Positions 1-64,000 of a stretch of DNA of 64,000 nt are shown piece after piece. The notes below the pieces were generated by a model. The model was not told the origin of the DNA. It did not search any database and saw only the letters and a list, made by a program, of their open reading frames with translations. The position numbers were made by a program, and so were the translations under genes. Each line of letters starts with the position of its first letter. Position 1 is the first letter of the stretch. Source of the stretch: Lytechinus pictus (taxonomy: Eukaryota); contig NC_087251.1 in NCBI RefSeq assembly GCF_037042905.1, forward strand, positions 40,178,001 to 40,242,000, given 5' to 3'.

Positions 1-205
1 AATAGAAAGAAAACAAAAGAAAGGAAGAGGGGAAGGGAGAGGGAAAGAAAAATGGAAAGAGCGAGAAAAGAGTAGGGGAGGGAGAAAGGAAAGAAAAGAA
101 GGGAAAGGAAAAGCGAAAAAGGGAAGGGAAAGGGAGAGAAGAAAAGAAGGGAGAACGAAAATGGGGAAAGGGAGAAGGAGAGGGGATAATGAAGGGGATA
201 GGAAA
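1..205. repeat. Purine-rich (GA/GGA) low-complexity tract
   Basis: Almost only A/G; similar tracts at 59130-59310 and 60175-60360. Confidence 0.8.
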
Positions 206-1035
206 ATGTCAAGTTTGAAGATCTGAATATTAACACTAAAACAAAATTAGACTCCCATGTTTTATTTATAAAAATACAATCTTTTTCATGATTATAAAGG
301 TTCAACGTCCCTGTTCTAGGTCTAAACTTCAACATAAATCTACTGGCGCTTCGCGCTTGAATTCTGGAGGTCATTCCTCTTTTAAAAGTATAGGTAATCT
401 GTCGGACTTTTCAAATCCCAAATTTAAATCTTAAGCGCAAATGCCCTCGCATTATTTTTCATTTAGATACAGTCCTGTCATCAATATCAAAAACTCTAAG
501 CGCGAGCTTCGCGCTGGCATCATTTTTGTAAGTGACATTTATGATGTTGTTCATATTTTAAAAATGTCCATTTGTTGAGGTTTAAATGTCCAAAAGTTCA
601 GCGCTCGCATAATTTGTAAGGTAAATAGACCTACCCTTTTAATTGTTATACAACGTCCAGAATGCAGTTCGGAATATTGAAAATAACTATTGGTCCCGCT
701 ATTTCTGCCCGTGCGACAAGCATTTATCATTTTGAATCATGAGATTCACCTTTAAAATATGATGAAAAAGTATCGTTAAGACTGAATTAAGAAAAAAAGA
801 AGCTCACGTTTCACGCTCGCATTTTAATTGATCCGTTAGCTTGTGATAATAATGGTGACTTCGTTAATATATCTTAGCGGACATGTCCACCTTTTGGTGC
901 TTCAAGAAAAATAAACACAACACACAAATAATAATAGAAAACGAACAAGAATAGAATAGATAGTTACCTATCCCACTCATGAATTCTTATTTAACAGTCC
1001 CCAAAACGTATTTTTTTTCGTGTTAGCTTATTTCA

Positions 1036-1048
1036 TATACATATATAT

Positions 1049-1081
<33 letters not shown>

Positions 1082-1102
1082 TATAGGCGTAAATAAATCA
1101 AG

Positions 1103-1177
<75 letters not shown>
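1036..1177. repeat. (TA)n microsatellites
   Basis: Two long TA runs seen directly. Confidence 0.95.
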
Positions 1178-1179
<2 letters not shown>

Positions 1180-2661
1180 TCTCCTCATCATGGTTATAAA
1201 AAGTGCTCAGAATGTTTTATTTTCAAGTCCTTGTATCAGAATTTTCAGCTCGGGCAGCTCTATCGCATTTTGATTACTATCCTGTTGATTTATTTACTTG
1301 AACAAAATATTTAAAATGTCCAGCTTTTAGAACAGATATCAAAAAAAGGTATTCACCTTTGATCATAGATGAGGAAGAAGAAAAAAGTGAAAAAAAATAG
1401 GAAACAAACTAACGAATTAATGTGACATAATTTTTCTTCATTTCAAGGCGACTCTTTACATTTCATCATCGCTGATGGCGCTACAATAGAAAATACCGCT
1501 TGACAGCAAAAAAAAAAAACAGAAAGAGGAAAATAATGCTGAGCGTCTAAAATGCAGCTAGCAGTACAAGCTGCAGAACCGTAAACAAACATCTTGTGAA
1601 TAATATCGCGCGCCCTCTTTAAGCAAAAGTTTACAACCACAATTACCCTGCGGTATCTACGTGAAGATCACGAGAAAATGCATTTTTTTTCTTAAAAACA
1701 CACCAAAGAGAAGACAAGAAACGATCCATATGGTTCGGTAAGTGTCATAGCACAATTAGAAACATTATTTTAAAAGGAATGGCTTAGTTATTTTAGTAAA
1801 AAGGGTGTGAAAAATTTGCGTGCACCATGTGCATATGAATCCTTCGCACGCGAGATGCATTGATCCCATGAGTGATATTGAGGTATGATCGATTACAATT
1901 TTTTTCTCGAGCATGGCCTATATCACGAGTATGCCCGGAAAAGTGTCAAGACGTCAATGATGAAGAAGTATATGACAGTATATAAAAAATCATCATCATT
2001 GCGTCCTCAAGACTACGTGCCAACAACAGTGATACTGAATGTAGAAAACAGTACACAGACTTACATATGTGGGACACATGCAGGAATTACTCTCAGAAAG
2101 CTGGCGAAATCCAGGCCAAATCACAGTTTGCAGATACATAATAGAATTTAGGGAGAAGAATAATAACTGTTCTATGGAAATATGTAACTTTTTACCGCTG
2201 CCACCATGTTTCAAGTTATATTATGAGTCAGAAACAAACAGAATTACAGCTTCTGTATACACTGCTGGCTAGCGACCGACGGGTTTCCATTCTCGGCCGT
2301 TCTCTGATTGGTCAGTTAAGACAGTACGGTGTCTGTGTGTTCCGTGTGTGTGTATGTGTGATGCGAAGCGTGCTGTACATGTGTTCACTGGATTTGGGGG
2401 CATAGAATAGATACCCAGTCGTTTTATTGATTTTAACCTTACAATTAATAACAACGATCAGGGATATTTTGTTGCTGTGTGTGCATGTGAAGGATAGAAG
2501 TTTCTTACAGCTCTTAATTAATTGACTCTCTTTCCAAGCTTAATATTTAAATAATTGCTAAATTCCAAGTTTTTCGAAAGAGTCTTTTATTTTTTCCTCA
2601 GTCTATTAATTCTCCATTACATCAATTAAAGAGAGTATTATACAAAACAATGTCCACTGTA

Positions 2662-4365
2662 CATGCATGGAAACCTGCCGTTCAATTTACTATATGTTTC
2701 AGTGTATAATGAAAATGGAAACATGCCGGTCAATTGACCAGTATATATGAAAATGGAAACATGCCGGTCAGTTTACCATGTATTTCACTGTATAATGAAA
2801 ATGGAAACATGCCGGTCAATTGACTGGTATGAATGGAAACATGCCGGTCAGTTTACCATGTTTCACTGTATAATGAAAATGGAAACATGCCGGTCAATTT
2901 ACTATATATTTCAGTGTATAATGAAAATGGAAACATGCCGGTCAATTGACCAGTATAATATGAAAATGGAAACATGCCGGTCAGTTTACCATGTATTTCA
3001 CTGTATAATGAAAATGGAAACATGCCGGTCAATGACCGGTATGAATGGAAACATGCCGGTCAGTTTATCCATGTTTCACTGTATAATGAAAATGGAAACA
3101 TGACGGTCAATTGACTATATGTTTCAGTGTATAATTAAACTGGAAACATGCCGGTCAATTGACTATATGTTTCAGTGTATAATTAAACTGGAAACATGCC
3201 GGTCAATTGACCAGTGTATAATGAAATGGAAACATGCCGGTCAGTTTACCATATGTTTCAGTGACGGTATAATGGAAATGGAAACATGCTGGTCAATTGA
3301 CCAGTATAATATGAAAATGGAAACATGCCGGTCAGTTTACCATATATTTCACTGTACATGTATAATGAAAATGGAAACATGCCGGTCAAATTGACCGGTA
3401 TGAAAATGGAAACATGCCGGTCATGCAGTTTACCATATGTTTCACTGTGAAACTGGAAACATGCCGGTCGATTGACCGGTATATATGAAAATGGAAACAT
3501 GCCGGTCAATTGACCATATCATGTTTCAGTGTATAATGAAACTGGAAACATGCCGGTCAATTGACCAGTGTATAATGAAATGGAAACATGCCGGTCAATT
3601 GACTATAATGAAACTGGAAACATGCCGGTCAATTGACCAGTGTAATTATGAAATGGAAACATGCCGGTCAATTGACTATACGTTTCAGTGTATAATGAAA
3701 ATGGAAACATGCCGGTCAATTGGCTATGTGTTTCAGTATAATGAAAATGGAAACATGCCAGTCAATTGACCAGTATAATATGAAAATGGAAACATGCCGG
3801 TCAGTTTACCATATATTTCACTGTACATGTATAATGAAAATGGAAACATGCCGGTCATGCAGTTTACCATATGTTTCACTGTGAAAATGGAAACATGCCG
3901 GTCAATTGACCAGTATATAATGGAAACATGCCGGTCAGTTTACCGTATTTTTCAGTGTATAATGAAACTGGAAACATGCCGGTCGATTGACCGGTATATA
4001 TGAAAATGGAAACATGTCGGTCAATTGACCATATCATGTTTCAGTGTATAATGAAACTGGAAACATGCCGGTCAATTGACCAGTGTATAATGAAATGGAA
4101 ACATGCCGGTCAATTGACTATAATGAAACTGGAAACATGCCGGTCAATTGACCAGTGTAATGAAATGGAAACATGCCGGTCAATTGACTATACGTTTCAG
4201 TGTATAATGAAAATGGAAACATGCCGGTCAATTGGCTATGTGTTTCAGTATAATGAAAATGGAAACATGCCAGTCAATTGACCAGTATAATATGAAAATG
4301 GAAACATGCCAGTCAGTTTACCATATATTTCACTGTATAATGAGAATGGAAACATGCCGGTCAAT
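2662..4365 (+). repeat. Left-arm tandem array of the foldback element (~40 units of ~30-50 bp, core ggaaacatgccggtca)
   Basis: Recurrent aatggaaacatgccggtcaattgac / ggtcagtttacc units; explains the repetitive METCRS pseudo-ORFs. Confidence 0.95.
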
Positions 4366-5259
4366 TCTGTTCATTTTCTCTCTCTTTTTTGTTTCTCTCT
4401 TTCTCTCATTGTCTATCTACATGAGACGCATGGGGATTTTTTTTTAACTTTTTAATTTGATTTGATTTATTTATTTCCGTTTCACAATTTTATATTCTTT
4501 GAAAAACAGAAAGTGACAAGAACGTTTTTCATCAGCCAGCTGATGCATGTATTCATTAAGATTCCACATTATGAAAAAATGTGCAAATTGAAAATAGCAA
4601 TTTAACAGACAAATGAACTTCATATTCTTTCAATTTATTCAATAAATTTTGTTTGTTTTATTTATTCACCATGCAACACAAAAATAAAACGTCAGAAATA
4701 GTATACATAGATATGATACAAAGGAGGGGCTGCACATAAACAAAATATGTCAAGTGCAGATAGCATCATAGCTACTTAAATAATTCGAACTCAAACCATA
4801 TTGGCTCTCTATACAAGCATTCATTAAAAACTCCAAAAATAATGCATGTATATATCATCTTGAATAAAATTTCAAAAACATGCATAAACTATATCTCAAA
4901 GAGGAAAAGTATACTAAAAATCATCATTTGCAGTATTCTCAGATAAATAAATCCATACAAATTTCATATTTTTATGATGAATTGGGGAGTGTTAAGGGAA
5001 GGGGGGCATCATGCCCCAGCTAGCCCATGCAGTTTGGGGTTAAGCAAGTGTAAATTTATTTTCAGTAATTAATACCCATTTGATTGCTTTGACAAATTAT
5101 TAGATATCTTTCAATAAAATGACAAATACATATTTTTCCACATTTTCAACGACGTGTATTGTAAAATCAGAACAGCTTCCGATAGAAAAATCACTTAATT
5201 CGCTTACTTTGGACGTATATTGCATTGCAATTAGTAATCCATATATATGTCCCATTTAA

Positions 5260-5860
5260 AGGGATGGTCGATCCAAGCTGGGAATATTTATATCTCAATG
5301 AATAGAGTAAAATTCATAGAGCACAATGCTGAAAATTTGATCAAATTTCGGATAATAAATAACAAAGTTATTTAATTCTAAATATATGTGCATTATATTC
5401 CAGTGAAACAGTTCTATAGGCAGTGACTTTTTATGAATATTCATTAGGTGGGCCGATGATGTCACATCCCCACTGCTTGTTCTTTTGTATTTTAATGAAA
5501 TTAGGTTAAGTCAAAACATTTTTACCAAATTAAGAACTAAAACAATGGGATTTACTGATTACGTACGTGCATTAGTTATTACAATTGCCGCAACTTATTT
5601 CATATTATGGATCGAGACACATATCATTTACACTGTATGAAAAAATGAAACATTTATGACTTCATGTAATGGAAAGTGGGGATTTGACATCATTAGCCCA
5701 CTAATATTCATGACGGTGCGCATAACTGTTTTTACAAAATATTGATAAACTTCAAAATTTTTAAATTCAATAACTTCGATCCTTATTTATGTTATCCGTG
5801 GATTTTGATGAAATTTTCAACATTTTGCTCGGTGAATTTTATTATATTTATTTAATAACA
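5260..5860 (+). mobile_element. Degenerate Kolobok-like MITE inside the foldback spacer
   Basis: Starts ttaa|agggatgg; internal blocks (tgctgaaaattt, gatgtcacatcc, gattttgatgaaattttc) resemble the 20321-20896 family; right end eroded. Confidence 0.55.
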
Positions 5861-6404
5861 ATATCAAAGTAAAGTGGAGGTTCCAGTCTGCAATCTACTT
5901 CCCTGTTGAGACTCCTCCTGTACACAAAAATATAAGTAAATGAAAAAAATAATAAGCAAAAACATTCCGAATTAAACCTTTCTTTAAATATAGCTAGGGA
6001 ACAGCGAGGTGTTTAGAGGGTATACATTCTATGATATCCATCTATATAAGAAGGCAAATTACTCTTAAATACTAGAAGTCCCTGATAAAATATGCTTTCT
6101 CCAATACCCCCCCCCCCCCGATAATACCCTAACACAATAATGGTGTGTTAATCCCTTGTTCCGTATTGATTTTGAATTTATAGTCAGAGTCTCATGAGAA
6201 TTAAAAAGGGGATTACAGCGTGGAAGTTCCTTTTGATTAGTCCATATGGATAGTAATTAAGTCCCTTGAATAGTAAACTTGTCAGACATATCCTGCCATA
6301 ATCAACAAGTACAGTCAATATAAAAAAAAACTTCCAACTATATGCTTTACAGGCAACCCAAACGTCCACTCAAATCACTGATATTTTGTAATGAAACTTG
6401 TTGA

Positions 6405-7250
6405 CAGGCATATGTTTCCATTTTCATTATACAGTGAAATATATATGGTAAACTGACCGGAATGGGCCGGCATGCATGTTTCCATTTTCATATTACACTG
6501 GTCAATTGACCAGCATGTTTCCATTTTCATATATACCGGTCAATTAATTGACCGGCATGTTTCCATTTTCATTATACAGTGAAACATATATGGTCAATTG
6601 ACCGGCATGTTTCCAGCTTCATTATACACTAAAAACATATAGTAAATTGACCGGCATGTTTCCATTTTCATATATACCGGTCAATTGACCGGCATGTTTC
6701 CATTTTCATTATACACTGAAACATATATGGTCTTGACCGGCATGTTTCCATTTTAATTATACTCTGGTCAATTGACCGGCATGTTTTCATTTTCATTATA
6801 CACTGGTCAATTGACCAGCATGTTTCCAGTTTCATTATACACTAAAACATATGCAATTGACCGGCATGTTTCCAGCTTCATTATACACTGAAACATATAG
6901 TCAATTGACCGGCATGCTTCCATTTTCATTATACAGTGTAACATGGTAAACTAGCTGACCGGCATGTTTCCATTTTCATACCTGTCAATTGACCGGCATG
7001 TTTCCATTTTCATATTACTGGTCAACTGACCGGCATGTTTCCATTTTCATAGTACCGGTTAATTAACCGGCATGTTTCCATTTTCATATTATACCGGTTA
7101 ATTGACCGGCATGTTTCCATTTTCATTATACACTGAAACATATGGTAAACTGACCGGCATGTTTCCATTTTCATATTATACTGGTCAATTGACTAGCATG
7201 TTTCCATTTTTATAATACACTGTCCATGACCGGCATGATTCCATTTTCAT
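6405..7250 (-). repeat. Right-arm tandem array of the foldback element (~20 units, inverted)
   Basis: Units tgaccggcatgtttccattttc are the reverse complement of the left-arm unit. Confidence 0.95.
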
Positions 7251-8713
7251 TACAGTGGACATTCTATAATGTAATGAAACACTAGTGAAGACTCTTTAAT
7301 TGATATGTAATGGGAGAATTATCTAAAACAAACAAATCAAATAATTGGAATTTAGCAATTATCATTATAATTTTAAGCTTGGAAAGAGAGTCAGTTAATT
7401 AAGAGCTGTAAGAAACTTCTATCCTTCACATGCACACACAGCAACAAAATAAACCCATCCCTAGCTGACTCATCGTTGTTATTGTAAGGTTAAAATCAAG
7501 AAAACGACTGGGTTTCTACTCTATGCCCACACGTCCAGAGAATACATGTACAGCCACAGTTTGTGTACAGCACGCTTCGCATCACACATACATGCACACG
7601 TACATGCACACGGAACGCACAGTCTTAACTGACCAATCAGAGAACGGCTGAGAATGGAAACCCGTCGGTCGCTAGCCAGCAGTCTGTATACGGTCGAGAG
7701 AGTAGCATTTAATAAGTAACGTTTGTAGCGCCCTCTTTTGGCAGGATCATTACATGCTCCTCAAATCTCATAGACATTTTATTTATTTATTTATTCATTT
7801 CATTTCCAGGCAAAAGAAAACAAGAATATGTACAATAGGAATAAATTACCACCGACTAGTGCCTAAAAGACAAACTAGTTTCTGTTATGAAGCTCTCCTC
7901 ACTAGTCGGGGTTTACAAATATACAAAAATAAAATCGGTATAAAATGGCAATATGTATGTTTAGAAGCATTACTTATAAAGGGTGTTTAATTGTTTCCAT
8001 GTGCAATTATAATATCCAGTCAATATGAAGTGTTCATGTATTTAAATAAACAACGTTATGCTATTATCAGATAGTAAAGCCTGAGGATATGGAGTTGCAT
8101 ATATTGTGAGAAATTAAATGTTACCATAATCAGAGAATACGCAAATAGTCAAACGTGACAATAATGATCATGCTACAAAGTAACACAACAGTAAAAATAT
8201 AGTATCAAAATAATTGTCAGATGCATGTATACAATATTTAGAGAGAGAGAAAGAGAGGTGGGGAGGGAGAGAAAAGAAGAAGAAGAAGGAAAAGAAGAAG
8301 AAGGAGAAGAAAGAGTTTAGAGAACTGGGGTAGAATGAATAGAAAGAGGGGCAATAAAAGAGACAAAGCATGACATACAAAAATGCAAATTCTACTACAA
8401 TGAATACAGTTGATAAACTAGCATATAGGAATAAACAATATGAAAAGTACAAGAGCAAATAATTGCATAATAGTAATTAACAAATTGCATAACATAGGGC
8501 ACAATATTTAAGCTAAGAATATAAGGCCAAATACAAGGCCCTTTAGCCTGCACAGAGTGAGAAAAACAGAGAAAAGTAAGACGAATGAAGAAGGGGAAAG
8601 AGAGAGAAATTAGAGGTCTAAACGGAGACAAGACGAAAACAATACTCTGCATGTCTCATTAAAACGAATTTCAATTGGAGGCATGGAGAATAAGTGTTCA
8701 CGTAGAGCATTAA

Positions 8714-9299
8714 AGGAGAATGAAACTCTTGGAGCAAGTTAGCTTTTGTGAAAGCAGAAAAATCAAAGAATAAGATCAACAAAAGTTTGAGTAAAATGGG
8801 ACTAGCAATAGAAGAGTTATGAGCATTTGAATGTCGAGATCACTAATGCTATGGAGATCCTCATATTGGCAATGCGACAAAGATCTATGATGTCACAGAT
8901 GAACAACTCTCCCCTTTTGGACACTGGAAATATATACCCCAAAACATCTCTTTTTGCTCGTTCTAATCATATGACAAACAATTCATCAATGATATAATGT
9001 TGTGAAACCTCTGTACTTGTCCTCTCATAAAGAGAACACCTCACCTTCTGATAGACTCTATAAAAGTGAGAATATAAGTGAAATAAGTACTAAAGTAATG
9101 AGGGAGTTGTACGTGTGTGACATCACAGATCTTGGTCGCATTGCCAACGAGAGGATCTACATGGCATTAGTGATCTCAATATTCAAATGCTCATAACTTT
9201 CTTATTATTCATTCAATCTTCCTCAAACTTTCAACATTATGTTTCTTTGATTTTTCTCTTTGATATGGATTCAGCTGGTTTCAAGGGTTTCATTCTCCT
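8714..9299. mobile_element. Kolobok-like MITE (TTAA TSD, AGG...CCT ends)
   Basis: ttaa|aggagaatgaaac ... gtttcattctcct|ttaa; perfect 13-bp TIR plus internal inverted segments (gagatcactaatg / cattagtgatctc). Confidence 0.85.
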
Positions 9300-10189
9300 T
9301 TAAATGACAAAATTATAATGGACAGATGATGTATATTTATTATATGAGACATGATCTGCACAATGAGTATGGTCAAACTTTGTGTTCAGCAAATTTCCAA
9401 GTTTGATGGGTTTTCGTATGTTAGGCAATTACTGGCAGGATCATGCCAACAAAGACAACTACAAAGAAAACTGATACTAACAAAGAGAAATAGAATCGTA
9501 TAATTTTAAAGCAGTTCATCATTGTTGTACATAAACTTCATTGAATTGAATTGAATTGAATTGATAACTTTATTATCCCCTGACGGGAAATTTGCTTTTC
9601 ACTGGTGCATTACAAATACAAAATAATACTTACAAGGAAATGAAGTTTACAACTGAGATGACAAATATGAATACATCAACAAGTCAGCAGGAATAATAAA
9701 CTTAATTTAAACATAGGGTTTACAGGGTTTCATGTCCATTAACTTGATTTCAATTATTTGAGAACTGAATGCATTCCAAAGGGACCCCAAAACAACAACT
9801 CTTTAGTAAATAGCAAACCATTCAGGAGAAACAAATCAAATCAAGCAGCAATCAAAGCACAAAAGTAAATAAATAAAACAATTAGCATAATTACATAAAG
9901 AAGCTGGGAACTGTACTTCTGTAAAACACACGTAGGAATCAAATTACACAGACTGCTTCCTCAATTATGATCTCATTGAATATTTTAGGCTACAATACTA
10001 TTGACTTATTCATCCTGTCATAGATGTTTTTTGTTTAGAAAATCTTCCACGCGTGGAAACCATTCTCACTACCTTCCTAAAACTAGTTTACTGGAAACTA
10101 GTTTACTGGAAATTAGTTTAACGTGTAGTGAGAACGGTCGAAGCGATCTTGGTAGCGATCTTCCAAACCGGTTCAGAAAAGGAGTGACA

Positions 10190-11670
10190 GATACGTACAC
10201 CAAGGCAAAGATCTCTGATCTCTGAAGGGATAGATTCCCAGAATCTGGGGAAAGAAAAGAAACAAGAAAATTTCAGGGCATAACATCGTGCAAATTCATG
10301 GATGAAGAGTAACTTGTGAGAGTTCCGAGTTCTTGGCCTGGGTAAGATATGAGTAGGTATGTCGCAAGTTCTAATTAAACAACGATTTTACAACAAAGGC
10401 GGTAGATAGGTAGACCAGTCTGTTATAGCTCTATGGTTATACAATGGTGGGAGTTCTAAGCTGGGTAATCTTTCATCATAAGAGAGTGAATTTGCCTGAT
10501 CATAAGGAAAGCAGAAGCGTGTGAATCGACGTTGAACTGCTTCAAGAGAGGATATGTGTTTTTTTTGATGGGGTAGCCAGACTGGTATACCGTATTCAAT
10601 TATAGGCCGACAAAGTGAACAGAACAAACGTTTCAAAATGAAAGGATTTCTTGAATTCACTATCCTGCGGATGAATCCTGACAGTTTGGAACATTTAGAT
10701 ACAACAAGATTCACATGCTTTGACCATGTCAAATCATGCGAAAAGACCAATCCAAGGTATTTGTAAGAATCAACAACATCGAGAGCATGGTTACCATACA
10801 GCAAAGTATTGATCTGTAATAACCTTTCGAGATCTAGTGATGTGCATTATCTTACATTTCAACGCATTCAGTTCCATGGAATTATTATTGCACCAGAGGA
10901 TTATGGAGTCAAGGTCAGATTGGAGAACTTCTGTGTCATTCTGGGTACATATTGTACGATACAGCACTGTGTCGTCAGCATATTGGGGCAAGCAAGTACC
11001 TGCAGAAATTAAGTTGGGCATGTCTGCAGTAAACAAATAAAAAAGAATAGGCCCAATGACACTCCCCTGGGGGACTTCAGAGGTTACAGAACTCCAATCC
11101 GACTGACTACCTTGGAACAGAACACGCTGGACCCGGTTTGTAAGAAAAGAACAGATCCATTTCAAAGCATTCTGACATACCCCAAAACTATGTAGTTTAC
11201 GAATAAGTACCGAATGACTCACTTTATCGAACGCTTTCGACCAGTCTAGAAATATTGCATCTATATATACTCTCGGCGGTGAGGTGCGATCTAAAGTTTT
11301 TGCCCAAGTGTGAAACAGAATCGCGGCTTGCGTAGCACAAGACCGCTTAGGTAGAAACCCATGTTGAGTGTCAGGGATGATTTTATGGTCCAAAGAGAAA
11401 TCAATTAGTTTGCTCACTATAATCTTTTCAAGGAGTTTACATGGTACAGAAGTGAGTGAGATAGGTTGGTAATTTTTAATTGAAGACCGTTTGCCACTCT
11501 TATGCAGGGGGATATAACATGAGCAGCTTTCCAATCATTCGGTACAGTGCCTAGATTCAAACTGAGATTAAAAATGCGAGTTAGAATGGGGATAACTGAG
11601 TTACCGGCAAGTTTGAGAAATGCCAGGGAAACACCGTCTGGGCCAGGAGGTTTGGAAGGGCCATGTTTGG
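10190..11670 (-). mobile_element. 5'-truncated, frameshifted CR1/L2-group LINE reverse-transcriptase fragment
   Basis: ORFs 10791-11534 and 10388-10804 carry YQPISLTSVPCKLLE, QHGF, FLDWSKAFDKV, VPQGSVIGP, YADD, YKYLG and LEAVQRRFTR. PGPDG lies upstream near 11640 and a TRNSH...FWESIP C-terminus near 10230-10330. Confidence 0.9.
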
Positions 11671-11784
11671 AAATATGCAGATATTAATTGTAACACTATT
11701 TATAGGGTCCCTTAATCATTTTAATTTAAAATTACTTTGAATTTCTTTTGTGTGGTCCCACTGCCTAGCACCTGGAAATATGCT

Positions 11785-11995
11785 AACCCTCTGAAGACTT
11801 GTACAGATTTTATGTAATAGAATTTGCTGTGTATGATACTAGCATAGATCCCCATAGATCCCAAGAATTCTATGATTTTGAGGTCAGAAGGTCAAAAGTG
11901 AAGTTGTCACCTTCCAGTTTTCTTGCTTGACCAATAACTCCATTTTCCGTGTTACAGGCGGGCGTATCATGTGCTCGCCTTAGCGACACTCTTGC
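11785..11995 (-). mobile_element. Fragment of HINE-like family 2 (same family as 45706-46728 and 52982-53563)
   Basis: acaggcgggcgtatcatgtgctcg is the reverse complement of the family end cgagcacataatacgcccgcctgt; includes one partial core unit. Confidence 0.7.
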
Positions 11996-12249
11996 TCCTG
12001 TATGGATATATTGTATTTGATTCAATTGTTTTTTTTAAGAATTTATTGAAAATTAGAACTAGTAGAACTAGAAAGCATTGTTTTATTATTCAAGGGGAGT
12101 TCACCCTGATGAGTTGGTTTCCATACAAGCAGAAAAATAGAGAAAATTATTAGAGGTTAAAAAATTTAAGATGGGTTTCTAAATTGTTTTATATCACATG
12201 TGAGCAGCTACCCAATATATCATGTAATCTAAATGCTATAATATATATA

Positions 12250-12936
12250 ATACTGGTATAATCCCAAAGATCATTCAAGTGTGAACACAATCGATGTAGA
12301 AATGAGAGCGAGTTGACCTTTTGACCCCTATGTGACCTATATGACCCCATCATCCCCATGGACACACATGTGTTATTCCGGATCAACATAATCAATGTAG
12401 AAATTATAAAGAAATGAGAGCAAGCTAATTGACCTTTTGATCCATTGATGATCACTGACCCCATCGTCCTCATGGACACACGTGTGATATTACCCAAGGA
12501 ACATTTGTACCAAGTGTAGACAAAATTGATCTGGAAACGAAGAAATAATTGAAGTAGAAATAAAGATATGGGAGCAAGTTGATCTTTTTACACCTAGATG
12601 ACTTTTGACCCCATCATCCTGAGCAACAGAATTTGGTATTACCCAAGGATCATTTTTACCAAGTGTGAACATTATTGATGCAGGAATGGATGCAAATTGA
12701 ACAAAACCTTCAAAAAGGGGTGTACATGATATATTATTTGCCCTTTTGACCCCTAGATGACCTGTGACCCAATCATTTTCATAGGCTTATATGTGGTATT
12801 ACCAAAGGATCATATATACCAAGTATGAACATAATTGATGAAGAAATAAAGAAATAGGAGCAAGTTGAACAAAAACTAACATTTTCTAACAGACCAACAG
12901 GAAAAGTGATTAGTAACTTCGTCAGGCGAGACAAAA
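12250..12936. repeat. Degenerate tandem-repeat element (HINE-like), units with gagcaagttgaccttttgacccc
   Basis: About 4 diverged units ending in gtcaggcgagacaaaaa; a similar end occurs at 38860-38918. Confidence 0.55.
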
Positions 12937-13069
12937 ACAAGAAAGAGGTCCATTTTGTACATCTTTGGAAAAGAAGAGAAATATTTCATATTGTATGAAG
13001 GTATGAAACAAAATACAAAGAAAAGGTGAGGTTATGGTACAGTTATCACTTATTGCACATGTGAATATA

Positions 13070-13726
13070 AACTGGGTTCCAAAATAAACTTATCAAACTT
13101 CACACTACACAAATTCCACTCAGTCAAAATGAACAAAATTTTGACACTATAGGCTAGCTTCAATAATCTTTACTAAAGCACATGTCAATAATTAAAGGTT
13201 GGTTTAATAACAAAGAGGCTGTAGCCCCTCAGGTCAATTGGTTCCGGAATCCAAAGTCACAAACTGGCAAAAGAAAAACCAATGAAAATGAGATGGGATT
13301 AAACAAAATTACCAGTTTATTAAAGTTCACAGTATGACAATCGGCATGTTTAATTGATTACCTCAATAACTAAGAATTTACAGAGAGTTAAAATTAACAT
13401 TTTAAACACACCTATTGAGGTAAAAAAAGCATAATGTATGAATGGACTTCATCATGTCAATATAGCAGCCAAGCAGAGAATAACCATTTGGTCTGTTGGT
13501 TGAGACTGAAACTAAGACTTTGTGACTTTGAATTCTGGAACCAGTAAATTTGAGGAGCTACAGCCTCTTTATTATTAAACCAATCTCGTAATTATTACAT
13601 AATAATTACATGTGCTTAGTAAAGATGATTGGAGCTAGCCTGTGTTAAAATTTTGTTCATTTTGACTGAGTGGAATTTGTGTAGTGTCCTTGTGAAGTTT
13701 GGTAAGTTTCTTTTGGAACCCAGTTT
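13070..13726. mobile_element. MITE with ~200-bp TIRs in TA context (Tc1/mariner-like)
   Basis: atataaactgggttccaaaa ... ttttggaacccagtttatat; long inverted arms 13066-13265 vs 13517-13730. Confidence 0.8.
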
Positions 13727-15124
13727 ATATAATATATATACATATATCACTCTTTTATAAGACTGTTAACTATGAAAAAAAAATCAAAACTTTTATTTTT
13801 CACCCTATCTTAATTATATTTTGAGTAATAGTATAGAGCCTAAAGGTTTTAGAAATAATATTATGTACAAAGATATATATAATTATTTAGAATTTAGATG
13901 TTAACTTGTTTTATCTGACAAATTAGTGTTCCAAAAATGACAAAACTTAATTTTGTATTACATATATTGCATTAACATACTCTACAATACCCGATGCAGT
14001 TCATTTGAGAAAAGGAAAAATAGAAAAATTATTCACAGTATCGTTGTCATTATACTGTTAAATAATGTCAGAACATTTCACCTACTTAACTAGTATCAAG
14101 TTGTGACTCTTTTGTCCCCCCCCCCCCTCTCTCTCTCTCTTTAGGTCTTGGGGTCATTAGCTCTTTAAAAAATGTTATTTACATTTTTGGAACTTATTTT
14201 ATGGAACTTAAAATCAATATCTTTGTATCTGTCATATAGAAGCAAAACTATAAATGTCTTCACATTATTTCTCACTAGCTTGTGTCAGAACAGATCTGTA
14301 AATAAAACAAGATTTTTGCTCATTGTTAAAACTTTTGTGTTTCTATTCTCTCTGAGGGAGAGAAAAGGGGAGGGACAGGGGCAGATCCAGGATTAATGAT
14401 GGGGGGGGGGGACTTTTCCAGCCCCCCCAAACAGAATATTAATGAAAGTGAATTTGTTTGTCAAGCATTAAGGATCTAAAAGGGATGGGGGAATAATGTC
14501 AAGCTATTCGACAAGCTTCTCAGTTTATAGAGCAATAGATAATATGATTGGTTTCGGGTAAAAACTATAACCATGAATATGAACAAAAAGTATAGATACT
14601 AAGAGGGAAAATGAGAAACAAATTATTTTGGCTTATATGGCAGGATACTTATGTCTCATAAAAATGCTGGATGTATGAAATGGTACCAGTATATTTCCTT
14701 GACTTAAAATAGTTGCAGCATGGATAGCTCCATGGTTGCAGTGTGCTGGTAGTCTCACTATACAGATGTCGTGTATATCTGTTCTCATTTCAATTTTCTC
14801 AACAACGGACTGTCAGTATGTAAGTGGTTATTTATTTCATCTATTTCTTTTCCTATTATACATTCAGTATTTTCCTTTTTGATATTGATCAAAGGTATGT
14901 TTTGAGGGCTTGGAACACAAAGCCATACAATTAAAGGGATTGTTTAACTTTGTGCATGACCAGCTGATTTTGAAAAGTTCTAAAATTAAGATTAAAGGAA
15001 ACCAAAACCCAAGAAGAGAAGCAATATTATACACATGTAATATCCTCAGTTGAAAATATTACTGCATAATATCCTGGTATTTTTTAATTGCAACACCATT
15101 TTTGTTACAAAAATGAATTAATTT

Positions 15125-15400
15125 CATTTTCGGAAAAAAAAACTTATTTCATTTTCGGACTAACGAACCTTCGGATTAACGAACCTTATTTCGCTTTTGG
15201 ACTAACGAACCTTATTTCATTTTCGGACTAACGAACCTTCGGAATTACAAATCTCATTGCGTTTTTGGACTAATGAACTTTTGGAATAACGAACTTTATT
15301 TTGTTTTCGGATTAACAAACCTTCGGAATGACGAACCGTCGGAATTACGAACCTTCGGAATAATGAACCTTCGGAATAACGAACCTTCGGAATTACGAAC
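15125..15400 (+). repeat. 16-bp-core tandem repeat (ttcggaataacgaacc)n
   Basis: Repeated units seen directly; explains ORFs 15217-15504 and 15273-15491. Confidence 0.85.
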
Positions 15401-16082
15401 GTCACCCGAAAAATTGTCTTCAATACCGGTAATTCAAGCAAGTCCCATTTATAAGATGGCACTTTTTTTTGTTTATTTCTGGTACATGTAGGTTTTGATG
15501 ACATCTACCCTCACATGATAATAATAAATTACTTTTCATTTTCATTTTCATCTACTTTCATTTGTAATTTTTATTATCTATTCCATTTTTTACTCTTATT
15601 TTCCATTAAGGTATCCCACAAGTGTTATAAATGCTCTCATCATAGCACTTATTGGTGTTTTGGTCTATCTTCTTCCAGCTGTGTTTGAACCACTGCAATT
15701 TCAGTAAGTTATTTGTGTTTCATAATTCATTTGATTCTATATTAAAACAAAAATATGGGACTTTGCTACTTATTTGGAAATACAATAAAAATATGATTTG
15801 TATGTATATATGGCCTACCTTACTTTGCCCATGAATATTATCATATACACTTATGATAAAAATTAAAGAATCAATTTTTTCCCTCTGCATAGCATGACAA
15901 TTCTTGTGTAGAAAACACTTCTATATATACACAATTAAACTGTTTGCTTGTTACATCACCCGATATTTCATGAGTGTATGATCTGCAAATTTGCAACCAT
16001 GTGGAAAAGTTAATTGTAATATGCACTAAAGCAGATCCAAATATAAGAGAACATGTTTAACTGCTTATCAGTTTGCAATATA

Positions 16083-16241
16083 CAGGAGCGGATCCAGGAT
16101 TTTACAAAAAGGGGGGGCAAATTTTTTGGAGGAAAAATTTGAAAAGAAAAAAAAATGTCTTTAATTTCATGGCATTTTTACATTAAAATTTCAATTTTGC
16201 TTCTCAAAAGGGGGCACGTGCCCCCCCTGGATCCGCGCCTG
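16083..16241. mobile_element. Short hAT-like MITE with 8-bp TSD
   Basis: caggagcggatccagg ... cctggatccgcgcctg flanked by gcaatata / gcaataca (1 mismatch). Confidence 0.75.
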
Positions 16242-16280
16242 GCAATACAGATTCAACTCCATTTTATCTACTTTTTTCAG

Positions 16281-16396
16281 ATTGAAAAGTCCTCCTTACC
16301 TTGGTGATACTCTGCCTGTAAATAACCATCTTGAAAATTCGGATAAAATTCTTGAGAATCGGCTTCTCGGTCCAGAGTCCCTGGCTTTCAAAGATG
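16281..16396 (+). CDS. APMAP: APMAP-like exon (first recognised)
   Basis: ttttcag| LKSPPYLGDTLPVNNHLENSDKILENRLLGPESLAFKD |gtatg. Confidence 0.88.
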
Positions 16397-19300
16397 GTAT
16401 GTTACAATCTTTAGCAGTTTGACATTGGTAAATTAATAACAAATCCCCTTTTGTAAGGCCATTACTAGGTTGGATGGAAGGGGCAATGGGTGATTCCACT
16501 ATCCAATTTTTAAAATATACTATTCATATAACTAAAAATGTATTGTACAAATAATGCATATTTATGAATGTCTTATGGCGATGGAGCGCACTCAATGGTA
16601 TTTGCAATATGCAAAAGCATGAGGTGCTTGCGCCAAATGCGTATGTTATTGCGAATACCGATATGTCTACATGGCCACTTACATCCCCCTAACATAAATT
16701 TTATGTGCATTATTTGTGTAAAATAGGTAGGCAGTATGAGTTTGTAGTGTAGTCCAGGTGAGGAGTGCAAAAAATAGTGACTTTTGCTCATAGAATGTTA
16801 AAAGCATGAAACTTGGCACAATCATTCTTCATTTCATACTAATCATTTTCAGGGGTGCTGCCAAAATTTTCCATACTATCCTTAGCAACGGTTGCTAGGT
16901 AACATAATTACCCTAAACAACAGGCATTTTAAGAGCAGCCACATGTACCACCCTATGGGAACCCCTCTTGCTTTGTCGCCACCCCAAAGATAAACCAAAT
17001 CAACTTTATTAACTTTACTAGATGCATGTCTCTAAGACAAAACCTGGATCCCCCCCCAAAAAAAAAAATGGCCCTAAGACATTATACATGTATCCAACAT
17101 GGCTTCCAGATGGCCACCAAATATGTTCGGGATAGATTTCCCGTCATGTATTGTCATGTTTTGTTTTTGTACAAAAAGGTATCATCTACAGTGGTACCGC
17201 CGATGGAAAGATCATAAAAATCAGCCCAAATATGGAGTTAACCTCCCTGGTTTCACTTGGCCCTTTAAATTGTGGTAAGAATCCTTTACTTTATTCTTAT
17301 AATGATGATAAGAGAAAACAGTATTTTATTGTACAGTAATCTATATATCTATTCACATATTGGTTCTTTCATTCATTGATTATTTATCCATATATTCACA
17401 TATCACATATTCATCTACTGAAATTGAAATTGAAACTTCATTTACTACAATCTTCATAAAAAAACATACAAATCAAGAAGTATAAATATTTAAATAAAAT
17501 ACATTATAACACGAGTGAGTATATTTAAGGATAGTGGAAGGATCACTGAAAAGTTACAAAGAACTTATAAATTAGTGATCCTGAAATTAACACAAAACAA
17601 CACAATTAAAAAAACAAATGCAGTCAGGAAATACAGAACAAACAAACATAACATGTATACAATTGTATCAATACTGATATAGATACAATTGTATCTTTTA
17701 CTATTAGTATTAGACTTTCTGCATTAAAATGTATTTTTAAATGTCTTTTAAAGCTTTGAAGGGTTTTGCACTGTTTAATATTTTGAGGGAGCTTATTTCA
17801 AATAATGGGACCCCTACATAAAAATATGTTGTTTGAGAAAGAATAATGACCATATATTGCACGAGTATCAGCTGAATTTCTAGTATTTTATCTATGTATA
17901 TCTCTATTGGTTTGAAAAATATTGTCAAAATTATTAGGCAAAAGGTTGTTATAATAGGAATACATAAAAACAGATAATTGAAAATCATGTAGTAAAGAAA
18001 TTGGGAGTATATTTAATTTTAAGAAAAGAGCTCTGCTTTGACTTAGGTCATAATCAAAAGCATACACTACAGTGCGTATAAAAAAAAAACGGGACAGATT
18101 TGAAAAGTCTATCAAATTTTTGTTTCAAATAATGATGTCTATATTTTAGTGTTAATAGATGCTCTAAGGTCTTATCTTTGAAATGCAATTTAAAAAAATA
18201 TATTTTATTCATGCTTGAGCGAACACATGACGTTTTTGTTGGGGGTTCAAAAAGAGGCTTGCGCCAGAATTGCAGAATATGTGTAATACAGTGATCAGAC
18301 TTTTTCCTAATCAGGAGACTTCCTCTTGACCTTTTCATTATCTGTGCCACAATTTTCAAATTATGCTGTCAAATTTCATTTACAAAGTTATTTATTTAAT
18401 TGAATTATTTTGTTTTTTCATTTAAACTTCTCTTACCTTTTAATTTTCTTTCATAAGTAACTGAGGAAAGAAGATTTTTTTTGTCAACCCAAGCAAGAAG
18501 ATTTGAATTATTAATTGGGAAAACTTGTGATTATTCAAATCGTTTTATTATGTGAAACAAATTATGTTATGTACCTTTAAAAGACATGAATCTATTTTTC
18601 AATGGGTCATTAATTCCTTGACCAAGTTTAATTGCTTGACATGAAACACAGGAAGGGATTCATGTCTTTCAATGACCATGATGTATTGAGTGAATTTTGA
18701 AGAAGCTAGATATGGCAGATCGAGTAAAATGTATTAAAAAGTTGTGAGCGAGCGAAGTGAGCACGCAAATATTCCCACTTTTTTAAATTACAATATCAAA
18801 GTTTGTGATAGATTTTGACATAATATTCAGAAAATAATATCATATTTTACTTTCTATCTTTCCTTTTATTTCCTGTCCACTTTTTTCTTGGTCATGATTT
18901 TTTTAATTAAGGGGGGGGGGGGGGGAGCAACCCGAGCGCCCGCCCATCTGTGTGGCTTTGTTCAAAAGGAACCATAACCTTTGTAGCACATAATGAAAGG
19001 ATTTGAATAAAAAAAATCCATGCTCTCCCATAATTCGGTTGTAAAGAACAATTTTAGCTTGAAGAAGGAATATTCAAAGCTAATAGAGAGCATTCAAGCA
19101 AATAAATATTTCTGAAAATGAATTTTGACCGCATGATTTGAAAATTATGGCAAAGATAATGAAAAGGTTAAGAGGAAGTCTGCTAATTAGAAAAAAAGTC
19201 CGATCATCATATTACTCATATTCTGCAATTCTGGCGCAAGCCTCTTTTTGAACCCCCAACAAAAACGTCCCGTGTTCGCTCAAGCATGAACGAAACTAAT

Positions 19301-22300
19301 TTTTTTTAATAGCATTTGAAAGACAAGACCTTAGAGCACCTATTAACACCAAAATATAGACATAATAATTTGAAACTAAAATTTTATAGACTTTTCAAAT
19401 CTGTCCCGTTTTTTTTATACGCACTGTAGAAGTAACTGAGAAGTTAATGAAGGGTTAAGAATATGGGATAATTAGATACTGTGCCCCTTATTTCAAATAC
19501 ATGTAGATTGCATGGATTGATATTCACAATAATGATTATATGTTTTTTTTAATTTCCTTTAGTAAATGAAACTGAATGTGGTCGTCCGCTTGGTCTACGG
19601 TTCACTCAGGATGGATTATTGTATGTCATTGATGCATATCTGGGCCTATTCCAAATTAATACATCAACAGGTATATACGTTATGAACTATGAAATATTAT
19701 CTTTGTCTTCATTACTTTTTATAATTTGTATTGCTTTCTGAAAGAAAACTTTTCTTGACTCCTCTTTCTCAGTTTCTCCTTTTTTGTTTCCTTTCTCTCT
19801 CTTGTGCCCCCCTTTTTCTCTCTCATATCATATTTCTCCTCTCTCATCTCATCTCTCTCTCTGCGCTGAATGAGAGGGTTGAAAGTAATGTTTTTTCAGG
19901 GTCAGTTGCCTGAGCATGAGTGTAGATCTGTTAATAATAATAAAAATAATGTCATATTTTACCCAAGGAAGCCACTTCAGTTCTGAAAACTGTTCTACCA
20001 GCAGGCCTTGCTGCTCAACATGATAATGTTATTATTACTCCGGCTTTAGCATGTGATGTATAAGGAGTGTGGTATGAATGTGATTGTGTTTTGAAAGTGA
20101 TTGTTCATTGGCCTTAATAATGCATAGTCCCGGTTGATGTTAGCCAATACTGCCCTTCCTCTTTTCCATCAAAACAGTGTATTTGAATAATTGATTACAT
20201 TGTCCTGGTTGGAGGGTTTGATAATCCCTGACTGGAGCTGCAAATTTGACTGCTTGCTGACGGGACCCAGGACTCATCCTTTTTGTCACCTGCTTAAATC
20301 TTTTCACTTTCTCTTTTTAAAGGACAAGTCCACCCCAACAAGAATTAAGTTGATTTGAATAAAAAGAGAAAAATCCAACAAGCATAGCACTGAAAATTTC
20401 AACAAAATTGGATGTAAAATTATGACATGTTAAAGTTTTGCTTAATTTCACAAAACAATTATATGCACATCCTGGCTCTTATGCAAATGAGGAGACTATG
20501 ACGTCATCCACTCACTATTTCTTTTGTATTTTATTATATGAAATATGAAATATTATAATTTTCTCCTCATTGTCAAGTGATACAACGATTAATTCCTCCC
20601 TGAACATGTGTAATTAGCATTGTTTAATACTATATGGTTCAGTCAAGTTGGTCCTTATTGTCAAATCTATAAAAAATGAAATTTTGTATAATTGCAAAAT
20701 AAATAGTGAGTGATGGACATCATTGACTGACTCAACTAGTTGTGCATATATCACTGTTTTGTGAAAAATAAGCAAAACTTTAAAATGTCATAACTTTCTT
20801 ATTTTACATCCAATTTTGATGAAATTTTCAGCACTATGCTAGTTTGATTTTTCTCTATTTATTCAAGTCAGCATTTTCCTGGGGTGGACTTGACCTTTAA
20901 ATTACGATGCTTAAACCACCTCTTTTCAATTTTTACTTTTTTTCCCCTTTTGGTATAAAATGGTCACACAATTGAGATGCAATATATTACTGTTATTATT
21001 ATTGAAGGTTCGATGTTTTAAACCAGTTTTGTACACTATGAATGTAAACCTGTAAATTGTACACAATTCAGCCTCTTGGCTGCGAAGTATACAATCTCAA
21101 TAAAACCTTCTCAATTTAATTCAGTTTAACACTGTCTCCTCTCTTGTTCTCCATTCATATCTCTTCTAACCCTAATTACATTGTTGGTATACTTACAGAT
21201 ATTCCATAATTATCTTGTTTAATTACATACTAGTAATTGAAGAATGTCCATCTCGTTACCACACCATCACCACCACTGCAGGTTTGAAATGACTAACCAT
21301 CTAAATCCAATCCTTTCAGGTGAGAGTACTAATTTAGTAGCAAGAGATACAATAGTGGATGGCAAGCCTATTCTATTTTTCAATGACCTGACTGTTGGTT
21401 CTGATGGCATCATCTATTTCACGCATAGTAGCACGAGATGGCATAGATTTCAACATCTCTCTCTTGCTATGGAAGGAAATAATGATTCAAGGTTATTATT
21501 CTTGTCATTCTTTCTATTATTCATTGTGTTGCTGTTTAATTACTTTAATAATGAAAAGCAATGTTGAAAAAAACCATCCTTAGATTTTTCCCCTTCCCAG
21601 CTTATTACCTCTCTCTTTCTATCCCCTCCTTATTTTAATAATTCCCATTATGTGGAAAATGATACTTGTAGAAATAAAAACAATAAAAAAAATATTCTTT
21701 CCATATGATATGATAACTGAAAAGTATCCAGGTGGAAGGATTCTTGGTGTGTACTAGATACATGTATATGCTATATAAAGAATAAGTATATATTGAACGT
21801 ATGTGGTGTATTATAACAAATAGGTCCGTATTCTGAAGTCAGGTTTAACTTAGACCATGGTCTAACTCTGTGCTAAAATTATGGAAAGCCAAAAATGTCA
21901 AAATGTCCTTACGTTGTATATTTCTTATGATTACTGTGCTCTTTCCTAATCGTCATGGTGAAGATAGCTATCTTACTTATCCTTCCGAAACAGTTAAGAA
22001 TGATTTGAAAGAAAAATGAGCTGATACATTGAAATAATACTGTTATAGATATATGACACTATTGACTATCCATACTTAATTAAACCACAACTTTAAACCC
22101 GAGTTTAAATCTAACCCGACTTCAGAATACGGACCATTGTGTTTTTACTGTTCCCATACTCTTTTGACATATTTCAGACTACTTCAGTATAACCCGTCAT
22201 CCGGGGAAGTTTCTATTCTTATCGATGGTTTAGCGTTGGCTAATGGGGTACAACTATCAAAGGATGAAAGTTTCTTATTGGTGGCTGAAGGAGGAAGAAT

Positions 22301-24090
22301 GAGAATACATCGGTAAGTTGTCATAATAAGGGTAATAGAAATGTCAGTGACAGGAGAGATGGAGGAGGGAGGGAGAGGGGGGGGGGGGGGGGCAGAAAGA
22401 AGAGAGAGAGAGGAGACAGAAGGGGAAATGGAGGAGAGGAAGAATTTAAAGACCCCAACAAAAAGTTGATTTGAATAAAAAGAGAAAATCCAACAAGCAA
22501 AACACTGAAAATTTCATGGAAATCGGATGTAAAATAAGAAAGTTAGGACATTTTAAAGTTTTGCTTTATTTCACAAAACAGTTATATGCACATCCTGGTG
22601 GGTATGCAAATGAGACTGATGACGTCATCCACTCACTACTTCTTTTGTATTTTATTATATGAAATAGGGAATATTTTATTTTTCTCCTCATTGTCAAGTG
22701 AAACAACGATTAATTCCTCCCTGAACATGTGGAATGAGCATTATTTAATACTATATGATTCAGTCCAGTAAGTACTTATTGTCAAATCTATAAAAAATGA
22801 AATATTGTATAATTCAAACAATAAAAAACAAAAGAAATAGTGAGGGACATCATCGACCTCATTTGAGTTGTGCATATCACTGTTTTGTGAAAAAACAGCA
22901 AAACTTTAAAGTGTCATAACTTTCTTATTTTACATCCGATTTTGATGAAATTTTCAGCGTTTTGCTAGTTTGATTTTTCTCCATTTATTCAAATCAACAT
23001 TTTTCTGGGGTGGACTTGACCTTTAAACTGTAACTCAAACTACTTCATGCAGCACAAGCATGGGTTGAAAAGAATGAATTCATCTATATCTTTATCGACA
23101 TAAGTATGGTTAGCTTACTTTATCAGATGATGTATTCAATGTTCTTATCAGAGTAAGGTTTGAATAAAATCCTCTTACATTGTAGTTCAAGGTTGGTAAT
23201 ACAAATTAATTGAATTTATTCAATTTACAGGTACTTCCTAACTGGTTCTCGCCAAGGAGAAAGGGAACTATTTGCTGATAATCTACCGGGTTTTGCGGAT
23301 AATATTCGTCCAAGTTCGGATGGGGGGTTTTGGGTAGCCTTTCCTACCATAAGACGACGGTGTCTCTATGATGTCTTTGCTCCAAGACCATGGCTTAGAA
23401 AGCTTCTTGTTAAGGTAATATCGGTGTCATAGCAGGCATACTCGGGCATTGATGTTTATTAAAATGCATCAAAATATTTGGAATAATAAGGAAACATTTT
23501 TTTTTATGTTTCTCATGAAAATTGGTATATTTGAATATAGAGAAAAAGTGTAAGCTGTAGATAGAGTGATTGTTGAAATGATTCTCAAACTTATATTCCT
23601 GACCATAAATGATGAATATGTAACATGGGTAGTTCTATAAAGTCATTCTTTTTTAAAGTCTGACCATCATTCATCCTATTTCTAGCTTACTTCATGACCT
23701 ACATAAGCCTAGATGATAAGTGCATGAGCCAATTATGAACGAACTAGGAAACGGATAGATCACTTCAGGAAGCTCCCACATATAGGGGGGGGGGGGGTGG
23801 ACATATATACTTTATAGAATTGAAAAAAACTTGATTACTTCTATTGATATTAATAATTTCTGTTATCTCTCTATTTATCCTAGTTTTTGAGCCCCGATTT
23901 CATTATTCATTCTACCACCAAGCCTTATGGTCTGATCATGGAGTTTGCCGAGGATGGTCACATCATACAGAGGTTAGATGATCCTACCGGTGCTGTAGTT
24001 CCTTACATCAGTGAGGTTCTTGATACCGGAAATGCCTTATACCTAGGATCATATACTTCTCCCTTCTTGGCTAAGATACATTTACCATGA
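16281..24090 (+). CDS. APMAP: APMAP-like (adipocyte plasma membrane-associated protein; strictosidine synthase-like beta-propeller), spliced, 5'-partial
   Basis: join(16281-16396,17179-17274,19563-19670,21320-21491,22178-22312,23231-23414,23884-24090) with AG/GT boundaries and consistent phases. Motifs GPES, YSGTADG, CGRPLGLRF, DAYLGL, FND, ANGVQLS, NLPGFADNIR, ISEV, LYLGSY. Confidence 0.9.
17179..17274 (+). CDS. APMAP: APMAP-like exon
   Basis: aaag| GIIYSGTADGKIIKISPNMELTSLVSLGPLNC |gtaag. Confidence 0.88.
17418..18067 (-). mobile_element. Old LINE (CR1/L2-group) 3' fragment
   Basis: SRALFLKLNILPISLLHDFQLSVFMYSYYNNLLP resembles the C-terminus of the 41710-44727 ORF ([16 protein letters not shown]...[13 protein letters not shown]); (tttcaa)n-type tail near 17420. 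Confidence 0.65.
18070..19426. mobile_element. Tc1/mariner-like non-autonomous element, ~300-bp TIRs, TA TSD
   Basis: ta|cagtgcgtataaaa...cgggacagatttgaaaagtc ... gacttttcaaatctgtcccg...tatacgcactg|ta; arms 18070-18365 vs 19135-19426. Confidence 0.88.
19563..19670 (+). CDS. APMAP: APMAP-like exon
   Basis: tttag| NETECGRPLGLRFTQDGLLYVIDAYLGLFQINTST |gtata. Confidence 0.9.
20321..20896 (+). mobile_element. Kolobok-like MITE (TTAA TSD)
   Basis: ttaa|aggacaagtccacccc ... ggggtggacttgacct|ttaa. Confidence 0.85.
21320..21491 (+). CDS. APMAP: APMAP-like exon
   Basis: ttcag| GESTNLVARDTIVDGKPILFFNDLTVGSDGIIYFTHSSTRW...MEGNNDS |gttatt. Confidence 0.88.
21823..22135. mobile_element. MITE with ggtccgtattctgaagtc TIRs
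   Basis: ggtccgtattctgaagtc ... gacttcagaatacggacc (18-bp perfect IR); TSD unclear. Confidence 0.7.
22178..22312 (+). CDS. APMAP: APMAP-like exon
   Basis: ttcag| LLQYNPSSGEVSILIDGLALANGVQLSKDESFLLVAEGGRMRIH |gtaag. Confidence 0.9.
22450..23022 (+). mobile_element. Second copy of the 20321-20896 Kolobok-like MITE
   Basis: Collinear with 20321-20896; left TIR has a short deletion; right end ggggtggacttgacct|ttaa. Confidence 0.85.
23231..23414 (+). CDS. APMAP: APMAP-like exon
   Basis: tacag| YFLTGSRQGERELFADNLPGFADNIRPSSDGGFWVAF...RPWLRKLLVK |gtaat. Confidence 0.9.
23884..24090 (+). CDS. APMAP: APMAP-like last coding exon
   Basis: cctag| FLSPDF...KPYGLIMEFAEDGHIIQRLDDPTG...ISEVLD...LYLGSYTSPFLAKIHLP*; AATAAA at 24165-24170. 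Confidence 0.9.
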   Translation, partial: FLSPDFIIHSTTKPYGLIMEFAEDGHIIQRLDDPTGAVVPYISEVLDTGNALYLGSYTSPFLAKIHLP

Positions 24091-24726
24091 ATTGCTTTTT
24101 TTTTTTAGTTAGCCCATTGTACCAGTAATTCATGAAAGCTTTAGAGCATCCATTATTACACTGCAATAAAGTCTGCATAAGACAAATCATCGCTCAAATT
24201 GGAGTACCTTTTCATACCAGAATATGTAAAAATGTGATATTTACTCTTATTTGCTAATGTCTAATGGATTTCTGTGGTTTCAAGAGCTTTGAATTAAGTA
24301 GATTCACATGTATATCCCCAGAATTGTGACAAATATACATGAATGTTAAAAATTTATGGAATATTCAAATACAAAATTACAATGTAACTTGAAATTCTTT
24401 TTAATTTGTACTATTTGGATGCTGGCCTATCAAAATAATTAGTATTGTTTCATTTGTTCAAATAAAACTTGAATTTGTTCAAATGAAATTTGAATGTTCA
24501 AATTTATGGATGAAAAGTAGTGTGGTGATTTCACCACTGACTCAGATGAGCCTAAGAAAATCAGATTTACCTGAAAAGAATCATTCAAGTTTGATGTTGG
24601 AGCTTTTGTTTTACTGTTGGAAGCACAATACCTTCCCTAGCTCTAACACCTCATCTGAGTGAATCAAAATCACATTTATAGCTCAAAACCAAATAAGATT
24701 CATCATCTCAAGACCTAATTCATTTT

Positions 24727-25123
24727 GGCCCGAATTCACAAAGGTGGTTTTTAAAACTGTTGAACCCATGGTTTATGCAGGTTTTCTGTCTAAATTACGC
24801 TTATTAATCGCGTATATTAAAAAATGTCCAATGCTGATTTCCACTTTTATCACAGTGCACCAAATTGATGCCTGTTGCCGTAGTTATCCACACTATTTTA
24901 TTCACGAATCCACTGTTTTGAATTAATGAGTCCACTCTTCAAACATTGGACTCATGAATAAAATAGTGTACTTAACCATGGCAACAGGCATCTATATGGG
25001 GCACTGTTAAAAGCGCGCATCAGCAATGGACATTTTTTTGATATACATGGTAAATAAGTGTAATTTATACAGCAAATCTGCATAAACGAATGGTTTTAAA
25101 AACCACCTTGGTGAATTTGGGCC
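24727..25123. mobile_element. Palindromic MITE (ggcccgaattcac...gtgaatttgggcc)
   Basis: Nearly the whole element is an imperfect inverted repeat. Confidence 0.75.
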
Positions 25124-26110
25124 TTCAAGTTTAGAACGAAGCTGATACATGAATTGTAAACAAATACAAAACCAAACTTGAAATCAGTAATGTATCCAAT
25201 CTTTACAATTGTTTGATTTTATGGAATATTAAAATACAATATAACAATTTTATTGTAAAATTTTGGTTGTCAATTTTTTTAATATGTGGATGGTGTCTTA
25301 TGAAAATAATTGAGAAATATTCAAGTCTATGTATCAGAGGTGATTTAGAGATATTAAGATATGTTATGCAGCGGGGGGGGGGGCAGTTGCCCCCCAGAAA
25401 TTTTGAAAACTTACATATTTTCACAAAACTCACCAAAAGTATGCATGGAATCCTTCTTAATTTCACTTTACAAAATGCCAAAGCGCCTCAATGACAAGCT
25501 CGGTCACTTCGGTCCCTTGCTCTCGACTTTTTTTTCAAAAAAATTAATGCGTGCTGTCCCCCCCTGCGGAAAATTTCTGCGTATGGCCATGAGCCACAGT
25601 AATAGTGCATGCTACACATGACTCTTGGTATGGGAGTGATTCAACATGGAAAAATTTATAGATGCAATAATTCACTATTGATATTTCCAACCCTCAATTC
25701 TCTAACTTGAGTATTAAAACATTAACCCTTTTCCCCATCTGCTGAAAAAAGGAGAAAGAACAACCTAATGTGATTTATCAATAAGTTTTATTTTATTTAC
25801 AACATTCACACCAGCAATAAATCCAGGATATTGTAGGAAGTACAGTCAACCAGAGAATACATAAGAGAAAATATACATGTATATGACAAAATATATAATG
25901 AAACCTGTCTACAAGGTCACCTTCACACAAGAAAAGTGGTCTTTATGAGCAGGTTAATATCATACCTGTTTCATGGAGAATACTACTTAAGGGATACCAA
26001 ACCTGTTATCTGTATAGACATGTGTTCTTTCTAAGCAGGTAGTCATTATAGCAGGTTTGAGTCTTGAATTTAACTATTCTGAACACCAGCAACTATGGTA
26101 AATAACGAAA

Positions 26111-26402
26111 CCTGGGGCCAGTCTTACAAATAGTTGCGATTGATCCAATCAATCGCAACTATGGAAAGCCAGCAAAGTCGACATATAGAATGCATGTTTG
26201 TTCAAAAGATTTTCTAGATAAGAATGTATATAAAAACTATATATCCATGAATTCATTGATTTCTGGACAATTTGGTGTGTTCTCCTGTGTTTAGAAAGAA
26301 CATTTTGCAAATTTCCTGTAGAAAAAATTATGGCACTGATGGATTTCCATAGAGTTACGATTGATTGGATCAATTGTGACTCTTTGTAAGACGGGGCCCA
26401 GG
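26111..26402. mobile_element. MITE with ~55-bp TIRs
   Basis: cctggggccagtcttacaaa...gattgatccaatcaatcg vs cgattgattggatcaatt...tttgtaagacggggcccagg. Confidence 0.75.
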
Positions 26403-28129
26403 AGAATCAATGATGATTGCAATGGATTGATATTATGGAGAATTACAATAGAAAAAAAATTTATTATTCATAAAATTCTGTACAAAAGCCAACAACTTTC
26501 AGAATGATCAGAATTATGTCTGCTTATTTCATGTGATGTGTGTATATGTCACCCTTGCAAAAAAAAAAATTTCAGCGATGAATACCTTATGCATTAAATC
26601 AGTCGTCAGTTTTTTTTTCATACTTGATAGACAATATTTGAATATACAGTGCGTCCCCCCCCCCAAAAAAAAAAAAAAAAACTATACACATTTGAAATGG
26701 CTGCCAAATAAAAAATATATCACTTTGGGGGAAAACACCTACTATTCATGCTTGAGCGAGCTCTACCCACTGAAACAAAGAGTATGAAAATTAGGCCGGG
26801 CAGGAATTAGCTTTCCAATTTCTGTCAGTTTTGGAGAGGCAAATCCTTTGGAACTTGCAAAGTTAAGGGTGTTGTGATCAACCATGACCAGTTTTGGTTG
26901 TTCAAGCAAATTTCATAAATTATTGAATTGAACTTTAATGCATGAGTGAATACAAATTGCACTTTTTGGGGCAGCATTTTCACTTTATCATGTAGATCTC
27001 AGCAAATCATGCTCACCTGGCTGTATATTATGTGTGCTCATACCTTTTTACAAATAAGAAACAGACAATGAGGTATTACTCAATACACCTTTTTATAGGG
27101 ATAATTGGCTTCACATAGTGTTATATTTTGGATTTAAAGTAGAAGAAGATATGGTCAAATACTGCACAGGCAGGCAAATCAGGTAAGACCAATACTTGCA
27201 TTATTACTAATGCACCACTAAAATGTACTATGTAAATGATATTACATACACCAATCATGAATGACACTGAGAATATCATAAAATGCTCAATTATGACCAT
27301 TAAAAAAAAGATAAAGTGCCTTTCAAAGGAAAACCACCATAAACCAGAACAAAATCCTAAAACAATCAGTTAAAACTGCCCATTTAGCAATATCAAAATA
27401 CAAGGATAATATTTTATGTTTACTCAAATTCTTCCAAATTTGCTTTCCTTTAATTCTTACCTATCTTAAATTTGCAGCCTTAAAACTTTTTTTTATGCCT
27501 CCTCTAGTTTACTTCCTATCTTCCCAACTTTCAACTCGACATTCCTACCCTCCTTTGCTCTCTCTCTCTCTTTCATATCTTATTTTCCTGTTCTTGGCTC
27601 TGCTCCCCCTCCTTTTTTCACTTCTCCTAAATCAAACTGTTCTTGCTCTAATGCCTGTTTTGTAGTTTAAGTTGATGTAGTTTAAGTGTGTGTTTTAAAT
27701 GAATTGTCTTTTTTATGTGTCTATACTTTTCTTCTCCAGATAATGCATGATATATTACATACTATTTATCTAGGCAAGTTTGTTTATAGGGATTGTATAA
27801 CTATTTTGATTTGTTAAGAATTGTGTAATAATGTGACTTACTATCATGTTTATATTATTATTTGTAAAGAGATTCTGCAATTCTGCTTTTGGCTGCTACT
27901 GTATTTTTTAAATAAACCATTACCATAAATGGAGAGATCATTGGCATACAATCTACAAATTAATACTGGAAGGGGGCAACCTCAGCCAAAGAACATCGTT
28001 TCAATATGAACACAGAAATATGAGCTGACGAGGGCAACAGGACATAAGCCATTAATGACATGATGCTAGTTGAGTGTAAGAGGAGGAGCAAAGAAACTAA
28101 AGCAATGATCTTCTGAAGCAAATTCAATC

Positions 28130-28306
28130 TCATTTCATTGCTTCATATTGATCTAAAGGATAATGTTCTTTGTATTGCTCTACATGTTTCTTCATCTCAT
28201 CTAGCTGCTTCTGGAGATGATCGGGCATTTCTTCGTACACATCTGTCAGCATGTTAGTAGGGGACGGCTTCTTTCGCTTCTCTGCTGCTTGGAACTCCTG
28301 CAGTAT
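28130..28306 (-). CDS. BCKDHA: BCKDHA exon 9 (last)
   Basis: [34 protein letters not shown]...[12 protein letters not shown]. Confidence 0.93.
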   Translation of the reverse strand: MLQEFQAAEKRKKPSPTNMLTDVYEEMPDHLQKQLDEMKKHVEQYKEHYPLDQYEAMK

Positions 28307-29210
28307 CTACAAATAGAGAGTGTAAACAATATAGATCCTTAATATGAGTTATGACCAGTCATAACTTTAAAGAAATTAATAATCAATAATCATATACGAG
28401 TATTGTACAAAAATACTTACTTCACAAGATTCTATGAATAATATTTTTCTATAGCCATATCTATATACATGTACATTGAATATCTCATCTAACATTTCCC
28501 CCTAGTTTATGTTAAGTGCAAATCTCAAGATAAGCCTTGGATCACTAAGTGCACCTTATGGCTTATCAAAGGGGTACTCCAGGCAGAAAACAATACGACT
28601 TGAACAGATAAAGAAAAATCAGACAAACAGTTAAAATTTGACCAAAATCGCACAAGGAATAACAAAGTTATGGCAATTTAATGATATGCATTATTCCAGT
28701 GAAACAGTTCTAAGCATGCCTTTATGAATATTTAATGAGCAACTGATGTTATATTCCCACTTGTTCTTTTGTTTTTCATTCAAAAATGCACAGATTCTTA
28801 CAAGAAGATATATAAAATAAATTACCTAGAATGCACATTCGCCTAAAAAATTTAAGGTGTAAGGTCAAGACCTTTGATACATTATATACTATACTATATA
28901 ATGGTATCTCTAAGCTAAAACGGTGCAGGTTGGTGGTTTTGGTGTCAAAATACAGAGATTCTTACAGGAAGATTAAATGATATAAAATTAAGCATCGAGA
29001 ATGCACAATCACCCATAAAATTCAAGGTCAAATACTTTATTTTACATTATATACTGTATAAGGAAATCTCTAAGATAAAAATCACTGGTTGGTGATCTTG
29101 GTGCAAAAATGCACAGGTTTGTACAAGAAGATTAAACAACACAAAATTAAGCATAAAGAATAAACTTTCACCCTTGAAATCCAAGTTCAGAGGCAATTAT
29201 ATATATATAT

Positions 29211-29252
<42 letters not shown>

Positions 29253-32200
29253 TATGCATGCATCCTACGTAATTGCGAAGTCTATGAATGGGTTTATTCC
29301 GTAATAATACACATTTCAACGTTAAGTCGAAGGTAGAGGACATTAAGGCGCATTTCGAACATTGAAAGAAGACAAAAAAATTCACCTTCAATGCAGATGA
29401 AGAAAGATATATATATATATATATATAATGTATAAATACAGTTCAGGCCAAAAGTTTTCCCATGAAATTCAGTGAAATTTGTTCGCTTGCCAAACATCAT
29501 AAAATGTATTATATATATCTTCAGAAATATGAATACTACCATGACAAATTTAGTATCAAACGAAAGAGTGTAGTAAGCTCTTTAACACGATTGGGATGCT
29601 GTTGGGATTAAGTGTATTTCAGGTGGAATTTTCTTTGAAGAAAAAAGTAATATTTGTGCCAAATGTCTAATTTCATAGAAATATATAAATGTCAAATCTA
29701 TGATTTATATTACATTTTATATCATGATATGTCACAACTGAACAAACGAGGCATAAGCTATTTTGTGTCTCGCCCACTTAAGAAAATAACCAGAAATATC
29801 GTGATTTGCGAGGGCACGCAACATAAATGTATCAAAACTTCATTGTGAAATAACTCGGATTGAATAACATTTGTCATAAGAGTCTTGCAAGTTCACTTTA
29901 ATGTTGACCTCAAAATTTACTTTGACCTTACCATGGACCTCTGAACACAATAACATGCAGGTGTCCTAAGTACACCTACAACCCAAGTTTGGTATAAAGT
30001 GACTTATGGTTGCAGAGTTATGTGTCATAGCATTAACCTCAAAATGACCTTTGACCTTACCATGTGACCTCTGATTCCGCCATGATATGCAGGTCTCGTC
30101 TCCTCAGTACATCTACAACCCAAGTTTGGGTGAAAAGTGACTTATGGTTGCGGAGTTATGTGTCATAAAAGAGTCTTGCACTAACGTTGACCCGAAAATG
30201 ACCTTTGACCTTACCATGTGACCTCTGACTACAGCATAACATGCAGGTCTCCTAAGTACATCTACAACCTCCTGAAAACAACCAATGAAAAGGTCCTCTC
30301 CACAGACTGGTAGTCTTTCAAGTATTAAAGCGAGAAGCATTCTTTTCAATCTGAAGCAGGTCAATAAAAAACATGTGAACATCTTGCTCTTGTGCAAAGT
30401 ATGGCTGTCCTCGAGGCCTGTTCAAACTGGTATTCTGCTATCTTCATAACACACTCCCATATGTCTCTGCGATCCTCCTGGGAGATACCTAGTCTCTCTA
30501 TTCCCGAAATGCTGTCAGGAGATATGTGTTGTAGGCGCCAAACGCACAGAGGCCCTGGCTACCTGGTCAATAGAGGCCTACTGACCCTCCATCCTCTTAA
30601 ATTTACGTGACCCAGTGCATTCTGATTGGAGTACCGTAGCGTGATCTCTTGGCTCGAGCATCGCCAACACAAATAGCTGCATCTGGGACTGTGGGAGTCT
30701 TGAAAAACTGTTTAAAGTCTATCTCTGTTGCTCGGAAAGAGTTTGTCAAGTTTCACTGCACATGAGCTGTCGGATTGTCTCCAGAGCTCCAAGCCAAGAT
30801 AGAAAATAGGCTTAGAATCCTCTGCTTCGGTAGTCTCTGCCTTTAGCTGGGGGCAGTATTTTGTAATTAAATCTGCTGCCGACACAGGCTTGCTTCAACA
30901 CTATCATGGCGAGAGCTCGTGCAGGAAATAGGCTTAGAATCCTCTGCTTTGGTAGTCTCTGCCTTTAGCTGGGGGCAGTATTTTGTAATTAAATCTGCTG
31001 CCGACACAGGCTTGCTTCAACACTATCATGGCGAGAGCTCGTGCAGGAAGAAAATTTAGCTGAAGAAAAGTCTTCACTGAGCACTGAAGCCCTATCCTCT
31101 CTCTCATCAAAGGATGGACCGCTGGCGAAGCTGTGTCTCTCTCTGAGCCCGAAGTGGAGGGTTGAGACAGCATTGAATCAGCCCACTTTCTCTTGCGGGA
31201 AGCTACAGAGCAATGGTAGTTGTATTCTGAGTCCGATTCATCCTCAATATGAATAGAGGAAGAATAAAAGGCCTGATCCAACCGCTGTCCATGTCATATT
31301 TTCTTGGCCGTGTCCGCTCCGCCGCTACGTCGTCAGAGCTTGACGGTCCACCAGTCGCCCGGGCTGTCGGGTCGGCCTTTCGTATGCGCCGCTGAGATGG
31401 CAGGGGCGCCCGGGGTTGCCTGCAATCGGTTGTTGATTCATACATTTCTGAGCCGCCTAGAACAGGCAGCTGAGGCAATGTCAGACTCTTGAGAGGGATG
31501 AAAAACCGACGTCTCTCCGTGCTTCCCCCTGATTCATCTTTATTTTCTTTAAAGGAATTGTATCGTATTTCCCCACACGGTCATCCTTAGGAAACTCTGC
31601 CCTTCTGACAAGTTGTTGCCCCCAACTTTGTTCTTAGGATCTCTGATTTGGGGGTTGTTAGCATTGGGGCCTTGACGGTAAGAGTCTTTCGATCCCGCTT
31701 GGCTCATTATTGAAGTAGACGAAAACCGCGAGGATAATAGACGTTGGTTCTGAGACCTCTGTCTTTTATTAGAAGGCGAGAACTGGGTTCTGAGATCTCT
31801 GTATTTCATATATGACAAGAACTGGGTTCTGTGACCTCTGTCTTTTATATGTGATAAGAACTGGGTTCTGAGACCTCTGTCTTATATGAGACCAGAACTG
31901 GGTTCTGAGACCTCGGTCTTTTTGACAAGATTGGATCCTCTAACTTATTCAGGTGTATGTAAAAAAACTCTCAGGGCATTAGCGCCGTGACATTTCGGTT
32001 CGGGCGCCGATAAGAGAAAGAGGGAGTGAGCAGCACACGAGTGGTATTTATAGTAGGCTGGGTTTCCTACCTTGTCGTGCGGGGTTCTAGTCTGCATTGC
32101 AGGCTCTTCTCCTTTTATAGAAGTTTGCTTTTGCCGGTGTATTCGAGCGTGGCAATCAAATGGCATTGGAGGGAATAGTCAAGTATGGCATATCTGAAGT

Positions 32201-35200
32201 AGATTTAAGAAGCTCTCAAAGTTTGATCATCCCTTTTTACTCGGGAAATGCCCAGCATGCACTAAAAAATCTTTATCAAGGCTTGAATTAATCCCCACGT
32301 TCGCATGTATTCATTAATTAAAAATCTGACCGTTCGCTTTGCCGTTCAGTGACACCCCCTTTTGTGCGAGAAGACAATAAAAATCAGTACTTTTCTCGGC
32401 TCACTCCTTAAGTAGGATTCTGCACGTGAATGAACATGTACGAACAGGGTCTATTGTCTACTCTTTTTTATCCCTGTTCAGAGTCTGTTCACACACAATA
32501 GGGATTAAATTGTGCCTTATTATACAGTTGACTTTATCTTCTAAATGGGGTATATTGGCCAATATGCATGTAGGCATGAGTAATCTTTGACATTTTAATA
32601 CTGTGATATTTGATTAATTTGATATCTGTTATTCAAGCAAGTTGATGCACTAATTAATATGTTATTTGTTATTTGAATAATACATTGGAAGTTTGAATGA
32701 TTTGATATTCAATTAATTTGATATTCGGTGTGCAACCAATTGGATGTGAGATTTTTTATATTGGATTGATTGGATGTGTGTTTAACGTGACCTACTAAAA
32801 TAAGTTGAAAAACCATTTCCAATATTATTCCAGATGGTTTCTAATTGTGGGATACTAATGATTCTATTTGTGAACAGCCACATTTATCAGTCTTTGGACT
32901 GCTTGTGATTGTGTATGTATTGATAGTTTTATTGCAATAAAATCCAATAATAAGTACAAGTACAGTAAAAAAAAAATATTTCACAAGATTCTATGAATAT
33001 TTTTCTATAGCCATATTTGTATATATGTTCATTGAATATAATAAAAACCTTTGTAAAATGCAACTATTACACTAAGGTCTCAAAGCCTGGTAACACAAAG
33101 AGATGTGATCATTCTTTACAATTGATTTTAACTTTTTGCCCATGGCTTGCCTTACACTTACAACTACAATTCATTGTATGATTGATTGTATCCCATAAAG
33201 GCCCACATGTAGTACCAAGGCATACGTATTAATAAATGAGAAAGCAAAGCTGCAAAATATTAAACACCAATCCCTCAAATCTCAATAGACCACGTGCAAT
33301 GTGAACTTTTCAAGATGCCATGTTGTGAATTCAATAAATCTCTTCTGCCTCTTTCGCTGATGACTGGCAGAGTCCAACTAGCAGCCAACATCAAGATTAT
33401 TCTCCTTTTTTTTCTTCATTGTTTTCATCAAGATACTTACATTCTTCTTTGTTTCTGCCATCCATGCTTTTTCTGTATCGATGTCCCACCACTCTTTCTG
33501 CATCATGTACTTCCTTAGACGGCCTATTGGATGATCTTCGCTATCCCAATACCTCACCTCATCCACAGAACGATATGCTGACGAATCATCACTTGTACTG
33601 TGATGGCCTATCCTGTTATTGAAAATAAATAAATAAAACATGTCTGTCATATTGAGGACCATTATGCTTTAAATATGACAAAATTATATGCAAAAGATTA
33701 ACATTACTGACAAATCATAATCAAGAGTCTTGTGGTTTAGGGGTTAGAGCAATGGACTCATGATCACTCCTGCTCGGCCATTATCTCCATGTGCTGCGGA
33801 AAGCTGTGCTGCTGAGTTCCTATCAAAAGTTACTTCAACAGTAGAAGAAAAGTAACAAATCATTGATGTTTCAATTCTATCATACATGCTGGATGTAACA
33901 AGAAACATTGATCCAAAATCAACCATTTTACAATAGAGGTTGTTTTATTGTAAAAAACTTTTATATCGTTTTTCCTATGCAAAGAGGGGCTTACCACACA
34001 AGAAAATGTGAATGAAATTCATGCAAATATCTTTTCACTTGTGAGATATGTAGATCACTCAATTTATATGTTATACAAATAGACTGCTAATGAGGATGAC
34101 TGTGTTAATCATCATTCCTGAGGTGCTTTACGTACCTCGCCTTCTAACACCAAAGGGCTTATATGCCAAGGGGTTATAGAAGGGAGCGGTATGAATAGCA
34201 CCTAGTGAGTGATGATTTCCACGGTCATCCGAATACCTCATTCACATAACTCCATACCCATAACATCAATAACATCAATTTTTGACCACTACTGTAATTG
34301 ATTCACTTTGTAATTTAAACAAGCTGCACTGCGGCTGATCAATGTGAGGCTAGGCATGGCCAGTGCACCGGTGGTTGTACATACACACGACTGAGCAGCA
34401 GCCAGCTAGCTGCGCACATCCTCACAGTTTACGCATTCTATCACAAGTCAACACCCTGAGACGATGATAGACGGAATTGCACCACATCACATTATGTAGT
34501 TTTCATCAATCAGTGATTACAATCTTAGTATGAAGTATGTAATTCTACATATACGATATTGTGTATATATATATACTTTTTGTGCAAGGGCATTTTGACC
34601 TGCTTATCCAAAAGTAGGTCAAAATTGAATTTTAGTACAGGTATTAAACACTAATTTAACCCTAAAAGGCCCGGGGGGGGGGGGGGACGGGACGGGCGGA
34701 TTCCGCCCCCCCTACATATTGCATGATAAATCGGCTGCGCAAAATTTTTCAACTGCGCCGCTCGCTGACTTTCTCCTTTCAAATCTCGCACAACTTCTGA
34801 GACCAAATTTGCAATGCCCGGGTAAGCGGTTACGAAACTACGCAACATTATGTAAGAGCATGTCAGACCCAAAACCGCTCAAAAACGTGAATTCATGTAC
34901 AAATCGAATGTGAATTATGTATTTACCCAAAATTCATAAATGCATCATTATTTCTACATTTACTGATTAAACTTTATGATCATATATTTTTTGATACTTG
35001 ATTACTCTTACGTCCAAGTTTCCTGAACAAGATCCATAAACTTTCAAAGTTATGATGGAAATCAACAAATACCTTGGTCATGTGACCTGAAACTTAGGAA
35101 GGATGTTCAGTAATACTTGATTACCCTTATCTCCAATTTTTTATGAACAAGGTCCATATACTTACAAGTTATAGTGCTATTTTAAAAACTGAACCTTCGG

Positions 35201-38200
35201 TTAAGATTTTGATGTTGATTCACCAACATGGTCAAGTTCATTGACCCTAAATGATCTTTGAAATTGACCTCGGTCATGTGAACTCAAAATCTGGCAGGAT
35301 GTTCAGTAATACTTGAAAACCATTATGTCCAAGTATACTTTCTAAGTTATGACATTTCAAGAACTTGACCTTTGGTTATTAAAGATTTGATGTTGACACC
35401 GCCGTCGGAAAAGCGGCACCTATAGTCTTGCTGTGCCATGCAGGCAAAACAAAAATTGCAAGTCATAATTTTCCTTATGTACTAGTATTTTTTTGCTTTT
35501 TCCCTTGTTTTTTTTTCAATGGAAATTATTACACACCCCCCCAGTAAATTTCATCACTTCACCGCCGCACGAAATTTTTTGACCGTGCCACTGGCTGACT
35601 TTTCACTTTCAAGTCTTGCATATCTTATAAGACCAATTTTGCGATTCCCGGGTATGCAACATTTAGTAAGCACATGTTGGACCAAAAATTGCTCAAAAAC
35701 GTGATTCCGTGTACAAATTATATTTACTTTTCTTGGTTTAAATGGATTTATTTTATACTTTTTATGTTTGCAAAAGGTTCCCCAAGTATAAAAATGAGCC
35801 ATTTTCGGCATGACACTGTCTCTTAAAAAGTTATGTTGCGTTGCGAATTCGGTCTCAAAAGTTGCGCGAGACTTCAAATAAAAAAGTCATAAAAGTTTGC
35901 GGGGCTATCTTTTTGCATTCCAGAAATATCGCACGAAGCGTTGAGGGGGCATGATGTCCCCCCCCCCCCAGTCCTATCAGGATTAAGAAAAAAAGTTACT
36001 AAAAACCAATTTTCAGTTTTGAAGCCCAAAACGTTTAGGCTTTGCTGGACACCTTTTCTAGCAGCTCATTGTGGTTTTTATCTGGGCAGTCACATAAAAC
36101 AGAGGTCAATATAAAAATTGCTACTATACCGGTAAGTCATAGCTTCAATTAGGACCGGTTTACTCTCCTCTACAGCTATCTTCCTTGCTGCCTTGGTAGC
36201 ATTGTAGACGGCAAACACATCATTACCATCTACTCTGATGGTGTTCATACCATAGGCTGGACCGCGGATAGCTGATAGAGATAGAGAAAATTTCATGGTT
36301 ATAGCAAGTAGATCTGTTACAAAGATAAACTGAACTTAAAGTTATTCAGAAGAAGATTATCAGTAAACGATCTTACTCCTTACATTCAATCAGCATAAAA
36401 TTGCATGATTTAAACTAGTTATTTCTCTTTAAAACTAAGCTAAAAACATCTTATACCAACCTACTCATCTAATCAATACAGTCCGACCTCTCTTATCCGG
36501 CCTCCCCTTATCCGGATCTCTCTATTATCCGGACGCACATTTGCCGAGATTTTTTTTTTTTTTTCAATTCAATCTAGTATGTGAGGAAATGAGATTTCAA
36601 TCTAAACTCAATCCTATGCGCAAACTCACTTTGATTACATATAGTAATTATTTTCCAATATAGTCTACCTACAACATTATTTTTCATGAAAATCACTGAA
36701 AGAATTTAGGCAGGATAATTTTCCAGTAAATCAGGGCACAGCGCAAACATTTCATCACGTTCTCTTTTCGTTTCCCGGGAAAAACAATGCGTGTCTCGCT
36801 AGCTAACGCTAGGCTTCAATACGGACAGCGCCATCTATCATGTTTGAGCCTACAGTCAGTATAACAATGGCTGACATTGGGAAGCTGCGATACCCACCGC
36901 GATGATCTAATTGTAAAACTTTCATTGAGTCATTCTCTTTCGAGGTATGCTCAATCATTTTAGCAGGTAAACTATCCAACAGTTTTGGCCATCGATCGAT
37001 TTCATTTCCGTAAATATACCGCCTATAATCTGCACTGACACTGCAGTGAATACTGTCTGTACGCCCACTACAATAGATAACGTGTAGCTACCGCCGTTAA
37101 TGTTGGGCAGGCAGCAGCTGCGTGTATTTAATATTGGGTCTCCCAGATCCGGATAAATCCCTTATCCGGATTGGTGCTGGTCCCAACGTGTCCGGATAAG
37201 AGAGGTCGGACTGTAATGAAAAAATACATTTCATTTTCATCCCTCATAAATATTACTTCAAATATAAAACAGGTACAACTAATTCTGATTTTTGAAAGAA
37301 CTACTATTACCTTTAACACCAGATCAAAAAATATAAAATAACAATAAAATACTAATATTTTAAACCCCTACTGATGATATAAATACATCTTCACAATAAT
37401 GTGAATTATTTCTCAAAACTACACTCTTGCAAATAACCTTGCAAAAATAATATACTGGTTGGACAGGCAAATGACAGCAACAACAGGAGAGTGAATGGTA
37501 CTATCAGCTGAGCTTTAAGCTGTCTCCAGGGTTGTTGACAGTACTCAAGTTTGAATCCCAATATTTACCTAGTATCAACAAAATGTATCTCACAAAGAGA
37601 GATTTGTGCTGTGGTGGGATTCAAAGTATAACCCTGTATCTATTTGTTTACCATTTGGGGACTTATTCACTCATCGATATCACCTCAGTGGTCATGTTAA
37701 GACTGGCCAATAAACTTGGTAATTAAACTTACCTATTCCATCCCCTCTGTATTGCTCAGCAGTAGGTGTTGAAATTGCATATCCATTATTACGACTGAAA
37801 AAAAAGAGGAAACAAGCAACAAGAACCAACAAGATAATTAAATACTTTGTCTAGACAAATATCACATTTTCATGGGCATTGCCTTAAAATTATAAAGTGG
37901 TTTGATCCACAAGATGCAAGGGCCATTTCATAAAACTTGTTGTAATAGTAAATTTGCAATAACAGTTTAAAGCAACTGAGATCATTCAATATGATTGGCT
38001 AATAGCAAACTTGTTATAGAAATTGGCCATGGGTCTTGAAATTATCCCATAAAAAGGTGACTTTGTTACTTACGTTTACTAAATTTCTTTTTGTTTGATA
38101 TTAAACATATTTCACAGTTGAACGATAGCATAAACCTCAATTGATGTATGTAATTTGTAGTGACTACCGACTGATGGGAAGCAATCAGGGTCTGTATCCC

Positions 38201-41200
38201 GCAATACCAACTTGTACCAAACGTACCAACAATCGTGCCCCCACCAGAAAAAATAAGCTAGGATACATGAAATAAAAATACTGTATTGTTCCATGATAAA
38301 TAAAGTTTTTACTTTTCAAAGCAGTTTCTACAAAATCAAATACACCTCACCAATCATATTCTGCCTAGACAAGAGGGTTAAGAGAAGAGAAGGGGAGAAG
38401 ATGAAGAATAGATTTATTGGATAAAGCAAGGAGAAAGCAGCAGATGGGGATAGGAGTAAAGGAGAAGAGGTGAAAAATATCAAGAGAGAGAGAGAGAGAG
38501 AGAAGGAAAAAATGCAACACCTCCAGGGGTAAAACTTGAGGCAGAGAATTATCCTGGGGGATTATCATGAGATAAAAACAAAAGATTAAAAAAAATATTT
38601 GGCCTCATTATCTTTCTCAACTTATGAAAATATGAATTTCCTGGTGTAGGGTATCAATTATTCTGACAATGAAATCCCTGTTCAGAGCTTGCAAATCTGG
38701 GACATGTGTACAAAATATGTGTTTAGAGTGTCCGAGCAGCCTGCCCTTGAATCCATGTTTAGAGTGCTTTTGCTGGGGCGATTTTCACGGAAGTTGTCCA
38801 CTCTTCAACGACAGTGACCCCCTCATCCTGGACAAAAACTTTAAAATTTTTGTAACAGACATAACAGAACAACAGGAAAAGTGATCACTAGGTCTCTGCC
38901 GAACTTCGTTCAGGCGAGGGCGGATGGGGGAGGGGGAAGCAGTGGTAAACACAAAGTCTATGGGTGAGACGCATTTCATATTTTAAACATGAATAACTTT
39001 GGTAAACATATCTATTTGTGATGTTATATGTCAAGTTCCAGCCACATGCAGCCAGTCAAGTAATTTCAATAAATATTCGAACATTTATTTTTGCTTTCCC
39101 CCCGTAAAAGCTAGCAATGTGTCTGTTAATACATGTTCATGTAATATCCGCCCAGAGGCACCACAAAGTATTTATCATCACAAAAGCATATTTCTTATTG
39201 TACATGTATCTGGCCATTAAGTCTGTAGTTAGGTAGGAATCTTTGGTCTACAATCTGCTGGACAAATCTAATGCAGAACATAACTAACATTTTATCCTTG
39301 CGGCATCAAAGGGCTTTAAAGGGAATGGGTTGGATGGTTCTCCATGTCTTATAACTCCTTGCTCCAACCTGGGTTGCTGTGAACTGTTTGACAATTTTTG
39401 CGGATAAATTCGTACCATGCAGTACTAGTGCCAGATAATTGCTGATTGAAGCCCACTTTAAAAAGTGGAATTGTCTACAATTTTTTGTTCTCAATATAGA
39501 AAAAAATATATATATTTCCATTAAGACTTGTATATTTGTATATTATTAATATGCAAACATATCAAACACATATGGGGGAGGGGAGCTTTAAGAACCATAT
39601 GGCTTAGTTCCTTAGCTCTCAAGAGAGCCAATGTACCAATCCGAATTGTATTTTCTAATAGTTCAAATTATTTTTGAACAATACATGGTATGTATATTAC
39701 ATAGAGTTCTTTCCCACAAAAAAAAATCTTTAAAAATGCATGTACGTAATTTTCTGTACTTCAAGTTACCACAAAGATTCCCCAGAAATTGCACTAGCAA
39801 TACAAATTGAAATGTTGATTACTGCTGGTATGACAGATACCAGTGGATTGCTTTTGGTTATAATGCTAAAGTAACACAGCCATGATACGCACCTGCAGAT
39901 GCCTGCGTATATTTGGTTGACGAAAATGCGTAATTTTTACCCCCAACAACATAAATTTGAGCAAAAGTTTCCTACATACTGCAGACGATATGGATAAGCT
40001 ATGGATGTTATGGGTGAAACCTGCGAATGAGACCATTCGCTGCCAACCCGCTGACACATGTCACTCACGACTTACGGATTTTACGGGAGACTAATGGATA
40101 AGTTATGCTCGTGTCTGCGCACGTCGGCTTGCTCTGGCGTCCGCACCATCCGCATATAAAACCATGTGGATCGGAAACTTGCTTCCGTTGCATTTCATCA
40201 AGTCTGAGAGCTAGAATACTTTGTTTTTGTAGTTTACCATAATGTGCTTTAATATATTATTTACAGACTGATTGGAGATATAGACTGTTTCAGGGTTCCA
40301 AGCTTTTCAAGAAAACAAAATTCCCTAATTTTTTCCCTGATGAAGTTTAAAATTACTTGATAATTATTTAAACCCATTCCCAGTTTCGTATGTTTTCTAA
40401 GTTGTTGCAGTGAATTACATGTATTTTCAGTATAAAAATCTTGGCAGTAATTCAACACCCACACTTCCCAGGGCCATGTTCGTGTCGGGAATTCGTTTAC
40501 TTCCCTTTATAATGCAATGATATGATGAATATTTATAGTAGTGAAAAGACCGGAAAGTTACACAAAAGTACAGAAAGAAGTATAAGATTCGAATCTTGAA
40601 AATGTGTTGAAACTCACTGCACTCGCTCGGAAATCCGAAACCCCTCATTTCCCATCTCAATCTGTCAGAACATGCATGCCAGGCATTTCCTGTAACATCA
40701 GACTCACCAGAAAAAGATGACCGGAGCATCTAACGTTGCAGCAAAGTTGAATGCAGCATGAGCATCACCTTCGCTAGCAGCTCCATCACCAAAATAACAA
40801 ACTACACAAAGGTCACGACCCGATCTCTTCAATGCATATGCTGCTCCAGAAGCTGAATATAGAAGGGGAAGTTGAGTTAAATTGATTTATCATGAACTTA
40901 TGAAACTGTTTGGGAATCATTCATCAACATATAATAATGTTAAAGACTCAAACCAGGTGGGTGTTTCATAAAGCTGTTCGTAAGTTAAGAACGACTGGTG
41001 ATCCTTTCTTACGCACTAAATAATCACCAATGAACATTTAATGGTGAATATCATCTACCACAAGAAATGATCACCAGTCGCTCTTAAAGTCAATCTTGAC
41101 TTACAGAGTTAAAAGTGAAATTGAACAAGTGGAATGCCTCTGGCCGTCTCACCTGCATCACGCGATTCAATATAGCAGCAGTGCTGATTTTGAAAACTAC

Positions 41201-44200
41201 TATAACTCGCACAAGATGTTCAGTGATACTTGGTTACTCTTATTTCCACGTTTTATGAACTAGACCAATACACTTATAGAGATATGATGGCAATTCAACA
41301 AATACCCCCAACATGGCCAAAGTTCTTTGACCTTACATGACCTTTGACCTTGATCATGTGACCTGAAACTCGCACAGGATGTTCAGTGATACTTGATTAC
41401 TATTATGTCCAAGTTTTATGAACTAGACCAACACACTTTCAAATTTATGGCTGTAATTCAACAAATACCCCAATTTGGCCAAAGTTCATTGACCCTAAAT
41501 GACCTTTGACCTTGATCATGTGACCTGAAACTTGCACAGGATGTTCAGTAATACTTGATTACTATTATGTCCAAGTTTCATGAATCAGATCCATAAACTT
41601 TCAAAGTTATGATGGTAATTCAACAGATACCCCCAATTCGGCCAAAGTTCATTGACCCTAAATGACCTTTGACCTTTTCTTTTGAATAATATATAAGTGT
41701 AATTTTTGTATGTATAATCTTGAGAGCCAATATCTGAATGATATTACAAGATTAAATAGATTTTTATCACCTGATGTTGATACCGAAGATGCTACTTTTA
41801 ACTTATCTAATAATGTTTTTTCTATTTCTAAATTTAATACCAAATTGAGGGATTGTGTGTCAAATAATAATTGTATAAATGATAAACATTTTTCATGTAT
41901 ACATATAAACTGTCGAAGTCTTTCTAAGAACCATGAGAATTTGATTTCATTCTTAAGCTGTTTAGATATCAAACCTACAATCATAGGCCTAACAGAGACT
42001 TGGATTTCCGAATCCACACCAAGTGCAATATTTAATATCGATGACTATAAATTTGTTGGTTTAGAACGTAAGAATAAAAGAGGTGGAGGAGTTGGTTTTT
42101 ACATTCGTAATGATGTTGAATACTCCCATGTAACAGAGTTTGATATCAATGAATGCCACGTAGAAGGTATATTCTTGGAATTGAAACTTTGTAATAATTC
42201 TATATATGTCGCATCTATTTACAGACCACCTGGTCAGCCCATTGGTTTATTTGTTAATTCATTATGTGCAATACTGGATAAAATAAATATATCTTGTAAA
42301 AAACTGTATTTACTAGGGGATTATAATATCGACTTGTTAAAAGTGAATAGGAATTATGAGGTTAATATTTTTTTAGACACTTTGATATCTTATTCCCTGA
42401 ACACTTTAATTCATTATCCAACCAGAGTCACTGATCACTCTGCGACTCTGTTGGATAACATCTTCACCAATGACGAAAGTGTTTTTTTGTCAGGTGCATT
42501 GTTTTCCGACATAAGTGATCACTTTCCTGTTTTTTGTTTAAGTAACACCATTCTTAACTGTAATAAAAATAATAATATATCTGGGAAGCGGCGTAACATC
42601 ACAGATCAAAACATTGCTAAATTCATTCTTGAATTAAATAAAGTTGTTTGGAATGTTGATCATGAAGATCCAAATAAGTCTTATGATAAGTTTTTAGACA
42701 AATTTTTACATGCATACAATGTATGCTTTCCATATTCCTCTTTTTCCATAACCAATAAGAATAGGAGCTATAAGCCATGGATGACAAAAGAAATACAAAA
42801 GTTAACTAAAAGAAAATGTAAGATGTATAAGAAATTTATTAAGAATCCATCTGAATATAGGAAATGTGTTTATAAGAAATCAAGAAATAAACTCACAAAT
42901 TTAATTAAAAAAACAAAAAAAGAATATTTTCGATTACAGTTCCAAAATGCCTCTGGTGATATGAAACAAACATGGAAAGTGATTAACAAAACACTTGGTC
43001 GTTCTCAAAAGAAAGCTGGTCTTGATAAAATTACATACCAGGATCAGGTCTTAACAGATAATAAAGTGATATGTAATACAATAAACAAATACTTTGTTAA
43101 CATTGGTCCGAAGTTACATTCTGAATTTACATCTAATATAAATACTCAATCTGATTTATTAAAGTATATTACTAAAAATGACAAATCTTTATTTTTGTCC
43201 CCAATAACTCCTAAAGAAATATTGGATATTGTAACTGGTTTTAAAAATAATGTCAGTGCTGGTTTTGATGGTATTGATGTCAAGGTTGTAAAAAAGTCAA
43301 TACATGTAATTGCTAAATTATTATGTGATATATTCAATTCTTCTTTTGTTACTGGGATTTTCCCAGACCAGCTTAAGATTGCAAGAGTGGTCCCTGTTTT
43401 TAAATCTGGTTCTCCTGACATTATTTCAAATTATCGTCCAATTTCCGTTTTATCCATTTTTTCAAAAATATTAGAAAGATGTATTTATTCTCGTTTACAT
43501 AGTTTCATTTCTCAGTGCAATATTCTTAACAATAATCAGTTTGGTTTTAGAAAGGGGCACTCCACATCTTCGGCCTTAGCAGAATTTGTATATAAAGTCA
43601 CAAGTGCATTAGATAAACAGGAAACAATGATTGGTCTTTTTATTGATTTAAGCAAAGCTTTTGACTCACTTGATCATGATTTATTATTACGTAAATTAAG
43701 TTATTATGGAATTAGGGGGGTTGCACTCAGTTTATTTGACAATTATTTTCAAAATCGTAAACAGTTTGTTTCGATTGATAATTTTTCTTCCTCGATGCAA
43801 GGTATAAGATGTGGAGTGCCTCAAGGGTCGATCCTCGGCCCACTTCTGTTTATAATTTACATTAACGATTTAAGTAATGTCTCCAAAATTGTGGACTCTA
43901 TATTATATGCAGATGACACCAGCTTGTTCATGTCCCATAAAAATGTGCAAACTTTACAAACTATTTTCAATAAGGAACTGAAATATGTATCTAACTGGCT
44001 TACTGTTAATAAATTAACCTTAAATGTTAAGAAATCAAATTTTTTGGTTTTTACAAATAAAAATAGATCACAATTCAAATTTGAGGTTTGTTTAAATGAT
44101 AAGCCAGTTAATGAAGTAACATTTACTACCTTTCTAGGTGTTAATGTCGATAATAAGTTAACTTGGAATGAACATGCTGGTGTCATCTGCAATAAAGTTG

Positions 44201-47200
44201 CCAAAATCGTTGGTGTTATGTATAAACTCCACACATTGCCGAAGAATATTCTTCTTTTATTGTATAATACCTTGATTTTACCATATTTGAATTATTGCAT
44301 TATAGCCTGGGGTAATGCCTTCCAAACACATATTAACAGAATATTTCTTTTGCAGAAAAAGGCCATGAGAATTATAACTCACTCTTCTTATCTCTCCCAT
44401 TCTGGACCATTGTTTACATCTTTGAAAATTTTGAATATAATGGATTTGAATAGAATGAATATTGCACTTTTCATGTTTTTCTATAAAAAGGATCTCTTGC
44501 CTAATTCACTTAAGAATTATTTTTTATTAAACACATCTGTACATACTTATTCAACAAGAAATGCTCAAAATATCCATATTCCACAGTGCAGTACTTCCAT
44601 CTTCAAAAACAGTATATTTTATCAAGGACCAGTTATTTGGAACTCAATCCCTTCTGACATTCAATCAAGCCCTTCGGTATCTGTTTTTAAAAGGAAATAC
44701 AAAACATTTTTATTGTCTAAGTCTTAGATTTATTTTCGGTTCTCCCCCCCCCCCCCATTCTCATTCGGTTAAGGTTTAGTTAGGTGTTTGTTATGTTTTT
44801 TTCTCATTGAATTTGTGATTATATGATGTTTTTAATATTTCTTTAACTTTAAGTACAATTTTTGTTATTGGGTTGGCCTCACACAAGGTTTCTTCCTTTT
44901 TGGTCATTACCTTCCTCACTTTCTTTAAATTTGATGTATATTGTGTTTACATTGTCTATTTTTTATGTATTTTTATCTTGATCTCTTGAGGAGAAATAAA
45001 TGAAACTTGAAACTTGAAACCTTGGTCATGTGATGTGAAACTCATGCAGGATGTTCAGTGATACTTGATTAACCTTATGTATAAGTTTCATGAACTAGGT
45101 CCATATATTTTCTAAGTTATGATGACATTTCAAAAACTTAACCTTAGGTTAAGATTTTGATGTTGATTCCCCCAACATGGTCTAAGTTCATTGACCCTAA
45201 ATGACCTTTGACCTTGGTCATGTGACATGAAACTCAGGCAGGATGTTCAGTAATACTTGATTAACCTTATGGCCAAGTTTCATGAACTAGGTCCATATAC
45301 TCTCTAAGTTATGCTGTCATTTCAAAAACTTAACCTCAGGTTAAGATTTGGTGTTGACGCCGCCGTCGCCGTCGGAAAAGCGGCGCCTATAGTCTCTCTC
45401 TGCTATGCAGGTGAGACAAAAATGGGAAATATATAAGCAACACAGACCAAAGTAAGTTTCAAGCATATTCACTGCTTGACAGTGAGCATTTTGCTGCAGA
45501 AAAACTCAAATCAACTCGTTTTGAAGCAGTTTAGAAGCATTGTCATTCCACTGGTTTGTACACAGAAGAACTGGGTAATCTTTCTGCTTTTCAGCTTATG
45601 AACTTGATTATTTTTTTTCTCGAATTGCAGAAGAGAATGGCACCGACAATCATCCAGTGCTCAAATGGATGGAAACGTACAACTCTTCACTAGGTTTCTT
45701 ACGATTACGAGCACATAATACGCCCGCCTGTAATGCGGAAAATTGAGTTATTGGTTAAGCTAGAAAAGTGGAAGGTGGCGACTTCACCTTTGACTGGCTG
45801 ACCTCAAAATCAATAGAATTCCTGGGATCTATGCTAGTATAATACACACCAAATTATATGAGCCTAGAATAAACTAAAGTTATCGCGTTTACAAAGACTT
45901 CAGAAGGGTAAGATGAAAATATGTGACTGTGACCTTGACCTTATGACCTCAAAATCAATAGGCTTCCTGGGATCCATGCTAGTATCATACACACCAAATT
46001 ATTTGAGCCTAGGTTAAGTTAAACTCAAGTTATCGTGTTTACAAGGACTGCAGAAGGGTAAGATGAAAACATGTCACTGTGTCCTTAACCTTTGATCTTT
46101 TGACCTTAAAATCAATAGAATTCTGGGATCCATTTTAGTATCATACACACCAAATTATTTGAGCCTAGGTTAAGTTAAACTAAAGTTATCGTGTTTACAA
46201 GGACTGCAGAAGGGTAAGATGAAAATGTGACTGTGACCTTGACCTTATGACCTCAAAATCAATAGGCTTCCTGGGATCCATGCTAGTATCATACACACCA
46301 AATTATTTGAGCCTAGGTTAAGTTAAACTCAAGTTATCGTGTTTACAAGGACTGCAGAAGGGTAAGATGAAAACATGTCACTGTGTCCTTAACCTTTGAT
46401 CTTTTGACCTTAAAATCAATAGAATTCTGGGATCCATTTTAGTATCATACACACCAAATTATTTGAGCCTAGGTTAAGTTAAACTAAAGTTATCGTGTTT
46501 ACAAGGACTGCAGAAGGGTAAGATGAAAATATGTGACTGTGACCTTGACCTTATGACCTCAAAATCAATAGGCTTCCTGGGATCCATGCTAGTATCATAC
46601 ACACCAGATTACATGAGCCTAGGTCAAGTCAAACTGAAGTTATCACGTTTACAAGGAAAAGTTAACGGACGGACGGACACCGAGCTTGATACCATAATAT
46701 GTCCCGTCTAGGACAGGCCTATAAAAAAGTTGCTAACTCAGGTTAGCAACATTCTGCTACACAGGAAATAACTCTTGATACAAAATATATGTAGCAACAT
46801 ATGTATATCCAGTTCCTTTTTGTTGCTGCACATTTCTTTATACCAATATCCAAATCCCATTTACAAGAATCAAATATTTATGGAGCTATTACAGAATTAA
46901 CATATGACTATAAAATCCATTGGATTGATTTACAATCCAAATCCCATAATAGCCTTACAAACTGACATGTGCTGAAGCTTTTCGACATGCACTCATCAGA
47001 GTTAAATCATATGAATGACTAGAACGTTAGAGCGAAACAATATATATTAGAACCGCAAGAGACAGTGGATGCTTAACGGCAAGCTGTGATTGTTTCACTC
47101 ACTTGCACATGCTCAAGGCAGCACATATCCAGCTAACAGACCCCATTCTGTGCCTCCAGAAAGAGTTTATAAGGACCCTTGCGTTACTTAGCTTTGCTCC

Positions 47201-50200
47201 AATTTACGGCTGGTACGAAGCCTAAATTGTTTATCTTGACAGCCAATCACAGCTCGCCATTTAGCATCCAGTCTCGTTCGGTTCTATAATATATTGTTTC
47301 GCTCTAACGCTCTACTCATTCATGCGATTTTACCCCGATGAGTGCATTTCGAAAAGCTTCAGCACGTCCGTTTTAAGGGTTATTTTACGATCTTGCAGTC
47401 CCAAATTTATTTATCCAAATACCATTTACAAGATTCAAATATTTATGGGGCTATTACAGAATTTATATCCTACTATTCTGTTGATATAACGCACATGTCT
47501 GTGGAGCGTTGTGGCCCAGTGGATTAGTCTTCGGACTTTGAAACAGAGGGTCGTGGGTTCGAATCCCAGCCATGGCGTAATTTCCTTCAGCAAGAAACTG
47601 ATCCACAGTGTGCTGCACTCAACCCAGGTGAGGTAAATGGGTACCGGTAGGAAGTAATTCCTTAAAAAGCTGTGTGCGCTATGAACGCCTAGCTTAGCCG
47701 GGTAATATAGGAGCGCCTTGAGCACCTAACAAGGTGGATATGTGCGCAATATAAATACCCTATATTATTATTATTATTATTATTATTATTAAAACTTACC
47801 ATGGGGCATCTGTGTGGCCAGAGGTGATGATATCGTCATGAAATGATGTTCTTTAGATCCATAGTGCACAGGCATCTGACGACCCTTACCTAGATCATCA
47901 CAGTTACCGTAACATTGATTCATCGCTGTCTCCAATGAAAAGCCCCTCCAAAGAATCACCCCTGATGAAAACAAGCAAGCAATCAAACCGTAAATCATTT
48001 AATTGTTTTTATAATAAGTTTTTAAAATTGTCAATCATGAATTTAGATTACAAAATAATGAATTTCACCTCACTGATTACACAACTCAATAATTCTAAGC
48101 ATTGATTTAAGTACTCTGTTCTGCTTCAATCAGTTTGAATTGAAGTAAGTTTTCACTGCACACCTTTGAATGGTATCTTTCATGGAATCCTTGATTTTGA
48201 TTGGCTTATGAGCCTTGTTACTATGGTAGTTACCATTGGATGGTAATGTCACAATATTAACTTTTATGCAACAGGACCCAGGTGCATTACATTTCACTGG
48301 GTTAATTTCATAAGTAGATATGATACCTCACTATTGGTGTAAAGCTAATCAGTTTCCATGTGAAAATTAGTTTTTGTAACTTTATAATTGTCAATTACTA
48401 CGATGTAAAGGGAAAATAAAATTAACAAGAATGAATTGCTCTGTATTTAGAAGTTATGATAATTAATCATGCCACTCACCTGCCTCTCTGTATTGGCCAA
48501 ATATAATATCCTTATCATTAAGAGCAGCAGCACTTCCAACATGAGTACCTTCTTCCCCATAATTGGTCATGTAGAATGATATTCTTCCCTGTAATCATAA
48601 TTCATAATATTAATCACCAACAATAAATCATTCCTAAAGGTAAATTCCTCATTTTACCAATTTTCTACCAAGTTCATGAAAATCAATAAAAATAGATATA
48701 ATCAAGTTTTATTTTGTAAAGGGGAAAAAAGGAAAATTAACTCCTGAACAAATATTCAATCTCGAATTTTTTTAAAGATGTTTTACATTCCTATGTTTAC
48801 ATCAATTTGACCAGTAAATAGAGCCTAAATGAAGAATAAATGAAGAATAAATGAAGAATGAAGAAAAAAAAATCTTCAAAGCTTATAATTTACATGTATC
48901 CATTTTACCTTGGTTTGGTTTTCTGACAATGTAAGGTATTTGAATGACATAGGAACTGGTAATTGAATGACAGGAACTTGTATTTGAATGGCATAGGAAC
49001 TGGTATTTGAATGACATATGAACTGGTATTTGAATGGCATAGGAACTGGTATTTGAATGGCATAGGAACTGGTGTTTGAATGACATAGGAACTGGTATTT
49101 GAATGGCATAGGAACTGGTATTTGAATGGCATAGGAACTGGTATTTGAATGGCATAGGAACTGGTATTTGAATGGCATAGGAACTGGTATTTGAATGGCA
49201 TAGGAACTGGTATTTAAATGGCATAGGAACTGGTATTTGAATGGCATAGGAACTGGTATTTGAATGGCATAGGAACTGGTATTTGAATGGCATAGGAACT
49301 GGTATTTGAATGACATAGGAACTGGTATTTGAATGGCATAGGAACTGGTATTTGAATGGCATAGGAACTGGTATTTGTATGGCATAGGAACTGGTATTTG
49401 AATAGCATAGGAACTGGTATTTGAATGACATACATGTTGGAACTGGTATTTGAATGATATAGTAACACCAACAGGTGTTCCACAATATGATTGATAAAAA
49501 ATATATTGTGTAGCTTGCGCAACTTGCGCATTAAAAACACACTTGGGTGATTCCATACGTGTCGTACGGGACATTTAGAGAACATTTGACAGTTTTTTTA
49601 CAAGAAAAAAAATAATAAATTCCAGTAACTAAAGGTGATCATCAAGTACTACCAGAGTGTTAGAAAAACCAAGACTTAACATGACTTGAATTCACATCCT
49701 GTATAATACAGATTTAAAATAGTAATGTGTCGTACGGACGCAGAAAAAGTGGCTTTTTTTAGAAACCTCAAGTTTGTACTCTAAAGTCTGTGAGTTGGAC
49801 TGATAATTTTCATAGAAACTGAACTCAAATTGATATTCAATTATCCAAGAACAAACACATCTATGAAAGAAAGCAAAATAAACATTCATGAATAAATAAA
49901 GCAAATTACAATTTTCAAGAACATTGTGGCGTACGGGACACCCAAAAATGTGTCGTACGGGACATCTCTAAGTTGAAGCCAAACTTTCTTACTTTATGTC
50001 TCTGTGACTTCTTCAATCACTTTATTTGGCTGATGATAATGATAATCCTATCAAACTAAAGACATTCATTATGTTAGAAACTGCTATTGGCTGAATATTT
50101 CTGTTAATATATCATAAACAAAATAATGTGTCGTACGGGACACTTGTGTGTCGTACAGGACACTTCTGTGTCGTACGGGACACTTGTGTGTCGTACGGGA

Positions 50201-53200
50201 AACTTGTGTGTTGTACAGGCACTTGCGTGTTGTACTGGGCAGCCTGAATAAAACAATGAACTTTTTGTCTATCAGAAGGGGAGCATTGCCCCTAAATTCT
50301 TTCCTTTTTAATGAAAAGTCTTTTATTAAGTAGTCATTCAGGACAATATAATTAAGTAACCTCAATATATACAATCGGGAGCAAAATGTTATCATTTTTT
50401 TTCATGATGGGAAATGTACGCGGGTTCATTCACAGCATGTTTACGAGCTGAAAAACTTGAGGTTTTGTGTGAAGTTATATTTTAGTGAATTAATTGATGA
50501 TTTCCAATACACTATTTAAACAATGAATGAATGAAACTGTTTGTGTAAATTATGGGGCTAAAATGTAATTATTTTTCATATAAAATGTATATATACATGA
50601 TATATGTCACAACTGTCACTTGTAATTCCACAAAATATTTTTTTCTAAAGAAATGCGGTTCTACTTTTTCAAACCTATCTGCATTTCATGAAACCATATG
50701 GTTTGTCTTATTTTCCAGATTTTTTTTTTTTACAACTTGAAAAAAGTAAGGAGTTTCAATACTGTATATAAAAAAATTAATGATCATCAAGGGAAGTCCA
50801 AATAGATGATTGATATGTAATTTTTTTTTACATCTTATAATAATTCCACATCAGCATGCAAGAAGAAGTCATCTTCCAGGCTAGGGTGAATCAATTATAA
50901 AGGTTTTCTTTTCATGCTCAATGACAAAGAAATTAACCTGCTCTGACTAGTGAAAATCACCAGTTTAGCTGAAGGGATTCAAAAAAGAATACGCCTACAT
51001 GAAATCAATTAAAATGGTTAGCATCACCTATTTCATGTTCTATGGAGATAAAAAAGTGCTTTTTCAGTTCACTTTATGTCAAATCAATTACTTAAATTAA
51101 AATAGGCCTACTATTTATAGTTTCTGAATCCAAATCCTGCAATTAAATGCATTATATATTGTGTGTCGTACGGGACAACTTTTAATAGGACAATTATTGA
51201 AAAATGAAGGGCAGTAATTAGATCCTTATGGGATAAATTGATCACCCATGGGTCAAAGAAAGAGAAACTGATATTGTGAAATTGCATCATCAAAAATAAA
51301 ATTGTAGGAAAAACTTTTGCATTTTCATGTGTCGTACGGGACATTGCCAAAAATAGGTTCGGAAAAATCAGGGCTGCCCCTATTATGGATCATGAAAATG
51401 TTGTAGATATTATTTGGAACCATCAATGATACATTATTCCATTGACCTGCAATATTTTCAATCTTCTCGTGCTTTGCCAATAATTGTTTCAGGCAGTGTT
51501 TGTACTTGACTATTTAATTAGCAAAATTATTGAAAATTTGAAATTCCATTGTTCCCCCCAAAAAAAACTATATCTGACTTCACTTTTGGTTAAAACTCAT
51601 AATTTTTCATAAAATTTAGGTATCATAGTAAAATATTACACTACTTATGACTTATTGAAAGCATGTTGAAATTTATGATAATTTTGAAGTTCTAGTGTGG
51701 AATCGCCCACTTGAACTGGCAGAGCTGGGGACCGTTTCATGAAGTTGTCAGCACTGACAACTTGTCTTTCTCCGACAGTTACCATGGTAACAGTCAGAGG
51801 TTAGTGCCTTTCAGCAGATCAAAACCAAGGATTTCACTGAAATTGTCAGCTCTGACAATTTAGTCAGCACTGACAACTTTCATGAAACACCCCCCTGGCG
51901 TTCAGATGTTGTCTTTCAGAGCTGAGTATGTCATAGACAATGCAAAGATAAATACTATACAGAATTTCTTTATTGTACCTGTCTTTGTGATTCATAAAGA
52001 ATTTTATCCATGGTGTTGAGGGTAGTCATTGTTTTATACATCTTGGTAACTGTTTCCTTATCCAAACCAGGGTCTTGCTCAGGGTCAATGACCTCTCCAT
52101 CTCGGTTCATTACACGATAGACAGGAATCCCATCATATTCGTCTGGCTTCAGGAATTCAAGCTTTTCTGAGAATACAGACTTGGAGCCAGGGAACTGGGG
52201 CTTGTCGTCATCAACAGCAAACTCTTGCAATCTTGTGGCCTGTGTACATGATATGAAAAGGGCATGAAGCAAAGTATGGAGGAAACTTGTTGAAATCGCT
52301 ATGTTATGTTGAAAATGACGGTGCTAATGCAGTTTTCCATCCAATGACTTCAAGCAAATTTACCCACCAATTCATTGTAAGCCTCTCAATCAAATTTCAA
52401 GGTCAACGTGCCTACCACTTTTCTGAATATTACATTCGGGAATGGCTGTGTTTCTGCTTCGTTCTCGTTCAATTTCTCGGTCATCATTTCGCTTGGCTTC
52501 ACCATAATGGACTGAAGTTAGAGACAAAATCATGTGAATATGTCGCTAGCAAATGGGTGAGCTGGCGCAGGCAGATCTTTTGGTTGCTAACTTCAGTCCA
52601 CATCAAAACTATGGATTCGCCATAGTTTTATCGCCATTCATCAAAACTATGGATTCGCCATAGTTTTGATATGGACTAAAGACCTTTGATATATAGTTTT
52701 GATACGTACAATACTCTACAAAGACTGTGCATAATAGAAAAGGAAGAAGCCAAAGCATGCCAAGTGAAGCAATGTCTGAATGAGAATTCGACGTGAGCCA
52801 AAAATTCAGAAAAGTGGTGCGCATATTGACTTGCTATGACATTTGCGAACAATTCAAGTATGTGATCCTGTGTGCAGCCGTCCCCTGTAAGCAGTTGGTC
52901 ATCAATAAAAATCAAGAATTTAAAAATATTTTTGATATTCCTTCAGAAAATAACTTGGACAATCTGTATTTTATCTCTGAAAAAGAGTGTCGCTATGGCC
53001 AGCACATAATACGCCTGCCTTGTAAAGCAGAAAATGGAGTTATTGATCAAGCAAGAAAAGTGGAAGGTGGTGACTTCACCTTTGACTTTCTGACCTCGAA
53101 ATCAATAGAATTGCTGGGATCTATGCTGGTATCATACACACCAAATTATATGAGCCTAGGTTAAGTTCAACTAAAGTTATCGTGTTAACACTTGAGACTT

Positions 53201-55890
53201 CAGAAGGGTAAGATGAAAATGTGTCACTGTGATCTTGACCTTTTGACCTTAAAATCAAAAGGCTTCCTGGGATCCATTCTAGTATCATACACACCAAATT
53301 ATATGAGTCTAGGTTAAGTTAAACTGAAGTTATGTTTACAAGAACTGCAGAAAGGTAAGATGAAAACATGTCACTGTGACCTTGACCTTTTGACCTCAAA
53401 ATCAATAGGCTTCCTGGGACCATGCTAGTATCATACACCCCAAATTATGTGAGCCTAGGTTAAGTCAAACTAAAGTTAACATGTTTACAAGGAAAAGTTA
53501 ACAGACGGACGGACACCGAGTGTGATACCATAATACGTCCTGTCTAGGACGGGCGTATAAAAATTGGTATAATGACAATCATAAATCTGATATAATTATA
53601 TTTCCACCTCATTATATCAGAAGCATACTCGGTCAAAAAAAAGGTTTTGGAGCGTCCGCCATGTATAAACTAGTAATATCAATTTATCGGTGATAAGTTT
53701 TTTTTAGGTGGAAATATAATTATAGTGTAATGTATAAAATCGTTATAATTTTTTTGTTAATGTTAGTTGAGTCACGCTGGTTCTTGGGAGTGTCCCGGCG
53801 TCATATGAAGGTATAAAATTTTGATTCATATAGGTTCTGGAGTAGGCCTACATGCCTGGGCAAATAAATTTTTAATTGAATAAAAATGCTTTCAAGAAAT
53901 TATACATGTAGATCACTTGCTCATAAACAAATCAGTCAAAACAAAGTTAAACAGCTTCACAACAAGTTTCACTGTTTTACATACAATTGGCCATTATTAT
54001 TATTATCATTACTAGGCCAGTATCACTTATCATGAACCATGTTATCACATTTATTTTTTTTCAGAGTTGATTTTCATCTTGTCCATCATGACCTAATTTC
54101 AATGTGAATATACTCTTTAATTAATTCTTCTTATCATATTATATCATAATCATATTTTTTTATGGGGGGGGGGGGTTGCGGCACACAATAAAATGGTGGA
54201 ATTACTGAAAAGAAAACAGAAATACTAGTAAATGATTAAAAGGAAGGAAAGAAGGAAAGAAAAAGAAAGAAAGAAAGAAAGAAAGAGGAAAAAGAACAAT
54301 AAGAAGAGGATATTTTAATTCAGTAAAAAAATTATTCCAAGGCCAGATTGAATTTAGCAGAATACAAATGGTTGACAAATAAAAATTTTACATAGATTCA
54401 ATAACAGTAATTCATATGACCAAACATGAACTTAAAGAGTTAACACTCATTAAAACATCTCAAGGAAGGATACTTATACAAAAGAAAAAAGAAAGATAAT
54501 CCCCATCCAGTGGCTCCTATGATGAATACATCTCTGAAATAATAAGTGATGCACTTAATTACATTGTATTTATTTCATATCTTTCAACCATTATATTATT
54601 CTATATATAACATATATCTAATACAGCAAAATAAAAAGAAAACAAAATGAAGGAAAGAACACAGAAAAATAAGAGAGGGAGAGAAAGAAAGGATACAAAA
54701 AGTAAATAATTTTTGAGAAAATTGAAAAAAAGGACAAATAAATGGAAAGAAAAACAAAAAAAGAAGGAAAGTGAGGTTTTTTTTTTTCCTAATTGTATTG
54801 TATTCATTTAAAAATATCTTTCAATCATAATATAATTCTACATATAACCTAAATATTTAAATAAAACATAATGAAAAGATAAAATGAAGGAAGGAAAGAA
54901 AGAAAAAAAATAATAGAGGAAGATAGAGAAAGAAAGAGGGAAGGAATCAAAAAGTAAAGAATTTTTGAAGAAGATTGAAAAGGACAAATAAATGGAAAGA
55001 CAAAAAAAAAATAGGAAAGCTAAGAAAATTCCAGAAAATCACCCTTTTCTGGAAATTTGAATCAGCTGTATAATCTTGGCAGCAACTGGTCAGATTTGGA
55101 CCATCTTGGTGTCATTTTAAATCATCTTCAAAGGCCTTTTCACTGGCCATCTTGAACATCTGAATTAGATCATTTGAATTTTATACGGCATTATCCTGGT
55201 TTAACTTTAAGTCATTAGGGCCTACTCCATTTACTGCCGTTTATTTCGTCAGCAGCAGTGACTTTTCAGCTCTCCCATTGACTTTGTACACAACGAGCGC
55301 ACACACACACACCGACAACCACAAGAAGAGAGGTGACTTATTTCAGGATAAGGCCTAATTTTCAGGTTGACATCCCTACTTTTGATGATGAATGATGCAA
55401 CAATTATTTTCTATACTTTTTCCCCACTTTTTATGATTTTTTTGCCTGTGTCGCTGGCGTTTTGCGCGTGGCACATGAAGAGCTTGTGGAATTTACGTGT
55501 GTCGCATGCGATGCATGTTTTCTACATTGGCGAGAACGTTGCCGCGAGGTATGGACACACGCAAAGTCTGGACTCGACTCACTGGCATACTGACTGTTGC
55601 ATTACCGTCATGACCGTCAAAAAGGCCAATGCACTGACATAAATATGAATAGATGGGGCCTGACTTAACTTAAGACTGACTGGATAACTGCTTTTTTAAT
55701 TTTAACGATAAATTGTACTTCAAATTCAAGTAAGGCGTTAGGAAGCACTTTCAGTATGTAATCATATTTTGCTTACCGAATAATATATACTTCTAATTTG
55801 CTTCGAAGCTAATTGCTGAGCAGGAACTTTCACCTGTTTCTGATAAAAACGTAGGAATCGACATGATCTTTGGAATAGTGACGCCATCAT
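28130..55890 (-). CDS. BCKDHA: Branched-chain 2-oxo acid dehydrogenase E1 alpha subunit, mitochondrial; complete, 9 exons, 447 aa
   Basis: complement(join(55777-55890,51979-52239,48480-48588,47800-47961,40708-40852,37733-37794,36130-36271,33441-33612,28130-28306)) = 1344 nt, all GT-AG, open frame. Motifs [24 protein letters not shown] motif GDGAASEGD...CRNN, phospho-loop GHHSTSDDS. Confidence 0.96.
30270..32210 (-). mobile_element. DIRS1-like tyrosine-recombinase retrotransposon 5' fragment (terminal repeat plus decayed ORF1)
   Basis: More GC-rich than its surroundings. The minus strand gives gag-like [21 protein letters not shown] and [13 protein letters not shown] pieces broken by stops and frameshifts. 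Promoter-like end with tataaata followed by cactccctctttctc at ~32050-32010. No RT or YR domain retained. Confidence 0.5.
31745..31925 (+). repeat. ~35-40-bp tandem repeat (aagaactgggttctgagacctctgtctttt)
   Basis: Five units seen directly. Confidence 0.85.
33441..33612 (-). CDS. BCKDHA: BCKDHA exon 8
   Basis: [35 protein letters not shown]...ETKKN. Confidence 0.95.
34660..35982. mobile_element. piggyBac-like non-autonomous element (TTAA, CCC start) with a nested HINE family-1 fragment (34990-35455)
   Basis: ttaa|ccctaaaaggcccggggg ... cccccagtcctatcagga|ttaa. 34990-35455 matches 45020-45420 (gccgtcggaaaagcggc...catgcaggc). Internal duplication 34735-34900 / 35565-35715. Confidence 0.6.
36130..36271 (-). 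CDS. BCKDHA: BCKDHA exon 7
   Basis: [29 protein letters not shown]...PVLIEAMTY. Confidence 0.95.
36479..37213. mobile_element. pogo/Tigger-like MITE, TA TSD, 22-bp perfect TIR
   Basis: ta|cagtccgacctctcttatccgg ... ccggataagagaggtcggactg|ta, with subterminal ttatccgg repeats. Confidence 0.9.
37733..37794 (-). CDS. BCKDHA: BCKDHA exon 6
   Basis: [20 protein letters not shown] between ttcag and gtaag. Confidence 0.93.
40708..40852 (-). CDS. BCKDHA: BCKDHA exon 5
   Basis: [47 protein letters not shown]. Confidence 0.95.
41677..45020 (+). mobile_element. CR1/L2-group non-LTR retrotransposon, 5'-truncated, intact ORF2, (aaacttg)n tail
   Basis: Host repeat breaks at gacctt|41677 and resumes at 45019-acctt; 3' UTR ends aataaatgaaacttgaaacttgaaac. 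Confidence 0.92.
41710..44727 (+). CDS. LINE ORF2: AP-endonuclease plus reverse transcriptase (1005 aa, uninterrupted)
   Basis: APE motifs INCRSL, LTETW, GGGVG, IYRPP, LGDYN, PTR, LLDNIF, SDHFPV. RT motifs [42 protein letters not shown]. Confidence 0.95.
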   Translation: MYNLESQYLNDITRLNRFLSPDVDTEDATFNLSNNVFSISKFNTKLRDCVSNNNCINDKHFSCIHINCRSLSKNHENLISFLSCLDIKPTIIGLTETWISESTPSAIFNIDDYKFVGLERKNKRGGGVGFYIRNDVEYSHVTEFDINECHVEGIFLELKLCNNSIYVASIYRPPGQPIGLFVNSLCAILDKINISCKKLYLLGDYNIDLLKVNRNYEVNIFLDTLISYSLNTLIHYPTRVTDHSATLLDNIFTNDESVFLSGALFSDISDHFPVFCLSNTILNCNKNNNISGKRRNITDQNIAKFILELNKVVWNVDHEDPNKSYDKFLDKFLHAYNVCFPYSSFSITNKNRSYKPWMTKEIQKLTKRKCKMYKKFIKNPSEYRKCVYKKSRNKLTNLIKKTKKEYFRLQFQNASGDMKQTWKVINKTLGRSQKKAGLDKITYQDQVLTDNKVICNTINKYFVNIGPKLHSEFTSNINTQSDLLKYITKNDKSLFLSPITPKEILDIVTGFKNNVSAGFDGIDVKVVKKSIHVIAKLLCDIFNSSFVTGIFPDQLKIARVVPVFKSGSPDIISNYRPISVLSIFSKILERCIYSRLHSFISQCNILNNNQFGFRKGHSTSSALAEFVYKVTSALDKQETMIGLFIDLSKAFDSLDHDLLLRKLSYYGIRGVALSLFDNYFQNRKQFVSIDNFSSSMQGIRCGVPQGSILGPLLFIIYINDLSNVSKIVDSILYADDTSLFMSHKNVQTLQTIFNKELKYVSNWLTVNKLTLNVKKSNFLVFTNKNRSQFKFEVCLNDKPVNEVTFTTFLGVNVDNKLTWNEHAGVICNKVAKIVGVMYKLHTLPKNILLLLYNTLILPYLNYCIIAWGNAFQTHINRIFLLQKKAMRIITHSSYLSHSGPLFTSLKILNIMDLNRMNIALFMFFYKKDLLPNSLKNYFLLNTSVHTYSTRNAQNIHIPQCSTSIFKNSIFYQGPVIWNSIPSDIQSSPSVSVFKRKYKTFLLSKS
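45706..46728. mobile_element. HINE-like family 2 with ~150-bp tandem core units
   Basis: Ends atacgcccgcc ... ggacaggcctataaaaaa, (ggac)n microsatellite at 46666-46678, about 6 core units. Confidence 0.75.
46955..47376. mobile_element. Palindromic MITE with ~115-bp imperfect TIRs
   Basis: gtgctgaagcttttcga...cgttagagcgaaacaatata vs tatattgtttcgctctaacg...tcgaaaagcttcagcac. Confidence 0.75.
47503..47790 (+). mobile_element. tRNA-derived SINE with (tta)n tail
   Basis: A box tggcccagtgg (47512), B box ggttcgaatcc (47556), ~200-bp body, (tta)n tail. Confidence 0.88.
47800..47961 (-). CDS. BCKDHA: BCKDHA exon 4
   Basis: [53 protein letters not shown]. Confidence 0.95.
48480..48588 (-). CDS. BCKDHA: BCKDHA exon 3
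   Basis: [36 protein letters not shown]. Confidence 0.95.
48937..49460 (+). repeat. 23-bp minisatellite (ggaactggtatttgaatggcata)n, ~22 copies
   Basis: Period 23 seen directly; explains the repetitive ORFs 48876-49585. Confidence 0.95.
49545..51708. mobile_element. Sola2-like non-autonomous DNA transposon (4-bp TSD, GGG...CCC ends)
   Basis: actt|gggtgattccatac ... gtgtggaatcgccc|actt; many gtgtcgtacgggaca motifs inside. Confidence 0.75.
51725..51898. mobile_element. Small palindromic MITE
   Basis: gtttcatgaagttgtcag ... ctgacaactttcatgaaac. Confidence 0.65.
51979..52239 (-). CDS. BCKDHA: BCKDHA exon 2
   Basis: [21 protein letters not shown]...[12 protein letters not shown]...[11 protein letters not shown]. 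Confidence 0.93.
52982..53563. mobile_element. HINE-like family 2, second copy (~3 core units)
   Basis: Same ends and units as 45706-46728; ends gacgggcgtataaaaa. Confidence 0.8.
55777..55890 (-). CDS. BCKDHA: BCKDHA exon 1 (mitochondrial transit peptide)
   Basis: [38 protein letters not shown]|gtaag; Arg/Lys/Ser-rich with no acidic residues; phase 0 matches exon 2. Confidence 0.8.
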
Positions 55891-56428
55891 TACTACTAAA
55901 GACTAGACAAGTGCTATCGCTAGCTAGTAGTCGATGGCATGGTGCGAGTGCTCGCGCTCGACGATCACGTCGTATTACCGGTGGGTGAAATACTATCAGG
56001 GAACACTTCCCTGATACTATGAACCAACTAGCCATTGTTTCCTTATAAAATATGAATATGCATGATTATAAAAGAAATTTTCACCTTCTTTTTTTTTGCA
56101 CATCATATACATTTTTGTGATGGTTCTTAGTTCAAATGACCCGTTTTTCGCATATTTTTTTTTTCTTCAAGTAAGTACCGGTATATAGTAAGAACTGCAA
56201 CTTATTTACGAATTCATTTTAAAAACAAATTATTCTAAATCGTTATCCCGATATTTTTCTCATAATAAGTGTTCATCTTGGGTTGAGGCTGCATGCAGAG
56301 TGATACAGAGTCATGTTAAAGCATAGAGATATCTTACTAATTTGTATATATCTCTCTCTATGTGAAGGTAGACAACTTTCACCAGTTTCTGATAAAAAGT
56401 ATGTTCTTTGGAATAGTGCATGCCCAGG

Positions 56429-58920
56429 CCCAGCTAACACATAACGTAATAACATTTTTTAAAGATCTTAGAAATGCTTTAAAAACATTAGAACATTTGC
56501 ATAACATTAATGAAACATTATTCCCTTTATGTTCATCATTGAATAAACGTTATCCAGCATATAGGCCCTAATTAATATTTTCACACAACCCGCCAAAACC
56601 TCCTCAGCAATTACTTTCCCAGCTCTAACAACCCTTAGGAAGTGTCTACGTTCTTCTACTGTTACTAGCGATCTCCGACCTTAACGGACGAAGGATACAA
56701 GAGAGATGGCCTGACAAGAAAACATTTAAAAGACATTTTTTATTAAAAAAAATCAGAACATCTTATCAAAATGTCAAATCTTGACGTTAAAATGACATGA
56801 AAGAAACATTCTTAAGAATATTTTTATATAATGTTAAATAACATTTTTAAAACGTTCTTATGATGCTATGGCAATAAAATCTAAAAAGTCATGAAAATAT
56901 GTTTTCGAAATATTTCAACAAAACATTTTTGACAAAATGTTTGTTTGATATTCTCTAAAAAATGATCAAAATATGTATTAGAAACATAATAATTTTGACG
57001 TTTTCGTGATATCATTTTAACATTTTTGAGAAACAAAATAGCATTTTACTAACATCTTCATAATGTTTTACAGTGGATGTGAAAATGTAATTCCAAAAAC
57101 GCTGTTAAAATAGTTTGACATTAACATCAAACGTTCTTGAAAGGTTATGAAACTATGTTAATATAATATTTTAAATAAGCGTTTTTGAAAAATGTTTTCC
57201 TAATATTTTTCTAAAACGTTTCTGAAATATATTTTAGACTTATTTCCCAATGTTTTTTAAATATGGTTTTCATATTTTTTCAGAAACTTAATAATATTTT
57301 ACTAACATTTTTGGTGAAAAATTCACATTTTAAAAGTATTGTTAGAGTATTAAGACAATGACATCAACCTTTGTAGAAACGTATTGATATGTGTTTTTAT
57401 AATAGTTCAACAAAACATTAAAATAATAATAATTGCCAAAAATATTTCAAAGTATATTTGAAACATCCTTTTTTTTTAGTGTTTTTAAAATACAATTTTA
57501 ACTTTTGTTAACTTTACTATCATCTTTATAAAGTTATACACGGGATCTAAAAATATTTTTAAATGTTGTTATAATAACATCGTTCTTATAATGTTATACA
57601 TTATGTAACAAACATTACAAATATGTTGTTAGAATACTATGACAATAGCATAAAACATTCCCTAAATTACATGATAATATGTTTCTCAAATATTTTAACA
57701 AACATTTTTTTTTGAAATTATGTTTTTAAAATGTTATAAAAAAATGTATCAGAAACATACATATTTTGACTTTTTTTAAATATCATTTAAACATTTTTCT
57801 AGAAACAACCATTTACTAACAACTTTATAATGTTATGCATTGCTATGCATTGGGTGTGAAAATAACATCAAACGTTCTCGAAAAATTATGAAAATATGTC
57901 ATTGAAAAAATAACTAAACATTTTTGAAAAAAAAAATAGTTTTGTAATATTTTCCCTAAGTGTTAATGAAATATAAAACAAACATCCTTATTTTGATGTT
58001 TTCAGAAACAAAATAATTCACTAACATTACGATAAGTACATTAGATATAAAAAAAAATCCCACGTTAAAACATTGCTAAAACGTAATAATAATAGCATTT
58101 AAGGTTGTATAAGTTGTGAAAATATGTTCTCAAAATATTTATGCTAAATAATATTGGAAAAATTGTTTTCCTAAAACGTTAAAAAAAAATTATTTCTAAA
58201 CACCTTCTTTAAAAGTTTTGATAATATCATAATAATGATTTTTCACAAACAAAATATTTTAAAAATGTTATCGGAGTATTACATGAATAACGTTAAACGT
58301 TCTAGAAAGGTCACGAGAAAGTATTTAAAAGATATCATGTTGAACACCATTTTATTATTTTTTTTTTAATGTTTTTCAAAACCCTATATACATGTAGATA
58401 AGAGTTCATGTTAAACAAAACCATTTTTCACATTTTCATGATTTTTTTTCAGAAATCAAAGAATAATCTTAATAACACATTTTCAATTTTAAAAATTTGC
58501 TTTCAATGTTATCAAAATGTAATGACGTCAACATGAAACGTTCTATAAAAGTTACCACAAAATATATATATTTATTTTCCAATTAAGCCTTTTATTTTAA
58601 CATTTGTTTAGCGTTTTCAAAAATGTTAATAGAATTTATTGGGATGTTTATTGTTTTAATGTTTTCATAACATCATATTGACATTTTCAAGATAATCTTT
58701 ATTTCACTTTGAAAATATTGATTACATGATGAAAACAAAATGTTTTGAAAAATATTATTACAATATGATTAAAATGATATCAAACGTTCTAGAAAGGTCA
58801 TGATGAAATGTTTTGACAATATTATAAGGACATTTTGATGGATAAAAAAATGTTGGAAATTATGTCGAGGAAAACCATCTTTAATGTTTTTATGACATCT
58901 AGATAACGTTCTTAAACAAG
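56429..58920 (+). repeat. Diverged AT-rich tandem array upstream of BCKDHA
   Basis: Recurrent acatcaaacgttct(a/t/c)gaaagg motif (57124, 57865, 58290, 58531, 58777) and larger duplicated blocks (56974 / 57745); begins cccagctaaca. Confidence 0.6.
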
Positions 58921-58951
58921 ACCCAACCTGCAAAATCTGGTTGCAATATAG

Positions 58952-59030
58952 TTTCATAGTGGTTAAGGCACCGGCGCGCTGCGGCGTTCAAAGCTGGGGA
59001 CATGGGTTCGATTCCAGTAGAGGCACATTT
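58952..59030 (+). other. tRNA-like Pol III head (SINE remnant)
   Basis: tagtggttaag and gggttcgattcc boxes; no clean cloverleaf. Confidence 0.45.
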
Positions 59031-59070
59031 TTCGGGATCACCAATTTTTCCAAAGGGCAGATAGCCAGTT

Positions 59071-61749
59071 CAGTGGCGTAACAGGCGGGGGGGGGGGCAC
59101 CTTGCCCCCCCCCCCCTGGCGAATTTCACCGGGAAAAAAAACGGGAAAAGGAGAAAAGGGAGGGAGAAAGAAAGGGAAAGGGGAAGGGAAAGGGAAAAGG
59201 AAAGGAGGAAAGGGAAAATGAAAAGAAAACGAAAAAAAAATATATAGTTTTTAAATGGAAAAGGAAGGAAAGCGGGAAAAAAGAACGAAAGAAGAACATT
59301 TCAGAAAGAACTAATCATTCCGATATAGGCATATCATAGGCGGATCCAGCTTTTGGCGAAAGGGGGGGGGGGCGCACTGCCGAGCGGCGCACATATTTTT
59401 GCACTTCGCCGGCGCCATAAAAGAAAATGTTGAAAAAGGGGTAAAGTCTGACCCTGTCAAATGCTCTTTTTAAAATGTAGGATTTCCAATCATGCCATTT
59501 TGCATGACCACACGCAGATAATATTTCCGGGGGGGGGGGCAAGACTCGAAAATTTGGTGCACATCTCACATTTGCAAATTTTTCATAGTTTTCATGAAAT
59601 GTTAAGGGAAAAAAAATGTTTTTCACAACAGCAGATCGCGAAAGTGCCCCCCCCCCCTTCCCCCTTGCTGCGTACGACCATTCCCTGAAGTCCACTTAAA
59701 CATATCTCATTATAACAGAAATATACATCAATTTAAACATATAATAATTCTAAAACATATATAGAGAGAGATCGAAAAACTTATTAAAGAAAGAAACAAG
59801 CAAAAAGTAACACAAATTATGCATGTTATGTGCGATTTCAAAATCTCGTGTATTAATCCTTTTATTGCGATGAGGCCAATACTTTTGTATCTTAATAGAG
59901 GTACAAGTTTTTTTTACTATATGTATATATATATATATATACACAGGGGCGTCGATTCTTTTTTTAAGATTTGGGGGGCAAAATCATGAATCAACTTTCC
60001 AAAGGCGCTCGATATCACACAAAACAAACAAACTCACACAAACACACACACAATATGCATATATATATATATATATATTTATATGACTCATGAGATAGAA
60101 ACACATATCTCACCAACAGTGGCGTAACAGGCGGGGGGGGCAGGGGGGCAAGTTGCCCCCCTGGCGGATTTCACCGGGAAAATAAAAGAAAAACGGGAAA
60201 AAGAAAAAAAAGGGGGAAGAAAGAAAGGGAAAGGGGAAGGAAAGGGGAAAGGAAAGGAGGAAAAGGGAAAAGTGAAGAAAAAAACGAAGAAAAAACATTT
60301 TTTTTAATGGAAAAGGAAGGAAAGCGGGAAAATGTACGAAAGAAGAACATTTGAGAAAGAACAAATCATTCCGAAATAGGCCTATGTAATGCAATAGCAA
60401 GGTGGGAAATAAATTAAAAGATGGCAAAATGGCAAACAATAGCGGGAAACGAAGGTAGAATGTAATTAGTCAAAAGCTAAATTGGAACAAAAGAAAAAGG
60501 GACAAGAAAAAATGTTAACACGGCCGGGCTGCCGATGATTGAAATTATAGAGCGGGAAGAAAGATGGACTGCATACAACATTGTGCTATAACCTTGCTAA
60601 TTTTTATGCAAATAAGCTACCGGAGCTTTGCCCCAGATCCCACGCAGTAGGGGCTCTTCATTTATAACCTTTAAATGGCCATATAACACCCCCGTTCAAT
60701 CACTGGCATACAGGCGGGGGGGGGGGGAGGGCTTGGTTCCACACCTAATACGAAATAAAAGAAATTATAGGAGACAACGTATACTGAAATTAATGGAAAC
60801 AATGAAATGTTTTATTTGCTGAATATAATGGAAAAATCTATCACATAATTAGAATTTAATTTCAATAGGCACTTTTTCCGGCTCGATTTGCACGCTGGCG
60901 ACTTTTTACAAATTTTTCCCACATTGCTATGTTTTGCCCCCTCAAAATATTTGCTTCAGTACGCAACTGGGTTGAATAAATGTGTTGTGTATAAGCTATA
61001 TTCTGTATTTTATGCCAGCGATTTGATTCAAATAGCGGCAATCTGCGAGGTTTAAATGGCTTTGATATCAAGAAGTTCCGGGGCTCCGCCCCAACCGCAC
61101 AGCACTGCGTATGGAAGGGTTGGGCCATGGCCCCCAAAAGTTGTACAAACAAGAACAAAAAAAGGAGGAAAGAAAAGCAAGGGAAAAGTGTAGGATCTGA
61201 TTTTATTTTCTGAATATAATGTCAAAAAATAGCTCAAAGTTAGATTCTCATGAAAAGGTGATTTTTTCTCGCTCGCTTCGCTCGCTCGGGATTTATATAA
61301 AGCAGCTTTTTAGCACATGTGCTAACTATACTGTGCCCCTTTTTTCATTATTTACTATTCACGCTACTGTCGCAAAGAATCCTGTTCCTGGTGGCATATA
61401 GACCACAAAAAGGGAATCTAAAGAGAGAAGGGTGAAATATTTTATTCTCTGGATATCATGTCAAAATTTATCACAAAAATTTGATTTTTGTATGAAAAAG
61501 GTCAAAATTTTTGCTCGCTCGCTTCACTCGCTCGCAACATTTTTTTAATATAAATTCTGCCCGATACGCAATACCTGGCCTTCTCAAAATACAGTAGTCG
61601 CCTCATTACGCCATTGTATGAATTTAATTTGAGAGAAAAACAATAAAACATCTTTTTTTTTATTACGCCTGTTCATACCATGATATGACCGGGATTTTTT
61701 TTGCTCTTGCCCCCCCCCCCCCTGGCCACCGACCCCTGTTCCGCCGCTG
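59071..61749. mobile_element. Cluster of hAT-like G/A-rich interspersed repeat copies
   Basis: cagtggcgtaacagg at 59071 and 60117 followed by near-identical GA tracts; matching IR cctgttccgccgctg at 61735-61749; 60410-60660 recurs at 63700-63950; no TSD found. Confidence 0.55.
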
Positions 61750-62124
61750 CGTTTCACGGTTCAATGGACATTTATTGAAAACAAAAAATACGATTTTCAA
61801 ATATCATAGGCAAGTATTGGTTCATTTTGGGAACTGAAAATGATCTTTTCTCAACTTTTTCGTTATGTTCATGACCAATTAACATGCTTCAGTGATTCAA
61901 ACGCGTTTAATTAAATATCCACGCTTGAATGAACATGTGGAATGCGATTAGCTCTTTTTTACGTTATTGGAAAAAATGCAATTTGTTACTATGGATATCT
62001 GTCACAAACCACCTTGCATAGTTCATTTGATTTGATTCTTATGAAAATCCCGATGTTTAATGCATCAGTGAGCACACAATATTCGAAAATTATGCAAATG
62101 AGAAGAAAGTTCAAGGCCTTGGCC

Positions 62125-62238
62125 CAGTGGCGTACCTAGGATTTTCCACAGGGGGGGCAAAACCGTCCGCCAAAAAAAAAAAAAAAAAAAAGGTCTTCGA
62201 TCACAAATAAAGGATTTCGTACCAGAAAAAAATTGACA

Positions 62239-62272
<34 letters not shown>

Positions 62273-62435
62273 TCTTCAAGCTCGTCAGGGGGGCATTGAA
62301 GGTCTTAAAGCTCGTCAGGGGGGGGGGGCAAAAAAGGTTTTTCAAGCCCGTCAGGGGGGGCAAAGATACGTTTTTGCATGGGTTGTGACTCGTCAGGGGG
62401 GGGCAGAGTGCCCCCTCCCCGTAGGTACGCTAGTG
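62125..62435. mobile_element. hAT-like MITE with perfect 8-bp TSD
   Basis: ccttggcc|cagtggcgtaccta ... taggtacgctagtg|ccttggcc; internal ctcgtcagggggg repeats. Confidence 0.88.
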
Positions 62436-64000
62436 CCTTGGCCCCACTCTGTGTCGTATCGAATGGTTATTTTGGTGTGCGCGCCTTTTGGATAGTGTTA
62501 CTCTGAAGCCATGTACGAAGTTTCATGAAATAACTATTGGCAGAAGTAACAAAAACCGTCCATGAAACAAACCCTCATTTCATATTTGTTAAAATTTTGA
62601 CTTCGTCTCTCATAGACTTATGTACATTATGGGTGCACCTCTTTAAGAATAAGTAACCCCTTATTCAATATAGTGGAACTTTTTTTCACGTCTGTCTTTA
62701 GCAATGTCATTTGGCAGTAATGTTAATCAACCTATGGGCAGAATTCTGTGCAAAAATGAAATCGATTTGTTTATTTATGGATGAGTGAGCACGCATCAAA
62801 GTGGGAAAATTGGTATTTTCAATGTCACAGACTCATTTTAAAGGGTAATAAAGTGAATATTGGGGGCAAATTCGGTTTCAAATTGCTATTGTTTTTATCA
62901 TCCATCATTTCTATCACCACACACTTCCCGAACTTTAAACATTTTCATGGTTGAGCGAGCACATTCGAAAACTTAGGAATGAATACTCTTTATACTGCAT
63001 AAATGTATTCTTTTCCTAACAATTCCTCATGATCAGTTTAATTTATGGACAAATCAGTGGTGGGTCCAGAATTTTAAAATGGGGGAGGGGCCTTTAATCG
63101 GGGGAGCCACCAACATTATCAAATTTTAACATGATCTAACAAGTTGTAGAGGATACTACCATAAACCCCTATGATGATACGTCACAATACAGGGGCCGGG
63201 GAAGGGTTTTCAAAGTGGGGGGGGGGGGGCTAGCCATGCAAAAAATCATAATCGTATGGTCATTTTTACATTTTTGTACATGCTTTTGGAAAAAATTGAG
63301 GGGGGGAACTGAAGCTCCCCGCCCAGCACCCCCCCCCCCCGCGGCCCCTGCAATACATTGTGCTCACTCAACCATGAACATTAAGATATCAAAATTGTGT
63401 GTGGAGTGGCTAAATGATGGATAGTAAAATAGCATAACACCATACAATTCACCTAAAGACAACATTTGCCCAACTTTGTATTTGCACAATCTGAAAAACG
63501 ACTCTTGTGACTTTCAAAAATGGTCATTTTTTATTCAATCTTTAATTACTCATGCATGACTCAACCGATCAATTTTATTTTTCCCCAGGAGTTGCTTAAT
63601 GAGTGTAGAAAACCACCTACGGAATATCATATCTCAAAATAATTCCGTTCAAAAGTTACAGCAATTTGATTTAGGGGGGACTTACTTTTTTTGTTGTGTA
63701 TAGATTAAAAGATGACAAAATGGCAAACAATAGCGGGAAACGAAGGTAGAATGGAATTAGCTAAAAGCTAAAATTGGAAAACAAAGAAAAGGGACAAGAA
63801 AAAAACACTTAAAAACACGACCGGGCTGCCGAGGATTGAAAATAAAGAGCGGGAAGAGATGGACTGCATACAACATTGTGCTATAAGCTTGCTAAATTTT
63901 ATGCAAATAAGCTACCGGGGCTTTGTCCCAGACCCCACGCAGTAGGGGCTCTATATTACGCCCCCCTGTAGGGAGCATGGACCCTTCCTACATTAAGCTT

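Follow-up and report, generated by a model that had tools for sequence, protein, structure and literature searches.

A probable foldback transposon of Lytechinus pictus whose inner tandem arrays repeat a motif found at its own ends

Within the window, by which we mean the whole 64,000-nucleotide stretch of Lytechinus pictus DNA that was analysed, a unit of about 5.4 kb is very probably a non-autonomous foldback-type class II cut-and-paste transposon of Lytechinus, which inserted in one piece and duplicated 8 bp of its target. It is gene-less and a clean case of an already known kind of transposon; what is new in the present analysis is the recurrence of its array core at the element's own ends, together with the imperfectly palindromic long units and the block duplications of the left arm described below. 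The best reading of this arrangement, from our analysis of the repeats, is that the arrays multiply a candidate transposase-binding site. The family may be undescribed; no description of a Lytechinus foldback family, or of such ends, was found among the openly available papers listed.

Limits of the element and its outer domains

The element, its target site duplication (TSD) and the outer parts of both terminal inverted repeats (TIRs) are as follows.

2261-7683: whole element, about 5.4 kb, flanked by exact 8-bp direct repeats
2253..2260, + strand: left TSD copy, 8 bp, same letters as 7684-7691
7684..7691, + strand: right TSD copy, 8 bp, same letters as 2253-2260
2261..2322, + strand: terminal segment of the left TIR, 62 bp, starting ACTG; no other part is as conserved or as often repeated
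2323..2661, + strand: interior of the left outer domain, non-tandem, with substitutions and indels relative to the right arm
7250..7621, - strand: interior of the right outer domain, an inverted match to the left arm
7622..7683, - strand: terminal segment of the right TIR, 62 bp, 61/62 identical to the left end

The duplicated 8-mer, CTGTATAC, stands at 2253-2260 and 7684-7691, exactly where the original prediction had placed it, and occurs only these two times on the + strand of the window; with the ends fixed, the chance that two random 8-mers of the window agree is 8e-5. The inverted match between the ends at 2261 and 7683 is exact over 34 bp, and the terminal 17-mer, with at most three mismatches, has two matches in the window against none in 100 of 100 shuffles. 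A 9-bp duplication (tctgtatac), which had been offered as an option, is disfavoured, since it needs ends at 2261 and 7682 and would leave the termini asymmetric by one base. A single complete copy was seen, so that one insertion alone gives the length of the TSD. With one arm of about 2.1 kb and the other of about 1.3 kb, the element has the long TIRs of a foldback; these are modular and unequal in tandem number (40 against 20 units), and the 8-bp TSD that flanks them is exact, the element-free join described below being imperfect.

The predicted outer inverted domains of some 400 bp were recovered by aligning 2261-2661 with the reverse complement of 7250-7683, which gives 356 matches, 24 mismatches and 75 gap columns, the interior beyond the 62 bp contributing 295, 23 and 75 respectively (four segments summed); by blastn the outer domains are 79.9% identical over 408 columns, gaps counted. 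On these scores the arms are near-identical at their tips only. At 2295, where the two ends differ, the right arm's letter prevails in four of four public runs.

Inner arrays

Inside the outer domains lie two opposed tandem arrays, the left of which bears two block duplications.

2662..4366, + strand: inner array of the left arm, 40 units (31-54 bp) with inward-pointing core, the long units being imperfect palindromes
6400..7249, - strand: inner array of the right arm, 20 units running against those of the left, without block duplications
3455..4299, + strand: units 19-26 of the left array (3455-3787), recently duplicated as a block and repeated as units 31-38 (3970-4299)
2669..3141, + strand: left array again, an earlier duplication of a block of five units, units 1-5 against units 6-10

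The unit numbers, foreseen as roughly 40 and 20, came out at exactly those values when the core was counted with one mismatch permitted, and unit length ranges from 31 to 64 bp over both arrays. The left array grew through block duplications within its own arm: units 19-26 and 31-38 align with 329 matches, 1 mismatch and 3 gap columns, and in the older block the pairwise distances of units 1-5 from units 6-10 are 3, 1, 0, 2 and 1 (205 matches, 6 mismatches and 3 gap columns between 2717-2928 and 2929-3141). Much of the 40:20 asymmetry is due to these duplications. No exact unit is common to the two arms, which hold 30 and 19 distinct units.

The long units of the left array are imperfect palindromes centred on GGTCAATTGACC, and some long units carry degenerate outward half-sites, nine in the left array and four in the right, against averages of 0.035 and 0 over 200 shuffles of each. 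The repeats of the left array give rise to open frames, such as 2738-3103, which have no Pfam match and are by-products of the unit sequence. Taken as single-stranded DNA, 301 nt of the left array form a better fold than any of 100 shuffles (z -4.4); the strength of this fold follows from the palindromic units, and we draw no evidence of function from it.

A core motif shared by the arrays and the ends

The array's 22-bp core is found once more, inverted, 14-35 bp inside each end of the element.

2274..2295, - strand: lone array-core copy near the left end, pointing outward, second-best profile match of 122,814 positions
7649..7670, + strand: lone array-core copy near the right end, pointing outward, best profile match of the same 122,814 positions

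The core thus faces outward once near each end and inward about 60 times in the inner arrays. The right-end copy is identical to the unit consensus at 18 of 22 positions, and the left-end copy has p ~1e-7 per position under a profile judged on positions outside the arrays; the pair hold the top two places under three score caps, and for a search of the 800 positions of one outer domain p is ~1e-4. When the terminal 40-mer is scored against the array with gaps, its score is reached by 4 of 2000 of its own shuffles and, without composition correction, by 189 of 2923 other 40-mers of the window; this last comparison is not significant, the profile and self-shuffle tests are. From their sequence and placement the terminal copies are a candidate transposase site. 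They also qualify the bipartite TIR that had been proposed, in that the tandem inner domain stands and the outer domain, holding one inverted array core, is not wholly 'unique'.

The spacer

Between the arrays lies a spacer with an old MITE relic inside it.

4367..6399, no strand: spacer, non-coding and AT-rich, which came in with the arms; no long ORF, and missing from the element-free join
5256..5885, no strand: decayed MITE relic within the spacer, with TTAA followed by a purine-rich start (Kolobok-like) and a degenerate right end

An unrelated spacer of about 2 kb had been predicted; from 4367 to about 6400 it indeed has no blastn match to the arms, but it holds a MITE relic with relatives elsewhere in the window. 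The relic, Kolobok-like by the hallmarks given in PMC9587614, carries internal inverted repeats and has blastn matches at 20779-20866, 22471-22992 and 28633-28784; it also aligned with 8670-9340, making four related places in the window. The longest stop-free frame of the spacer is 71 aa. Frames of at least 35 aa overlapping it number 28, and none of the 23 that lie wholly inside, which were scanned against Pfam, has a match at the cut-off, two showing matches at chance level (E ~0.04). By ORF and Pfam scan this copy encodes no transposase, and Rfam and ARAGORN scans of the window gave no matches. The two ends of the spacer have no inverted match to one another, so there is no TIR-ID of the Tetris type.

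A spacer that resembles ordinary host DNA with a decayed MITE would suit a hybrid origin, in which the ends of two diverged family members some 2 kb apart captured host DNA and later jumped as a unit. The 23 substitutions and 75 gap columns that separate the arms past their first 62 bp, and the want of an exactly shared unit between 30 and 19 distinct ones, are consistent with such a history, and chimeric copies with two kinds of TIR are on record for Galileo (PMC3573991). However, an arm identity of ~93% is the average described for ordinary Tm1 foldback copies (PMC3169594), so the divergence seen here needs no special history, and the Galileo chimeras are described as lacking matching TSDs (PMC3573991), whereas the present copy has one. 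We consider a hybrid origin rather unlikely.

Evidence from public sequencing runs

Reads from four of the 21 listed runs were used, for the window part 1200-2655. A contig of run X2 departs from the window at 2248, and its loose end reads as 2247-2258 followed, by eye, by 17 of 18 letters of 7692-7709, joining left flank to right flank without the element. As an answer to the proposed search for an empty site this is incomplete: the join keeps six of the eight target letters, with two letters inserted behind 2245 and one mismatched, and the flank is apparently repeated in other runs, its depth in X10 being 264-608. Given these imperfections and the repeated flank, the join may be a paralogue and not an empty allele.

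Other reads bear on the terminus, which is found in all four runs examined and recurs in many other flanks. An X9 contig departs at 2259 with 141 unlike letters, and in X19 29 RNA reads break before 2261 with a consensus agreement of 0.48, indicating mixed flanks, while nine break before 2260. Summed contig depth in X10 is ~3000 at the left 62-bp end against 30-42 further inside. Alignment of two DNA contigs (X9 record 20 and X10 record 6) sets in no earlier than 2263, which means that the first two letters are not the same in every copy. None of the 16 matching independent runs holds half of the sequence words of the whole element, and the record lists no RNA run among them.

The public runs support a single mobile unit, and the predicted move as one unit is borne out by the exact TSD, a join that skips arms and spacer alike, and terminus copies in other flanks. 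Diverged arms without an exact common unit could also result if a one-armed repeat had inserted twice round native DNA, independently and in opposite directions, or from a local inversion, and no second paired copy was seen; the 8-bp repeat would then be fortuitous, for which the chance is the ~8e-5 given above, and at the join both spacer and arms are missing, which shows that the spacer is not native to the site. The join has already largely refuted this origin, to which we attach very little weight. Still less credible is a collapsed or mis-joined repeat in the assembly: the near-exact 333-bp block of the left array could be an assembly duplication, and no single run was seen to cross the whole element, but the arms are too unlike for one sequence assembled twice, the TSD and join are coherent, and the terminus is present in every run examined.

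Pattern scans of viral contigs gave no match to the array core and none to the terminus. Those of metagenome contigs gave seven loci with one match each, the longest 33 bp; none of the seven has an array, and locus L001 over its full length shows no further trace of the element. Such single short matches without an array were treated as chance and not as relatives.

Mobilization and the candidate transposase

A DDE transposase from an autonomous copy elsewhere would bind the 22-bp motif, and the copy lying 14-35 bp from each end would set cleavage at the ACTG terminus. The arrays, as multiplied secondary sites, may draw in additional transposase and help the two ends to pair, as experiments have shown for Muta1 and, for binding only, Galileo; excision would be followed by reinsertion through an 8-bp staggered cut. 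Duplication of the terminal motif is the probable origin of the arrays, their length shifting by unequal exchange or slippage, and the spacer would be passive cargo.

The likeliest source of this transposase is the Mutator/Rehavkus/Phantom group, to which we would assign about half of our confidence; the original prediction, in considering a mobilizer, had left the Mutator/Rehavkus group, the usual home of foldbacks, unweighed. Most MULEs have a G-rich start and obey a GR..YC rule, with exceptions. The terminus here is ACTG and not G-rich which, as the rule has exceptions, lowers the standing of a MULE mobilizer without excluding it, and the element is not filed as a member. The 8-bp TSD and long TIRs lie within the pattern for Mutator-type foldbacks, for which a range of 8-11 bp is given (PMC6446971).

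A transposase of the hAT, Zisupton or P/Galileo type, with the array motif as its putative subterminal binding site, is a lesser but serious contender. hAT elements have (C/T)A termini and short TIRs, and P/Galileo elements have CA..TG termini. The single target here, with T as its second and fourth letter and A as its fifth and seventh, fits the target preferences of hAT, and its 8 bp agree with hAT and with Zisupton/KDZ; against this, the element has kb-long arms ending in ACTG, and the X19 reads place its end at 2261 and not at the C of 2260, which upholds the predicted misfit with hAT and P termini. A TSD of 8 bp is described as usual for hAT and Zisupton (PMC12730594; PMC5499845), MULE-type foldbacks giving mostly 9 bp (PMC3169594; PMC6446971), and the P-type Galileo shares this layout, its conservation not extending beyond ~40 terminal bp (PMC3688188; PMC3573991); but the Galileo TSD is 7 bp (PMC3573991), and most foldbacks are placed in the Mutator superfamily (PMC4079207). 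No terminal consensus for Zisupton/KDZ was found in the literature searched. Taken singly, Zisupton is an outside candidate, some other or undescribed mobilizer stands level with it, hAT comes after these and P/Galileo is improbable.

A CACTA/EnSpm start (CACTG at 2260) was rejected, the right end having no matching G and 29 reads breaking at 2261 against nine at 2260; the hallmarks of that group are CAC..GTG termini and a short TSD of 2-5 bp (PMC12730594). Because ACTG with an 8-bp TSD fits no superfamily signature checked, the mover may, as something of a long shot, belong to an undescribed sea-urchin transposase lineage, the arrays then being amplified copies of the element's own end; such amplification may take in the core motif and the palindromic dimer site, perhaps with the 9-mer at the junction too.

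The importance of the element is modest, and the general picture is unchanged unless its partner proves to be a new type of transposase. A precise candidate binding motif, present once at each end and ~60 times in the arrays, makes the model of multiplied binding sites directly testable in a deuterostome, the left arm, caught growing, shows on a small scale the route, already known, by which a transposon becomes satellite DNA, and the conserved end of 62 bp can serve to probe for the autonomous partner. Transposon transgenesis has reportedly been achieved in Lytechinus, a laboratory model (PMC11361634), where a native active system could have practical use.

Comparison with known foldback systems

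The TU elements of Strongylocentrotus purpuratus have 15-bp tandem repeats outermost, a non-repeating inner domain and an 8-bp TSD. The present element is like them in its sea urchin host, modular long TIRs, non-coding middle and 8-bp TSD; compared by description only, its domain order is reversed and its units are 31-64 bp against 15 bp, and it has neither the 15-bp tandem outer domain nor the non-repeating inner one. The idea that this reversal makes the layout unusual is not supported: the order of outer unique and inner tandem domains is already known from Tetris, Galileo and Rehavkus.

Tetris, from Drosophila virilis, is described as having an outer flanking domain and then a variable tandem domain, a TSD of 8-10 bp, and a 37-bp stretch common to flanking domain and repeat unit (PMC4079207). 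Our element is likewise non-autonomous, with a non-coding middle, a TSD in that range, an outer-domain stretch that is also in the repeat unit and array growth by within-arm duplication (PMC4079207). Unlike Tetris, it has units of 31-64 bp as opposed to ~220 bp and no third inner inverted domain (TIR-ID) (PMC4079207), and its shared motif lies at the very end in the opposite orientation, the two being compared by description only.

In Galileo, of the P superfamily, tandem repeats lie within the TIR, a few hundred bp in (PMC3573991), and the internal repeats carry THAP sites (PMC3688188). Long TIRs, conservation of the tips and unequal internal repeats that repeat a near-end motif are common to both; the repeats of Galileo are few and long, and its main THAP site is at +63 to +80, where the motif here is at +14 to +35 (PMC3688188; PMC3573991). 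Its TSD is 7 bp (PMC3573991), against 8 bp here. Galileo termini are CA, where the present element ends in ACTG.

Rehavkus combines TIRs with variable subterminal tandem arrays (PMC12581902), and the present element resembles it, Tm1 (Phantom) and Muta1 in having a TIR with variable, asymmetric subterminal arrays, which in Rehavkus-3_TC reach 50 repeats. With the Mutator foldbacks it shares a TSD within 8-11 bp and the unrelated interiors of non-autonomous copies (PMC12581902, PMC6446971, PMC3169594, PMC5499845), although their TSD is mostly 9 bp as against 8 bp here (PMC3169594; PMC6446971). Muta1 differs from it in starting with a GGG palindrome and in having its repeats directly after the end (PMC5499845); its TSD is 8 or 9 bp, and in that system more subterminal repeats are described as giving more binding and more excision (PMC5499845).

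Structure of the element

Counted inward from 2261 and 7683, the two ends of the foldback element form an exact inverted match of 34 bp, and their terminal 62 bp are identical at 61 of 62 positions. The direct repeat CTGTATAC stands at both flanks (2253-2260 and 7684-7691), the chance of identity between flanking 8-mers being about 8e-5 with the ends taken as fixed. A 9-bp duplication is disfavoured, as it needs the right end at 7682, where the symmetry of the ends is lost. Aligned with each other, the outer domains (about 400 bp each) give 356 matches with 24 mismatches and 75 gap columns, which confines near-identity of the arms to their tips; the perfect target site duplication (TSD) together with the tips suggests a recent jump of a copy whose arms had drifted apart long before. 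The opposed arrays comprise 40 and 20 units, 31-64 bp in length, and the spacer holds no stop-free frame of more than 71 aa, with no Pfam match at the cut-off among the 23 frames lying wholly within it (28 frames overlap it). The window contains no N. Re-measured in this way, the TSD, the outer domains, the 40/20 arrays and the non-coding spacer are all as the original prediction described them.

A CCAAT-box-like short inverted motif is found at 2304-2315, with a mirror copy in the right arm, 44-55 bp inside each end and within the conserved 62-bp tip. The spacer contains a decayed MITE, starting after TTAA at 5256-5259, with relatives at four other sites in the window. TTAA and purine termini are hallmarks of Kolobok (PMC9587614), and the relatives form a diverged, TTAA-flanked, Kolobok-like group, in which long inverted arms mark the copy at 8.7 kb:

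8710-9303, Kolobok-like MITE
20779-20866, Kolobok-like MITE
22471-22992, Kolobok-like MITE
28633-28784, Kolobok-like MITE

Array motif and arm asymmetry

A profile was made from the 22-bp array cores only (57 cores; 58 in a repeat run) and scanned over 122,814 strand-positions outside the arrays, where its two best matches were:

7649-7670, + strand, core motif copy at the right end, best match (score 27.8)
2274-2295, - strand, core motif copy at the left end, second-best match (score 24.4)

The third-best score outside the arrays is 15.2, and the ranking of the top two is stable under three score caps. Each end thus has one outward-pointing copy 14-35 bp in from its terminus, whereas the array cores point inward; the right-end copy shares 18 of its 22 letters with the consensus, and p for the terminal motif is about 1e-4 (800-position search; the two ends taken as one observation). 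Of 2000 shuffles of the terminal 40-mer, 4 reach its gapped score against the array. Another control, which ignores composition, was not significant: 189 of 2923 other 40-mers from the window reach that score. The outer domain, first described as unique, is not wholly so, since the profile search places one inverted array-core copy in it near each end.

The arrays contain 16 outward-directed copies of the 9-mer at the left junction (2256-2264: the last 5 target letters and the 4 terminal letters that follow), which is found nowhere else in the window, a coincidence that we estimate at roughly 1%. Long array units look like the junction and terminus with a lengthened spacer, and the flanks of other copies in public runs reveal no target preference matching this 9-mer.

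The long units are imperfect palindromes with the centre GGTCAATTGACC and a degenerate outward half-site; nine such half-sites occur in the left array (shuffle mean 0.035) and four in the right (shuffle mean 0). Units 19-26 of the left array are repeated as units 31-38 (329 matches, 1 mismatch and 3 gap columns) and units 1-5 as units 6-10; together these two blocks supply 13 of the 20 units by which the left array exceeds the right. The right array has no unit-run repeats of this kind, nor do the two arms share any, and no unit is exactly common to both arms. The size asymmetry of the arms has a visible cause, namely block duplications in the left array.

Evidence for movement as one unit

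The region 1200-9000 is present at a small share (0.06-0.16) in 16 of the 21 listed public runs (three organisms, six studies), and none has half of it. Four runs (X2, X9, X10 and the RNA reads of X19) were compared with 1200-2655 only, which covers the left flank together with the outer domain on that side. An X2 contig departs from the window at 2248, and its loose end consists of 2247-2258 followed by 17 of the 18 letters of 7692-7709 in the right flank (compared by eye); both flanks therefore exist joined without arms or spacer. This join retains just 6 of the 8 target letters, a 2-letter insertion stands behind 2245 in contigs of X9, X10 and X2, and the left flank appears repeated, with several diverged contigs and a depth of 264-608 in X10. 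It is possible that the join represents a paralogue, a 'related empty site', and not the empty allele; in either case, the spacer is not native at the insertion site.

An X9 contig also departs from the window, at 2259, and among the raw X19 reads 29 break before 2261 (consensus agreement 0.48) and 9 before 2260; the element ends at 2261, and this end recurs in several flanks. No break at 2262 figures among the six loose-end rows listed for X19, with 138 further rows outside the listing, which disfavours a 9-bp TSD, if only moderately, and two DNA contigs start at 2263, so the first two letters differ in some copies. Summed contig depth in X10, which is not equivalent to copy number, is about 2850-3010 over 2229-2326 versus 30-42 over 2376-2571, a contrast suggesting that the tip is common to many elements and the left-arm interior (2376-2571) to few at 85% likeness. 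Galileo displays the same pattern of a widely shared tip and an interior that is not (PMC3688188).

A hybrid origin, in which two nearby ends captured the host DNA between them, we regard as less likely, but as a serious alternative. Movement of the element as one unit, as originally claimed, is supported by the element-free flank join, imperfect as it is, and by the recurrence of the terminus in other flanks. The left flank (1396-2260) is repeat-rich in X10, where the summed depth over 1935-2032 climbs to about 140,000, and 1200-1874 is matched at about 99% by X9 and X2 contigs; the element seems to have inserted in or beside older repeats.

Superfamily and proposed mechanism

The termini of hAT and P elements follow a (C/T)A rule and those of most MULEs are G-rich. 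The ACTG end matches neither rule, and we agree with the original prediction in setting it apart from hAT and P. Foldback elements are mostly Mutator, with exceptions (PMC4079207, PMC3169594), and MULE TSDs are 8-11 bp (PMC6446971), and 8 bp is typical of hAT and Zisupton (PMC12730594); Repbase classes non-autonomous families by TSD and the first 11 terminal bases (PMC4455052). We hold the chances of a Mutator-type mobiliser to be even, and place the element in no superfamily.

Direct support exists for paired ends flanked by a TSD, for flanks joined without the element, for many further termini, for the motif common to ends and arrays, and for enlargement inside one of the arms. In the mechanism that we propose, an autonomous relative would provide a DDE transposase binding the 22-bp motif, and the motif copy adjoining each end would direct cleavage to the terminal ACTG. 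The arrays, whose half-sites stand head to head in a manner fitting a dimer, could load extra enzyme and aid end pairing across 5 kb, and the duplication would derive from an 8-bp staggered target cut. Experimental precedent for array binding comes from Muta1 (TSD 8 or 9 bp), in which binding and excision rise with subterminal repeat number and naturally occurring non-autonomous copies differ in how many repeats each end carries (PMC5499845), and from Galileo, whose internal repeats contain copies of its THAP site (PMC3688188).

Other features of the window

The exon at 51979-52239 matches Lytechinus pictus branched-chain ketoacid dehydrogenase E1-alpha at 100% over 87 aa, the next match, from another urchin, being at 90%; this marks the host as a Lytechinus sea urchin. 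Further features are:

41686-44727, + strand, LINE ORF2, open over 1013 aa, with domains for endonuclease and reverse transcriptase
10388-11534, - strand, broken pieces of LINE reverse transcriptase, spread over two frames
41204-41676, separate 162-bp array
48935-49432, 23-bp minisatellite, 21.7 copies, 94% matches
21241-21567, + strand, exon-like frame with a weak strictosidine-synthase match (E 2e-4, below cut-off)

The LINE ORF2, possibly young, is antisense to the BCKDHA-like gene and sits in one of its introns, flanked by exons 47798-47968 and 40710-40877. Short arrays of a tandemly repeated 152-156-bp unit are present at 45799-46657 and 53082-53489, and one related copy stands alone at 11817-11993. 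On the minus strand the minisatellite produces long open frames that derive from its repeats, and the frame at 21241-21567 is probably part of an APMAP-like gene.

Comparison with known foldback elements

TU elements reportedly differ from the present element in domain order. The contrast originally drawn with them is real on that account but unremarkable, since by our comparison an outer non-tandem domain with inner tandem arrays is a layout already known from Tetris, Galileo and Rehavkus. No description of this foldback family was found in the literature searched; the element is real, and its family may be new or is at least undescribed in that literature. Tetris combines an outer flanking domain with a variable tandem domain farther in, and has a 37-bp stretch common to both and TSDs of 8-10 bp (PMC4079207). 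Galileo F copies carry tandem repeats, in unequal numbers, 264-467 bp from the end (PMC3573991), and Rehavkus-3_TC has up to 50 repeats within its inverted termini (PMC12581902).
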